Below, one piece after another: positions 1 through 64,000 of a stretch of DNA of 64,000 nt. A program made the position numbers and the translations under genes. The stretch is taken from contig JAKMXF010000348.1 of assembly GCA_024704765.1 (NCBI GenBank), positions 3,401 to 67,400 of the forward strand. Direction: 5' to 3'. Within the stretch, counting starts at the first letter, position 1, and every line of letters begins with the position of its first letter. This DNA comes from Oopsacas minuta (lineage: Eukaryota; Animalia; Porifera). The notes beneath the pieces are model-generated. The model made no database searches and was not told the origin of the DNA. It worked only from the letters and a program-made list of their open reading frames with translations.

Positions 1-1419
1 GGAATAAACTGGTAATGATCAAGTAAAAGAGAAAAATCCAATAATAGAATACTTTGACGGTTGGGTAGGCGGCATACCTCCTGCCAGATTTTTCTAGATC
101 CGCCCCTGGGCCAAGTTTGCTCAAAATCAACCTGGCCAGAAATTGATGTAAATGTCTCTCTGTGTGGCCAAATTGTGTCTAAGTTTTTCATAGTACCTCG
201 GTTGAGAATCCCTGTTATAATATAAAATGCCGGGCCCAAATCTCAGCGGCTCGGACCATTATGGCATGACAGGCCCCTTTTGTCAACAAACTTTCAGTAC
301 ATAACTTCTTATGAAAATGGCTTGGAGTCTTGGACAGAGTAATAGAAAAATTGAAAAGCACAATTTCAGATAAGTATAATTTAAAAGTTGCTAGTACGTA
401 TGTGAAGTTCTAATCGAGGAACATTGGCAACGCAATTTGTACACCTGTGTTGTGAAAGTTTTTTTAATTAATTTCTGGGTACCGAATCCGATTCTGAAGT
501 CCAATGCATTTCGTCACGTAAACTCACAAAATTACTAAATTTCAGAAATAATTCTACTATAATGCAGTATGGATTTTGTATTAATATACAGAATACGCTA
601 ATCAGTGGCGGATAATCATTGAGACCAATAAGGCCGAAGTCTCTCGGCCCCAGAAGGATTATGAAATATCTATTTACTACGGATCCTTGTAATTTCAAGT
701 GTTCCCCTTATTTCCACGATGTGAAAAACTTGAAAATGTTATAGTCTGATTCAGAGTACTATGTTGCCCAGCATTTCGGATTCAGCATACTGAGTGACTG
801 TAAATATAGTTAGGCTCAGACCCGAGTGCAGTTAATCTGCCAATGACTCTAATGCGTTAAATCCAATATCCATGAATGAAATTGATTGTAAAAGATTCTT
901 TAATCAGTGGTGAATTATTCGACATATTTACAGATCAGATATTGAATTTTCGAATCATGATACCCTTCAAATTTCTTACATATCCTGAGAACATCAAATT
1001 GAAGCTCATCCTGGAATCATTCGCTATCTTTATTGTAGCCGAAAAATCTTGTGTTCTATTCTATATAAATTTTCAATGTAACAATATCTTTGCTGGTATA
1101 TCTCTAATTAAAACTGAATTATTTGAATTATACTCTAGTTTCTATGAATTCATATTCTATTGATGATTTATCTTAGGTATTACTCGTGTTATGAATTTTC
1201 AGATTGTGTGTTTTGAGAAATTATGGAAAATATTTCATTCTCACCAGTACATTTGTGGTTCTCAAAGGAATCATGAGTGTGGAGTACATGCAGATGAGGC
1301 AAATAGTCACGAATGAATATGTAAATATCTATGTAAGTACGTATAGTGAAATGATAGTATATTAACTATATTTGCGATTTGCATACTTAATTTCTCAGAT
1401 AGTATAACTCAAATTTCAA

Positions 1420-2969
1420 ATGCCAAAATTAACAAAAGTAAGATGGATGATTATGGAACTTCTCTATCTGAGTAGAGTGGCGTTAGTTGCTTTTCCCAGC
1501 ATATTATTCATTACAATACAAGTTGGGACGGGAATTATTTTTCTCTAACGTACATCAGGTACTGATATCAGTGAAAAGGTAGGCACGATATTCCTTGCAC
1601 AGTCAATAATTGGAGTTACTAGCATTTCAGTTTTTCAAGGATTTGTCTCTGCTGTAAATGCATTGTACTCTTAAGCACATGGTGCTGGTAATCACAAATT
1701 AGTGGGAACATATTTCATGAGAGCACTGGGTATATCTTCTCTTATGTATTTCCCATTGTGTACCATCTGGATAAGCGTTAAACTTATCGTATGTTATTTC
1801 AGCGGAAACAAAATGTTAGCAGAAGGAGCTGGTCGATACACATCATTATTCTGCTTTTGTTATCCAGCGAATATTTTCTGGAGAGTTACCTGGGTGGATT
1901 CTTGCAAGCACAGAATATCATATTCTCTGAATAGTTTTTGATAGTAGTGAGTTGTATAACTAATATTACTATCCAGTACACACTTGTAGTGACCTTTGAT
2001 ATTTGAATAATAGGTTTAGCTTTAGCAACTGTGATTACTTCAAACCTCGTTGCTGTTTTCATGCTCGCATACATACGAATGACTAATGTCCACATGAAAA
2101 ACTTCAGTGGGTTGTCGGTAGCAATTCTAACCGAATGGTATCACTTTTTGAAGTATGGCGCAATTAGTGTACTACCAATGTGGATTAAACTATTGCTAAT
2201 GAGTGTAGTTCCAATGATGGTACTTGGTTTCATCCTGAAAGATACTCAACAACTAGCTCTCAATGGAATTTTGAATTCGATTTGGTATCTAACTCTTTCA
2301 GTTTCGATCGGTTGTGGAATCAGTGCATCAGTTAGAATAGGAAATCTTCTTGGAGAGACTAATCTTCAAGTGGCAAAGAAATGAACAGCATTAGCAGTTG
2401 TATCAATATTTGTAATACAAAGTGTTATAGGAGCTTTAGTATCTTCTCTTGCTAGTCCTCTCTCTTATCTCTCACATCTGTTGAATCGATGAGAGAGCAA
2501 ATCGAATTTGGAGTGAAGATTCTTGGCTTTTGCATTAGTCTGAATATTTTTTCCTCAATAAAATAGCATATTAACTGCCTGCTTCCTTCAAATCTATGCA
2601 ACACTAACTCAGTTTATCATTGTCGTAATAATTACTATTCCAATAAGTGTTTTACTAGTACTTTTGGTTCCTTGGAGATCTGTTGCATTTATACGAATAA
2701 CATCTATCGGATTCTTCTTTATTGGAATAATCTTAATCTTTCTTTTGTATTGTTACAATTGGGATAATATTCTCAACAAGGTTGTAGAAAATTCTCGTCT
2801 ACCACAACCTCAATGTTTGAATCAATATTCTATGGATAACTTGGATAATGAAATAGAAGATGGCCTTCCTCTATCGAAACGTGTTAAAATATTGCTCATA
2901 CTTCGATATCTAGTGATTTTGTTATTTCGAATTGTGTTGTTTGTCTTAGCTTATGTTTTTATTGATTGA
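1420..2969 (+). pseudogene. MATE/SLC47-family transporter pseudogene
   Basis: Recognisable MATE segments: NALYS*AHGAGNHKLVG, FLQAQNII, EWYHFLKYG, ISASVRIGNLLG. In-frame TAA at 1546-1548 and 1672-1674, TGA at 2382-2384, plus frameshifts between the ORF pieces 1702-1941, 2031-2384 and 2664-2969. Confidence 0.85.
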
Positions 2970-3124
2970 GAAAAGATTGTTGTTACTAAAACACTTGAAA
3001 GACTTTGATGCTAATTACTAATTTCACCTGGCATACCTGTGAAATAAAATTTATATTTATATTTCTTACATCAAATTCATTTAATATCAATTACTTATCC
3101 ATAATTTGTTTAGTTTCAAATCGC

Positions 3125-3255
3125 CTATTCTTTTACTTTAGAATCTGAAAGAACATCCTCTTCATAAACTTTGACCATCATATTGTGTATATCCACGGGA
3201 GATTCTCCAAGCCTTGTACAAAACATGATTACCGCTCTCTGTTCAATTCTTGAGA
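3125..3255 (-). mobile_element. mariner (Mos1-like) transposase N-terminal HTH remnant
   Basis: Minus strand reads SRIEQRAVIMFCTRLGESPVDIHNMMVKVYEEDVLSDSKVKE*, matching the mariner N-terminal consensus EQRAVIKF..LG.S..E.H.ML..VYG...LS. No TIRs found. Confidence 0.7.
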
Positions 3256-3601
3256 AGCCCTTTCAATCAAAAATGGAATAATGAGTCACCCAAGAAATTG
3301 CAATACAGACAAACTATAATTCAGAATTGCATACTTTAAATTTTATAGGGCATTGTTGTGGTTAACTACTGCAAACACAGATGAGCATGCATATACGTAC
3401 ATAGCTAGTTAAGATATAATAGCATAGGGCTTAGAACATATTGAACACCCTAAGTATATTGTCCGTTGCAAATTTTAATTTCTGCTATTTGGTATAATAA
3501 AGTATATTTAAATTTTGCAAGCTATTCGTAGAAAGATTATCCAATGAATTTCTAACTCATATGCAAAATACAGATTGTAGGTGAGATAAGCAATAAGTAT
3601 G

Positions 3602-3764
3602 NNNNNNNNNNNNNNNNNNNNNNNNNNNNNNNNNNNNNNNNNNNNNNNNNNNNNNNNNNNNNNNNNNNNNNNNNNNNNNNNNNNNNNNNNNNNNNNNNNN
3701 NNNNNNNNNNNNNNNNNNNNNNNNNNNNNNNNNNNNNNNNNNNNNNNNNNNNNNNNNNNNNNNN
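3602..3764. other. assembly gap (run of N)
   Basis: 163 consecutive N. Confidence 1.
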
Positions 3765-4117
3765 AAATGATCGTGAACAAGATCCTTTTAAGACAAGTAT
3801 CTAACAATATATACTGTGTTGTATACGAGTAGGGAGATCTCACTTGCTAATATTGCATATACTTTTGATTTAGACTTACTTCGGTACTTTACAAGTAATT
3901 TAATGACCAAATTCTTTGTATTCTATTTCTGATCACCATGAGATTCCCCATGATTATAGAAAAATAATGCTCACGATTTCATTATGAAGTAAGAGATATA
4001 TTCAGCAATACATTGGTCCACTTTACAAACATGATATAACTCTAATACATATAGTCATATAATCTTTAACAAATATACATTAATTCTAAATCAAATATAC
4101 CAATTCAGTCTTTATCA

Positions 4118-5263
4118 ATGTCAGTAATACTCGTAATATTAACTACTATACTGCTTATTGTATTCTTTGCGGTAAGTATTTACTGGACTTATGTTTTCGT
4201 GGTTAAAATATTTCTGTCAAAGAAATACATGAAGAGTGCTGCTAGAAACATCTCCGATGATGAATCAGGTTATATTTGTGAGCAATACTATTATCACTAT
4301 CAAACAGAAATAAGAAAATACATATTCTTACTTATGATTAACTTTATGGAGTTATTTGGTGCTGTTTCATATTATACACAAATGGTATTGCAGACCTACA
4401 AATATGATTCAAAACAAATAGCAAATAGCAGTATAGAAGTACATGTAGTGAATTGTGCAAATGTGAATAGCACTGTTTTGAGAGACAATCAGATTAGATC
4501 ATCTGCTATTCCATCAGTTACAATCTTCAGAGCATTTGGTAACGTGGCTGATATGTTTGTAGCAGGGTTGGGAGTTTGTCTGATGAGTTACTTGATAACC
4601 AGAATGAAGAATGGATCTATCCCGAATAACATCAAAATTACGAGGTTTATTATCATTTTATTGGTGACTAGTATTGTCATCATCTTAACTTCATATTTTA
4701 CATTCTACATTATCTTGAGTGGAGTGATATTTCTGCCTGTTTTAACCATTAATCTACTTTTATTCATAAAATATGTGAATAAATTTAAAGAAGCTCTCCT
4801 ACAGATAGCATTTGAGCGTCTCTCACAACACGGATCGAATAAGATAGAAATGAAACAATACAGATACTTCACATACAATATGTACTGTATTTGTATCGGA
4901 TTTTCCTTAATCACAATAAGTGCATATTCTGCGAATATTCCACGTTTCATATTGTCAGGTGTATTCTTCGGACATTGTTACTTCCCATTTAATCTTGTTT
5001 TCCCATCCAAGATGAAACTTCCATTTTCTGATCAATTTATGAATTATATCGATCTCATTGTTACTTACATACCATCAATAGAACATATAACAGCATTTTG
5101 TGGAGTAGTTATACTTATTTCCCCCTTTCTATTCATAACATTTTACACTTGGATCGTTATTCTATACCTAAAGACAAGAAGGAAATCTGACTTACAATTC
5201 AGATATCATGTGAACAGTAATAATGAAGAATCTATGTTGAAAGAAAATCTTTTGAAGAAATAA
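4118..5263 (+). CDS. orphan multi-pass (about 7 TM) membrane protein, intronless; paralog of 34151-35269 and 41278-42351
   Basis: 381-aa ORF with about 7 hydrophobic helices and motif YQTEIRKYIFLLMINFME, shared with the paralogs (AKTEYVKNIFLFLLNFVE; FQTESWKYLLLLF). Confidence 0.8.
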   Translation: MSVILVILTTILLIVFFAVSIYWTYVFVVKIFLSKKYMKSAARNISDDESGYICEQYYYHYQTEIRKYIFLLMINFMELFGAVSYYTQMVLQTYKYDSKQIANSSIEVHVVNCANVNSTVLRDNQIRSSAIPSVTIFRAFGNVADMFVAGLGVCLMSYLITRMKNGSIPNNIKITRFIIILLVTSIVIILTSYFTFYIILSGVIFLPVLTINLLLFIKYVNKFKEALLQIAFERLSQHGSNKIEMKQYRYFTYNMYCICIGFSLITISAYSANIPRFILSGVFFGHCYFPFNLVFPSKMKLPFSDQFMNYIDLIVTYIPSIEHITAFCGVVILISPFLFITFYTWIVILYLKTRRKSDLQFRYHVNSNNEESMLKENLLKK

Positions 5264-5636
5264 TTTCCATTACATAATTAAGGACTGTAGATTTGTATGT
5301 GAGGTTAATGCTCATACTCTATTGATATTTATGTATTATATGGAGTTATCCATTTATTTATACTGAATTTTACTAGTATTTTGTTATTAGATAAGTTTAT
5401 TAATATTTTGGAATTTTAGTGTGCATATTTGGTAGAAATTTTCTCACAAATCTAAACAACTGAACAATATATAAATAGATAATATTGAGTTGAATTAAGA
5501 GAAAATCCTTTTCAGCTTTAATGTTTGAATAATTTTGAGTTCTCCTAGAAATATGAACTTGTATCATATTGTAGGTAATAGACTAATAGGTATTCGTGGT
5601 CTACTACCTACACTGACGTGTATGTTACCAAAATGC

Positions 5637-6162
5637 GGGGCGCCTACATTAGGTCGAATTTACTATGAATGCATTAGGTCGAATTCTATTTCAGCTAAGT
5701 TGTCGATAGAGCGAATGTATATTAGCTACGAATATCTCGTATTTAAGGCCAATTCATATTTTGAGAAACACTGAATGCTTCCTTAAATTTCGAAAAAATC
5801 TACAAAAACGTTTTAAAAGCAAAAAGTCCAGCGATCCCCCATTTTGGAAACTTTTCTAATAATTAATCCAACAAAGGTCCATTTAAACATAAAATTACCA
5901 TGGACTCCACATCCCCGCCTCTATGTAGTTTAATAACGAATACAAATGAAAACTCCAAGACCAATAATGTAGTGAACGAAATCCCTAATCCCCTCCCAAT
6001 GGTACGGGTTTATAATTAATACAATAAAATGTCCTATCACGTCCTCGTTTTTATACATCCATTTTCTACATCGATCTATCACAACGTCTTAATTCGACTT
6101 AATGCATACATTTTAAATTCGACCTAATGCCAACTCCGGAATTCGACCTAATGCAGCGCCCC
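5637..6162. mobile_element. Mutator-like (MULE) MITE, 526 bp
   Basis: Imperfect TIRs GGGGCGC(C)T(A/G)CATTAGGTCGAATT, subterminal CATTAGGTCGAA repeats, and a 9-bp target-site duplication CCAAAATGC at 5628-5636 and 6163-6171. Confidence 0.8.
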
Positions 6163-6703
6163 CCAAAATGCAAAGTAAGTGGAATAGGATATTCCATTTT
6201 CAACATCAATGACGCAAGCGTAACTTTCATATAATTGAATGATTTTATGACGGTAACCCCTAGAAAGTTCAATTGAAACTGAATCGTTTGCTAGAATAGT
6301 TTGTAATTATTTATATCAAAATAGAATTTAGTGGTTTCTAAGGAAATGAAAGTGTTAAATTGCAAATCATTGCTGATTATCAGATTTAGAGTTTAAACAC
6401 AATACAATTCCCAAAGCCCCATTATGTTAGTTCAATTCTGCTGTTAAATTTTTACTGAGAATATCAATACAGTATGTACAGGGTGGTTGATACCCTCATT
6501 TAGAAAGTATTGGGGGGGCGACCGCCCCTCTTGCCCCCCAGGATCGACGCCCTTGAGGATAGTTACAAATCGGTTTAGAGGTTACAATTTGAGGAAATGT
6601 TTCTGTGTTTTGACAACAATTTTCCAAATTCCTATGTGTCCAAGATTTTAATACATATGAACAGGATTCTGGAGATTTTTATTTTGAATATAATCTATCT
6701 ATA

Positions 6704-7642
6704 CATAGCCCAAGGACTGATCACTGAGTCAAGTTTCATTGGACCAAGGATGGGAGGGAGTGATCATATTTTGATAGGAAAATCTATAATCGCCGATAAT
6801 AAGAAACGAGTACATTTTCACCCGAATAAATGTATTATTGACATGTAAGAATTCACAAAAGCCACATTTGTGAAATTTTCAGATTGAAGTGACGTCATTC
6901 GTTAGTGTAATTGGCAAATATATATTAAAAACTGCACTATCTTTGAAACCATCTACAATGTTAATTATTAATCTATGTTCAAACTGTTGAAATACCAAAT
7001 AATCTAAAACTGTCTTCGTGCCAAATTTAATGATTTTTTCATGATAAAGTTCGCAATTTCTGAATTATCCCACAGACCATGGATGTCACATGTTTTGCCA
7101 ATATCCACTTATAACTCGATAATCGTGGAAATTATGCAATTATGGTCATATCAGGATGGCCATTTTATAGTAGACACCAAACTTTTCTTACCCTTGTGAT
7201 ATATTTTGATATGATATCTCTTACCAATATGCGCAATCTCAAAAATGACCATTTATGGGCATAATCATGATTACGTGCGATAACTCAGAAATTGCGAACT
7301 TTATCATGAAAAAATTAATATATTTTGTACGAAGACGGTTTTAGATTATTTGGTATTCCAACATTTTGAACACATAGATTAAAAATTAACGTTCTACATG
7401 GTTTCAAAGATGGTGCAGTTTTAATATATATTTGCCAATTACGCTAACAAATGACGTCACTTCGATCTGAAAATTTCAGAAATGTGGCCTTTGTGAAGTC
7501 TTACAAGTCGATAATGCATTTATTCGGGTGAAATGTATCAGTTTCTTATTATCGGCGTTTATAGATTTTCTCAGCAAAATATATCCACTTCCACTTATCC
7601 CTGGTCCAAAGTAGCGATCACGCTTTTCTTTAGGAGGCTATG
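6704..7642. mobile_element. foldback element / long-TIR MITE
   Basis: 6704-7068 is an imperfect reverse complement of 7279-7642 (for example cacccgaataaatg...gttcgcaatttctga versus tcagaaattgcgaac...catttattcgggtg). No TSD resolved. Confidence 0.75.
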
Positions 7643-7664
7643 CTCTATTATATTCCGATTTAGA

Positions 7665-10600
7665 ATGTCGAAATTAGATCTCTCTTCTCCAAGCAGTAGT
7701 AGCATTGCTAAAGACTTAGCCAGCGAGCAGAGACGAGAGAAGAATGCTCAAGTTGAGCGTACGAATTTGCTGAACATGCTAAAGCTGTCTATCAAAGCTC
7801 TAATTGAATCCTATATGGAGTTACGTAAGCAGATAACTGATGGACACAGAGAGTTAGAGCAGTTCTTTATAATTCTAGAAGATATTCTCAGACATAGGAT
7901 TAGAACTAAGAGAAATATTCTTGGTGCTAAAAGGGAATTTCTAGGTTTGTAAACTTAATGAATTAGTTCACTTTGTTATACCGCGCAGTTGTTCCAGTTT
8001 TGATACGGAAGTGGAACCGAAAGTTACAGATCCAATGGTGCTCCGAGGGGGAGAAAACTGGCCTTTTCACACAAGTTGAGATTTGAGTTCCACGTTCCTG
8101 CCTCAGATATGCCAGATCCGGGACCGCTCTGGTCCCAACCAGAGCCAATGTGCCCAATCCTAAAGGTACTAGGCCAGTGAATATTTCTGCTCCAGTGGTG
8201 TAACCATGATGGGGTACCCTTGCCCTTATTCGTTACTGATATTTTTTATCATTCATTATATTTCCCGATATTTGCTAACTTGATTCCTCCATAAATCTCA
8301 GTTAGATAAGCTCTACAAAATCTCTTGAATTTTCTGTGGATCGTCATAAGAGGCTGAATATACTATTTAGCTTAGCTTCCCCATACCAGTTTAAGTAATT
8401 TATCCCTCGAGAGTGGGGACCATACATATGATATTAATTCGAATCTTGTGTGTGTTGTATACGGCGATTAGAAAACAGAATTTGAATTTGTCAAAAATTT
8501 GAATTTTTCCTTTCCACAGGTTTTGGCGAAACAGTATATTTCCAGCGAATTGCATTTATAATAGTTTATAGATATTTTGCGTAATTTTTCCTTTAATATA
8601 ATTTCGTAAGTCAAGAGTTCTTGGCTAACAGAGCTCAGTGCACCACGAATACTGAGATCAGGGCGCTGGAGCGTGCCCGGATCTTCGAAATTTCAAGAAC
8701 CTCAGAAATAACAATTAATCTATGGTAGATCCAATTTGTATAAAATATGAAAAGTCTAATCGCATTTGAAATTACGAAATGTTTTACCATTTGTGGTTAC
8801 TAATAATTATATAATTATACTAAATATAACTCAGGTAAATGAAAAATTAGCTGAAAATTGTCAAATTATTCAAACTTTTTGGCGAAATGACGCCCGGTTT
8901 AGAGAGGTTCTGTTTACAGAAATGGTCCCCTATATGTTTATTACATATTTATCCATGGATGGTGGATTTCGTGTACTTTATGTTTTATAGAAAACCTCTC
9001 TCAAATCCCGCATCAGTCCTACTTTCATATAAACGATTTGTTAATGGTTAAGGCTCAACCATGGATTACTTTATAATCACAATATCTCCATAGGTGCTCT
9101 GGAAGCTATTGAAAAGGTATATCCTGACATTTCTTCTAACTTAACCAGTGCTAAGACCATGCCTGGCATAAAGACTATCCTCGGTAAGTGTAGAGCATGG
9201 TTAAGACTCTCACTGATGGGAAAATGTATTGCTGATGACTTCAAGGCCCTGATTGATAATAAACAATTGCTAGTAGACTGGTATGAACCTGATTCAATTA
9301 TATTCACAGAAGATGCTGTTGTTATTGGTGGACTACTACAATCACTGAATGCACTAGATTATAACCTGACAAGTGATGGGTCAGAATTTGATATTGAAAG
9401 CATTGCAATAGACTTTAGTATGTTTCTGAAAGATGGTAACTATCTTAAAACATCTAATCCTCCATCTTCACCCACACATGCTCAAAACGCATCACCCGGT
9501 ACTAACGAATTTTCTATGTTACTTGACCAGAAGGCTTACCTCGAGGAATTGAATAAAAAACTCACACAAGAGTTGGCACAAGCAAATATTATCATTGAGG
9601 AACAAGGACTAAATCTGAAAACTAAAAAGTTAGAAAAATCTGATTTAGAAGTGAAGCTAGATACAACAGTTAAGGAATTATCTGACCTGAAAACTATCGT
9701 AGAATCTTCTTCACTCGTGCATAAGAAGGAATTGGAAGTAATTACCAGTGACTTAGATGTTGAGAGAGAAACATATCAGCATTCACGTAGTACACTAAAT
9801 GAGTTATATCAAGCTGTACAGAAACAGTTAGAGTCTGAATTAAAACTGAGACAGGAATTGGAAAAGGAATTGAGTGGTCAGAGACATTTAAGGAGTGAGA
9901 GTGAGGTAGCAACTAGATTGTTAGAAAAGAATATACAAGAGAAACAGGATAGTATTATTTCCATGCGTGAGCAGTTGAGTGAGACTAAAATATCCCTGGT
10001 ACAGATGCAGAGTAAGATTGAAGAGCAAGTAAGTACTGATTGAGTAGAATGGGGTAATATAGAAGGTTCCTTTGTGTGAGAAATCTCTGCTACCAAATTT
10101 AAAATTCATTCATAGGTCATTTAGGGCCGCAAAATTCACTTAAGATATCCATGGTTCCCCAATGTAGGCGCTGTTAGGTAACAAGCTACATATATAACTT
10201 CCAGTACTATAGGATATTACATATATTATATAACACTTATCCCTTGATCGATACAAGACTGTCATTATTTTATCATGGCTATTGCAACTCATTTTTCTGA
10301 CTCAGGCCAGCTGTCCATAAAACTGTCAAACTCTCATTAATTTCTAAAAGATTATTTCCTACTCTCATCCCACCTACCGGCTACCCATAGGCCCTAGTTT
10401 TAAAACCAATTACAAAATTTACAACTTTATAGGAGCCGTTCAAAATTCCCTTTGTTTTGCTCCCTCCCCTCTTTGTATCACCCTTTTTCACTATTTTGTA
10501 ATACAAAATGAATAGGACTGTCACCCTCCGCATACCTCCCCTCTCCCCTTTTGCCTTACGTAGCGTTTGAACGATCCCAGAACAATCTAATCTTATGATT

Positions 10601-12587
10601 GTAGTTTTTCATCAATTATTTGGTGACAGGGTTTCGCCATCTCAAAAACGAATTGACTTAGACCAGAATTATCTGTAGTCAATTTTGTTATTTGTTTCAT
10701 TAATAGACAGAAATTGCCAGTGATCAGTCACAACGTATAGAGTCCCTTGAGACTACTTGTGGGGGGTTATCTAAAGATAATCAAATACTGAGGACTGAGA
10801 TTCAGAGGAATAAGGAGCAGTTACAAATATCTCAACATTCTGCTACACAGCTGACTTCTGCTCTTAATGAATCAGAACAGAGGTACAGTAGAATATTAAG
10901 ATATAATAATAGGTGTAGTAGCCCAGAATATACCCCTGTTAAGTTGTCTGGACATACATATTTGTAATGGATTAACGTGAATGCTACCTGTGTTTTATAT
11001 GGGCTTTACACTGGCTGTCTAATCTCGCCTGGGAATGTCACTTAAACTGGTTTTTCCCATATTAGAATGTTTACGTATTGTTATTTATTTATTATAACAT
11101 TCATTATACTGAATCGAACTCGTTCTTCAAGCTATCGACAACTTGAACTACCAATTCGTGATCAGGTCGCCCGACAACAGGGCGGTCCTAGAATCTCGCA
11201 TACCCTGGGCTAGGCCAGGGCAGGGCAATAATTTTCAAACTCTTGAGCAAATCCGCCGTTTATCCCTCTAGGATTGCCACTGACCCGAGTAAATTTGCCA
11301 ATTCTACATCCCTAGAATATTTATATATACCTGGCGGCCAAGGGGCAGGATATGAAATTGTTATAATCGTACTATATGAACCTTGTTCAGTTGATTCAAG
11401 CTTAAAACGAACTTTGATATCCGAAATGATGGCATGTTCACTATTTTATCATCGAAAATCTATTGTTCTATTATTCCTTGTTCTCTCTCAGATTTCAGAA
11501 TACAGAACGTGACCTTAAGATGGAGAGACAATGGCGTACAGCTCTACAGAGTGAGTTAGAACAGGTAAATACTGCTAATTTAGAGCTTACTAAAGAGAGC
11601 GAGCAGCTAGCAGCTTTGAAAATAGAACATGAAGGTCTGCAAATTAGAGTGGGAGACCTTCAAGAGGTTTGTAATAACATTTCTATATTAATTACATTTA
11701 ATCTTTGAATTTCTTTTCAATGTTATAAATACAGATTTTGGGTCATATAATATACAGCAGAACAAATATTAGTACGTGTAAATCGAGTGTACGAGTTCTA
11801 CTGTAGGTAGATGTTTAAAAAATAACATATGTTCGGGTTCATGCCAAAGTGTACTGACTTTTACTTTTGATCAGTCACCGTCACTCAATTATCCGAACAT
11901 CTCATTCTAACTTTCTAATTTGCGGCAATCCCATCCATGGTGTCCAGTTATTGACAATCATAGGGCGCTAGAAATGTGAATACTTAAATGATGGAATTGT
12001 TTCAAATTGTCTGTAATTTTAAATACTTATATTGAAAACCAAATGAATTAACGTAAACAAAGCTGATCAGTAATTTGTAAATACAACCGTGATGTTATCG
12101 CTGTTAACTTCTGTTATAATTAACCTGTATATGGGGAAAAGCTATTGGGACAAAAGTCCAGATTTTAGTTTCCTGGGAATAATTCTTCTGTCCAAATCAC
12201 GTGACCGTCGCTATTTTATTTCTCTCTAACATATGACCTACGTTTACGTAATAAAATATTATATAATTTCAATCCCATAATTAGGCATGTGCAGAGCAAG
12301 AGATTGCCTTAGTAGAAATGGGCCAGTCATTAAGTTCAGCACATCAAAACCTGTCAAATGTCAAACTCTCAAACAGACGCATGTGGGTAGAAGATAGAAC
12401 TACAAATGACTGTCAAAAGTGTCAAAAATCATTCACAATGAAACGTCGTAGACATCATTGTCGTAATTGTGGTGGAATATACTGTGCTGCTTGTTCAGAC
12501 AATAATTTCTCTATAGCAGCCTCCTCCAAGCCAGTTAGAGTCTGTGATAATTGTTATAATGTTTTGTGTGAAAGCTTACCTCAATGA
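7665..12587 (+). CDS. RUFY: RUN and FYVE domain protein (RUFY1/2-like), 5 exons: 7665-7944, 9094-10028, 10707-10882, 11492-11666, 12285-12587
   Basis: RUN motifs ERTNLLNMLKLSIKALIES and GKCRAWLRLSLM, coiled coil with DLKMERQWR, FYVE motifs WVED...RRRHHCRNCG...RVCDNC. All four introns are GT-AG with matching phases (1, 0, 2, 0). Confidence 0.93.
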
Positions 12588-13395
12588 CATACACAGCAGG
12601 TTCTATTTGATTGAAGAATGGAGGATTTTTATGTTTTTTTGCTGTAAATCTTTGTAAATTTGTTTTGCAATTATTATTACTTTATCGTTCTTTATTTTCT
12701 CAATTCAAATGTAATTATTCTGACAGAAAAATGGGAAGTGATTGATGGAAACACATTAATAGTTATATTTAAAAGCATACTCTTATATACCATATACAGT
12801 GACTAGAATTCGAGACACGATATTCCGACTTAGTATTAATTAATGCAATGAAATTTGATCCTTCACGCAAGTGAATAAACTGACTTATCAATTCAATTGA
12901 TTCTTTATTCCATGCAAATAGGAATATTACAATATTCGGAACGATCATTGCTCTTTGTTAAACTCTAAAAACAATTATAGTAATCAAACAATGCATTTAT
13001 CGTTTTAGGGAAAATAATAGTAACCCATGAAGTAATACTCGCTGTACAACATTAGCACCGAGTTAGCCGCACCCGAAAAATTTAAGATTACTTTTCCTCC
13101 CTGGTTAAGCTGGATAATCAGCTCTCCTCAGTGGCCAATTTTGGTGATCGAATTTCTCATCCTCTAGTCCACTATTCACAATGTTTCCAACAGGATGTTT
13201 GTGAAGTGCTCATTAATGAGATTGAGCGCCGTCTCTTTATCAATTATACATCAACTTAGATTAATCCCTATGCATAGACTCCACATCTTAACGCAGCTAA
13301 ACGTTCTAAGCCTGTAAGGGTGGTTAACAAACTTATTCGAGAACACGCTGTCTATACGTATTCTGATTATATAACTTGTTTTGTATTTTATTAAG

Positions 13396-16300
13396 ATGAA
13401 TTGTAGCGGATGTAATAGAAAACTATTGTCATTAGATGACGTCTGTTTTTTCATGCTAAGTCCTAAAGAAATACATTTCATAGTCAAGACTGAACGTCAA
13501 ATATTCGCACAGGATAAGTTGAGGAGTGATTGGGATTCTAAAAGAGGCACTAAAGTAACATGTATGTTCTGTGACTATGTAGTAGGTAAGAATATCCCTA
13601 TTGGTCCGAATAACATGAATGTAATTGCGTTTGGAACAGAGAAAGTTCGTTTATTCAACCAACCAAAGACAAGAATTGATAAATGGCCGAATTTTTATAA
13701 TATCTCCCCTTACAATTCAATCGAACAACGAACAATGCAAAATTTCTTTTGTCGCAATTATTGTTCACATACGAATAAAATTCTTAATCTACAATCAGGC
13801 AACAAATGGAAAATACATTACCCAAATATTGACAATATACAAGAATTCAATTTTACTGACATTTTACTGTCAAATATTATACCAAGGGAATATCAAATAA
13901 CTTGCTATATAGAAGCATTACAACGTGATCTGGTTATAGTGCTACCTACAGGGTCTGGTAAGACATTAATCGCGTCATTAGTTGCCGGTAAAATGAAGCA
14001 ATTAAATCCAAACTACATGGTGTTGTTCATTGTAGATCGTATACCGTTAGTTTTTCAACAGGGTGAAGCGCTTCGGCTTGACACTCATTTAAATGTGTGT
14101 TGTCTGTGTAGCGAGACCAGGACAGAGTTTATACTTAGAAAATTACGAGAGGGACATTATGATATTCTCGTATCAACCGCTGGAGCCTTTCTTAACCTCA
14201 TGGACTGTAATGAACTGAGTATTAATGCGTTTTGTCTAGTTATATTGGATGAGTGCCATCATGCAACAGGACAGCATGATTATGTGAGAATACTTGAGAG
14301 AATAAAGGTATGTTCTCCTCAGTATAAACCAAGGATAATAGGATTAACTGCTTCCCCACTATCTGCTAAAACCGATCTCTCTACTACAGTAAAACTCCTG
14401 AATGATTTTAAACAGCTGTTTTCTAATGCTCCTATCTGTCACAATATTAATCTTGCTGGTTATAAATTCGCTAACCAAAAGATTGAACTTATTACAGTTC
14501 CTAATAACGACTGGGCATTTCAATCGTACACACAAGCACTGTTAGATGAAATGCATAATGTAGCTGACGTAATTAATTGTATACGAGGTGAGAATATTAT
14601 TAAGAAAGAACCATGGAATGAACCTTACTCTATGCTACGTTTAAAGAAAGCTTGTGCCATTATACTCAGATTCTTTGATAGGGGTTTGAATGAACAAGTT
14701 CAGCTAATGAAATGCTATATTTCTGCGTTAGAAATCGCAGAATTGGTTGGGGTTTCTTATGCGAATAAAGTTCTCAATAATACACCACTGTGTGGAAAGA
14801 TACAATCTAGCTCTATACTATCGCCGCGACTTAACAAACTCTTAAAATTACTCTTGGAATACCCCAGAACATCTAAAATCATAATATTCGTACACACCAG
14901 ACAAGCCGGTGAGATCTTAACACGAATTCTGCAGGACAACAATGAAATATCTGATCGATTCTCTCCTCTGAAAATATTCGGACATGGTGGAGTTCTAGGG
15001 ATGAGTTGGGATGAAGAACAAGCTGAAATAATACAAAATTTCCGAAGTGGGAATTGTAACCTACTTGTCAGTACTTCTGTATTAGAGGAGGGATTAGACG
15101 TACCAGCCTGTGACGTAGTTATAAGGTTTGATGGAATTAAATCTCTTATTTCATTCGCACAAAGCAAAGGACGAGCACGTAAACTTGAAAATAGTAAATT
15201 CGTATTGATTCTCTCTCCAAGACAGAAATTGAAATATGATGAAATAAAACAAAGAGAAATAGTACTGAAACAAGCTTTGAATCAAATTGATTCCAGAAAT
15301 GCTGTAATGATTCCATCTACGAAAACTCTGATTATACAAAACAAAATATCTTCAAATCAGAGAAATATAGAAATCCCAGAGTATTATTTCGCTAGATTTG
15401 AGTGTGCGATTGAATTCTACATTAGTGGTGTCCATGATCAGAACGACATATTAGAAGGTTTGAATTGTATTTTGAGTAATGAATGTTTCCTCACGATTAA
15501 ACGGATCGACGTTGTAGATGCTGATGCACTTTGGAAACAAAGAGGTATTTTTTCGAAAGAAGACTGTTTGATTATTTGTGGCGTTCGTTCTCGTGACGTA
15601 ATACAATCTTACCGTTTGTTGAGTACTAAATGGGATTTTTATATACAAAGTATTGAAGATCAGCCATTTGTATGGACAAAGCTTGAAATTCATACAAAGC
15701 AAAGTTTGAATAATTTTTGTACTTGGCCAGTATCGAGTATGCTATGGGGTTCATTTCTTGATAAAACAACTGTCTCTATAACAGAGAGATCTGCTACTGA
15801 CGCTTCGTTAAGAATTGTTCCTAAACACTCACTCATAATATCTTTACCAGAAAGCGAGATTGAAATTGAAATAAATTTTATTATAATTCATCATTTTTTA
15901 CTCGCTTCATGGCAAGATAAGTATGTTAGCCTATTTATACCATTGTCCAGCTGTCCTATCGTACGTATGAAAGATATAGATGATTTTACGACTAGATTGA
16001 CATGTGACAACTGTCAGATTCTAAAGGTATTTGCTCAACATCCTGTCCTAGCTGTTACCTTACCATATACTGCATCTAATTGGATACAACTTTGGTCTAC
16101 ATTACATAGCTCTAGCTTATTTCCAGTACCGTTATTTGACTCGAAGATCCAAATTATGGAAACAAATTTCTTTAACCCATTTATACCACCGCTGGTCGAT
16201 TCGAATTATTGTGATAGAAAGCAGACAGAAGACTGTCTATGGTTATTATCTGTATTAAAATGTACACGTAGTGTGTGTTTAACCCGACATACAATTGATA

Positions 16301-19300
16301 TGATATTTCTATTTATTTCTCAATCAAATTCTCTTCAAAACTTACTTGCTATATCAGTTACACTCTCGAAATTGATTACTTTGTGTTCTACAGCGACTAC
16401 AAACTATTTCTTTGATATTTTGGGCTATTTTAATACAGAAATGGAGAGTATTCAGGGATTAGAACTTCAAGTAATACAACCACCGATCAATTACCGTTCT
16501 ATTGAATATGCAATGGTGACTCCATCAACCGTAATATGTCATACTCCCATCACAGTACAGTGTAGTAGATTGTATAGGAATTTTCCTGATGTTCGTTTCT
16601 TATTAGTTGCATTCAGAGATGAACAGAATCAAATCCTTCACAATAGAGACGTGCTAGGACGTGTAAGAGAAGTTTTAGTGGAAGGATTCGAGATTAATGG
16701 AGATCGTTTCTATTTTCTGTTATCAAACCCGAGTCAATTGAGGGAACATCGTGCTGTTTTTATACAAATACTGGATAGAGATTCGCCTGTTTGTGTGCTT
16801 AATGAAATTCGTAGGAAAATTCTAGGCACGACAGTTATTCGTGATGAGATAAAGTTTTTATCTCGTCTAGGCCTATTCTCTACTTCAGACATTCCAATGC
16901 TCCAAATTCCACAGAGTTCTGTTGGAGAGATTAACGATATAAGAGCTGATAACAATCAACTTTTGACTGACGGGAGTGGAAAGATATGTTATAATCTAAG
17001 TCATGAAATTTCTGCGAAACTTGGTTTTACCTTCCAGCGCAATCTTTCAGCTCTCCAAATACGTTTAGCTGGTTACAAGGGTGTCTTAACAGTAGCCAAT
17101 AGAGATGATCCAGACTTTTCTAGCATTAACTTACGTAAATATAAGATACTTGTCCGGCCATCTATGAAAAAGATGGAATGGACAGATTCTAGTCTTAACA
17201 TTGTAAGTTTGCCTACCTACGAGCCTTTCTTTATTAACCTATCTTTCATTAATCTAATTTCCAGTTTGAGTGATCCTTTAAGTCAATGGAATCCTGAACC
17301 TGTTATCAGAGAATTACATACTAAAGCATTAATGGATTATGGTCAAATTTTGGCTGATACAAAGTTGGCTAATCAATCGCTATCAATGCATCTTTTGAAT
17401 TACTCAATGAATATCAGTGAATATTTCGATGTTAGAACAGAGCCTTATTTCTTATCGTTATTACGTTGTATCTACCGATTTAATGTAAATAATTTGGTTA
17501 CGAAAGCTCGTATTCCTCTTGATAACGGTGGTCTATTCATGGGTATACCAGATCCTATTGGTGTACTTGATGATGGAGAGATATTTATTCAATACGAGAG
17601 AGATGGTGAGTCAAATACACAAATAATTGAAGGCCCCGTTATATTGTACAAACACCCTTGCCTCCATCCAGGAGACCTACTGTCTCCTATCGCAGTAGAA
17701 AAGAGAGAGTTGATTCATCTTAAAAATGTAATCGTGTTTCCTATCCGAGGTAGGATATCTCTGCCTGCATCTACTAGCGGTGGTGACCTTGACGGAGATT
17801 TGTTTGCAGTTATTTGGGAATCTGGTCTAATTCCGCCTCAGTATTCACTACACCCAGCTTTGAACTATGAAGAAATAGCTGAAAAAGGACATGCACTACA
17901 ACTAACGCTACAAGAACAGAAAATCCCATTATTAGAAGACAATGATAATACACAACAGAGACTGTCTACTGCATATTGTCGTGTTATTTCTAATGATTCA
18001 CTCGGGAAAATAGCTAATCTACATCTAGCGTTATGTGACCAGTTAGAAGATGGAGCTTGTAATCCATTAGCTATATCTGTTGCAGAATCACAGTCGATAG
18101 CTGTAGACTATCCTAAAACAGGCGTGGCACCTGTGATACCACAAGAAGCTGTTGGAATGTTGAGAGATAAAGGTTTTCCAGACTTCATGGAGAAAGACGG
18201 AGCGCAGTCTTATCCATCTACAAAACTATTAGGTGAACTGTATCGTAGTGCTAAGTCAGTATGTTACGCTGGAGAAGAAAATCCCTCCCATATTCATAGC
18301 ACAGTTGATATTAATAGAAATCCATTACATGACATTTCCACCCACTATCTCTATGTACCAGGTAGTGAGTGCTATATTGACGAAGCAAGAGCTACGTATA
18401 GCATATACGCCAATGCCATGCAACAAATAATGACGTCATTCGGGCTCGAAACTGAGGCAGAGACTGTGCTGGGCTTAATCATAAAATGTCATCCAATGTT
18501 ATCAGCTGATAAGAGAAAAACTAAGAAAGCATTGAACGCAGTCATACAAGCACTTTTTGAACAATTCCGTGATATTTTCTTCCAAGGAATTTCTACAAGA
18601 GATTCTATTGAATGTTCTAAGAAGGTATTTGCTTGGTATTACATCACTCACGCTCAGAGTTATGATACTATGGTTTTCTACTCATTTCCTTGGATAATGA
18701 ATGAATATTTATGTAATATTTCTAGTAAAAAGAGAAGATTTGAGTCTGAATCAAATGCTATTCTTGGTAGAACTGCTAGGGAATATCTCTCCAAAAACTC
18801 TGACTATATCAGAACGAATGTAGAATCTAAACTATCCACTTTCCCAATGGTCGAATCTTCCATCAGAAACTACATTGCTTCAACAATTACTAATAATCCA
18901 TACAGTGTTCCTATATTTAATATAACTTGTTTCGGTTCTGTTTCACTCTTCCTTTGTGAACCACAATCTGATTTAGATATCTCCGTCAACCCAACGCCCC
19001 TTTGTTATAACTATATATTCCCTTCCCCAGCTGACAGACAGGAATTTGAATTATTAAACATACACAAACAGATAAAACATATTCTAATGACTTTAGTATC
19101 ACCTGCAATTGATAGTATTTCCCATAGTAAGATGGAGAAATACACTGCACAAGTTCCTATAATCGCTATTACAGTCGATTCCCCATTAGACGCGAATAAT
19201 CAAGTTGATATTGATATTACTATTGGAAGTGATGGAGTACAGAAATGCGAGTATATAATGCAACTATACTGTGAGACAGGTGGCGTATTCTATGGTTGGC

Positions 19301-21189
19301 TTTGGATTTTAGTACACTGGGCTAGACATGTGGGAATATTGAAGTGTCAAACTTCAGTTGAGAATACTGGGATTATTGTAACAGCTGAGTTTGAGGCTCT
19401 AGCATTGTATATCTACGATAAGATGTCCAATAAGTCCCAGGATAATTGTATTCAAATGAGTGAGCTATCATGCAGTTTCCTACTGGACAAATTAATGAGA
19501 TCTGATATTGACTCAATATTGGGTTCAATGCTGGTGGAATTCTTCTGGCTTGGGATGAAGCTAACCTCCAAACAAGATTCCATTGTTTATGAATGGCCAA
19601 TTGAAGGTAAGCCAACACACACAATAGATGGGACTAATTTGAAGAAAATATCCTTTTTACTGTTTCAAGCCTGGCACTGTATAGTGTACACACGTGACTT
19701 AGCCAAGATATTCGAGCGAAATGATATACCATTAAAACTGAATAAACGCCTGTCATATAAAGTTAGCAATCGTATCAGAGCTTCTTGTCATTTCCATGAA
19801 TTACGTCTAACATCACTGACAGGCGCAATTATACATATTGAGGATTTGGGTAGACATGTGTTGATAACATCTCAAGGATCTGCCAGCTCTATCCATAAGC
19901 TCTCCATCGAATTAGCCAAACTAGAGAAAATTACTTCACTCACGAAAAAATACGCATTTAATGCGAATAAATACATCCTAGAAGATAGCTTTATTATAAT
20001 CTTCGTCAATCAATCATATAATATTCGAGTTAAACTTTTCCCCTTCACAAGTGCTTGTTTCAAGTTGTATGACACTCACAATGAACGTAGTCATGTAGTC
20101 TATGCATGTGAGACGGTAGATACTGCCTGGAAGCAGCAAGCTATTTCTAGATTGCAGTTTTTACTATTGGATCAGCTGGCCAAATTTCCTGTTACTAACA
20201 AGAAACTATTGGGAAGACTCAGATTTAAAACTCGATTTGGGTTTTTCTATGTTTTAGGTTCGAATGATTCTTTTCAATTATATGGTAATTGTATGTATTT
20301 ACAGGATTTTGAGCATTATTTGAAAAAGTCGTTACGATACAGGCGACAAATTTTTCGCGAATTCTTACCAATTAAAACTACTGATGATAATGAAAATTCT
20401 CTAGATAAAAAAACAACTCTATCTTCATTTCGTAATTCAGAAGAAACGCTTAGAGAAACTGTGGAGAAGAAAAGGAAGAATTATCCAAGTTGTTCATTCT
20501 GTCCAGGACTTCAAGAAATTACAAACTCTAATGATTACAACGTTTGTCAATCTATTTACACAACTGCTCTTGAACAGTGCGGGTTTATTACTTGTGAACA
20601 ATCAAAATCTTACACATGGATGATGGATATAAGAGTTACGAAGAGTTTTGACATTAGAATTAAACTAGATGATAGAATGAATATTTTTGCTATCAACGAG
20701 CGTCCGTTAGTATGGATGGTAGCAACTATAATAGCAGATAGGAATGTAGCTGATAAAGATGATAAGTTACATGACATCAGACTACGAATGGATACGACTG
20801 AGGATGTAGATCCTGGTTCTAACTTGTATAAATTTGTTTTTCCGAACGGCATTAAAGGCCCATTACTTACTGTCGGTCTGGATGGTATTCCAATTCCTTG
20901 TGGTGATTTAAAAGGCCGCTTGAAGATCATACGTCATAAAGTAAGATATATTTACTATAAACGAGGTTCTGTTATAGCTAAGATTACTATTGGTACTGAG
21001 TATAGCGGGAAAATGTCTCAATTCGGTAGGAAATTCTGTGAATTGTCATTATTGAATAATGAACATGAGTTAAGACAGGCTGTTGCAGGTGGGAATAATA
21101 GCAATGATATATTGAGAATAGCTGAAAATGCTGTGAATATATCGCTGGAAATATCCAAGGCTTTGGTAGCTAATCAATCACATTTGTAA
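13396..21189 (+). CDS. multidomain RNAi-type protein: RLR-CTD-like Zn domain + RIG-I/Dicer-type DExD/H helicase + RDR-type RdRP + Cid1/TUTase-like nucleotidyltransferase + KH-like segment + unknown C-terminal domain; single exon, about 2597 aa
   Basis: First ATG at 13396 (the ORF track starts at an upstream TTG). Helicase motifs PREYQ (13882), LPTGSGKT (about 13942-13965), DECHH (14248), GLTASP (14341), STSVLEEGLDV (about 15070), QSKGRAR (15160). RdRP motifs TDGSGKI, QIRLAGYKG, RPSMKK, KHPCLHPGD, GGDLDGD (DLDGD 17785-17799), AVDYPKTG. NTase motifs FGS (18931)...SDLDI (Asp 18970, 18976), VPII, IDIT (Asp 19213), VHWAR, LGSMLVEFF. Confidence 0.95.
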   Translation: MNCSGCNRKLLSLDDVCFFMLSPKEIHFIVKTERQIFAQDKLRSDWDSKRGTKVTCMFCDYVVGKNIPIGPNNMNVIAFGTEKVRLFNQPKTRIDKWPNFYNISPYNSIEQRTMQNFFCRNYCSHTNKILNLQSGNKWKIHYPNIDNIQEFNFTDILLSNIIPREYQITCYIEALQRDLVIVLPTGSGKTLIASLVAGKMKQLNPNYMVLFIVDRIPLVFQQGEALRLDTHLNVCCLCSETRTEFILRKLREGHYDILVSTAGAFLNLMDCNELSINAFCLVILDECHHATGQHDYVRILERIKVCSPQYKPRIIGLTASPLSAKTDLSTTVKLLNDFKQLFSNAPICHNINLAGYKFANQKIELITVPNNDWAFQSYTQALLDEMHNVADVINCIRGENIIKKEPWNEPYSMLRLKKACAIILRFFDRGLNEQVQLMKCYISALEIAELVGVSYANKVLNNTPLCGKIQSSSILSPRLNKLLKLLLEYPRTSKIIIFVHTRQAGEILTRILQDNNEISDRFSPLKIFGHGGVLGMSWDEEQAEIIQNFRSGNCNLLVSTSVLEEGLDVPACDVVIRFDGIKSLISFAQSKGRARKLENSKFVLILSPRQKLKYDEIKQREIVLKQALNQIDSRNAVMIPSTKTLIIQNKISSNQRNIEIPEYYFARFECAIEFYISGVHDQNDILEGLNCILSNECFLTIKRIDVVDADALWKQRGIFSKEDCLIICGVRSRDVIQSYRLLSTKWDFYIQSIEDQPFVWTKLEIHTKQSLNNFCTWPVSSMLWGSFLDKTTVSITERSATDASLRIVPKHSLIISLPESEIEIEINFIIIHHFLLASWQDKYVSLFIPLSSCPIVRMKDIDDFTTRLTCDNCQILKVFAQHPVLAVTLPYTASNWIQLWSTLHSSSLFPVPLFDSKIQIMETNFFNPFIPPLVDSNYCDRKQTEDCLWLLSVLKCTRSVCLTRHTIDMIFLFISQSNSLQNLLAISVTLSKLITLCSTATTNYFFDILGYFNTEMESIQGLELQVIQPPINYRSIEYAMVTPSTVICHTPITVQCSRLYRNFPDVRFLLVAFRDEQNQILHNRDVLGRVREVLVEGFEINGDRFYFLLSNPSQLREHRAVFIQILDRDSPVCVLNEIRRKILGTTVIRDEIKFLSRLGLFSTSDIPMLQIPQSSVGEINDIRADNNQLLTDGSGKICYNLSHEISAKLGFTFQRNLSALQIRLAGYKGVLTVANRDDPDFSSINLRKYKILVRPSMKKMEWTDSSLNIVSLPTYEPFFINLSFINLISSLSDPLSQWNPEPVIRELHTKALMDYGQILADTKLANQSLSMHLLNYSMNISEYFDVRTEPYFLSLLRCIYRFNVNNLVTKARIPLDNGGLFMGIPDPIGVLDDGEIFIQYERDGESNTQIIEGPVILYKHPCLHPGDLLSPIAVEKRELIHLKNVIVFPIRGRISLPASTSGGDLDGDLFAVIWESGLIPPQYSLHPALNYEEIAEKGHALQLTLQEQKIPLLEDNDNTQQRLSTAYCRVISNDSLGKIANLHLALCDQLEDGACNPLAISVAESQSIAVDYPKTGVAPVIPQEAVGMLRDKGFPDFMEKDGAQSYPSTKLLGELYRSAKSVCYAGEENPSHIHSTVDINRNPLHDISTHYLYVPGSECYIDEARATYSIYANAMQQIMTSFGLETEAETVLGLIIKCHPMLSADKRKTKKALNAVIQALFEQFRDIFFQGISTRDSIECSKKVFAWYYITHAQSYDTMVFYSFPWIMNEYLCNISSKKRRFESESNAILGRTAREYLSKNSDYIRTNVESKLSTFPMVESSIRNYIASTITNNPYSVPIFNITCFGSVSLFLCEPQSDLDISVNPTPLCYNYIFPSPADRQEFELLNIHKQIKHILMTLVSPAIDSISHSKMEKYTAQVPIIAITVDSPLDANNQVDIDITIGSDGVQKCEYIMQLYCETGGVFYGWLWILVHWARHVGILKCQTSVENTGIIVTAEFEALALYIYDKMSNKSQDNCIQMSELSCSFLLDKLMRSDIDSILGSMLVEFFWLGMKLTSKQDSIVYEWPIEGKPTHTIDGTNLKKISFLLFQAWHCIVYTRDLAKIFERNDIPLKLNKRLSYKVSNRIRASCHFHELRLTSLTGAIIHIEDLGRHVLITSQGSASSIHKLSIELAKLEKITSLTKKYAFNANKYILEDSFIIIFVNQSYNIRVKLFPFTSACFKLYDTHNERSHVVYACETVDTAWKQQAISRLQFLLLDQLAKFPVTNKKLLGRLRFKTRFGFFYVLGSNDSFQLYGNCMYLQDFEHYLKKSLRYRRQIFREFLPIKTTDDNENSLDKKTTLSSFRNSEETLRETVEKKRKNYPSCSFCPGLQEITNSNDYNVCQSIYTTALEQCGFITCEQSKSYTWMMDIRVTKSFDIRIKLDDRMNIFAINERPLVWMVATIIADRNVADKDDKLHDIRLRMDTTEDVDPGSNLYKFVFPNGIKGPLLTVGLDGIPIPCGDLKGRLKIIRHKVRYIYYKRGSVIAKITIGTEYSGKMSQFGRKFCELSLLNNEHELRQAVAGGNNSNDILRIAENAVNISLEISKALVANQSHL

Positions 21190-22027
21190 TTACTCATTAA
21201 CTTATATTTGTATTGTTTACTGATCATTTATATAATTTTCTATGTATTTAGTTTCATTTGTTTATGTTTTTGTTTTGGTTCATGTATATTAATATTTCTT
21301 TGTTTAATGTAGGAATATATATCTATATAGTAGACTCCGCTTATTATTGTCACATCGGATAAGGAAAATACTTCAAAAGAACAACTTTTATTTACAAACA
21401 AAGTTTAAAGTAACTAGTCATTTGTTGTAATTAATACTATCGCGTTTCTCTTTGTCGCGCTGCGCGGCTTGCGAACATTTTGTGTTTGCATGGGCCAGGT
21501 ACTTCGTGTCTCGAGTTGAGCAAAGTATAAAGTAGCAATATATTCACAATACCTTGGTGGTAAATTCATATTAGTAATCAGCGTTCCAGATTACCCCAGT
21601 ATAACGGTTGATAGCAAGTTTCTAGGATTAATTAGAAAATAGTTTACTTTATATTCATGAAAACAATAAATAATTTACATAAAAAGAAACTTGAATATGC
21701 GAAGTTCGGATTTAATGTACTTGATTAGCCCGATATGTCAGTTGAGAACAAGTCTGAGTATATTTCGAGATATCAACAATTTGTTCACTTTAATTCATAA
21801 AACAACAATAAATTTACATATGATTAATTCCAAAGTGTGAAATAAAAAATCAACATACTCGATTATCCCAATGTAATTGTTTACTTTTCTTATATCGTCA
21901 ACAGAAGGATATGTTATTCCCTATATTATATACGCAGATCATCTTCCCCAGTTATTACAATACAAAGTGGACAAACAAATAAACACAAACACACACCCCA
22001 CAATATTTGAGTTTTAATAATATATTT

Positions 22028-22310
22028 TAACGAATAGGGTATTTGTTCTTTCAATTAGAATCTCTGAATAGACACAACAGAGAATACTGGATTCAGATTC
22101 AGCTTGAAATTCGAAACTAGGAACAAAAGATAAGAACTTTTAATATAGAACCATAACATTATATTTTGAATTAGATATAAGTAAGAGACGTTTAGTATAA
22201 TAATTGCTTACTAAAACTTTACAAATCTTTCATACAAAAAACTTACAGGTAAGTTGGCCTCTGTGCTTTTGTGTCTACCCGACACAATATAATATAATAG
22301 AGATTGTGTA
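22028..22310 (+). repeat. left arm of an approximately 280-bp inverted repeat pair
   Basis: Near-identical reverse complement of 26013-26291 (for example ggattcagattcagcttgaaattcgaaactagg versus cctagtttcgaatttcaagctgaatctgaatcc). Confidence 0.9.
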
Positions 22311-23523
22311 CTATCGGTCGTGATGGTTTGGAACTGTGGCTCTTGATTAAATCCCCTATTCTCTACAGTCTCCACTCCCTTTATGATGTACACTAGTGCT
22401 GCTAAATACTCATTATCCTATAAAAATAACTAATAAATTGAGAAATGAATTCTATTACTGATGGCGGATCTAATACCTAATTTCAGTACTTTGGTTTTGT
22501 AAAGGTAATGAGGTACAAATAATTGGCCATTAGATATATGCTATATATTATTTGGCGTCCTCTTTGGCCAATGAACGAAATGAGTTGAGCATCCTGTTTG
22601 ATAAAGCGCAAAAATATAAACACTTGTATTGGGTAAGTACTAATTATCTAATTGAACTAGATTATGTTTAAGTAATCTAAAGATTTTTTAACTACCTATA
22701 CCCTAATTTCTTTTGCCGTATATAGTGTTAAGTTGGCCTCTAAAGGAATCTAAGTCCATCATGCATAGTAGCTTTTCATGAATTGCGTATGGTGTTATGT
22801 TGAGTACAAAATACCGCATTGTATATTTAAGATTATTTCAATATAGCCCGTTTTTAAGTGAAATTTATGGCTAATACGATATCTACCCACCACAGTTTGT
22901 GCAATAGTGCTCAGTTCTTTATTACTCACTGATATAACTTCAATTGCCCTAAAATTTAAATGGAGATCGTGTTCAATACTCTGGTCTCACTTTGGATCCG
23001 TGAGACTTTACATCTATGTTATTGCTTGTTTATTTATCACTAAACAATCTTGGTTCATGACCAGCAATTGGAGGAGTGTAAAAGTTGGGATCTATACAGT
23101 CGTGTATTGCATGACTGTAATCAGGGCCATCGGATGTGGGGCGGTCTTGGCCCCCTTACTTTTTGTATGACATAATGTTAGTTCTATGGGTCATGAGTCA
23201 GCATAGCCGCCCCCACTTTATATTACTATTAACATGGGCTTCCTACGACCATGACTCTAACATGCTCGAGTGTAGAAATTGGCTACTATTAACACTGAAG
23301 AGAATAAATGAAAGCCTTCCAACTAATTAATTGAATTATCAGATTTCTATCTAGTTGAATAAGATGGGAAATTCGTAACCAGCTAATAGTGCGTATGCGT
23401 GATATATGGCTTTCGTTATTCAATAGGTTCTGAACAAAGGGTATATATTCCAATCTTTAGACATTAGTAGGAACTGCGCCATATAATTCATAATACTAAA
23501 TTCTGGTTATACACGATTTACTA

Positions 23524-25404
23524 ATGGAATTAGATGGTATGAGTGAATTGACGTTCAAGTGGGTTCAAGATCAGACTAGAGCTAACGATGGTAGTATTGT
23601 TGTCAAAGAAGTTGAGGATTTGAGATACGCATGGTATTTCAACTTTCTATTTTACAAACTTGATAAAATGTGAGTATAGTTGAGGTGGAACCTTGTTAAT
23701 TCGAACACGGTTAATACGAATTTCTGGATAAGACGGACAAAAACTTCCACAAAATAAGGTCCCTAAAATGGATTTTCAATTGGAATTACTCTGGTTAATA
23801 CGAACGCTGGATAATGCATACAAAGTTTGAGCGTTCGTTGGTGTTCGTATTAACGAGGTTCCACTGAATTTGAGCTTTGGATTATTAGTAAACATTCAGT
23901 TTTCCATGTTTTAAATTTTTGTTGAACTTTATTTGATTATGTTAATTTCTAGAAAAAAGGTCGAACTCGATGAATTGAAAAAACTCAACAGTGTAGAAAA
24001 TTGCAAGAAGGTAAGTTAATTTCGTTCTGAATATTTCAGATAATTCACCTGTTTTGAATGATACTAGGTCTCATTACTTGCTAAAGAACTTACAATTGAT
24101 TTGGGATTTGACCCTGAACAGATAGACAAGGTTGAGATAGGTAAACTGAAAAACTTTGCTACAAATCTGTATGAGTACGCACAGAAGAAACATTACACAC
24201 TAGAGGATAACGATGGTTAGGATTTTACATTTACATTACATTCCACCCACTTCTCTAACTTCAAATTTTCTTCACAAAATTCCTTACGAATCTGATACCC
24301 TGACATGATTTCATACAGGGGCCTCACAGCCATACGCCTAAATATTCATTCTAATTTTCCAATTTGTATACGACAATTTTCGTACGCCTAGTTAAGGTCT
24401 GCATAAGTTTATGCGTACCCCTAAAGTAATCCGAAATCTTACTATTAATATAACTACAAATCCAAATAATGATTCAAAGCAGTTAATTAATTTACATACA
24501 ATACAATATAGAGGAATAATATGCAGCAGCCATTGAGTGGAAGCGAATTAGTGTATAGTTAAAATAGCTTCTCTGTTATAACGAATTCTTAGAATAGTAC
24601 GTGAGAATTATTTGAGTATCTTGTATGATTGCTAAATATTTTGCAACACATTATATTCAGGTTCAAACTACGTATACCTAATATGGTATCGCTCATGAAT
24701 ATTGAATACTTAAAGACTGTATACATGTATTTGCGACATACAGTAAACTCTCGCTATATTGAACCTCAAGGGACCATAATAATTACTTCGATATGACCGA
24801 TTAAATATGTGTTACTTTGACGGTTTGGGACTATATTTGTACAATTTTCGATGTAATCGAGTAATCCCCGTGTTGGATGTAATGGGAGTTGACTGTGTGT
24901 TTTTCCAAAATTTATTCATATACTACTGCATATATTTTTGCAGTACCTAAGCTTGTAATACAATGATTACAACAAGTACATAGGACACACTAATCCTATA
25001 ATGCAATCTCCAGCGAAAATAATATCTTCTGTCCCGCTTGTATTTTCATTTGCCATTTTAAATACATCCAAATAATTTCGAATAAAGTTAACCCTCCAAA
25101 ATGCGTTACAAGCAGTTACTCTCGATTATGATGCCACATCTCGGAGGTATACCCGTATATCACTTTTAATCGTCATTCACGAACGAATACATTCTTGGAT
25201 AACAACATTATTTGTCATTGTTAGTTTACTATTATTTTTATAGAAATGATGATGGAGATGGCTGGTAATCTAAGCTGTATGGATGAACCTCACCCAATGG
25301 ATTTACATAAATTTGTAGAACGACCTGGAATTCGACAAGAAAATGAGAAAGAAAAGCTTTTTTCATTCAAGAAGAAATCGAAACTTTGGCCATCAAAGAA
25401 GTGA
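23524..25404 (+). CDS. predicted 4-exon orphan gene, 170 aa (exons 23524-23669, 23953-24010, 24068-24215, 25244-25404); absent from the ORF track
   Basis: GT-AG junctions with matching phases (2, 0, 1) give a stop-free frame MELDGMSELTFKWVQDQ...YAWYFNFLFYKLDK-IKKVEL...LGFDPEQIDKVEIGKLKNFATNLYEY...KKSKLWPSKK*. No family recognised. Confidence 0.7.
23683..23866. mobile_element. Tc1/mariner-type MITE in intron 1 of the orphan gene
   Basis: Ends GTGGAACCTTGTTAAT / ATTAACGAGGTTCCACTG are inverted repeats. The same right end recurs at about 28680-28702. Confidence 0.6.
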
Positions 25405-26012
25405 TCGCTTATTAACATATCTCCTATGAATTATAGAATTACCTTCACTTAATATCAGCAAGATAAATCACTTTTCTTCATTAATTAGTTAGTATTTCAT
25501 GAAGTTTTATGATTATTGTAATTAATTCTTTATCAAAGGACATGTTTCTTCGATTCTTTATTTTTTGTATACATTTAATTAGGGCATTATTCGATCACCA
25601 ATCATCACCACTATCGTTCATTAAACCCAATGATCGGAGATCGTGGTCCCGACCCATGCGTCAAAAAGGATCACGATTTCCGAAATTTATAAGCACTCCT
25701 ATAGGGAGATGCTCTATTACGTGCGTCCATGTGAAATATACAAGTCAGATTTCCAGGAAATTAGTACATAGATACATTTTGGGTTAAGATTCGCAAATTT
25801 TTATGATTTATCGGCCTAAAACGATCTCAAAATTCCATTCAATCCCTGTTCTTAAAATGATATGTGATGATCCTCAAAAATAGGGTGTGATTTTGGGCAG
25901 TTGCTTGTGTACATAAAAATTATTGTAGTAAGATAGGGTGGATTGATGTAGGAGTGGAAGACCATAGGGAATTTAGTCAGGAAATACCGTTTCAAGCCGC
26001 CAGGACTAGAAA

Positions 26013-26291
26013 GTACAATCTCCATATTATAAAGTGTCGGGTAGACACAAGGCACAGAGGCCAACTTACCTGTAAGTTTTTTTGTATGAAAGATTTGTAA
26101 AGTTTTAGTAAGCAATTATTACTCTACACGTCTCTTACTTATATCTAATTCAAAATATAATGTTATGGTTCTATATTAAAAGTTCTTATCTTTTGTTCCT
26201 AGTTTCGAATTTCAAGCTGAATCTGAATCCAGTATTCTCTGTTGAGTCTATTCAGAGATTCTATTTGAAAGAACAAATACCCTACTCGTTA
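26013..26291 (-). repeat. right arm of the approximately 280-bp inverted repeat pair
   Basis: Reverse complement of 22028-22310. Confidence 0.9.
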
Positions 26292-27217
26292 TTGTATTAG
26301 TTAAAAAGAAATGACTAGTTACATGTTGTCAGCTCTTAATCATAAACAGTATGGACTGTAGAGCACCTATATAATACAAGCTCAATTCGCATGCTCGCCC
26401 TGCGCGGCTAGGCCAAGAAAGATGGACATGTTATTCCCTAAATTATATAGATTTGTATTCCCTCATTACTAGAATACAAACTAGACAAAACAAACAAACA
26501 AACAAACAAACAAACAACAATTACTATCTCATAATAGGTACATATTATATGATTATATCCTCATATCTACTTTTAGTTGAAATAGTAGGCAATTGGATTA
26601 AATTGATTCTGAATTCGTATTAGAATTTATCGGAAATATTAGATTGAAGATCCCTTAAGCAGACTATTGATCATACAAAACCGCACTTTATGTCCATGAA
26701 AAGAGTTGCTATTAGGCGGATTTTACTATTAGACGAATCGCTAATTTGAGGTTTTCACTAAATAAGTACAAAATTGTACACAATACCACTTGCACGCAAA
26801 CAACACCCACTTTGCTGTAGTTATTTAACCTACGAATTCTGTAAACGAAAGACAACATGATAGTACTAACTATAATCCCTCTCTGTATGTTGCCTTGTTG
26901 CACCGTGTATAGTACGTAAAATTACAAATTACTTCAGATCTTACGAGCATCTATGAATCCTTGTATAGAAGAATAAATATCAAATACATCTAATCTAACA
27001 TAATTTACTTTGTTAACAATTCCATTGGAATAAGCATACATATTGTAGTAGGTTGAATTATTTTGAATTATCCTTGGTGCCAATTAAACCATATAGCATT
27101 TGTACCGTTGATATAGTGAGTGATGAGTATATATAGATATATAATCTAATTGCAGCATTCAGCATTAATGAAAATATTTACTGTAAAATTGTATTATTTA
27201 CATTTTAAGGGCTACTT

Positions 27218-27978
27218 ATGTCTCGCATTCAGAATTTTAAGAATGTCTGTCGACGTATAGTAATAGATTGTGTATTATTCATTCTTTGGTTTGCTGTTTT
27301 GGTATGCAACATTATTAGTATACTACAATAGGAATAATTCCAGATTCTAGTACAAGGTTATCAAATGTTGGAGGATGTACCTTCTTTATTCATTTCGAAG
27401 AAAGAGAACCAGAATTAAATGCTTTCAATAGTAATATATGTATATACAGAGTAGTTGGTCCATCATTAGTAGGTGTAGTTGCTCTCGGAATCATGATAGG
27501 CATTGGAATCAAATTATGTCTACAATCAAGAGGAAAACTGGGGTGTTGTATATGTTTGAACATCCCCATTTCCGTTATCAGTATCTTTCTCTCATTAATT
27601 GCACTTTCTAACGCCTGTATTATTACATTCGGATTCATATCATCTCGTGTGAATACTTTAGGATATGATGAATCAGGAATTTGGAATACAATAACAACAA
27701 CAGGTTCTACATATGATCCATCCAATATTCCAAATGCATCACTAAGTTCTTGCTGGATTGCAGTAATAATCCTTTTAATCCTAACCATGATATACATTAG
27801 CAGGAGTGCTGTGTATTGTTGGAAGAAGTGTAGTAATCGAAATAATGCTGAGGTAGAAAGCTCTCATGAATTGAATGAATGCTCTGTTGAATCAGTGTTA
27901 CGCTCTAGAACTTCAGAAGCATCCCATATGCCAGAAACACCCTGTAATGGAATAGATACCGTTAAATATTTCTTGTGA
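27218..27978 (+). pseudogene. TMEM179-like 4-TM protein with one frameshift (pseudogene or assembly error)
   Basis: ATG at 27218 gives MSRIQNF...LWFAVLVCNIISIL. A 1-nt deficit near 27323 shifts into the frame IGIIPDSS...GCTFF...MIGIGIK (ORF 27493-27978). Colinear with 29951-30619. Confidence 0.7.
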
Positions 27979-29950
27979 TCAGAAGGATCTTCTTAGCCAT
28001 AGCTATAGATAAACGTTTAGTAGTGTGTCGTTTTCCTAAACGTCTATTTTCTTCACGTGCATTCGAAGGCACATAACTATACGGAACAGTTTTATGTAGA
28101 ATCTATTTATTGGATATTCTAGCATTTAATAATTTAATATTTGCTAAGATTTTGGCTGCTGTATTATCTGAATTAGTTATATTGTTATGTGCCGATTGAT
28201 TTAAGAGTAACAGGGTTTCATATAGAGGGGCTGCCCTGGGATTACCCCCACAGCCGGTTTCTCCCTAATTCTTAAATATTATTACTGAATATTAGGCATT
28301 ATGACAACAATAACAATATGCATGTTACTATTTTCATGGGAAAGTGTTCTTTAGTGGGTGCGATCAATGGTTACCCCCAGCAAAATGTTCAGTATGAAAC
28401 CTGCAGTGACACTCTTTATAACACTAATCCGAATATAATCACAAATCTGAACAAATAATTTTCAATTTAGGTCATTGTAAATCAGATTGTATTGCTATAT
28501 TTTTATTAAGATTACATTATAAATAATAGGAAATTAATGCTCCATGTAATTAGCGCGAATTTCTCCAAATCCTGTGATTTCCTTCGCGATATATCCGTTG
28601 AAAAAATCAGGTCCTACCATGGTTAGTCAATTGGTATTACTCCGGTTAAAGCGAACAAATACTTTCTGTCCTTTGGTATTCGTATTAACGAGGTTCCACT
28701 GTATTTAGATTGGGCAATGATCTAGAAATTTACAATTCCTGAGGGAAATGACGATATCTCTCTACAATACTCAAATACGATAAGAATGAGTTTCAGTGAT
28801 ATCTCTTATGAATCATATCATACAATACTGCTAGAAATTAATACGTATGAATCATCTCCTTTTAACTCAATTAACTCAATTAAAATAATAATTGGAGATG
28901 ATTAATAATAATACTTGTGTAATGTAGAACCCTTCTACAATGTTGATAGTATCAATTGCAAAGATTATTAGAGCACAGATGCATAGGCACCCATGTCCAC
29001 AGGTTGATTATGTGGACAGCCACAAGACCTTGTCCATAGCGTCACTGAATCCTGATATATATTTTAGATTGTAAATACATTTTTGAATACTAGCCAAAGA
29101 AACGTTGTCCAAAGAGTACTAATACGAAATTACGAATACGAATAATAAGAATTCTAGGATTCACGAAAGAACATGTATACTGAATCAGGTCCCTTATTCC
29201 ATCAGTACCACTCTGGTTTACGAACACAGAATAAAGCTAACAAATTTCGATCATTTGTTGGTATTGCTAACACTGTATTCGATTATTCGGTACATACAGT
29301 ACAGGCAGCTGGCACGACTAGTTCGGAGATTGTCGGACAACTTTCTTGATCCACCCATAGATTAGTTGTTAGCGGGCCAAATGCAGTGCCAAAAATATTT
29401 TGCTCCCACCGTTCCTAGTACGTATTTAGCTCTACTACCTATATTGTTCGCATCCTCAGCTTCTCTGCGCTCAGTCCTAAATAGATCATATTAGAGAATG
29501 AATCGAGGGACATTAAATTTTGCCAATTCACTTTGGCCTATTGCCTGCCATACCTGAATCGAGATTTTAGCACCTTTTGACGTCATAAATCACAGATCTT
29601 TTCTGCAATATTCAGTTAAAGCCTGAGAGTAGGTGATTGGAAATCATAATTATCACACGAATGTCTATAGTTCCCCAAAGGTATCAATTTCGATAATTGG
29701 AGAACAAAATCAACTACATTCTGAAAGTTTGCATATTTTAATAATTACATTGGAATAAGCCACTTCTCTCATGAGATTCTTAACAGAACTTTCTATACAA
29801 TAGTAGCAACCTAGCAGATTGAATTACTTAACCTTATTAAGCCATTTGAGCGTATTGGACGGTTGCTATCTTTAGTATAAATATAATCAAACTACTGCAT
29901 TCAGAATTAAATAAAATTTATCGGAAAATTGTGTGGATTAATTGTTACTT

Positions 29951-30619
29951 ATGCCTTCTATCACGAATCCCTTTCGAACAGAGTGTATCTTGTATGCGTT
30001 TTGGTTTGCTGCCTTTCTATGCAACAGTATTACTCTTATAGCGGGAATAATTCCATTTATTGTTCCTAGTACCGATGAGATCGAACCCTGTCCCCTCTTT
30101 ACTCGTTACGAACAGAATCAATCATTCGAAGCTTATATTAGTAACACATGTACATACATAATATTTGCAGATTCAATTGTAAGCGTAGTTATTCTCGGAA
30201 TCATGATGTGCATTGGGATCAAAATATGTCTGAAAGTAGAAATCAGCTGTTTTGAATGTTTAGACGTTCCACTTTCTGTTATCAATTTCTTGATATTATT
30301 AATTGCAATTGCTAACGCATGTATCCAAACCTTCGGTTACATAATAACTTGTTTGAACATTGCTAATTCTACACTAGCTACCTGCGCGGATGTTTGGCAT
30401 AATATTAGCACTGCAAATGGTACATCAGGTTCTATATTTGATGCATTCAATACTCTAAACACTGCACAATATTCATCCTGGATCACAGTAATAATCATTA
30501 GTATTCTCATGGTATTACACCTTATCAGGTGTACTGCGTATGTTTTTCGTGAGAAGCGAAGTGGAAGACGCAAGTTCTCATCGATCAAAAGTAGGAAGGG
30601 AATCAAGGGGAAATTTTAG
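29951..30619 (+). CDS. TMEM179-like tetraspan membrane protein, intronless
   Basis: Four hydrophobic helices with the TMEM179 pattern CxLF...C, G(F/Y)xxxC...TC and AQxxxW (CPLFT, FGYIITC, ATCADV, TAQYSSW). First ATG at 29951. Confidence 0.65.
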   Translation: MPSITNPFRTECILYAFWFAAFLCNSITLIAGIIPFIVPSTDEIEPCPLFTRYEQNQSFEAYISNTCTYIIFADSIVSVVILGIMMCIGIKICLKVEISCFECLDVPLSVINFLILLIAIANACIQTFGYIITCLNIANSTLATCADVWHNISTANGTSGSIFDAFNTLNTAQYSSWITVIIISILMVLHLIRCTAYVFREKRSGRRKFSSIKSRKGIKGKF

Positions 30620-31753
30620 ATTAGCTCTACGAGTAGATCGTTAGCTGATTGTTTAATTGTTTTTGTGCATACGCAAGTCAATACTCTTGTAGTTGTGTAT
30701 TTTTGATAGTTTGTAAAATATCATATTTTTGTAATAAATATATCATGTTAATATTGACTATTTTAATTCACAAATTTCCTGAATTCTAAACCTAATATAA
30801 ATTGAAGAAATTGTATATTTCTATTTGATAGGGAAGTTTGGATCTCCAGTATTTCCCCTTTAAAGTTTAGAGCCTGGTGAAAAATTATAAATTTGAGAAA
30901 GCGGATTTAACGTTCTAATCCTGTCCCAAAAGGGCTGAATTTATCCAACTCGCAAAAATTTCGCTCAAAATTGCATTTATCGTCGTTTTAGCGAGGGAGA
31001 TTAGGATATTTTGAATGAAAATTTTCAAAAAATATCAACCTCAATCCTAACATTGGTTATTATCCCCGAATTCTAACCTATCAAGCCGAAAGAAAATCGT
31101 CTGAGTTATCGAATAGAGCTATTACCAGCCCTATAGCTCCATGAGTTTTTCATGTTTAAGCTCGAACAAACTCAAAATTTTCATTAAACTATTTTTTAAA
31201 ACCTGAATAACTCGATCAATTTTGAAGCTACAGGGTTGGGAATGCTCAGACGATTTTCTTTCATCCGATAGGTTAAAACGCCAAAAAAGGTTCGCCCTCT
31301 GGAGATAATCACCAAAGTTAGGAGTGAGATCGAAATTTGTTATTATTTATACAAGTATATTACATTAATACTCCAAACAAATTCACAAATCTATGCCAAA
31401 GATCTTCCATTTAGGTCATTGCTGTACAAATTTGTGATTTACTACTAATCTATATTCATTCAGATTATAAGAAATTTGGTTTTGCTTTAAGAACTTTAAT
31501 ATTTGGTTACTCAAAATATATACTAACATAATGTATTCAAAACAAGTTTACTGAAAACTTTCAACCACACTCCTTACAGTATCCTAGCAACGAGACACAA
31601 AACATACGCCTGGATGAACTCAAGATTATTTTGTAAAAATATACTCACATCATCTAATCATTCTAATTTCGTTGACAAATTAGGATAGCAACTATAAATA
31701 CAAATAATTATCCTTATCAACAAAGTAATTTATTCGAAATATTCATCATTAAA

Positions 31754-32983
31754 ATGGCAGAACGCTACACAATTGCCCCTCAACTTGCAGACCCCATAGA
31801 GACATACATAAACTATACCATTGATGGTCTCATAGGGCTTCTGAATGTCCGCAGAGCTCAACTGTTAGAGCAAGTCCGCAACTTACGAGAGGAAAAGCGA
31901 GGAGCAGAGATAGCTCGAGATCAAATGATAGCACAATTGACTGAGGCACGGGCACAACTCCAAGGAACATTAAGAGAAAACCCCCTTCAGTCCATGCAAG
32001 AGAGAATGGTAGACCAAATTCAGGAGAAATTGCAAGACTTGCGAAATAACATCCCCTCAGAAACGCAATTAAAGTTGCAGTGCGACACACGTGAACTAGA
32101 ATTTAGAATTTCCAGTCTCGGAGAGATTAAACAGGTATTTGTAGGTGTACCAAATTACGCTGCATTACTAAGGTCCATGGTAGCTACAGGGGAGAAAGGT
32201 CGCGGTCCTGGTGAATTGGATTGGCCACGCGGTGTAGCTATTCACGAAGCAACTAATCAAATATTCGTAGCTAATTGTGGCAATGACAGAGTTGAGATAT
32301 ACTCTGGTACAGGAGAGTACCTCAATCAGCTAGGCTTAGGACAGCCAAAACAACCTTATGGGATAGCTATTCATGGAGAGAATGTATATGTTAGCAGCTG
32401 GGAACAAGACACTGTGAGCAAATTCACACTAACTGAATTGCGAATTGTAAGAGAGATAGGAGGCAAAGGGTTCAACAACGGTCAATTCAACTGTCCTAGA
32501 CAATTAACCACGGATCCACTTGGTTGTGTGTTCATAGCAGATGAGATGAATAACCGAATCAGTGTACATGACAAAGAGCTTAACCATCTACGCAACATAA
32601 AGCACCAGTCTATGTCACAACCTTTTGATGTTAAAGTCTCGCGAGACCGCGTCTACATACTGACTCCAGAAAACAACCCATGTATACACGTACTAACCCT
32701 AGAGGGAGACAAGTTGTACTCTCTAATTACCTGTGGGTTAGGATTGGATGTGTTAAATCCTCTATTCTTTTGTCTAGATCCAATTGACAACTTTATTGTT
32801 AGCGATCTCGGCACTAATTCAATACGGGTGTTCTCCCCTGAAGGTAATAACCTACATACGATAGGAACAGATGGACATCAACAAGGAATGTTCCATCTGC
32901 CCCGAGGAATCGCTATAACTCAAAGTGGGGGTTTGGTTTCGGTGTCACATAATGAGAACTTTGGTCTACAAATATTTTATTAG
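31754..32983 (+). CDS. coiled-coil + NHL beta-propeller protein (TRIM2/3/71-like C-terminus, no RING or B-box), intronless
   Basis: NHL repeats LDWPRGVAI, PYGIAI, FNCPRQLTTD, QPFDVKV, FHLPRGIAI after an N-terminal coiled coil. Confidence 0.88.
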   Translation: MAERYTIAPQLADPIETYINYTIDGLIGLLNVRRAQLLEQVRNLREEKRGAEIARDQMIAQLTEARAQLQGTLRENPLQSMQERMVDQIQEKLQDLRNNIPSETQLKLQCDTRELEFRISSLGEIKQVFVGVPNYAALLRSMVATGEKGRGPGELDWPRGVAIHEATNQIFVANCGNDRVEIYSGTGEYLNQLGLGQPKQPYGIAIHGENVYVSSWEQDTVSKFTLTELRIVREIGGKGFNNGQFNCPRQLTTDPLGCVFIADEMNNRISVHDKELNHLRNIKHQSMSQPFDVKVSRDRVYILTPENNPCIHVLTLEGDKLYSLITCGLGLDVLNPLFFCLDPIDNFIVSDLGTNSIRVFSPEGNNLHTIGTDGHQQGMFHLPRGIAITQSGGLVSVSHNENFGLQIFY

Positions 32984-34150
32984 TAATTTATTGCAATAAT
33001 TTATCGCTTTATGTCTCATTGATACTTTAACCAGGGGACACATGAAAGCCTTACTACTTATCCAGATTACTGAAAGAATATTCATTCAAATATATTAAAC
33101 TGTAACTAACTACAGAAAACCTATAATTTCTGGAAGTCTCGTCCGGGGGCTGCCCGGATATCAGAAATAACAATAACCCTATGAGAGATCCAATTTGTAT
33201 ATGATCTATAATATTGAGATACATTTGTATTGTTGAATCTAGAAGTTTTAACGGTTTGTGGTAAGGTTCGACTGTATAGAAAGTGTATGTGTAGTTATGT
33301 ACTATTCTTCTGAATTATATATTAATAATACACCGATTGACTGATCATATTTCTTTGCAAAAAGATTATGCAACAAATCCTGTGTTTACTCGTGTTCATC
33401 AAGCTCAGGGCTTAGATGGCTTGGGAAATCAGAATATTTTGCGAGTGGGGTTAAAAAGGCATCAGTATAGTCGTTGAAAGTATGAACTATCACAAAAATG
33501 TTTGCAATACCATACTAGGACTCAGTTTACACGATTAACTCAGTATAGTCTTTGAAAGCATGATAATATCTCAAAATTGAACATTTATACTTTATATACA
33601 AATTGAAATTATATACTATACACACAAAAGTACAAATATTCACAATAAGTTGTTCACAATACCATATTAGGACTCAGAATATTCGTTTGCTTAGTATTTT
33701 GGCTTAAAAAATAGAGCAAGGTTTAAATATATGGAGCAATTTCCAGGATGACAATAATTCCCTATAAGTGGATACATTCCTTACAATTTGCTTATAGAAT
33801 TAATAATCTCAATGGTAAATCATTTGCCCTCGTATTTCAATATTAGTAGATAGTTATTTGCCAGTGGGATATTTAAAATGAGTGGCCCAATACATTATAT
33901 CATGAAATACATGAATTTCTTATATCATCATAGAAATAGATGTAATCTATATGGTGATTGCATAGGATAGTTTATAGTAATCAATTAAATGAATATGTGA
34001 ATAGAATATTACATCAAACAGCACAAGTATATATTACAATTACCTCAAAACATCATTATTCAATCAGTAGTTAGATTTGTATGAGAAAAATCCAAAATAA
34101 GGCAAATTTGGATAATTATATAAACCTGATATCTATAATTCTGAAAAGAA

Positions 34151-35269
34151 ATGTTGCAGTTGGGGACAGTAGTATATTTGTTTATTTTAGGGCTAATGTC
34201 TCTGCTAACGACAATAGTATTCTGTTTTTGGTTTGTGTATTTACTAGAAGCAATCAGAAGTAAATTGAAGTTTTACAAACACTGTATTGAACAAGGAATA
34301 GATGACAGCCAACAGCAAATATTAACATACAATGCAAAAACTGAATATGTGAAGAATATTTTCTTGTTTTTGTTGAATTTTGTTGAGTGGATAGCGTTTA
34401 TTTTCGCGAGGATAGGACACATTCTTTATTTCACACAAGAAAACCATCAAAAGAATGAATTGTATACAGACTCAGGAAATGGATCTGTACATGCTAGCTA
34501 TGGTGTGCTCTTCATAGCCCAGGGTGAGGTTCAATTGAACTATTCATTCGCATATAGTTTTCTTTTTCTGCCCAATACATTTGTTGTCTTAAGTCTGGTA
34601 CTGATAGCCAGTCTGTGTATGTATCTAGCATCACGACAAGCTGACAAAAGTTGGATAAAATCCACTTCAATTCCTTATCTAATCGGATTCTTCCTTATTT
34701 GCGCTATGCTCAATCAAATCATAGCATCTTTCTGTGTAGTGCATATCATTGCACATTGGATTAGCATAATATTAACAACGGTACCATTTATAATCGCATT
34801 CCAACAATACAAAAAACTTAATATGGTGATCAATTGGTCAATTGTTGACTTAAGTATTAGTAAAAATAGTGTTTTATTAAAGAAACAGAAAATAATGAAG
34901 GAAAGGTTCACCAAAATATTCATATTCATCTGGATTGGATTTGTATCGTTAATACTATGTGAATTTCTGCAAACTATCTACGATACATTAATTATAGCTT
35001 TACGCACTAATCGCGACGAATATTTCTTCCTTTCACTCTGTCAAAATCCAGAATTTCCTAATTCAGAAATTGATACCCTCCTTACAGTCGTTTTCATCAC
35101 AAAATTCACCTTTGGATTCATAGGCATGTCCTTTATATTCATTCCATACATTGCCTATGGACTTTCAACAATGTATGTGATAGCGTGGAGATTATGGAAA
35201 GGAAAGACTGGCTACAAAACCAATTTTCATAATCCACTGTATACCCCTCTCGTACAAACACATGTGTAG
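34151..35269 (+). CDS. orphan multi-pass (about 7 TM) membrane protein, intronless
   Basis: 372-aa ORF with about 7 TM helices and motif YNAKTEYVKNIFLFLLNFVE, shared with 4118-5263. Confidence 0.8.
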   Translation: MLQLGTVVYLFILGLMSLLTTIVFCFWFVYLLEAIRSKLKFYKHCIEQGIDDSQQQILTYNAKTEYVKNIFLFLLNFVEWIAFIFARIGHILYFTQENHQKNELYTDSGNGSVHASYGVLFIAQGEVQLNYSFAYSFLFLPNTFVVLSLVLIASLCMYLASRQADKSWIKSTSIPYLIGFFLICAMLNQIIASFCVVHIIAHWISIILTTVPFIIAFQQYKKLNMVINWSIVDLSISKNSVLLKKQKIMKERFTKIFIFIWIGFVSLILCEFLQTIYDTLIIALRTNRDEYFFLSLCQNPEFPNSEIDTLLTVVFITKFTFGFIGMSFIFIPYIAYGLSTMYVIAWRLWKGKTGYKTNFHNPLYTPLVQTHV

Positions 35270-36027
35270 AACTTTTGTAATTTTATTGAATTTTTATTTG
35301 TCCCGTGAGTATATTATTTACTTAAACAAATAAAAGTAATTTGGTTTAAACTTCGTATAACTAACCTTACAGCTATTTTCGTGCTGGCACATTACATTGT
35401 GAAGTGTAAAACTATGCTAATTTTGAACTATTGAAAGATCCTGATGCCAATTTGAAGTCTCAAACTCCGTGAGAATATTCATGAGATTTTGAAAATCCGT
35501 GAGAATTGGCATCTCTAACTATATGAAACTGATAATGACGAGTAGACAGGTAATATAATTGTCTGCATTAATCAAGTATATTCAATATATTTTGTATAGT
35601 ATTGGTTTACTAATTGATTAGATTATGTGACTAACACGAGAGGCTTTTATTAATAAGTAATTATAGTCATATAATGGGTAGGAATATAAACAATTTTTAT
35701 ACTTTCACAAACTTTACATTTTGATGAATGTTTTCTGATTGAAATCTTGTACTAAGAGCACTAAACTATGGCAATATGCTAGCAATACTCTTATATATAC
35801 ACGTGTAAACTAGAGAATGAAACTACTATTTCTCCTATGTAATTCAGACTCCTAAAACTAGATCATCGCTCTTCAATATGTTGTAACACATCATACGGCT
35901 TTAAATGCTATAATTTTTTAGTTAAGTCGTAGAATTTCAAATCCTTCATAGATTCAATGTATTAATTATTTATTCAATGAATATTCTCTATTCATTTATA
36001 ATTTTGAAACCTTTCAGCATCTAAGAA

Positions 36028-39000
36028 ATGGATGATCCTAAAGAGAAACCCCAAGAATCAGTACAGAAATCAGGATCTGGTATGGATTTAGTCGAACTGA
36101 TTAAGTCAAATATTAGTGAAATCAGGACTTTGATGAAAAATCCTGAACTAGCGAAAGAGAGGTAAATCCGAGACCAACTTCTGAATAATGAAGTGATGTT
36201 TTTCATCAATTATTATATATTTACATTTTACATAATTCTAGCGGAACTAAATACTATGACTTGCTTTATCTGGCAGCAAGATATGGCAGTAAAGAGCTTA
36301 TGAAGATTATCATTACAGAGGATTTTAATGAAATAGAAGATGGTATTTTTTCTCAAGATGAATGCAGTATACTACAATTAGCAGTGGAGGAGAATAACGA
36401 AAATACATTTAACGTTATTCTAAATTGGATTATGGATTCAAAACAGGAGAGAGGTATTTGGGATTGAATTTTCATTCTTGTTCATCTAAATCATACTTTA
36501 AGTTGTTATAAAAAGTATAAATTTATCATAAAACTTGAACTCTACAAGAACAATATAATGTTCTGACAAAGTTAAGAGTTCATGATCAGAATTTAATATA
36601 CAAGTGTCGAACAATGGAAGTTACGGTGGCGGTCCCAGTGGGGAGGGAAGGAAAACGTAAACGGCGCATATGATCGGGATTAGAAGTCCTGGCCTGGCAC
36701 CTGGTCTGCCAGATCCTCGGGCCACCACTGCCTATTATATATGATTTCGCCCCGGGTTTGAAAATTTTGGACGCGGCGATGCCCCGGGTATACAAATCCT
36801 GTGACCGCCCCTGGAAAGGTGTGTTATGCAAATTATCTATGTAAATACTAGGTCATTTACTGGAGGGAGAATATGGAGATGATTGTAATACACCCCTAAT
36901 ACAGGCCTACAACAATAAGAACTATAATATTATATTTGAGCTGGTTAGAGCTGGAGCAGATCCTTCGATTACAAATAACTTTGTATTCAATACACTGCAT
37001 TATGCAGCATTGGATGACAATATAGAAGCAATACAGGCTATTGTAGATGGAGCTAGAGAAGGAGGAGAAGAAGCAGAGAACAAACTCCAACAAGCTAGAG
37101 AGACTGTAGATTTCAATGATTTTTCTTCCAGGGATGGATTCTGACAATAAAGAAATCATAAAGGTGAATTTTCAAATATAATGTAGTTCAGGCTAATAGT
37201 GCTAATGTGCTACCACAAAATTAAACAAAATTCCGCTAAATACAAGCTTCCTATTTCCTTCATTCTGGTTGACAAGTATACAATGTAAAGTTATCATTCC
37301 TAAAATCATTTGTCATAACCTTGATGGAATGTAAAGTACTTTTGCTATACTGGTAAAGTGTTTAGAATAATTTCAATTTTACCAATCATCCAAATAATAT
37401 TACAAACTTAATTAATTCACATACAGTTACTGTTACCTGGAGTTGATGTGTTGAATGAATCTTGTCATGAAGACTATGGTTCCATGCTACACTTCGCCTG
37501 TGACCAGAACAGACCAAATCTAGCAAAATACTTGATTGAGAAAGAAGTACCTATAGACACAGAAAAACTCATCAGGATTCACTCCACTGTGTATTGTAGC
37601 ACATCGAGGCTACCATCAGATAGGTACAGCTCTGTTAGAGGCAAAAGCAGATCCAAATCTGTTGCTTACGGAGTCACGATTGTGTCCTCTGAATTACGCA
37701 GCTCAACACGGAAGAATTGGTCTGGTGAGGGAATTGGTTAAGTACGGAGCAAGTACTGATAGAACAGATACCTCCAAAAGTATTCTATATTCAGCTGTGT
37801 TTGGAGGGAACTATGATGTCACCAAGTAAGTTTATGGGGGTTATCATTTGATATAGGAAAAGTAGAACATCATATAGATTAGCGAGCAAATAATGATCTG
37901 AAAATCAAATTGTTCATTTAGACTATTTCCTTGTGTGAAAATATAACTTGATTTGTTTTGAATTCTATTATTTCTACTATATACATACTCAAATATCAAA
38001 TAGCTCATTTCCAAATTGATTCTCACTCATATCCTATTTACTAGATTCCTGTTAGATGAATGTGGGTGCAATGCTAACATCTACGATTGGAAGGGAGATA
38101 CTAAAAAGAAGCCACTCTGCATTGCCATAGAAGGAGGACACATCTCTATAATCAAACTACTGCTACAGCATGGAGTCAGTGCTGTGGAATCAGTATACAG
38201 TCATGACCATCAGAGACCAATTCATGTGGCTATCCTTAGCAAACAGAGACAAGCACTGCAAATTCTACTGGAGAATGGAGCTAATCCAGATGATAAGACA
38301 GCAGCTGGAGCTACACCAGCACAACTGGCTGTAGCTAATGATGCTTCTACTCTTCTCCCACTACTGCTTAGTTACGGGATTAGTTTCACTAAAAGAGACG
38401 TATATGGGAACACACTGCTACATGCGATAGCCAGTGAAGGTGCTGTCAGGTGTGCAGAATTCCTACTACAGTACTTAGCTGACAATTACATGGATCAGAT
38501 ACCAAAGCTACTGTTAGAGGAGAAAGATGCACGAGGTCGTACACCAGTGGATAGAGCAGTGGATGAGGCTAATGAAGCTGTGTTAATTGAATTCTTCAAA
38601 CACATACAATATGATTACTTCATCCAACATCCTATCATCTATCATCAATTGATTGAGAAGAATTTATTCGATGCTCTCACTGCACTCATGGATGACTCTG
38701 TGTCTGAGAAATATCTTGACGTCACGCTGACTCCCAAGTTCCTTGACTCTGTCTCCTCGCTGGAACATTCTTACCCTGATGATCCTCTCTACGATCGCTT
38801 CGAGCCTTCTTTCCTTCACAAACTGCTTGACTGTCCTGATCCGTTAGTAAAGTATCATCCATTAGTTAGTATTGTAGTGAGAGAGAAGCTTCGTTTCTAT
38901 CGTTGGTGGTATGTGTTAACATTCATTCTCTACTGTTTCTTTCTAATCAATCTCTTCTACGCTCTGACGCAGGCTTCTTATCTGTGTGACGACATGCTAT

Positions 39001-40061
39001 GGAGTTATAGTGATAACCTCAGCAAGGGGAGGGCTTTCTGTGAGGTATGTGTAATTCTGTCAGTGATCATCTTTACAATTGATCAAATACTATCGTTTCT
39101 TTCTTATTGGTATAGAATTCATAGAAAATTATTAATAATCGATGGGAACAATGACAAACCTGACAAAATTAACTCATTTATATATCTTTCCTATATTCCA
39201 ATCTTGTATTGGAAACTGAATCGGGTTTTCTACCATTTCTTCACAGCTGTATTTACATGGTCTCAGAAAAATTTCGTATTTTTGATAAGTCTATTATCAA
39301 TGTTTATTCTTATCATTCTGAGAGTTGTACAGTCACCTTTCCAATGGACCTTCGCATCAATAACTATTATTCTATTTGCATTCAGCTTCATACAGAATTT
39401 CCGTATATCTTCAACTTTCGCTCCATATACGAACTGCTTCTTAGAAATATTATATTGCGAGATTCCAAAATTCTCTATTGTCATATTTATCTTTGTGTTA
39501 TCATCCAGCTTCAGTGGGAATATTTTTCTCGGGAGAATCCATAAGTCGCATTCTGAAATAACAGGAGAAACGTGTAATGATAGAATTGGTTATGAGGATA
39601 TCAGTATGAAATTGGCATTTGTGTATTTAATATTAGGGTTCTTATTTATTTTGCAAATGTTGAATCTCCTGATGGCTCAAGCAATAATCGCGTATAAGAG
39701 TTTAATTAGAAAGAACAAATTTGATTTTGATACTCAGTTAGTTGTTGAATTTGAATTGGAATCCAATGTTGCAGTATTATTGGGTAGAAAACTTCGAAAT
39801 TGGAATCCTATAAATGAATTAACGATTAGTCATGATATATGGAATGTATTTCGTAGAACAAAACTAGATCAAGCTCAAGAAAGTGATTTTATTTCAAAGA
39901 GAAACACCAAACTATTAGAGAGAAACTACACACAGTTGAAGTTGGATTATGAAATTATTCGTGATGACATGGCTGAAATGAAACTTACACAAGAGAAGAC
40001 TCTCGCTATCAATGTAGCGTTAGAAGCCAAGTTAGATCAACTGCTAAAACCTAGCTTGTAA
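36028..40061 (+). CDS. ankyrin-repeat TRP channel (TRPA-like); exons 36028-36161, 36242-36453, 36853-37163, 37427-37825, 38045-40061; two +1 frameshifts as assembled
   Basis: Multiple ankyrin repeats (TPLIQA, TLHYAA, GFTPLC, RPIHVA, GNTLLHA, GRTPVD), LVKYHPLV, six TM helices, MLNLLMAQ and a C-terminal coiled coil. Splice phases join only if one T (37121-37124) and one A (37563-37567) are removed. Confidence 0.78.
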
Positions 40062-40200
40062 TAGATTTCTATTAGATAGTTACTTACAAATCAGAATTGT
40101 ATAAGTTGGACATGAAACAGAGTGAATAATTTTGTTTTGCAGGGGTTTATAACATGACGGAAACGGGTGTATAAAGCTCATCATATATAATGCAACTTTG

Positions 40201-40596
40201 TAGAGGGCATTAGCATCATGATCAATTCTTGACGATCTGAGGATGATCGCCGATCATTTTATAAGCAGTGATCGAATGGAAGATCGGATCATTTTCCCAG
40301 AAAATTTTATCTTATTTTCGATCTTTTAGGCAGACAGAATTTGAAAAATTGACAATCTAGACCCCAAAATGTATATCAAATATAGAGTAAATGTACTAAT
40401 TTTCATGACAATCAATCTTATAGATTTCGCACGTAATAGAGCATCTCCCTATAGGAAGTGCTTATAAATTTCAAAAAGTTGATCGTGAACGTAATTGCGA
40501 TCATTTTTGGGTCAAGGATGGGGATCAAGATCTCCGAACATTTTTAATAACGGATCGTGATCGCGATAATAAATTTGATGACCGTCTAATGCCCGA
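40201..40596. mobile_element. hAT-type MITE
   Basis: GGGCATTAG / CTAATGCCC termini with an 8-bp duplication CAACTTTG at 40193-40200 and 40597-40604. A partial copy lies at about 25579-25720. Confidence 0.72.
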
Positions 40597-41277
40597 CAAC
40601 TTTGTTACACATTACATCGCGTATAATAAATAATAAATTAATAATAGTATATAAAAAGATTCAAACAAACACTGATGCAATAATCACAACTACGTATAGG
40701 TCGCAACAAGCCAAGTTTTGAGGCCCGGCCAGACGCATACCTACTACATGGTTCATAATATTACCTAAAATGGAATGAAAAATTGCTAAACCAGATCGTA
40801 CAGTCAGAAACTGTGATTGATTACAATTTTCAATGATGAATGTAATTAAATATAAGAAATGAAAGGAAATTCTTTCAAATGCATCTTCTATCTGTTAAGC
40901 AACTTTATCAATGATGAGAAGTTTGTGTGTTAGGTATTATCAAATCTACTGGTTTAGAATTCACGAGCTAAGCTTCCTGTTGAAAATGGTGCAATTTATA
41001 TTTTAAGGTATTTACTGTAGTAAAATCGGACTTCGCTTGCTCGCGCTGGGTGTCTTGCGACACTTCGTGCCTCGAATTTGCTTTACAGAGACAACGAATT
41101 TGTATATTGAAAATGTCAAAGTTTACTTACGATTGATTTATTCAAAAGTGCGAAATTTACATATACTCTTTAGTTAATGATAATAATAATACAAATAATA
41201 ATACAAGATAATATGTACATGTTAATTACATAGCCAAGACAATAGTTCTGAAATCGAAGACACAAGGATAAGATATA

Positions 41278-42351
41278 TTAGGATAAAAGAGGTTGATCCA
41301 ATGTAGTATAAATGACTTTTGTGTTACCTCTGATATACTTGTAGAGCTGAATAATCCAATTTGATATTGTGATGGACACAAAAGGAAACAAAACCACACA
41401 TACACCAATTATAACAAACACTCTACCACAAATATGGAAAGACCATAAAAATCGAGCATGACTCTTCTCGGCAATGGCTGTGCAACAAATTGGAATTGAG
41501 GAAGTAGATTAAACGGGAAGTGACACTTTCCAAAGAAAAATATACTAAGAATTACTGTTGGAATATTGATGAATGTATCACCAAAGATAGTGAAGAAGTA
41601 TCCAAAATATATGATATTCATAGTGTACATGTAGTACCTGTATTGTTTCAATTCTTCCTTATTAGATCCATACTGAGTAAGACATTCCATAGCTCTATGA
41701 AGCAAGGCGTATTTCAGACGTTTAGACATATGAACAAACAAACAAAAGTAGACATATAACATAACAAAGTATATGAGATGAGCCGCTATGTTAAGTAACT
41801 GTATACTGCTAGTTATGATGATTACTGCACTCGAAAAACTGGTGGTTATAAATAGGATATAAGGTTTTAAGCAATTGTGTGAATACTGCATGAACTTGAT
41901 GCGATAAATTAAGTATTTCATTAGATAGACACTGAAGGCGATAAGGAATAGCTCAGCTGATCTCGCTAGTGCTTTTGGTATATCTACATGCGGTAATAGT
42001 ATAGGGGATATCTTGAATTGATTTTTAGTGGACCCATTCAAGCTAATGCATTCATTCAATGGTAAACCTATGGTGCTAAATTCTTTAATAGCATAGGACG
42101 TTAAATATAATGTTGAACTCATAATCTCAAAATAACCATGAAGAGTAAGAGGAGATATTTCCAACTCTCAGTTTGGAAATGATACATTAATTGCTACTTT
42201 CATAACGTGTATTCTCATTGGAAATATTTCTAGCTACACCCCTTTTATATTTGTTAATACAACATATTCTTTTGATAAACACTAGAACCCAATACAAACT
42301 CACTGTTAAGAAAATAGGCCATAGAATAGAGTTTACAATTGTACCAAACAT
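41278..42351 (-). pseudogene. orphan 7TM family member with at least 3 frameshifts
   Basis: Stitched frames read MFGTIVNSILWPIFLTVSLYW...VARNISNE / QLMYHFQTESWKYLLLLF / EIMSSTLY... / VVLFPFVSITISNW...QPLLS*, colinear with 4118-5263. Confidence 0.8.
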
Positions 42352-42902
42352 TTTACAGAATTTAATTACTCTTCGCTTATAGTGTAATATATAGTATTAC
42401 ACTTCATTACATTACAATTTGATTGTAAGCAATGGAATATACACATACGTATTTCAGTTTCACTTAATGGTGCATAAGTAAATTTTAAAAAACAGCATTG
42501 TGATAGATTAAAGATTGCTGTATTCACGTAAAATGTGAGAATATTAAATACCTATTTTGATAATTTGCAAATTTTCCCCGTGAATAAATCCCAATAAAGT
42601 ATTATCAATATTCACTAATATGTTAGTGACCAATATTCGTTTGTAAGAAAATACACGTACTTCTACCATTAACTTTGCTGAATCCTATTTTAGTATGAGT
42701 ATTTGTTTCCTTTCCAAACCTATGGTGAAGATTGTAATTTTCGATTTTCTGTTGGCTACGCTAACACACTATTTTGTAAAATCTGTTTAAAGGTATAATT
42801 CACCTCCAATTCATAAGAATACAATACTAATGTATTTTCATATTTGGTCAATTTAGAGTAGTTTGAAAATATAAAATTCCAATCTTTTCCAACTGTATAA
42901 TA

Positions 42903-42970
42903 CAGTCAACTCCGCTTAATCGGGACAAAAGGCCTGGAACAGATGTGTCCCGATTAAGCGGAGTTGACTG
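42903..42970. mobile_element. 68-bp Tc1/mariner-type MITE
   Basis: Perfect 25-bp TIR CAGTCAACTCCGCTTAATCGGGACA, 18-bp spacer, TA on both sides. Confidence 0.85.
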
Positions 42971-43718
42971 TATAGCATTATTAATTGAATATATTTGAAG
43001 TGGCGCTATTAATAAGTCTCTATTTCTAATTGGGGAATTTGGGGTCATCTAATATATGATAGTGCCTCCAATTATTAGTATCACTTGATTCAATCAATAT
43101 CTTACGATGTCTGCACAGATTGTATTAGTGGATTTTCCGACGACGGAAAAATTACACATCTAGAACGAATTATCATAGAATTATCATAGGCTATTCTAAG
43201 GAAAATTTTAAAGTGTGTGTACTTTGAAATTTTCCTTAGAATTGTACAAATGATGTAATGATAGAGACTTTCATGAATATGTTCCTATCATTACAACTTT
43301 GTACAACATTTGTTAATGTGTTTCTTACCTCCTAGTATAAGTGTAACACTTCGGAACGCAATATATTGTGTGTAATAAGTCAATATTAGGAGATTAAATA
43401 TTATCTTTGGAAAAGAAGCAAAAATAATTAGAGATTACTTGATCTCATACAACTTAGTTTCAGTAAATAAGTTTAAGAGAAGATCTCATAACTTTTATTC
43501 AATATTGCTTAGTAATTGTAGTATCTTCTAATTTATATTATGAGATTACCTCACAAATATTGCATATGAATAAGATTACTTTCAAGTATGTTATATCCAT
43601 ATTTCTCAAGCAACTTATATAAGAGCAGCAAAACATTCTGAATTATTACTATTTTGGCACTCAGTAGTTAATATTAATTTATTCATATTTTGAATCTTAC
43701 GGCCATTTTATCATAGAG

Positions 43719-44209
43719 ATGGCTACGAACAGTATATTTGTTGTCGGAGTACAGGGCAAGACGCATTCCATTAATATTCCTATAGAAGATTTCAAGGTGA
43801 GATTTACTTGAATCTAACCAATAAGTTTCTTTGACCTTGCATTTGGACAATTTTTGTACAAAGTAAGGCTTCGATAAAAGTGGGTATAGCGATATTTCCG
43901 TGTTCTATATCACCGGAATTGACAGTACTTTAAAATTACATGGGTGATAGAATCACTTCGTTATAACGAGTTATCTACATTACCTATATGTTAATTCAAC
44001 AATAAATTTAGGAATACACCGTATCACAACTAAAACGTGTGGTTTATAAAAAGACTGGTATCGAGCCAGAAAATCAGCGGCTACTGTATGGAAGCAAGCA
44101 ATTAGAAGATGTGAGAAATGGCTGTACTATGAAAATCCAGGATTATGGACTAAGTAATAACTGTACTGTTGCATTAGTGGTAAGACTTTTAGGTGGAATT
44201 AACTGTTAG
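43719..44209 (+). CDS. ubiquitin-like modifier precursor, 91 aa, 2 exons (43719-43796, 44012-44209); absent from the ORF track
   Basis: Spliced product MATNSIFVVGVQGKTHSI...KTGIEPENQRLLYGSKQLED...DYGL...LVVRLLGG-INC*, with a phase-0 GT-AG intron. Confidence 0.85.
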
Positions 44210-44865
44210 AGACCTCTGTGTTTTCAATTTTTTATTTGAAAAGGTTAATAAATAACTGGTCTAGCTAATATTTTATTTTTATAACAATTCAATATCTCGT
44301 AGAGTATTAATACAGACACGCCTAATACCAACAATTCATTTTCAATAATCAGGTATTAATAGGTTCTGAAAATTCTACATATTATGCTCTAATCCTGGGT
44401 TATATGTACAAATTATTAATGGGGAAATAGAAAAGAGAATTATATAGGGTGCATAGCTTTAGATTCTCTACGATGATGACATCATCGTAGATTTACTTAT
44501 TCTAAGGTGTCAAGGCTGCAGATTACGACACTGTTGGTTAAAGTGAAATCGGGCGTGACTATAAATATATTTCTTGAAACGAAAATATAAATTTATTAGT
44601 ACCTATTACTTACCATGCACTATAAGCTTAACCAATCGGAAAGCTAAATCTTTTGGCAACTAAGTTTTACCCATTTCTCACTAACAATAATTTTACACTT
44701 TTGGGCTTCAAAATTTCATGATTTGTCTGAAGTATTCGGTTGGTAAGTAGCTAAAGTAAGGGTTGTATAAATGAATTGCATGTTTGCACAATTTCTACAA
44801 CACTATACATTCTTATAATAAATCAAACCATCATTTATTTATGTATAATAAATTTACCACTAGCA

Positions 44866-45654
44866 ATGGGTAAATCTTCCTCTAAACCTAGAGTAGATAA
44901 CAGAATAAGTGTAACACCTACGCCTATGCCTACACCAAGAAGAGAATGCTGCATATGTGATAGGGAGAACGGAATCAGAATGAAATGTTGGCATTATATA
45001 TGTTCAGAATGTATAATTGATAATGCTTGGCATCAAGCCAAATCCAAAAAGTATGAAATCAGCTGTGCCCAATGTACAAGAATTATAGATCTAGATGATT
45101 TGATAAGATTAGGAATTCCTGATGGTCCAACCAAAAAAGCACTAACCGAAGCTATTTCACTAAATTACTGCAAAAGCTTGGACAAAGACATACAACAGTG
45201 CCCCTCATGTACTACCTACTGTCAACGGCAAAATACAGAGCAAAATCTAATGAAATGTCTTGTTTGTTCAAAGGAGAATAAACCTTTTGAATTCTGCTGG
45301 ATTTGCTGCCGAGTTTGGAATAATCCTGGAAATTCACAGAAATGTGGGAATGTGAAATGCGGAGAGATTAGCTTAGAACATCTGAAGAACCCACCTATGA
45401 CGGATTTTGATGTATCTTCTAAAAGAATGCTAGCCCCAAAATACAGAGCATGTCCTAGGTGTTTTACCTTCATAGAACATGCAAGTGGATGCAATGAGAT
45501 GACATGCAGAGGTTGTTCATATGTATTTTGCTTTATTTGTCTTAGAAATACAAGGGATGGAATTAAATGCACTACTACTACCTGGAATAGCACTATTAGA
45601 TGCGTGCCCGCACCTATACAGATGAAGCTTGGACCTAAATTGTCAATAGATTGA
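44866..45654 (+). CDS. RBR (RING-IBR-RING2) E3 ubiquitin ligase-like protein, 262 aa, intronless
   Basis: RING1 CCIC...CWHYICSEC...CAQC; IBR CPSC...CLVC...FCWICC; RING2 CPRC...SGCNEMTCRGC...FCFICL. First ATG at 44866 gives MGKSSSK. Confidence 0.88.
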   Translation: MGKSSSKPRVDNRISVTPTPMPTPRRECCICDRENGIRMKCWHYICSECIIDNAWHQAKSKKYEISCAQCTRIIDLDDLIRLGIPDGPTKKALTEAISLNYCKSLDKDIQQCPSCTTYCQRQNTEQNLMKCLVCSKENKPFEFCWICCRVWNNPGNSQKCGNVKCGEISLEHLKNPPMTDFDVSSKRMLAPKYRACPRCFTFIEHASGCNEMTCRGCSYVFCFICLRNTRDGIKCTTTTWNSTIRCVPAPIQMKLGPKLSID

Positions 45655-47011
45655 GTTTTGTAATATTTGAAATGCAAAACATTGAATATATATGTATTTA
45701 ATGTAGAAATTGTTGCAGTATGAGTAATTATAATGAATACATTTTCACTTCTGCTACCCCCAACATTCGCTACCTGGAAATATTTTTATTTTCATAACGG
45801 TTAGAGATATGATATGTCAAATCAACGGCAGATGTTCTACTCTACATTCAATCTACATTATAATGTTCAATGCGGCCTATTTTAATTGTTCATATCTATA
45901 AATGCAAATATATGTGTTTGAAAACTAGTTACAGCCTCCACATTCCAACACATTTGGCTCTTGTATTGATATGTATGAATGTACCATTATGTTAGTACAA
46001 TTCTGTTGTTAAATTCGCTGAGAATATACATACAGTATGTATAGGGTGATTGACACTTAATCAATTATTTCAAATTATTTAATACATCGCAAACTTGCCG
46101 TCAAATTGTATAAAATTAAAGTAGAATTTTGAGGCTGTAAGTAAATCGAAACGATGAACCTAGTAAACCATATCCCTTATCGGGGTACTCTGGGCTAGTA
46201 AAAATTATTTGTTGGCGAATGATACTCTCCCCATGTAGAAAGTATTGGAGGGGCGACCGCGACCGTCCCCCTTGCCCCCCCCACACAGGATCGACGCCGT
46301 TGCGGTCCATACACGAACATTCGTAGGATGATTGCCTGTAGGAAGCCCACTAGTCTCTCAATGGGCCTGATATATAACAATCCCCTACAAATAGTTCAAA
46401 ATAATCTCATACCTGCCAAAATGAATGAAGAAAAAGGTCAGACGGAAGGTACTAATTCTTCGGGACAATTAAGGTCTTTGGAAAGTTTTGGCGGGACATC
46501 CCGCCAAAACGGGACAGTTGGCTAGTATGAAATCTAATATGTGTATCTACATATATGCCCTCAAAGTTGGGAATGACTGGAAGATTACATTTCACAAATA
46601 TAATATGGACAATAAAATTAGAGATTAATTCATCTCATACATTGTTTCAAAAGTTGCAGATAACCAGAATAAGAGAAGACATCGTATCTTCCTGTGGGCT
46701 AAATTACTCAGTCAATCATTGTATTATCTTAGAAGTTAGAAAGTATATGAGATTACCTCACATTTAAATATAGTAACTTTCCAGATTAGATAAATGAATA
46801 TCTGGAAAGTAGCCTTAAATTCACAAAGAGATATCCAAGGTGAAAAACTAATGTGTATGATTAATCAAATTATCAATATTATATTTCTTAAAATATAAGA
46901 TTACAATGAACATGTTTAATTAACTCATTAGTAACGACGCTAGGTTATAATTACGAGTCTAATTCATCATACACGGTTGTCGTTCTGATAAATTGAAATG
47001 ATAATTATTAG

Positions 47012-47125
47012 TCCAATTTGGAGCTACACTGTAAGACAACTGAAACGTGAGGTTGAAGAAAATACTGGAATCAGCGAAGCAGATTCATAGGCTACTGTTC
47101 GGAAGCAAGCAGTTTCAAGATGAAA
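47012..47125 (+). pseudogene. degenerate second copy of the ubiquitin-like gene (exon 2 fragment)
   Basis: YTVRQLKREVEENTGISEA / HRLLFGSKQFQDE across frameshifts aligns to YTVSQLKRVVYKKTGIEPENQRLLYGSKQLED. Confidence 0.7.
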
Positions 47126-47324
47126 GGAAGCTTCCACATTCTTTCAAATGTTTCTCATAATCAATAATTTTTCCAGTCCAATCACAATCTCTCAAAAGTG
47201 GACACTTTATTCTTAAATTCCCAATTGAAATGCTGACCTTTATAACCGGGCTCCCTCTCGTCCCATTGCATAGTAGACACCTGATTTCACCATGATAGGA
47301 AGTANACCTACTAAATGCTGTCAA
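47115..47324 (-). pseudogene. TRAF-type zinc-finger gene fragment
   Basis: IGNLRIKCPLLRDCDWTGKIIDYEKHLKECGSF fits the post-RING CP...C.W.G.....HL..C motif of TRAF-like proteins. Truncated, with one N at 47306. Confidence 0.6.
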
Positions 47325-48102
47325 GGAAATTAATTTCGTTAATTTTATAAGTACTTAATTTATTCTATATGTGACTGATGGATGTATTATATTCAATGTA
47401 TGAGTGATAACGATGATTCAAATATGATAAATTAGCAACCCGACAACATATAAAAATGGGAACTAAAAAAATATAAAATAACTCAAAAATTTGTGTGAGA
47501 AATATTTTTTTTGGCAACAGAATCGGATTCTACGCAAAGTTCTACACAAGAATCATGAAAAATCTCAAGGACCTCGTTTTTTCGATCAATATGATTTTCT
47601 GAGAGACCCGTGAACCATATGTACATTTCACAGTCAATTTCAAATTGAGCCACACAGTATTGTGTAAGCCATCAAAACAGAGGGTTGTCAATCAATTTCA
47701 AAGCTATGGGTATATTCACCCTATAACTGCAACAAACAAAACTTTTTGCTCAATTTCATTTGCTGTAAAATTCAAGTGAATTATTGAACTATTCAAAGTT
47801 TTGTTAGTGTTCTTCAAATTTCAGCACTTAGAAATTGTTTAACCGAATACTGCCGAGAGATATTCATTAGATTTTGAAGCAGCATTTTCTATCATCAATT
47901 TTACATAAACAATCCAATTACCTCTCATATTTATCGCCAAACCTTACTAGCCACCTGTACTTTAGATTTATTGATTGCGATTAAGTGATAAATAATAATT
48001 GGATAATTGATTCTTTCATTTCTACTATTTTCAAGTTATCATTGCAGCTACACGAGTTGACCTAGATATTTTTTCTTTACACTAACCTATAAACCAAGAA
48101 TA

Positions 48103-49413
48103 CAGGGTGTCTAATAAGTTCTGTTATACATTTTCGCGCCTTAGACAGTAGCTATTAATATACTTATGAAGTAATCTTCTAGAATTTCTTGTAGCATTTT
48201 TGGCGCTCTTTCAAATTATACCAAGTATATATCATTCAAGTTGATGACTTCCCAGAAAATCATGCTAGAAGAAATTCGTTCAAAAATTGTCAGTTTTCAC
48301 GAATCTGGATTCAGCAATAGTGAAATTCTAAAAAGGCAAAAAAATGATAAAGTCAATCCCATGTTGATCTATCGCACAATAAAACGATATATAGAGACTG
48401 GCAGCGTGTCCGACAGGAAACGAGTTGATCGTCCAAGATCCGCTCGCACACCAGCCCTGAAGAATAGTGTTAGATGTCGAATCCTGAGAAATCCACGGCT
48501 TTCAATGCGAAAAATGTCTCGTGAATTCTGTGTCAATCACGAAACGATGCGGAATTTGGTTGTAGAGGACCTAGGAATGAAGTCCTATAAGCGGAAAACG
48601 TACACCATCTTAACGACTCCATAGGTCGTAAGCGACTCGAAAGATGCATACAACTGAAAGTCGGATTCGCTCCTGGGACTGAAGATCAGATTCTCTTCTC
48701 AGATGAGAAGCTGTTCACGGTTGAGGAGGCAAGCAATCGTCAAAACGACCGTATACTTGCTTCTCGAAGTCAGGATATCCCAGATAGCATCAAGTACATT
48801 GATAGAGTCCAGAAGCCTCTTTCTCTGATGGTATGGGCGGGAGTGTCGGCAGACTCACGGACAAACCTGATTTTTGTCCCCCAAGGAGTGAAAATAAACT
48901 CCCAGACGTACAGAGAACTGGTCTTCGAGCCTGAAATTGCGTCTGCTGGTGAGAAGCTCTTTCAAAACCATCCTTGGACTTACCAACAAGACTCTGCGCC
49001 TGCACATGCTTCAAAAGTATCCCAGAGTTGGTTCCATGAGCAAAATATCGATTTCATAAGTAAGGATGAATAGCCACCATCAAGCCCAGATTTAAACCCA
49101 CTCGACTATTCTGTTTGGGCAAACTTGGAGAGCAGGGCCTGTGCGAAATCTCACAAGAGTTTGGAGTCCCTCAAAGTTAGTTTGTTGAGTGAATGGCAGA
49201 AAATCCCACAGGAGGAGCTGCGAAAAGCTGTCCATCAGTTTCGGAGCAGACTAACTTCCGTAGGTCATAAAAAGGGAGGCTATATTGAATGATAATTGTA
49301 ATTTGTAATTAGGAACATAAGTCCTAAGAAAATAGAAAGTTTCATGGCTTTACAATGGATAAATTTGAAATTATTGGGGAATTGATATATAACAGAACTT
49401 ATTAGACACCCTG
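48103..49413 (+). mobile_element. full-length but inactivated Tc1/mariner element, DD37D (maT) family, 1311 bp
   Basis: 26-bp TIR CAGGGTGTCTAATAAGTTCTGTTATA with TA TSD. Motifs FSDEKLF, WAGVS, QQDSAPAH, SPDLNPLDY with 37 residues between D2 and D3. Frameshift near 48610 and TAG replacing Trp at 49071-49073. Confidence 0.92.
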
Positions 49414-49877
49414 TATATCTATCATACGTAAAGAAATTAATTTGAAATCGTCATTGAGACAGAAAATACGCATGAAATTATACTAGTTGTGATATTTATT
49501 GGCTACACCAAAATAGGTAATGAATTATTCCCACTTGCAATTATAAATCAATTATATTACTGATTACTCAGGTTTCAACTCTATAGATTCCTCTAATTAC
49601 TTAGTATTATTGAGAAGCAATTCAGATACAGTATTTCAATGTATTAGATATTCTATCGAATATTTATCAGCGTGTACCATGTGTCATTTATGGTGGCCTA
49701 TTAGTATATGTGACCCATATGACCCATTATATATGTTCCCACGAACATTAAAATAAGTGACTCGTGATGCAACAACTCATCCAATAAAAACAACAACAAC
49801 AACAACAACAACAAACAGTGTAAATTCTCTCTCTCTTCTCTTCTCTTCTCTCCTCTCCTCTACAAACACCTCCAGGA

Positions 49878-50942
49878 CTGCTAATCCCAATGAGTCTTTA
49901 CCGTCCACCCAAGAATTATTCTCGCGTGTATTGCGTGAAGTTACACCAAGCCTCTCTCCGCCTCAGCGCGCTGAATTTGACGATCTGGCAGCACAAGTAT
50001 CGGAGTTGTCGCTCTCACATGCTGAGGTAACTGCTGGGATAAAGCGTGATGTAGAGGAAATAAAGTTAGACATGGCAGTAATGAGATCTGCAATTGAAGC
50101 CCTCGGAAAGAACGAGCGTGATAAGGAGGAACTACAGACAACAATTGCAAGACTTGAGTCAGCGGTTATCCAGCTTCGTGATGAGAATGAGCAACTGCTA
50201 GAGCAGCAAAGCAGAGATGTTACTGCACAGGTTGCATCGTCTACTCAGTCTCTACCATCATTCGTATCTCCGATCAGATCATCTACTCCGAAAATGGGTG
50301 TCAGCCGTGGTGATCCTGATGAATCTTATCACATCATCCGAGAGGCCTCGTGGAGGAACCAGAGATCTAAAGAAATGTGAAGAAATGTGGGTTAAAACTT
50401 AGAAAAAACAACTCACCAAAACCGGTCAGGCGGTTTGCACTGACTGGTTGATCTCAAGTTCCTCGCACGAGACCATCTCGGACAAGCTGGTAAAGACTCA
50501 TCAAGACCGTCACGGCTGACACCCATTTTCGGAGTAGATGATCTGATCGGAGATACGAATGATGGTAGAGACTGAGTAGACGATGCAACCTGTGCAGTAA
50601 CATCTCTGCTTTGCTGCTCTAGCAGTTGCTCATTCTCATCACGAAGCTGGGTAACCGCTGACTCAAGTCTTGCAATAGTTGCCTGTAGTTCCTCCTTATC
50701 ACGCTCGTTCATCCCGAGGGCTTCAATTGCAGATCTCATTACTACCATGTCTAACTTTATTTCCTCTACATCACGCTTTAACCCAGCAGTTACCTCACTA
50801 TGTTAGAGCGACAACTCCGATTCTTGTGCAGCCAGATCGTCAAATTCAACGCGCTGAGGCGGAGAGAGGCTTGGTGTAGCTTCACACAATACACGCGAGG
50901 ATAATTCTTGGGTGGGCGGTAGAGACTCATAGAGATTAGCAG
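49878..50942. repeat. 450-bp inverted duplication (arms 49878-50327 and 50493-50942) of a coiled-coil-coding, higher-GC sequence
   Basis: The plus ORF 49757-50380 and the minus ORFs 50803-51093 and 50413-50748 encode near-identical peptides (SLSPPQR.EFDDLAAQ.SELSL; MRSAIEALG.NERDKEELQ). The minus copy has a TAA at 50803-50805. Confidence 0.92.
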
Positions 50943-51449
50943 CCACCGGAGGGTAAGTAGGGAGAGAGTGAGAGAAAGAGAGAGAGACAGAGGGTTGTTG
51001 TTGTTGTGATTGCGGGTCCGGCGGTTCTGGCGGTTCTGGAGTCGGGAATTGGGCGGGTGGAACCCTCTCCAAACATGGGAAGTATCTTCTCATGTTCCTA
51101 AATACAATATAGAATAAAAGATATGACTTAGATAAGTCGTGACAAACTTACCTTAGAAAAAGTTTGATCCGATGGTGCAGTCTGAACAATCTTATAATAT
51201 GGTGTATTTATGTGATAAAATTGTAAATAAATATCTGAATAAATCTTCTTCCTTATATACCTGACCTCACGCCTCTTGGGAGGTTTAGAACAAGTAGTAA
51301 TACCAATTGTTAACGTAATTGTTAAAATATTTCCCCATATCTATTTTACTGTTTTGTGATGCATAAAGTGTTAATTATTTAATAGACACCAGCGGCCTAG
51401 GTGAGGATTATTTTCAAAGAAATTCTTGACCAAATACAGAAAGTGTTAA

Positions 51450-54400
51450 CCTTTGTCAGGTACCGCCAAATATTTCTGGCTAAACATAGAATTTGTTAAC
51501 CAAAAATATTTCTGAATAATATAGAATTTGTTAACCAAATTGTTTCTAAATAAATATAGAATTTGTTACCAAATTATTTCTGAATAAATATAGAATATGT
51601 TACCAAATTCTTTCTGAGTAAATATATAATTTGTTAACCAAATTATCTCTTAATAAATACATAATTTGTTACCAAATTATTTCTGAATAAATATATAATT
51701 TGTTACCAAATTCTTTCTGAATAAATATATAATTTGTTAACCAAATTATCTCTAAATAAATATAGAATTTGTTACGAAATTATTTCTGGATAAATATAGG
51801 ATTTGTTACCAAATTATTTCTGAATAATATAGAATTTGTTAACCAAAATATTTGCCATATTTTCCAATCTCATCTCTATAAATTATACATATTATCTAAT
51901 ATATCCTACCAAGTATCTGCTTTATTTATCAAATAGCACCTACACTTAGAGGTTGTCATGTATCATCTGTTCAATAGTGTTGTTATGTATCAAATATCTA
52001 GTAATTATTCCAATTGTATTTGTGGTTTAGACAATGGTTCCGAAAATTACACACTAATTGATTGTTACTCAATGAGAACAATAGTGGCAAGTAAATAATG
52101 CCACACGATGAACATAATAGCAAATCTGGTTGATGGGTTTCTAAAATTCTGAAATACTATAAATAATGTCCAGGATAGGAAAAAAGTAACAATTGAAATT
52201 GTAACCAGAATCCATGTCCTCATCTGAAAGTGACGAAGAATATTTCTTGTCTGAATACGAGCAGATTTGTAGCAATGATGAATTTTGCCAAAGTTGTGAT
52301 AGTAACGATGATGATGATCCTCAATTATCATTCGAGTTTCCAAATCTTGAAATTCAAGAATCGGAATCTCCTGTAGAAGGTTCAAAAAAGAGAGGCATTT
52401 CAGCAAATTCCGCATCAGCGAAACGGCTACGTGTTTGGAGTAATCACGGGTCGAAACCAACGAAAGAGTGTACCACTGTCAAATACATTGGTGAGATAGA
52501 TGGTAGAACTAGCTTAGCCTGTATCCCAGTGTACAATATGTCAGCTGAGCCACCAAGATATTTTACTCCTGGTAAAGAATGGGAAAAACGGACAAAATTT
52601 GACGTGGATAGGCAATTTACTTCACAATCTGGGTTGCAAAGATCAGATCTCTACCTATTTGCAATCGAAGCAAATAAAGAAACAACCTCACAAGTGGAAA
52701 AGCCAAACGGCCGTAGATGTCTACCCAAGTTGACTTCACCAATTGAGCGATTCTACACTGAGCTTTGGAATAACGAATCACGTGAGTTGGTGAAAAATTT
52801 CCATTTTTCCATGAGCCGTATGAAGATGCGCTGAAAGTGATTAGAACTCCAGAAAACATATTTACAAATGTTCCGTTACCAATACATGAACCATTCGAGC
52901 CACTACACCCACAACCACCTCATGTAGAACATTGCTTGTCTGAAGAAGGTAAATACTTATTAGATTCAGAGAACCCTATTGACTTCTTCGAAGCATTATT
53001 CCGAAAATATGAATTTGTCTCTCTATTGAACAAAATCCAACGATTTAGAAAACAAAAACATTTCGACAGAGCGCCATACAATTACGCAATCCCAACATAT
53101 GAGGAAATCAAATGTTTCGTGGGTTTATTGCTTTGGACATCTCTTGTTCCCTTTCCTAATCGTCGCTCATATTTCACAAACTCCGAGATCTACGACTTGC
53201 CAAACTTCAAAAAGCATGTAACAAGAGACAGATTTGAAGAACTTTTGAAAATGCTCCATCTCACAGATAATGAGCAAATAGAAGATAACTTGATTGCTGC
53301 GAAAAGGTTTGAAGCAAAAATGGGGAATTTTTTGTCATCATTCAACGCAAATTCCAAAAGATTGTTAGCTCCAGCCAGATCGTTATCAATTGACGAAATG
53401 ATGGTAAAGTTTTATGGAAGAAGCGTTATACGACAATACATAAAATCTAAACCAACAAAATATGGTGTGAAGCTATGGTCAATTTGCTGCTCCTGTTGTG
53501 GCTATTCACTTACCCAAAACATCTACCTGGGCAGTACAGTTGAAAAGGTTGGTGGACGTGACGTTGTACTTCAGCTAACAGAGCCATATCTGGATAAAGG
53601 TCACGTCAAATATTGCGACCGCTTCTTTTCGCATCTGGATATTGCTGCATATTTGAGGTCCAGAAAGACAGGAATGGTAGGCACATCTAATCTGAAATCT
53701 TTGCCAGCGGATATGGCTTATCTTGTGCATCAGATGCACCCACTCACATGGGTGTTCAAGTGGTTCCAACAAAAGGCCGATATAAAATATAAATGTAACG
53801 GTACAAATCATCACGTTCAAGCGAATGAACCTGTCTCCATAGTTGTATGGATGGACAAGAAATATCGGTCTGATGACAAAAAGGTAGTCTTTATTCATAA
53901 TTGCCTCCCAAGCATCCCGAGTGAAGAATTTCAACTACAACAAAAGAACATCCGCGATGAAAAATACAAATATCACAGACAACCAATTACTAGTTCACCA
54001 ATATTGAAAGCATATAACAACCGGATGGGAGGAGTTGATAGACATGACAGACTAGTAGGCCATCACCTAATCAAATTGTCGTCCAAGCGAGGGTACATAA
54101 AAGTATTTTTTCATCTACTCGATTCTGTAGTGGTCAATGCTTGGATTCTTTTCAAGACTGCAAGAAAGATGAAAGGTTGTTGGAAGGCCGCTGATGAACG
54201 AAGATATACTTTGGCCTGGTTCAAAGAAAATATCATTATTTCTCTATGTGGAAATTTACGTTAAGGAAGCAAACTCATACAACTATATCACAATCAACTA
54301 TATTACAGCCAACGCTTTCAATCAATTCAATCGAGTCAATCCTAAACCATCAAGTCCAACCGGTTTCCCAAATTCCTGGTATGGTCTCCACTCCTTCCAG

Positions 54401-54569
54401 ATGTGTTGGATGCTCTGTGTTGAAGAGAACAGCATGTGTTGAGTGCAAATTACCATATTGCTACAATTGTGGGGTAATTCACCAGAAAGAAATGCTGATA
54501 AAACACAAAAGTCCCAAATGGGACAGCATTCAAGAAAGTGAAAACCTAGCGGATCAGTTCAGCCCCTAG
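51450..54569 (+). mobile_element. decayed piggyBac element
   Basis: TTAA|CCTTTGTCAGG candidate left end at 51446-51460. Catalytic motifs SIDEMMV, YCDRFFS and YNNRMGGVDRHD, plus C-terminal CVGC...CVEC...CYNC. The transposase is split over three frames (52214, 52837, 54246). Right TIR not found. Confidence 0.85.
51480..51850. repeat. AT-rich minisatellite, about 35-bp unit, about 10 copies
   Basis: Head-to-tail repeats of AATTTGTT(A)ACCAAATTATTTCTGAATAAATATAG just inside the piggyBac left end. Confidence 0.9.
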
Positions 54570-54704
54570 CTAGGCGGAACCGAGCAGTTCTGACTAAACT
54601 GACCTGAACATAGTATTTGAAATATCATTGGTTATTCAATTACATATATACTCTCATCCACAAATCAATATGACTAAATAAATGATTGCTCACCTCATTA
54701 ATTA

Positions 54705-57332
54705 CACTACGTAACACAATTTTTGTTTGGCTTCAATTTTTGATGTTCCCTTATGTTTTTTGCGTCGCTGAATTCAAAAATCGTGTTAGTTTTTCCATAT
54801 CATCAATGCTTTTTGACGTATTTACACTTTTTGCTTTTTCCGAACAAGTTGTGTTGTTCATTATATGCAAATTTACCTACAGCTCTTGTAATAGATTTAA
54901 ACACGTAGTGATGTGTTGATAAGTTAATTTGAACATGAAAATCATTACCAAACAGTACATTGCTGATTACAAGTCCTAAAGAAAACAAAACGCACTCATG
55001 TTAGAGAGTTAAAATACTTCAAAAATGAACTGTTAAACGAGCTTTTCTTTTGTGACCAGAAATGTCTTCCCTTATCAAAAACCACATGTAGTCGCCCATC
55101 ATTGCACTGTCCCAGCGGCCCTGATACAGTCTTTCCACTAGCTGAATATCTTGGTGAAATCTCTCGCCATGTTCCTCGCTGAAATCCCCCAAATTTTCTT
55201 GAAAGAGGTCAAGATGAGAGCATAGAAAATGAAGTTTCAACGACATGCGACATCCCATCTTTTGGTAGCTTGTGATCAGAGTATTCACTATCTCTTCATA
55301 ATTAGGATCTTTGTTATTTCCTAAAAAGCCACTAACTACATCACGAAATGCCTGCCATGCTTTTCTTTCTGTTTCGGTCATTTTACCCTCCAGGGTTCTT
55401 GACTTTAACATGGTGGTTATTTGGGGGCCAACAAATATTCCTCCCTTTAGTTTAGCATCTGATAATTTTGGAAACATTGCACGGATTTCTTGAAAAGCTT
55501 CTCCTTCAAAATCCAAAGCTTTAACAAATTGCTTTACTAAACCTAGTTTTATATGAAGAGGTGGTAGTAAAACTTTTTCCCGGCATACAAGTGGCTCTTT
55601 GATGACATTGTACTTTCCTGGCATTAATTCTTTTCTTGGCGACCATTGAATCTTCGAGTAGTGCTCTCCATCAGCTCTGCTGTTCCACAAACAAAGAAAA
55701 CATGAGTATTTGGTGTAACCACCCTGCAGTCCCAACAAAAACCCCAACATCTTAAAATCACCACAGAGCTGCCAGTTAAATTCAGCATAGTTTATTTTAA
55801 GCAGTAGTTGCTTGACATTTTCATAGTCTTCTTTCATTTGTATTGAATAAGCAAGTGGAATTGACGGATATTTGTTCCCATTATGAAGTAAAACTCTTTT
55901 AAGACTTTTGGTGGAACTGTCAATAAAAAGTCGCCACTGAGAAGGGTCATGTTCAATTCCAACAGCATCAAACAAACCATTCACATCTTTGCAATAGCAC
56001 AGATCTTGTATTACATCAAAGTAAACAGAATAGTCCAAGTGCCTCTTCCTGTAAGCAGTTATTTTGCAATCATCACGCAGCAAATTCCACTCGCTTAATC
56101 TTGACGTCAATAGCTCTACTGCAGATTTTGTTAGTTGCAGATCTCGTATTAAGTCATCTAATTCTCTCTTAGAAGGATAATGACGATCTGCACTTGTTGA
56201 TTGGAGATACTCCTCCTCAGCATCCGAAGTTTCACTTGACATCGAGTCTTCACATTCAGTATTAAACTCCAACTAAAATGACAAGAATAAAACACAAGAT
56301 GCAGATTGTGGGTCACCCTTACAGCATATAAGCTAGCGTAGCCTTATATTATAAAACATAAAACTACTTACATTTGCTGGTGGTTTTGGAACTGGTAAAG
56401 TTTCACTATGAGGAATAGGTGCAATGGATGATGGTATACTTGGATAAGTCAGTGCTCTTCTTCCCTTAACCTTGCGGTACTTAGCAATATTTACCATACA
56501 AAAGTAACAATCATCATGATGGTTTTGTGGCTCTCTCCAAACTCTTGGAATAGCAAATGGCATAACTCTAGCGAAACCCCTCAACCAAGCTTCAAGATTA
56601 GATCGACAGCTGCCACAAATCACATGTGGGGCCCAGGCCTTTTCCTGATCCCCAATGGACATCCCAAAATACAGTCTATACGCTTCCCAATACTTAGCTT
56701 CTTTTGATATTTTATTTGAAACATGTTTGTCACCAACATAATATCCACAAACATAGCAAAATGAGTCAGGTGAATTCTTGCATTGTCTACTAGCCATTGC
56801 AATTTCTAAATTTGAAAAACACTAACTTAACGTAAGAACAACCAGCAAGTTATTTCTGCCTCTCTGCTAAAGGCAGTTATACTTATGCTTATACTAGCTG
56901 CTGGTAGCTTATAGTATTAATATAAGTAAATACTTTCCAAGTGAAGGTACTGGATAGCAAATAAACTATACGCAAGAACGAAATTTCTAAGTTTTGCAAT
57001 CCTACCCCAGCCTGGAATTCTGATGCTGTTTAAGCTGTGCATTCGCAGACACTTTAAGTGTCTCCCAGAGCTTAAAAAGACAAGAGATAGTGAAGGGAGT
57101 GCAAAATGTTTGTTATCTTTATTGTTATAGCACAAAAGATTCTGATTGTGACGTACGTTTTTGCTGGGTTGGCTAAGCGTGTAACCTGCTCATATAAATA
57201 GGCTTCCTGAAAGCTAACGATCGATGATAGAAAAAAACTAATTGTATTTTCGGAATCAGCGCCTCAAAATTATCCATAAACAATCAAAATATCAAGCCAA
57301 ACAAAGATTTCATAAAAATTTGTTACGTAGTG
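54705..57332 (-). mobile_element. Chapaev3 (CMC) DNA transposon, 2628 bp, apparently intact
   Basis: TIR CACTACGTAACA at both ends with a 3-bp TTA (TWA) duplication at 54702-54704 and 57333-57335; encloses a spliced transposase. Confidence 0.85.
55019..56797 (-). CDS. Chapaev3 transposase, 559 aa, 2 exons (56797-56372, 56272-55019)
   Basis: N-terminal Zn finger FCYVCG...ICGSC...WREPQNHHDDCYFC; core LFIDSS, LCGDFKM, LLPPLHIKLGL, HFLCSH, SEEHGERFHQDI. A phase-0 99-nt GT-AG intron joins the ORFs with no stop. Confidence 0.88.
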
Positions 57333-58224
57333 TTATAAGCAATTACCTCAAGAAAATCAATTTTTCTGGAATTAGTAAGATGGTAGTATATATGTGAGAA
57401 TGACAATATCCTTCGATAGCTCGTTGGGAACTGAGTTAGGCATGTAAATATGATTCAAATCCAAATAAGTAGAAAAATATCATGTAAAGTTATAAGCTAA
57501 ATTGTAAAATATAATCAATAACATCCATCTTACAAAAAATAAGAGTTCATAGCAAGCCTGCCCAGTCTTATAAGCGGAAACGAGCAATCAAAAGTTTTCT
57601 TGAGTACTTTAGTTAGTAGAATTTCACACCAATAAGAGAATAAATATACACTGGATACACCATAAAAGAATACACTTTTTTGTATTATACACTGTACAAG
57701 AATATATTTTCAGATATTTTCTGTTTGGAACTACAGTCTCAAAATTGTTCCTTGAGAATATATTGTAACATATTATGGATACGTTTTCACAGCCTCACGA
57801 GGTGGTAGAGGCAATCTATTAGTTCCATAAATGGAGATGATTGAATGTGTAACATATAAGGACAAGTAAACTCGCAAATGCATAGAATAATTTTTCATGA
57901 ATAATATTGGATATCTATACTCAGCGAATACATAGAGTTAGTTATGGATTCCTATTGAAGCAATTAAAATGATAATTAATAGGATTATAATGAGAGCAAT
58001 TATACCACATAATACTACATTAGGTTTCATACCGTTAGATATATATTCATCAATGAAAGGTAATAAATATTTACCAGGTGTAAGAATCTAAAGATCTAAA
58101 AACGATATAAAAATACTGATTTCAGATTTCAGAATCTCATGGGCAAATTACCTAGGGGACGAAATTTCAAGAGATTCCATGAATTTTGTTATGAACGTAA
58201 AGTCGGCAATATTCGGTTAATATA

Positions 58225-61200
58225 TAATACAAAGAGTTGTCAGTCAATTTCATATGTCAATCTCTATTGACAGCAATATTTAACAAAAGACTTGTTTTTC
58301 ATTCAATTGCAAGTTTGTCACATATGAAAATAAATACTGAACTACACAATGTTCTGTTAGTCAATGTAGAGGTTCGGCACATTGAATTTGTGAAATGAAC
58401 TAACGGGGTGCTACTAAAAATCCGGACAACTTCACGAGTGTCAGATAATATCAATTACTATGTCACCATAAGTTTATATTATTTGATATTTAAGTATACA
58501 CTACTTGACAACTTCTAATTAGAAATTATTATTGAAACTGGTGTACTTCGCAAAATGGAGACCCTTTCAGAGAAGTAGAGAAGAGACAATGTTGTACAGT
58601 TCTATAAGGAGTACTCCGATAGGGGTGAGTGTTTCACCATTGACCATTGTATGAAGATGAAAATGAGGAGGAGTACATTATATGACATCTTGGGAAGTTA
58701 TGAGAGAAGGAAAACAGCAGAAAGGAAAGGGGGCAGTGGAAGAACCGCACAGAAACTGCTAGAATTGGAGAGGAGGCGGTTGAAACAGGCTGCCAATAAC
58801 AAGAAGAGGGTCAGTGACAGAAAACTGGCTGCGAAGTTCAATGTAAGCAGATCTTATGTAGGAAAGGTTCTCAGAAGTCAGAATGTAAAGTATTTTAAGG
58901 GACAGAAGTGCCCAGATTCAACTTTAGAACAACAAACACGACAGATAAAGTGCCTCAGGTCCATGAATCGGAAACTCTATCCGCCAAATTCAGATGTAGT
59001 GATCATTTTGGACGACGAGTCGTAATCCCTCTCAAACATGATGAAATCCCGGAAATGATGGTTTTCACTCAGATAACAAGAAGAATACCCCATTCAGTGT
59101 AAAATACAAACGAAACAGAAGTTTGCTCCAAAGGTCATGATTTGGCTCGCAATCAGCGAACGGGCCACTCCGACGTCTATGTGAAACCATCAAGTTTGGG
59201 CATTAATAGTGGAGTATATATTGATGAATGTATTTGTGCAAGATTGGTTCCTTTTATCAATCAATTGCACAAAGACGACGAAATCTTGTTTTAGCTAGAT
59301 CTAGCAAGCTCCCATTTCTCTATAGCGACCAGAGCTTGCACAAAGAGATCGGAATTAATGTTGTCCCCAAAGAAATGAACCCTCCCAACGTCCCCCAACT
59401 ACGGCCTATTGAAAATTTTTTGGGAATTCTTAAAGCAGAGGTCTATAAGGGTGCTAGGAGGCCAAAAGCGTCGCTTAATTGGTTAATAGAATAAAGAAAT
59501 GTCTAGCTAAAATGGACTGGACATCTGTCCAGGCAATGATGCGGACTTGTAAAACAAACATCAGAAAGGCAGCAGAGAAAACACCTCTCGTAATGCTATA
59601 ATTGACACTATATGAACTTTTGACTATGAATGATGTATATACAAATGCCGAATGAATAGGCCACAACATAGTCCATTCAAGTCCTGATCAAAACCAGTCC
59701 GGATTTTTAGTTGCACCCCGTTATACCAAAGAGTTGTCAGTCAATTTCAAAACTGAGAGTATATTCACTCCAAAACTGGAATATCCAAAACTTTTTAGCT
59801 CTATTTCATTTACTACGCAATTTAAGTGAGATACTGAACTATTCAAAGTTTTGTTAGTGTACTTGCCATAACAGCACATAGAAATCTGAAATGAACTATA
59901 CTAACAGTTGTCGCACAATTTCAAAAGTCAGCACATAGTCACTCCAATACTAGAATATACAAAGCTTTTTGACTCTATTTCAAATACGGAACATAGGAAG
60001 TGAAATACTCAAAGATCCAAAGTTTCGAAGTGTATTTTCCTAATTCCTCAAATGTAAATTGTGAAATATACTATACAAAGAGTTGTCATCAATTTCATAT
60101 GTTTCAAATTTTGGCAAGTAGGAAGTGAAATACTGAACTATACAAAGAGTTGTCAGTCAATTTCAAACGTCAGTACATAGTCACAGCAATATTGTGCTCT
60201 AAAAGCTTTTTCACTCATTTTCAAATTTTGGCACATAGAAATAGTGAAACCCAATTATTCAAATAGTTGTCAATCAATTTGATGTGTCAACACATATATT
60301 CATAACAATATTTGACTACATTCAAAACTTTTTGATCACTTTCCAAATGCGGCACAATTGAAGTGAAACACAGAGGTATACAAACCTTTGTTAGTCAATT
60401 TCAAATTTGGAGACACAGAAATTGTGAAACTAAACCATTCAACGAGTTGTCAGTCAATTTTAAAAGGCAGCACATATTCACTGCAATACTGGACAAAACA
60501 AAGCTTATTCATTCAATTTCAAGTTTGTCACATACGAAGTGAAATACAAATCTATACTTAGTTCTGTTAGTCAAATTCAATTCTCAGCACATAGAAATTG
60601 TGAAATATATAATATAAGTGTTGTTAGTCAATTTCAATGTCATCCCATATCCACAACGATATTAAACTACATATAGAGCTTTTGAATCATTTTCATATGC
60701 GGAACTATAGAAGTGAAACACAGAAGTATACAAAGCTTTGTTAGTCAATATCAAATGTGTATACATAGAAATTGTGAAATAATGATCTACATATTGATGT
60801 CAGTCAATTTCAAAGGTCAGCACATATCCCCTGCCGTACTTGACTTTACCAAGATTTTCAATCAATTCCAATTGCGGCACAATTGAAGTAAAACACTGAA
60901 CTATACAAAACTATGTTTGTCAATTTCAAATTTGGAGACACAGAAATTGTGAAACTAAGCTATTCAAAGAGTTATCAGTCAATTTCAAATGTCAGCGCAT
61001 CTTCACTGCAATACTGGGATATACAAAGCTTTTTCACTCAATTTCAAATACGGCACATAGGAAGTGAAATACTAAACTATACAAAAGGTTTCTCACTCAA
61101 TTTCATATCTCAATACATATTTTCTGCAATACTGCACAATACTAAGCTTTTGAACTTAAATCATACATTTTGCTTGCCAGATTCGAAAGGAATATGCCTA
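58225..61200. repeat. satellite-like array of about 58-bp diverged monomers in an approximately 175-bp three-monomer repeat
   Basis: Recurrent TACAAAGAGTTGTCAGTCAATTTCA / GCACATAG motifs with about 175-bp spacing (for example about 60444, 60794, 60969). Related copies at about 47630-47830 and in reverse orientation at about 61210-61485 and 62404-62650. Confidence 0.85.
58403..59721 (+). mobile_element. inactivated Tc1-like element, DD37E (TRT-like), 1319 bp, inserted into the satellite
   Basis: TIR ACGGGGTGC(T/A)ACTAAAAATCCGGAC with TA TSD. Motifs ILDDES, F*LDLASSHF, NPPNVPQLRPIENF with about 37 residues from D2 to E after one frameshift correction. Several stops. Confidence 0.88.
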
Positions 61201-61486
61201 GATGGTTGAAATTGAATGAAGAACCATGTACCTGTTCATTTCAACATATATATACAACTCAAAGGTGCAGTTGAATGTAGAGTCATGTACATAGTAGATA
61301 CAATGTGGATATGTACAGACATTTGAAAATGCAAAGAGTCATGCTACATGTCAGATTCAAAGTCAATATGTGTAACAATTGAAATTGGATGAAGATTAAA
61401 AAACATGTCAGATTCAACGTAAATATGTACAAACTGCTGAAATTGAATAAAGAGTCATGTTATATTTCAGATTCAAAGTGAATATA

Positions 61487-62401
61487 CTCTAAGTGGACAA
61501 AAGTATTTCAACACACAAATATATTGTCATAAATTATATACTCTTTCCCGCTCCTATATATTGTGTACTATATAATCGTAGCTGCTATCTAGTAATTTGT
61601 ATAGAATAACATAGGTTTTTCAAGAATTTCAAAAAAATATTTTCGATTTACAATTTTGAAGGTGCTAATTATTAATAATTATTAGATAATTATTGATAAT
61701 CAAAATATATGGTAATTCAAAGCCTATTAAGAATCTATAATTTCTGACTTGATATTTGAATTCCACGTAGGTGAGTCACCCCAGATTGAAATTTCCAATC
61801 GGATTAAACAATTCTTACTAAAGTTATAGAAGAATTTCAATTTGTCCTACTTGTGCCACTTTATGAAAAAAGTGGCACAGGTGGCAGGAGAAAGCGCCAC
61901 TACAAGCAAAGCAACTAAAGCTAGGAGGAATAAGTCAAAGTAATATTTTCGAATGATATGACTATGCTAACCCTTGAATTCCATAATAACCTCTTGGTAG
62001 CGGCCACTTGTGCTACCTTGGGAAAAAGGTGGCACAAATTGCACAAATTGAAATTGATCTATAGCTCTGGTAAAAATTGTTCAATCCGATTGGAAATTTC
62101 AATTTGGGGTAACTCGCCTACGTGGAATTCAAATATCAAGTCAGAAATTATAGATTCTTAATAGGCTTTGAATTACCACATATTTTGATTATCAATAATT
62201 ATCTAATAATTATTAGTAAGTAATAAACACCTTCAAAAATGTACATCGAAAATATTTTTTGAAATTCTTGAAAAACATGTTACTCTATACAAATTACTAG
62301 ATAGCAGCTACGAATATAGAGTACAAAATATATAGGAGTGGGAAAGAGTATACAATTTATGACAATATATTTGGTGTTGAAATACTTTTGTCCACTTAGA
62401 G
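61487..62401. mobile_element. foldback MITE, 915 bp, with approximately 400-bp arms
   Basis: TA|CTCTAAGTGGACAAAAGTATTTCAAC...GTTGAAATACTTTTGTCCACTTAGAG|TA. The arms are reverse complements around a short spacer. Confidence 0.9.
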
Positions 62402-63349
62402 TATGTATACAATTGAACTTGAAGGAAGAATCATGTACAGTATCACAATTTCTATTTGCCGATATTTCAAATTGAGTGAAAAAGCTTTGTTCAGTCCAGT
62501 ATTGCAGTAAAGATGCGCTGACATTTGAAATTTACTAACAACTCTTTGTATAGTTTAGTTTCACAATTTCTGTGTGCCAAAATTTGAAATTGGCTAATAA
62601 ATCTTAGTATAATTCGGTATTTCACTTCCTATGTGCCGAAATTTGACATTACTTAAGTGAAAATCTTTAGGTGATAGGATAACTATAGACCCCATAAGTA
62701 CTATAGCCACAAGTAATTCACATATACTGTATCAAAAAGTAAACATATGGACGTATTGCATATGCCCGGGAATGATGGATACTGTTTGAAGGTGTTATAA
62801 GAATAGTACCATAAGTATATTACGCAGTCGAGTTACTTCAGAGAAATAGAAGTATACATAAAACTCACCAATTCGTGACACTAATTGAATCCTCAAAAAC
62901 CCCGCAAGTGAGCACAGAATGATCAAACATACTTGAAAACATCAACACAAGTATTCTATTTAGAAAAAACTATGGAGCCGTCCAAACGTTACGTAATAGT
63001 TCAAAAGGGGGGCGGTGGTGTAAATACAGTGTGAAATTCTAATCATTTTGTATTACAAAAGGGTCTAAGGTGTGCCACAGTGTTTGAAAGGCGCCCATGA
63101 ATTCTAAACTATACACTGTGGATTAATATGGCAGTTAGTAAAGAATAGCTATTTTGGTATGAGATGGCCATATCAAATGTATTAATTGCATATGGGTTAT
63201 CCATATTTGGCAATCACCTTGAACTTTAAATTTTGTTGTAGGGCTCGTATTTATAGAGTTATGACGCCTTCAAAATTATGACGTCACACTTATGATGGAA
63301 TTTATCTTATTGATTTACAAAATACTACACACTATAGTCATACTTAAGT

Positions 63350-64000
63350 TCATGATAGGCAATTTGTATTGGAGGTTAAATTCGTGAATAAAGTCTGTAT
63401 ACTAGTTTTCTGATTGTTCGCAGCATTGCAGCGTATCGATCTCGTTGTATGTCCAGATTGACCACATCGTTCACAAGTAAAAATTTTTTGATAGCTTACT
63501 AAAGTTGGATCACTTTGAGCGGTTAATCTGACGAAGATATCCAGAATATTGGTCTCAAAACTAGCTTTGGGAGCTAAATTCTCTCGATATTTTCTAACAA
63601 ATTTGTTGCATGATTCCGTGCCTTCTTTGGGAAATCCCTTTAAACCATAGCTAGAATTCGATCATGTATTAACTCCTCGGAATGGGCCAAGAGCTTGTGC
63701 GGGTTGGAGTCATGCTAGCTCAAGTGAATGAATCTAAGATGACAAGGCAGGTATTATTGCACAATAACTCCATTTCCAAAGTGTTAACCTAGTTACTTGA
63801 ATTAAAACCCGAAGAATGGCTGGAAGTTGAGTATGTATCTTTGATAAGATTAGGCGATATTGTATTGCTACAGTTGATAGAATGCATTCAAGGCATTCAG
63901 TTTCATCAGAAAAGGCTCTTCTAGCAACATTCCCTGTTGAGGTGGTTCCACCGCTAGAATTAGGCTGGTCGACATTAAATCCTGTCTTATCCTGAATGCG
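63350..64000 (-). pseudogene. RAG1-like / Transib-superfamily transposase C-terminal remnant (runs off the window end)
   Basis: GGTTSTGNVARRAF (63911-63952), HKLLAH (63682-63699), KEGTESCNKFVRKYR (EGTESCNK 63602-63625), DIFVRLTAQSDP, and tail CERCGQSGHTTRSIRC (63428-63475). Stops and frameshifts lie between the motifs. Confidence 0.75.

What the first reader, a model, noticed from the sequence alone, without database searches (positions are those of the whole stretch)
13396..21189. All-in-one RNAi amplification machine: RIG-I-like sensor/helicase + RdRP + terminal nucleotidyltransferase in one ORF
Seen: one uninterrupted ORF of about 2597 aa carries complete helicase motifs (GSGKT, DECH, TAS, QSKGRAR), a cellular RdRP with intact DLDGD, and a Pol-beta-family NTase with GS/DxD/D. 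Established: these activities usually work as separate subunits. Examples are S. pombe RDRC (Rdp1 + Hrr1 helicase + Cid12 poly(A) polymerase), Tetrahymena Rdr1 with Rdn nucleotidyltransferases, and C. elegans EGO-1/RRF-1 with DRH-3, plus RDE-3/MUT-2 tailing that marks RdRP templates. Helicase-RdRP fusions are known (Dictyostelium Rrp proteins). I do not know of a described fusion that also includes the tailing enzyme and an RLR-type CTD. Inference: the protein may bind dsRNA or 5'-ppp RNA, tail 3' ends and copy them itself, as a self-contained antiviral or anti-transposon amplifier in an animal lineage.
Basis: partly seen in the sequence, partly recalled or inferred. Interest (0 to 1): 0.95.

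Follow-up and report, generated by a model that had tools for sequence, protein, structure and literature searches.

The report
Sponge helicase-RdRP-tailing enzyme fusion gene
This sponge gene really does encode one 2597-residue protein that joins an RNA-unwinding motor, an RNA-copying polymerase, an RNA-tailing enzyme and two modules of the kind that recognise RNA ends, but it belongs to an old family found across eukaryotes and is not an animal invention.

Summary
Window 13396-21189 (+) is one intact ORF of 2597 codons. It carries complete RLR/Dicer-type helicase motifs, a cellular RdRP with DLDGD, and a Cid1/PAP-type nucleotidyltransferase whose GS/DxD/D residues are invariant in 30 homologues.

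Two more modules were found. One is an N-terminal four-cysteine zinc module closest to RLR C-terminal domains. The other is a C-terminal tunnel domain. Its predicted fold matches RESC1/RESC2 (a 5'-triphosphate RNA-binding pair) and the Cet1 RNA triphosphatase, but it lacks Cet1's ExE metal motif.

The fusion is not a misjoin and not lineage-specific. Co-linear full-length relatives occur in Oopsacas, Hydra, Hydractinia, acoels, dinoflagellates, diplonemids, a liverwort, an oomycete (Plasmopara RDR1) and a chytrid.

The helicase-RdRP part is published for Dictyostelium, oomycetes, Hydra and Nematostella. The PAP domain is noted once, in a figure legend. The tunnel and zinc modules appear undescribed.

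This scan had already followed up at least three paralogues in the same genome (s1-261134, s1-226612, s1-215763) with the same conclusion.

Function as a single-chain RDRC-like amplifier is inferred, not shown. Transcription could not be tested.

Verdict: a real gene and a new member of a known but biochemically unstudied family. Interest is moderate.

The parts
13396..21189 (+). Complete single-exon CDS, 2597 aa plus stop
   Evidence: Co-linear at 100% coverage with 30+ homologues. No joints or indels in laid contigs.
13396..13740 (+). N-terminal zinc beta-tent module (aa 1-115), closest to RLR/DRH C-terminal domains
   Evidence: C3, C6, C56, C59 and W97 are invariant in 23 sequences from animals to an oomycete. 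The profile hits the DRH-3 CTD 6m6r at E 0.003 and the LGP2 CTD over its full length at E about 0.5. Pfam RIG-I_C-RD matches 9/23 members (best 4.8e-5) and Yippee matches 17/23. This copy alone matches only Yippee at E 0.014.
13873..15309 (+). RLR/Dicer-type DExH helicase (aa 160-638)
   Evidence: The span 160-638 aligns as a whole to RLR helicase cores. The Hel2i-type helical insertion and the pincer helix are my reading of the model's helices at about 373-460 and 608-634. Pfam. PDB sequence hits AncD1D2, Dicer, LGP2 and MDA5. Predicted fold Z 38-40 to LGP2/RIG-I/MDA5 over residues 160-638. Motifs I, II, III and VI are invariant.
15388..16515 (+). Linker region (aa 665-1040): a beta-alpha-beta-beta-alpha unit (669-745, RRM/ferredoxin-like by topology only), a beta-rich domain and a helical domain
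   Evidence: Secondary structure of model med1b4827d3bd, not identified by fold search. 10 of the 20 non-synonymous allele differences fall in aa 651-989, that is 11 minus the I651L change that lies before this part, so this region is the least constrained.
16516..18747 (+). Cellular RNA-dependent RNA polymerase (aa 1041-1784) with DLDGD at 1464-1468
   Evidence: Pfam RdRP E 4.8e-114. Arabidopsis RDR2 and another solved plant RdRP (7w84) align to aa 1085-1784 at E about 1e-55. DLDGD is invariant.
18748..19737 (+). Non-canonical poly(A)/poly(U) polymerase-type nucleotidyltransferase (aa 1785-2114), catalytic plus central domain
   Evidence: Model residues 1-335 match RET2, TUT4, Cid1, PAP, GLD-2 and URT1 at Z 16-18. 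G1847, S1848, D1859, D1861, D1940, K1950, R1977 and K1983 are invariant. Pfam MTPAP-like_central scores 22 bits here and 50 bits (above cut-off) in the Riccia homologue.
19738..19965 (+). Small alpha/beta unit between the NTase and the tunnel domain (aa 2115-2190)
   Evidence: DSSP of model m2a9309f9fd0e. Canonical PAP alignments extend into it, up to model residue about 380, so it is possibly equivalent to the PAP C-terminal RNA-binding domain. Not tested further.
19966..21186 (+). Triphosphate-tunnel (TTM) fold domain (aa 2191-2597), RESC1/RESC2-like and Cet1-like
   Evidence: Z 22.9 to RESC2 (8cdp_B), Z 21 to chain 1 of the RESC-A entries 8fn4 and 8fn6, and Z 16.9 to Cet1, all over model 412-818. 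Cet1, CTL1 and SLS1 appear in AFDB Swiss-Prot. No Pfam match in 10 members. The strand placed where Cet1's ExE motif should be reads FKTRFG, with no conserved acid pair. R2280, R2462, R2464, K2529, R2545 and E2549 are conserved.

Best explanation
The ORF is a genuine, intact, intron-free gene of a sponge. The sponge is probably a hexactinellid, judged from the nearest named relatives.

The gene encodes a full-length member of the ancient eukaryotic helicase-RdRP family, the family of oomycete RDR1 and of the Hydra-type RdRPs (the literature also places Dictyostelium Rrp in it). From N to C it contains:
- a Zn beta-tent module like the end-recognising C-terminal domain of RIG-I-like receptors;
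- an RLR/Dicer-type DExH translocase;
- a less constrained linker;
- a cellular RdRP;
- a Cid1/Trf4/GLD-2-type terminal nucleotidyltransferase with an intact active site;
- a triphosphate-tunnel domain that has lost the metal-binding ExE motif and so probably binds, rather than hydrolyses, a 5'-triphosphate RNA end, as RESC2 does.

Inferred mechanism: one polypeptide does the jobs that RDRC-type complexes split among subunits. Comparable complexes are S. pombe Rdp1-Hrr1-Cid12, Tetrahymena Rdr1-Rdn, and C. elegans RdRP with DRH-3, RDE-3 and PIR-1. The end-recognition modules and the helicase would select and thread an RNA. The NTase would add an untemplated 3' tail to the template or the product. 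The RdRP would synthesise the complementary strand de novo. The tunnel would hold the 5'-ppp end of the product or template.

Shown here: the gene, its domains, its catalytic residues and their conservation. Inferred: every biochemical step and the biological role in silencing of transposons and/or viruses.

The confidence given (0.7) is for the whole statement. Gene identity and domain architecture alone are about 0.9; the inferred mechanism is about 0.5.
For: The ORF and all motifs are intact. Pfam and PDB sequence matches cover the helicase and RdRP.

34 full-length relatives were found, 30 of them co-linear at 99-100% coverage and 27-71% identity. All catalytic motifs, including the NTase triad, are invariant in the 30 aligned.

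Predicted folds: helicase Z 38-40 to RLRs, NTase Z about 17 to ncPAP/TUTases, tunnel domain Z 21-23 to RESC1/2 and 16.9 to Cet1. N-terminal module.

The same architecture is present in Prorocentrum, Diplonema and Riccia. The C-terminal profile finds 271 clusters, including long proteins from Hydra, acoels, dinoflagellates, diplonemids, a liverwort, Plasmopara RDR1 and a chytrid.

An allele in run X4 differs by 37 substitutions (17 synonymous, 20 non-synonymous) and no indels, giving dN/dS about 0.32. There are no flanking repeats.

RESC2 binds a 5'-ppp in its tunnel, and RESC1/2 lack two of Cet1's three glutamates (PMC10201420). Relatives in Dictyostelium are genetically required for siRNA spreading and DIRS-1 silencing (titles and abstracts of PMC3661229 and PMC3950715).
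Against: - No transcript evidence: the four runs that hold the locus are of unknown kind and from one sample, possibly the sample the window was assembled from, and no RNA-Seq run was listed.
- The NTase is below Pfam's cut-off in this copy.
- The N-terminal module matches Yippee and MsrB about as well as RLR CTDs at the sequence level, and its fold was not searched on its own.
- Loss of the ExE motif was placed from alignment ranges and a KFG-like pattern, not from a residue-level superposition.
- No activity of any family member's NTase or tunnel domain has been measured, as far as the searched literature shows.
- Nematostella has RdRPs but showed no secondary siRNA amplification (PMC12768352), so RdRP presence does not guarantee amplification. 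Whether those RdRPs belong to this family was not tested here; PMC4791657 reports a helicase-RdRP in Nematostella.
Confidence: 0.7

Rival explanations
1. The protein is a diversified innate-immune sensor-effector rather than a housekeeping silencing enzyme. Glass sponges have expanded this gene into many paralogues at about 40% identity. Each paralogue could be an RLR-like receptor for foreign RNA ends that converts the bound viral RNA directly into dsRNA or siRNA precursors. This overlaps with the best explanation and differs in the biological role.
For: At least 16 distinct sponge paralogues form one clade, with Oopsacas copies interleaved. Further paralogous loci in this same genome are noted by the scan. 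The helicase is closest in fold to LGP2, RIG-I and MDA5, and the N-terminal module is closest to DRH-3 and LGP2 CTDs. Nematostella RdRPs are reported as induced by poly(I:C) (PMC12768352).
Against: All catalytic and many surface positions are strongly conserved among paralogues (mean column identity about 50%), with no obvious hypervariable recognition surface tested. No expression or infection data exist for sponges. Family relatives in Dictyostelium act on transposons.
Confidence: 0.25
2. The NTase, like the tunnel domain, is a non-catalytic scaffold or RNA-binding pseudoenzyme, comparable to DZF domains or Drosophila inactive Trf4-2. On this view the protein is functionally only a helicase-RdRP.
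For: The Pfam score is below cut-off in this copy. Identity to solved NTases is only 11-18%. The neighbouring tunnel domain has evidently lost catalytic residues.
Against: The full GS...DxD...D triad, plus K1950, R1977 and K1983, is invariant in 30 sequences down to 23-28% identity. The Riccia homologue passes Pfam's cut-off for MTPAP-like_central and NTP_transf_2. Pseudoenzymes normally lose these aspartates.
Confidence: 0.12
3. The long ORF is an artefact or a non-host element: an assembly misjoin of separate genes, a decaying retrocopy, or cargo of a transposon or virus.
For: The gene is intron-free and multi-copy. One database relative (P0035) carries a reverse-transcriptase domain. A PiggyBac-type transposase ORF lies 31 kb downstream.
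Against: The architecture is co-linear in 30+ proteins from many phyla. Contigs of four runs cross all junctions without joints or indels. dN/dS is about 0.32 and the frame is kept in a second allele. There are no direct or inverted repeats around the gene. Neighbouring ORFs are ordinary animal domains. Hexactinellid genes are intron-poor anyway, at 1.59 introns per gene in Oopsacas (PMC10280926).
Confidence: 0.03

Closest known systems
Helicase-RdRP fusion family: Dictyostelium RrpA/B/C, oomycete RDR1, Hydra and Nematostella RDRs (Martens 2002, as cited in PMC4791657)
   Same: Same family. There is an N-terminal Dicer/RLR-type helicase followed by PF05183 RdRP, at about 2300-2700 aa. Plasmopara halstedii RDR1 and Hydra proteins are hit by the C-terminal NTase/tunnel profile and sit in the same tree.
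   Different: The literature describes only the helicase, Helicase_C and RdRP domains. The NTase is mentioned once in a legend for two amoebozoan proteins (bioRxiv 10.1101/2023.10.19.562841). The tunnel domain and the N-terminal zinc module were not found described in the papers searched. Dictyostelium sequences themselves were not examined here. One subgroup of about 2320-2360 aa (unnamed proteins that came up with the Hydra query) matches only the first two thirds of the C-terminal profile, so it appears to lack the tunnel domain.
RDRC-type complexes: S. pombe Rdp1-Hrr1-Cid12; Tetrahymena Rdr1-Rdn1/2; C. elegans EGO-1/RRF-1 with DRH-3, RDE-3 and PIR-1 (established knowledge, not tested here)
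   Same: The same set of activities is present: RdRP, helicase and a non-canonical nucleotidyltransferase. In C. elegans the helicase is an RLR-type one with a CTD, and there is also a 5'-triphosphate-handling factor.
   Different: Here everything is in one chain. The helicase is DExH RLR-type rather than the SF1 Hrr1 type. The 5'-ppp module is a tunnel fold rather than the cysteine-phosphatase fold of PIR-1, and it probably binds rather than hydrolyses.
RIG-I-like receptors and Dicer-related helicases (RIG-I, MDA5, LGP2, DRH-1/3)
   Same: The helicase core matches at Z 38-40 and 21-25% identity; a Hel2i-type insertion and pincer helix are read from the model's helices. There is also a four-cysteine zinc beta-tent module.
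   Different: The zinc module is N-terminal to the helicase, not C-terminal. There are no CARDs. The protein is fused to polymerases. Membership of the zinc module in PF11648 is not established for this copy.
RESC1/RESC2 (kinetoplastid guide-RNA 5'-triphosphate binder) and Cet1-type RNA triphosphatases (TTM superfamily)
   Same: Predicted tunnel fold with Z 22.9 to RESC2 (8cdp_B), 21 to chain 1 of 8fn4/8fn6 and 16.9 to Cet1. Conserved arginines and lysines lie on barrel strands. As in RESC1/2, the Cet1 glutamate pair is absent (PMC10201420).
   Different: There is no detectable sequence similarity. The domain is one part of a 2597-aa protein rather than a heterodimer. Binding of 5'-ppp RNA is untested.

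Membership tests
Cellular RdRP (Pfam PF05183) | Full-length match to the RdRP model and the catalytic DxDGD loop | tested here: met
   382.6 bits against a cut-off of 23.8, model positions 1-581 of 582. DLDGD at 1464-1468 is invariant in 30 sequences. RDR2 aligns at E 1.6e-55.
RLR/Dicer-type SF2 helicase | Motifs I, II (DECH), III and VI, plus a Hel2i insertion and pincer between or after the RecA domains | tested here: met
   Motifs are present and invariant. Predicted structure aligns over 160-638 to LGP2, RIG-I and MDA5 at Z 38-40, rmsd about 3.2 A, 456-470 residues. Hel2i and pincer are inferred from that full-span match and the model's helices, not mapped residue by residue.
RLR C-terminal domain (Pfam PF11648, beta-tent fold) | Four zinc-binding cysteines in two CxxC pairs about 50 residues apart, and a match to the family model | tested here: inconclusive
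   The cysteines are invariant. The profile hits the DRH-3 CTD at E 0.003 and the LGP2 CTD over its full length at E 0.5. PF11648 is hit by 9/23 members (best 4.8e-5) but not by this copy, and Yippee is hit by 17/23. The fold was not searched separately, and the position is N-terminal.
Non-canonical poly(A)/poly(U) polymerases (Cid1/Trf4/GLD-2; Pol-beta NTase superfamily) | hG[GS] followed by DxD, plus a third carboxylate on the palm; two-domain catalytic and central fold | tested here: met
   GS1847-8, D1859, D1861 and D1940 are invariant. Z 16-18 over model 1-335 to TUT4, Cid1, PAP, GLD-2 and URT1. The Pfam score is sub-threshold here (22.1 vs 27) and above threshold in the Riccia homologue (50.2).
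Metal-dependent RNA triphosphatases (Cet1-type TTM) | Tunnel fold | tested here: met
   Predicted model only: Z 16.9 to Cet1 1d8h with 229 residues aligned. Cet1 and CTL1 also appear in AFDB Swiss-Prot.
Metal-dependent RNA triphosphatases (Cet1-type TTM) | Three metal-binding glutamates (Cet1 E305, E307, E496; PMC10201420) | tested here: not met
   The strand at the position expected for motif A reads FKTRFG in nearly all 30 sequences, with no acid pair. Only one invariant Glu (E2549, FCELSL) sits on the late strand. The position was inferred from the alignment range 464..816 vs 275..539, not from a residue-level superposition. The protein is therefore not filed as an active triphosphatase.
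Helicase-RdRP family (Rrp / oomycete RDR1 / Hydra RDR) | Co-linear full-length homology to described members | tested here: met
   Hydra proteins align at 100% coverage and 31% identity. The cluster holding Plasmopara halstedii RDR1 is hit by the C-terminal profile at E 7e-18 and placed in the tree. Dictyostelium proteins were not examined directly.

The most novel reading that the evidence does not exclude
The five-module architecture (end-recognition zinc module, RLR-type helicase, RdRP, tailing enzyme, 5'-triphosphate tunnel) is the ancestral, LECA-era single-chain form of the RdRP complex. On this reading, the separate-subunit RDRCs of yeast, ciliates and nematodes would be later split versions. 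The sequence-orphan kinetoplastid RESC1/RESC2 guide-RNA binders would descend from its C-terminal tunnel domain. In support, full-length members exist in diplonemids, which established phylogeny (not tested here) places next to kinetoplastids, and the tunnel domain resembles RESC1/2 more than Cet1. In glass sponges the family would additionally have radiated into a repertoire of foreign-RNA receptors with built-in amplification.
Probability: 0.2. Interest if true: 0.8.

Novelty: new member of a known kind. Interest (0 to 1): 0.5.

Why it matters
Gene fusions of this kind are strong evidence that the fused activities work together. This family puts an RdRP, an RLR-type helicase with an end-recognition module, a terminal transferase and a 5'-triphosphate-type pocket on one chain. 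It does so across most eukaryotic supergroups.

That supports the view that tailing and 5'-end handling are intrinsic to RdRP-based silencing and not add-ons specific to worms or yeast. It also supplies testable residues, namely the NTase aspartates and the tunnel arginines, in tractable relatives such as Dictyostelium, Hydra and oomycetes.

It gives a possible evolutionary source for RESC1/RESC2, which the authors of their structure found to have no sequence relatives outside kinetoplastids.

For this particular locus the value is mainly as one more intact member. It represents the earliest-branching subgroup of a large glass-sponge expansion.

Tried and rejected
- RNA evidence. The look-up of sequencing runs returned four runs of unknown kind from one sample and a fifth low-share run. 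Laid contigs include a 107-kb record, so at least one run is DNA-like, and they cannot show transcription. A second search restricted to RNA-Seq listed none.
- Sequence-level identification of the C-terminal half. The profile against PDB gave only marginal CutA, Cid1 and MEAT1 hits (E 0.09-0.8). Pfam found nothing for the last 400 residues in 10 family members. Only the predicted structure identified the tunnel fold.
- Fold search of the N-terminal model.
- Transposon hypothesis. There are no direct or inverted repeats of 25 nt or more within 10.5-24 kb.
- Nematostella. A search for named Nematostella members with the Hydra C-terminus found hydrozoans only.
- Dictyostelium. The Rrp proteins did not appear in the AFDB Swiss-Prot search, and their NTase content was not verified directly.
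- Nucleotide specificity of the NTase (A versus U). It was not assessed because no residue-level structural alignment was available.
Full report
**The observation**

The window has a single open frame from 13381 to 21189 on the + strand. The first ATG is at 13396, five codons after the preceding stop. Homologues begin with the same M-N-C-x-x-C residues, so the start is well placed.

- GSGKT at 186-190, DECH at 285-288, TAS at 318-320, QSKGRAR at 589-595;
- DLDGD at 1464-1468;
- for the nucleotidyltransferase, GS at 1847-1848, DLD at 1859-1861 and D1940.

Pfam recognises ResIII/DEAD (163-321), Helicase_C (479-594) and RdRP (1041-1618, E 4.8e-114). It gives only a sub-threshold hit to MTPAP-like_central at 1834-1946 (22.1 bits against a cut-off of 27). 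By sequence, solved plant RdRPs (RDR2 and 7w84) align to 1085-1784. The helicase is closest to Dicer, LGP2 and MDA5.

**Is it one real gene?**

A search of 5.8 billion proteins returned 34 full-length relatives at 27-71% identity, 30 of them co-linear at 99-100% query coverage. They include three Oopsacas minuta (glass sponge) proteins and a Hydra vulgaris protein. In a 30-sequence alignment every catalytic motif of all three enzymes is invariant.

Contigs from four public runs cross 15300-21299 with no joints and no insertions or deletions. All four runs come from one sample, their kind is not on record, and the sample may be the assembly's own. One run carries a second allele with 37 substitutions. 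I classified them as 17 synonymous and 20 non-synonymous, giving dN/dS of about 0.32. Eleven of the non-synonymous changes fall in the aa 651-989 linker.

There are no repeats flanking the gene. The neighbouring ORFs carry ordinary animal domains: RUN, NHL, ankyrin and IBR. Glass-sponge genes are intron-poor in general (PMC10280926), so an intron-free 7.8-kb gene is not suspicious. Misjoin, pseudogene and transposon cargo are therefore very unlikely.

**Domain anatomy from predicted structures**

The C-terminal 818 residues were folded with 30 homologues (mean pLDDT 79).
- Model residues 1-335 (protein 1780-2114) match terminal uridylyl and poly(A) polymerases at Z 16-18. The matches include RET2, TUT4, Cid1, yeast and mammalian PAP, GLD-2 and URT1.
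- Model residues 412-818 (protein 2191-2597) match the RESC1-RESC2 guide-RNA-binding pair at Z 21-23 and the yeast RNA triphosphatase Cet1 at Z 16.9.
- AlphaFold Swiss-Prot hits agree. Cet1 orthologues, CTL1 and SLS1 match the tunnel part. GLD-4, HESO1, TENT4A/B and Cid1/11/13 match the NTase.
- No Pfam model matches the last 400 residues in any of ten family members, so this domain is visible only by structure.

The RESC paper (PMC10201420) states that Cet1 needs E305, E307 and E496 for its metal, and that RESC1/2 lack two of the three. It also shows that RESC2 holds the 5'-triphosphate nucleoside of guide RNA in the tunnel through lysines and arginines.

In the present family, the strand at the position expected for the ExE pair reads FKTRFG in almost all members. 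A single invariant glutamate (E2549) remains on a late strand. R2280, R2462, R2464, K2529 and R2545 are conserved on barrel strands. I therefore read the domain as a probable 5'-triphosphate binder, not a hydrolase. The residue equivalences were placed from alignment ranges, not from a superposition.

The N-terminal 1045 residues were also folded (pLDDT 81.5). Residues 160-638 superpose on LGP2, RIG-I and MDA5 at Z 38-40 and 21-25% identity. From that full-span match and the model's helices I infer that the helical Hel2i insertion and the pincer are included.

The first 115 residues carry four invariant cysteines (C3, C6, C56, C59) and an invariant tryptophan. These hold in 23 sequences from sponges to an oomycete. 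A profile of this segment hits the C-terminal domain of C. elegans DRH-3 (E 0.003). It aligns over the whole LGP2 C-terminal domain (E about 0.5). It also hits MsrB and Yippee, which I recall as belonging to the same beta-tent fold as RLR CTDs. Pfam RIG-I_C-RD is matched by 9 of 23 members and Yippee by 17.

Its assignment is supported only at the profile level.

Residues 665-1040 contain a beta-alpha-beta-beta-alpha unit, a beta-rich domain and helices. I could not identify these further.

**Distribution**

A profile of the NTase-plus-tunnel half was searched against 1.84 billion representatives. It found 271 clusters at E up to 1e-3, and many of them carry the module at the end of 2000-2900-residue proteins. 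Named members come from:
- Hydra;
- the acoels Convolutriloba and Symsagittifera;
- the dinoflagellates Prorocentrum, Effrenium and Polarella;
- the diplonemids Diplonema and Sulcionema;
- the liverwort Riccia;
- the oomycete Plasmopara (annotated RDR1);
- a chytrid.

Pfam on the Prorocentrum, Diplonema and Riccia proteins shows the same order of helicase, RdRP and MTPAP-like domains. The Riccia NTase scores above the curated cut-off. Hydractinia also has a full-length member. A subgroup of about 2320-2360 residues, unnamed proteins found with the Hydra query, appears to lack the tunnel domain.

In a maximum-likelihood tree the sponge sequences form one clade with full support. The window's protein and its three closest relatives are sister to all other sponge paralogues, among which the Oopsacas copies are interleaved. 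The expansion therefore predates the split of those sponges. Deep branches are long and the relations among supergroups are unresolved.

**Literature**

Helicase-RdRP fusions are described for Dictyostelium, peronosporalean oomycetes, Hydra and Nematostella, with only the helicase and RdRP domains drawn (PMC4791657). A preprint on amoebozoan microRNAs notes in a legend that two RdRPs contain a PAP nucleotidyltransferase domain (10.1101/2023.10.19.562841). I found no paper that describes the tunnel domain or the N-terminal zinc module, or that tests the NTase.

Dictyostelium RrpC is required for siRNA spreading and DIRS-1 silencing (PMC3661229 and PMC3950715, from their titles and abstracts). 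Nematostella RdRPs are induced by a dsRNA mimic, yet no secondary siRNAs were detected there (PMC12768352).

**Earlier notes of this scan**

Three follow-ups on paralogous loci of the same genome (s1-261134, s1-226612, s1-215763) reached the same conclusion: a genuine helicase-RdRP-tailing fusion, extra end-recognition modules, and an old eukaryotic family. I re-derived each of these points independently here. The same genome is also noted to hold RdRPs fused to Upf1/ZNFX1-type helicases (s1-230912 and others), which I did not examine.

**Interpretation**

The protein unites in one chain the activities that RDRC-type complexes distribute over subunits. What is shown is the architecture, the intact active sites and their conservation under purifying selection.

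What is inferred is the mechanism:
- end recognition and threading by the zinc module and helicase;
- 3' tailing by the NTase;
- de novo copying by the RdRP;
- retention of a 5'-triphosphate end by the tunnel.

The biological target, whether transposons, viruses or both, is open. The sponge-specific radiation makes an immune role worth testing. Transcription of this copy remains untested, because no RNA-Seq run was listed.

**Verdict**

This is a new member of a known family whose full architecture is under-described and biochemically unstudied. It is not unique to animals and not new to this scan. Interest is moderate.

Noticed in passing
window 19966-21186 (aa 2191-2597): The tunnel domain resembles RESC1/RESC2 (Z 21-23) more than Cet1 (Z 16.9). 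The authors of the RESC1-RESC2 structure found no sequence relatives for them outside kinetoplastids. Full-length family members exist in the diplonemids Diplonema and Sulcionema, which established phylogeny places next to kinetoplastids. RESC1/2 might therefore derive from this RdRP-associated domain.
   Followed up: partly
AFDB Swiss-Prot hits to model residues 268-812: The best Swiss-Prot structural matches to the C-terminal part are yeast mitochondrial SLS1 (P42900) and S. pombe C582.04c (Q10338), ahead of Cet1. These poorly understood proteins may share the same tunnel-containing module.
   Followed up: no
window 52837-54264 (+): A 475-aa ORF with a full-length PiggyBac-type transposase domain (DDE_Tnp_1_7, E 2.9e-53). 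It is preceded by a 206-aa ORF at 52214-52834 with no Pfam family match.
   Followed up: no
window 31754-45654 (+): A run of same-strand ORFs with NHL repeats (31754-32983), ankyrin repeats (38016-40061) and an IBR half-RING domain (44776-45654). These are possibly exons or genes of TRIM/RBR-like ubiquitin-ligase type. The ORFs at 4118-5263, 34151-35269 and 55019-56272 have no Pfam match.
   Followed up: no
P0043, P0046, P0051, P0217-P0223: A subgroup of unnamed proteins of about 2320-2360 aa, found with the Hydra query, keeps the helicase, RdRP and NTase. It matches only the first two thirds of the C-terminal profile, so the tunnel domain seems to have been lost or replaced there.
   Followed up: partly
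P0035: One database relative of 1529 aa carries a reverse-transcriptase domain (PF00078) together with the helicase and RdRP domains. This could be a chimeric gene call or a retroelement insertion.
   Followed up: no
same genome, other pieces: The scan's notes list other RdRP fusions in this genome with Upf1/ZNFX1-type SF1 helicases and a NadR/AAA_28 P-loop domain. The sponge therefore seems to hold at least two different single-chain RdRP-helicase designs.
   Followed up: no

What the first reader, a model, noticed from the sequence alone, without database searches (positions are those of the whole stretch)
18850..19700. Catalytically intact Cid1/TUTase-like domain directly downstream of the RdRP
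Seen: FGSVSLFLCEPQSDLDISV (GS at 18934-18939; Asp at 18970 and 18976), then VPIIAI...IDITIGSDGV (third Asp at 19213), LWILVHWARHVGI and LGSMLVEFF. This is the motif order of non-canonical PAP/TUTases (Cid1, GLD-2, Trf4, TUT7). Inference: all three metal-binding Asp are retained, so the domain is probably active. Its nucleotide preference (U, A or UG) cannot be read from sequence, and a pUG-like or uridylation mark feeding the adjacent RdRP would be the key mechanistic question.
Basis: partly seen in the sequence, partly recalled or inferred. Interest (0 to 1): 0.78.

Follow-up and report, generated by a model that had tools for sequence, protein, structure and literature searches.

The report
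RNA-tailing domain fused to sponge RdRP
A glass-sponge gene for an RNA-copying enzyme also carries, in the same 2,600-residue chain, an apparently working RNA-tailing domain of the Cid1/GLD-2 type; the domain is real and under selection, but the gene belongs to an old, little-studied family found in many eukaryotes.

Summary
Every motif lies at the stated coordinates, inside one uninterrupted ORF (13381/ATG 13396 to 21189).

- **Fold and sequence.** An AlphaFold model of the domain (pLDDT 83) matches only non-canonical poly(A)/poly(U) polymerases (Z 17-18.7). A 60-sequence family profile hits CutA, GLD-2, mtPAP, TbTUT4 and Cid1 at E 1e-14 to 1e-10, with GS, DxD and the third Asp aligned to their catalytic residues.
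- **Conservation.** G, S, D1864 and D1945 are invariant in 60 of 60 sequences; D1866 is kept in 59. dN/dS against a 75%-identical relative is 0.11, as low as for the RdRP and helicase.
- **Distribution.** An exhaustive search found only 95 relatives. Every long one has the same helicase-RdRP-NTase-C-terminal order. Named members come from sponge, Hydra, an acoel, a flatworm, dinoflagellates, Diplonema and a liverwort.
- **Base and ribose contacts.** These differ from uridylyltransferases: Ala/Gly sits where Cid1 has Tyr212, so nucleotide choice stays open.
- **Downstream modules.** A KH-like fold and a RESC2/Cet1-like triphosphate tunnel follow the domain.

Best reading: an active tailing module of a single-chain RDRC-like machine. 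No RNA or biochemical data exist. The scan found paralogues of this gene before, elsewhere in this genome.

The parts
13396..21189 (+). Whole gene: one intronless open frame. First ATG at 13396; the frame is open from 13381; stop at 21187-21189.
   Evidence: the homologue P0002 is also encoded without introns
13882..15177 (+). SF2 DExH helicase (DEAD/ResIII plus Helicase_C). GSGKT at 13951 and DECHH at 14248.
16516..18249 (+). Cellular RNA-dependent RNA polymerase (PF05183, E 5e-114). Catalytic DLDGD at 17785-17799.
18298..18720 (+). Conserved linker between RdRP and NTase, present in all long family members. It may be the RdRP 'head' domain listed for the homologues.
   Evidence: no Pfam hit in this copy
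18721..18888 (+). Three N-terminal helices of the NTase module (aa 1781-1836).
   Evidence: model; included in the structural alignments to TENTs from model residue 8 onward
18916..19224 (+). Pol-beta-type catalytic palm: five strands, FGS at 18931-18939, D1864 at 18970, D1866 at 18976, D1945 at 19213.
19231..19722 (+). PAP/OAS1-type central (PAP-associated) lobe. Invariant K1955 (19243). R1982 (19324) at the Cid1 K197 position. T2001-A2002 (19381-19386) at the Cid1 S211-Y212 position. WP..PTHTI hairpin around 19594-19626.
   Evidence: Cid1 contacts from PMC3479196
19723..19947 (+). KH-like fold (aa 2115-2189) without a GXXG loop.
   Evidence: Z 8-9.2, 64-77 residues aligned, rmsd 2.0-3.0
19966..21186 (+). 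Triphosphate-tunnel domain (aa 2196-2602), most like trypanosome RESC2/RESC1, then Cet1/Pct1 RNA triphosphatases.
   Evidence: 8cdp_B Z 22.5, 284 aligned; Cet1 Z 17.0; conserved tunnel Arg/Lys

Best explanation
Window 18721-19722 encodes a complete, probably active terminal ribonucleotidyl transferase of the non-canonical PAP/TUTase (TENT) superfamily. It is built into the same polypeptide as a DExH helicase and a cellular RdRP, and is followed by a KH-like fold and a RESC2/Cet1-like triphosphate tunnel.

Shown: the fold; the alignment of GS, DxD and the third Asp to the catalytic residues of solved enzymes; their near-invariance across a eukaryote-wide family; purifying selection equal to that on the RdRP; and the fact that this NTase lineage occurs only in this fixed domain order.

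Inferred: it adds untemplated ribonucleotides to an RNA 3' end in cis with the RdRP, as the separate NTase subunits do in RdRP complexes (Cid12 with Rdp1 and Hrr1 in fission yeast; Rdn1/Rdn2 with Rdr1 in Tetrahymena). It would tail either the template, to mark or prepare it for copying, or the RdRP product. The C-terminal tunnel may hold a 5'-triphosphate end such as the one a de novo RdRP product carries.

Which nucleotide is added is open. The residues that stack on and sense uracil in Cid1-type enzymes are not kept.
For: Intact frame and coordinates. Fold: model pLDDT 83, pTM 0.81, five-strand sheet with D85/D87 at the start of strand 2 and D166 in strand 5. Foldseek top 50 hits are all ncPAP/TUTase/PAP at probability 1.0. 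VIA-align gives Z 17-18.7 with 255-275 residues aligned at rmsd 3.3-4.3 to TbTUT4, yeast PAP, RET2, GLD-2, URT1, Cid1, mtPAP, CutA and TUT7. Sequence: the 60-sequence profile hits CutA 1e-14, GLD-2 2e-14, mtPAP 3e-13, TbTUT4 5e-11 and Cid1 9e-11 across both lobes. The third Asp falls on the GLD-2 position where chain 4zrl reads Asp and chain 5jnb reads Ala; I take this to be an inactivating mutation but did not check it. Conservation: G, S, S1863, D1864, D1945 and K1955 in 60/60, D1866 in 59/60, R1982 in 55/60. All 19 sponge copies match PF22600. Selection: dN/dS is 0.11 for the NTase, 0.12 for the RdRP and 0.09 for the helicase, against L001. A second haplotype carries 3 synonymous changes and one Ile>Leu change in the domain, with no indels. 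Obligate fusion: only 95 hits among 1.84 billion representatives, all long ones collinear and the short ones fragments. No stand-alone relative turned up in the word search. RDRC precedent: PMC8694037. RESC2 binds 5'-triphosphate: PMC10201420.
Against: No activity has been measured for any member of this family. No RNA run holds the gene, so expression is untested. This copy is below Pfam's cut-off. The position of Cid1 Tyr212 (base and ribose stacking) is Ala or Gly in 50 of 60 members. The position of Asn171 is Lys or Thr/Ala, depending on which alignment is used, so the NTP pocket is atypical. In Nematostella, which has helicase-RdRPs, no secondary siRNAs were detected (PMC12768352). RdRP-coupled amplification in early animals is therefore unproven, and I did not check whether the Nematostella genes carry this NTase.
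Confidence: 0.7

Rival explanations
1. The domain is an active tailing enzyme but works independently of the RdRP in the same chain. For example, it might mark small RNAs or cleaved targets for decay or stabilisation, as Cid1, TUT4/7, HESO1 and CDE-1 do. On this reading the fusion serves only co-localisation.
For: The catalytic evidence is the same as for the best explanation. TENTs of many kinds act on RNAs that they do not help to synthesise (established knowledge of the family).
Against: This NTase lineage is never found apart from the RdRP, and the domain order is fixed across very distant eukaryotes. That argues for a mechanistic link, not just co-localisation.
Confidence: 0.15
2. The domain is a pseudo-enzyme: a TENT fold kept as a scaffold or RNA-binding surface, without transferase activity.
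For: The NTP pocket is atypical: Ala/Gly at the stacking Tyr position, and the K193 equivalent is variable. The neighbouring tunnel domain appears to have lost two of the three metal-binding Glu, as the pseudo-enzymes RESC1/2 have.
Against: G, S and two Asp are invariant and the remaining Asp is kept in 59 of 60 members at about 20% overall identity, together with an invariant Lys and a conserved Arg. Pseudo-enzymes usually lose these residues.
Confidence: 0.1
3. The domain makes a nucleotide second messenger or 2'-5' oligomers (OAS/cGAS-like) when the RdRP or helicase presents double-stranded RNA. On this reading it is a signalling enzyme, not a tailing one.
For: OAS shares the PAP/OAS1 substrate-binding lobe. 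The protein has sensor-like helicase and end-binding modules. There is a weak profile hit to a CD-NTase over the GS-DxD region only (E 0.02).
Against: No OAS, cGAS or CD-NTase appears among the top 50 structural matches by either aligner. All significant sequence hits are RNA-tailing enzymes. The nearest Atlas clusters are PAP_assoc/MTPAP-like.
Confidence: 0.05

Closest known systems
Non-canonical poly(A)/poly(U) polymerases (TENT family: CutA, GLD-2/TENT2, mtPAP, TbTUT4, Cid1, TUT4/7, URT1, Trf4)
   Same: The two-lobed catalytic module; the FGS motif, SDxD and third Asp; an Arg at the Cid1 K197 position; Thr/Ser at the S211 position; and the 'LGxxLxxFF' helix.
   Different: No subfamily is clearly closest on structure: Z values are tied, although the profile E-values are lower for CutA, GLD-2 and mtPAP than for Cid1. 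The sponge-only profile finds no canonical TENT among 1.84 billion proteins. Ala/Gly replaces the stacking Tyr/Phe. The Asn-Thr ribose and pyrimidine sensor is not clearly kept. The domain never occurs as a free protein; it is always embedded after an RdRP.
RdRP complexes with a separate nucleotidyltransferase subunit: S. pombe RDRC (Rdp1-Hrr1-Cid12) and Tetrahymena RDRCs (Rdr1 with Rdn1 or Rdn2)
   Same: The same three activities are physically joined: RdRP, helicase (yeast) and a Pol-beta NTase (PMC8694037).
   Different: Here they sit on one chain, and the helicase is a DExH SF2 type. Two further modules are attached: a KH-like fold and a triphosphate tunnel. Whether this NTase is orthologous to Cid12 or Rdn1/2 was not testable here.
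Helicase-RdRP fusions of the RDR-gamma group (Dictyostelium RrpA-C, Peronosporomycete RDR, Hydra and Nematostella RDRs)
   Same: An N-terminal DEAD/Helicase_C domain followed by an RdRP. A Hydra member (LOC105846402) is in the same NTase family (PMC4791657).
   Different: That paper does not mention an NTase domain. Only one preprint figure legend notes a PAP_NTPase domain, in two amoebozoan RdRPs.
RESC2/RESC1 of the trypanosome RNA-editing complex, and Cet1-type RNA triphosphatases (for the C-terminal module next to the NTase)
   Same: The triphosphate-tunnel barrel: Z 22.5 to 8cdp_B and 15-17 to Cet1/Pct1. Alternating conserved Arg/Lys on the strands.
   Different: No sequence-level match. 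The strand matching Cet1 motif A has no Glu-x-Glu, by positional reading only. RESC1/2 act as a free heterodimer in mitochondria (PMC10201420).

Membership tests
TENT / non-canonical PAP-TUTase superfamily | Pol-beta nucleotidyltransferase palm: a five-strand mixed sheet | tested here: met
   Model strands 67-72, 86-92, 137-141, 148-154 and 162-169. Z 17-18.7 to solved TENTs and PAPs.
TENT / non-canonical PAP-TUTase superfamily | hG[GS] motif after strand 1 | tested here: met
   FGS at 18931-18939. G and S are in 60/60 sequences. The motif aligns to the GS of CutA, GLD-2 and mtPAP.
TENT / non-canonical PAP-TUTase superfamily | Metal-binding triad: DxD on strand 2 plus a third Asp on strand 5 | tested here: met
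   D1864 60/60, D1866 59/60, D1945 60/60. They align to the catalytic Asp of solved enzymes.
TENT / non-canonical PAP-TUTase superfamily | PAP/OAS1-type central (PAP-associated) lobe contiguous with the palm | tested here: met
   Profile alignments run through positions 11-270 into the central lobe. Structural alignments span model residues 8-343.
TENT / non-canonical PAP-TUTase superfamily | Score above Pfam's curated cut-off (PF22600, PF03828 or PF01909) | tested here: not met
   This copy scores 22.1-25.1 bits against the cut-off of 27 for PF22600. There is no PF03828 hit. All 19 sponge copies do match PF22600 at E<1, the best at 1.7e-7.
TENT / non-canonical PAP-TUTase superfamily | Aromatic residue stacking on the incoming base (Cid1 Y212, TbTUT4/RET2 Tyr, MEAT1 Phe) | tested here: not met
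   The aligned position is A2002: Ala 32, Gly 18 of 60. The Cid1 role comes from PMC3479196. This rests on sequence-profile alignment, not a superposition.
TENT / non-canonical PAP-TUTase superfamily | Template-independent ribonucleotide addition to RNA 3' ends | not testable with these tools
   Needs a biochemical assay.
Uridylyltransferase subgroup (Cid1/TUT4/7/URT1) | Asn ribose/O2 sensor and a His or acidic nucleotide-recognition motif | tested here: inconclusive
   The Asn171 position maps to K1955 in the CutA alignment, or to the next residue (Thr/Ala/Ser) in the GLD-2 alignment and by spacing. The profile alignments stop before the recognition loop. H2080 in 'PTHTI' is kept in sponges but in only 26/60 family-wide.
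RDRC-type assembly (RdRP + helicase + NTase) | RdRP, helicase and Pol-beta NTase physically associated | tested here: met
   All three lie in one open frame with intact motifs GSGKT, DECHH, DLDGD and GS/DxD/D. The order is fixed in all long relatives.
RDRC-type assembly (RdRP + helicase + NTase) | NTase orthologous to Cid12 or Rdn1/Rdn2 | not tested
   No reference sequences or solved structures of these proteins were available through the tools.
Cet1-type triphosphate tunnel metalloenzyme (C-terminal neighbour) | Barrel fold with basic residues lining the tunnel | tested here: met
   Z 15-17 to Cet1/Pct1 and 22.5 to RESC2/1. Conserved R2441, R2467, R/K2469, R/K2513 and R/K2518.
Cet1-type triphosphate tunnel metalloenzyme (C-terminal neighbour) | Three metal-binding Glu (Cet1 E305, E307, E496) | tested here: inconclusive
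   By position, the first tunnel strand (model 167-178) has no Glu, and only E2554 is kept on the last strand. No residue-level superposition was possible.
KH domain (module right after the NTase) | Beta-alpha-alpha-beta-beta-alpha fold with a GXXG loop | tested here: not met
   The fold matches at Z 8-9.2. The helix segment aa 2126-2147 is continuous in the model and contains no G-x-x-G.

The most novel reading that the evidence does not exclude
This is a distinct, obligately fused TENT lineage with a remodelled nucleotide pocket (no stacking Tyr). It would work as one unit with the KH-like fold and a RESC2-like 5'-triphosphate-binding tunnel. The chain would hold the triphosphate 5' end of an RdRP product, or of a foreign RNA, while tailing a 3' end. 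That would give a self-contained sense-copy-tail machine, ancestral to eukaryotic RDRCs and still present in animals. A corollary: the kinetoplastid guide-RNA binders RESC1/2 may derive from this family's C-terminal module, since a diplonemid carries a full-length member.
Probability: 0.2. Interest if true: 0.8.

Novelty: new member of a known kind. Interest (0 to 1): 0.58.

Why it matters
RdRP-based silencing repeatedly depends on a partner nucleotidyltransferase: Cid12, Rdn1/2, RDE-3 with its pUG tails, and CDE-1. How tailing and copying are coupled is still unclear, partly because the complexes are hard to reconstitute.

A natural single chain carrying helicase, RdRP and an intact TENT domain is independent 'Rosetta-stone' evidence that these activities belong together. 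It also offers one recombinant protein in which the coupling could be measured directly. A candidate 5'-triphosphate reader sits next to the TENT domain.

The family is present in sponges, cnidarians, acoels and flatworms, so it bears on what RdRPs do in animals that show no classical siRNA amplification. Databases list these genes only as RdRPs, because the NTase scores just below Pfam's threshold.

Tried and rejected
- Single-sequence search of solved structures with the domain: only chance-level hits to Pub1 RRMs.
- Sponge-only profile against solved structures: only a 25-residue match to CutA, E 0.39. The wider 60-sequence profile was needed.
- Word search for stand-alone relatives of 180-580 aa using the 60-sequence alignment: 5,723 candidates, none at E<=0.001.
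- Scan of genome contigs: the first call failed because the alignment had no conserved stretch. The second found 11 pattern matches but no relative. That collection holds prokaryotes only, so this says little.
- RNA evidence: no RNA run holds the stretch. The four holders are DNA contigs from one sample and cover gene and spacer alike.
- Mobile-element origin: no direct, inverted or tandem repeats flank the gene.
- Pfam on the linker, the KH-like part and the tunnel part: nothing. Profile of the C-terminal part against solved structures: nothing.
- Reading nucleotide specificity: the profile alignments end before the recognition loop, and model coordinates cannot be downloaded, so no residue-level superposition on Cid1 was possible.
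- Phylogeny with Cid12, Rdn1/2 and RDE-3: not done, because no reference sequences were obtainable without typing them from memory.
- OAS/cGAS-like reading: considered and set low, since none appears among the structural or sequence matches.
Full report
**Numbering.** Residues are counted from the first codon of the open frame (13381). The first ATG is at 13396, so subtract 5 to count from Met. Residue n starts at 13381+3(n-1).

**Observation.** Window 13381-21189 (+) is one open frame of 2602 codons, preceded by an in-frame stop at 13372. The window has about 35% G+C, so an open frame of this length cannot be chance. The coordinates are exact:
- G1852 at 18934 and S1853 at 18937
- D1864 at 18970 and D1866 at 18976
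- D1945 at 19213

The rest of the chain is also intact: helicase motifs GSGKT and DECHH, and the RdRP motif DLDGD. Pfam finds DEAD/ResIII/Helicase_C (aa 168-599) and RdRP PF05183 (aa 1046-1623, E 5e-114). It finds only a sub-threshold MTPAP-like palm (aa 1839-1951, 22-25 bits against a cut-off of 27).

**What the domain is.** A word search with the region found 19 full-length relatives at 39-75% identity. One of them is annotated 'RNA-dependent RNA polymerase 1-like' in the glass sponge Oopsacas minuta. In their alignment the GS, DxD and third Asp are invariant, and all 19 copies match PF22600.

An AlphaFold model of aa 1780-2140 is confident (pLDDT 83, pTM 0.81). It shows a five-strand sheet with the DxD at the start of strand 2 and the third Asp in strand 5, followed by a helical lobe.
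- Foldseek's top 50 solved matches are all tailing enzymes or poly(A) polymerases: Trf4, MEAT1, CutA, GLD-2, URT1, TUT7, TbTUT4, Cid1, PAP, mtPAP and TUT1.
- VIA-align gives Z 17-18.7 with 255-275 aligned residues across model residues 8-343. All subfamilies are tied.
- Searches of the ESM Atlas, by sequence features and by shape, point to the same families.

**Wider family.** An exhaustive profile search of 1.84 billion representatives found only 95 proteins at E<=0.001. No canonical TENT was among them. A segment-by-segment search showed that every long hit has the same order: N-terminal module, helicase, middle region, RdRP, linker, NTase and two C-terminal segments. The short hits are fragments that carry parts of the neighbouring segments.

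Named members come from these organisms:
- the sponge Oopsacas minuta
- Hydra vulgaris
- the acoel Convolutriloba
- the flatworm Macrostomum
- the dinoflagellates Prorocentrum/Polarella and Effrenium
- Diplonema papillatum
- the liverwort Marchantia paleacea

No stand-alone relative was found by word search. This NTase lineage therefore seems to exist only fused behind an RdRP.

**Catalytic integrity.** I aligned 60 domains; the distant members are 19-29% identical to the window copy.

| Residue | Kept in |
|---|---|
| G1852, S1853, S1863, D1864, D1945, K1955 | 60/60 |
| D1866 | 59/60 |
| R1982 | 55/60 |

This profile matches solved enzymes by sequence alone:

| Enzyme | E-value |
|---|---|
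| CutA | 1e-14 |
| GLD-2 | 2e-14 |
| mtPAP | 3e-13 |
| TbTUT4 | 5e-11 |
| Cid1 | 9e-11 |

TUT4/7, Tailor, URT1 and Trf4 follow. The printed alignments put GS, DxD and the third Asp on the catalytic residues of CutA, GLD-2 and mtPAP. The third-Asp column is also the GLD-2 position where one crystal construct (4zrl) reads Asp and the other (5jnb) reads Ala. I take this to be an inactivating mutation but did not check it.

Against the gene for P0002 (L001, 75% identical, also intronless), dN/dS is 0.11 for the NTase, 0.12 for the RdRP and 0.09 for the helicase. dS is about 1.4-1.9, near saturation, so these ratios are rough. A second haplotype in the sample's DNA contigs carries three synonymous changes and one Ile>Leu change in the domain, and no indels. 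The spacer downstream has many more changes and several indels.

**What differs from known tailing enzymes.** Cid1's contacts come from PMC3479196:
- S90, K193, K197 and S211 hold the phosphates.
- Y212 stacks on ribose and base.
- N171 and T172 read the 2'-OH and O2.
- H336 reads O4.

The alignments map these positions as follows:
- FGS, R1982 (K197) and T2001 (S211) are kept.
- The Y212 position is A2002 (Ala or Gly in 50 of 60).
- The K193 position is variable.
- The N171 position is either the invariant K1955 or the next residue (Thr/Ala/Ser), depending on the alignment used.
- The alignments stop before the nucleotide-recognition loop. A 'WP..PTHTI' hairpin has a His kept in sponges but in only 26/60 family-wide.

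The chemistry core is therefore intact, but the base pocket is not that of a uridylyltransferase. Nucleotide choice cannot be called. This mapping rests on profile alignments, not on a superposition.

**Surroundings.** The domain is not immediately after the RdRP. A conserved segment of about 157 residues lies between them. It may be the RdRP 'head' domain that the collection's precomputed Pfam hits list for the homologues.

A model of aa 2115-2602, downstream of the NTase, is confident (pLDDT 84.7) and shows two modules.
- **KH-like fold** (Z 8-9.2). It has no GXXG loop.
- **Triphosphate-tunnel barrel.** It is closest to trypanosome RESC2/RESC1 (Z 22.5, 284 residues aligned), then to Cet1/Pct1 RNA triphosphatases (Z 15-17).

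RESC2 binds the 5'-triphosphate of guide RNAs and lacks two of the three metal-binding Glu of Cet1 (PMC10201420). In the sponge domain, alternating Arg/Lys on the strands are conserved. The strand that corresponds by position to Cet1 motif A has no Glu, and only one Glu is kept on the last strand. I therefore lean towards a triphosphate reader and away from a hydrolase. That is an inference.

**Mechanism.** Separate NTase subunits are known partners of RdRPs. Each Tetrahymena RDRC contains Rdr1 with Rdn1 or Rdn2 (PMC8694037). The fission-yeast RDRC is Rdp1-Hrr1-Cid12 (retrieved papers that use these names; I did not read them, so the composition is from established knowledge). The fixed fusion here is independent evidence that tailing and copying are coupled.

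The most likely model is that the NTase extends an RNA 3' end, template or product, in cis with the RdRP, while the tunnel may hold a 5'-triphosphate end.
- Shown: fold, motifs, conservation, selection and obligate fusion.
- Inferred: activity, substrate, coupling and the role of the tunnel.

**Rivals:**
- an active tailing enzyme uncoupled from the RdRP
- a pseudo-enzyme, made unlikely by the invariant catalytic set
- an OAS/cGAS-like messenger synthase, with no such structural or sequence match

**Novelty.** Helicase-RdRP fusions are published for Dictyostelium, oomycetes, Hydra and Nematostella, without mention of an NTase (PMC4791657). A preprint figure legend notes a PAP_NTPase domain in two amoebozoan RdRPs. 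Nematostella RdRPs are induced by a viral mimic, yet no secondary siRNAs were seen (PMC12768352). I did not check whether those genes carry this NTase.

Earlier notes of this scan describe paralogues with the same architecture elsewhere in this genome, and call the family old and eukaryote-wide. My searches agree. This copy is therefore a new member of a known but biochemically unstudied kind. The family-level observations made here are, as far as I could find in the library, undescribed:
- the NTase occurs only as a fused domain
- the stacking Tyr is missing
- a KH-like fold and a RESC2-like tunnel follow it

**Limits.**
- No RNA data exist for this organism in the runs served.
- Model coordinates could not be inspected directly.
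- No tree with named TENTs could be built.

Noticed in passing
window 19966-21186: The C-terminal 407 residues fold as a triphosphate-tunnel barrel. The closest match is trypanosome RESC2/RESC1 (Z 22.5), ahead of Cet1/Pct1 (Z 15-17). A full-length family member exists in Diplonema, a relative of kinetoplastids. RESC1/2 might therefore derive from this module. There is no sequence-level support.
   Followed up: partly
window 19723-19947: A KH-like fold (Z 8-9.2) lies between the NTase and the tunnel. It has one continuous helix where KH domains carry the GXXG loop, and no G-x-x-G in the sequence.
   Followed up: partly
window 21673-22006: A very high-copy repeat starts about 480 bases after the stop codon. 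Summed contig depth is up to about 37,000, against about 140 over the gene, with many contig breaks and joints. No tandem structure was found.
   Followed up: no
window 12318-12587: A short ORF upstream reads like a FYVE-type zinc finger (RRHHCRNCG...). It is probably an exon of a neighbouring gene. This rests on reading the sequence only.
   Followed up: no
window 13396-13600: The N-terminal Cys-rich module gives a weak Yippee/Mis18 zinc-fold hit (E 0.015, below cut-off). It was not folded here.
   Followed up: no
P0100/P0144 (Marchantia paleacea), P0029/P0030 (dinoflagellates), P0096 (Diplonema): The fused family has a very patchy spread: a liverwort, dinoflagellates, a diplonemid and several early-branching animals. 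Ancient origin with many losses, gene transfer, and contamination were not told apart.
   Followed up: no
window 18500-21189, run X4: One run's contigs carry a second haplotype of the gene: 10 single-base changes, 5 of them synonymous, and no indels. Summed depth over most of the coding stretch laid (18500 to about 21000) is 3-5 times that of the spacer. This may reflect collapsed paralogues and is unexplained.
   Followed up: partly
P0001-P0019 precomputed Pfam lists: Only 5 of the 19 sponge homologues have PF22600 on record, and this copy scores just under the cut-off. That is probably why databases label these genes only as RdRPs.
   Followed up: yes
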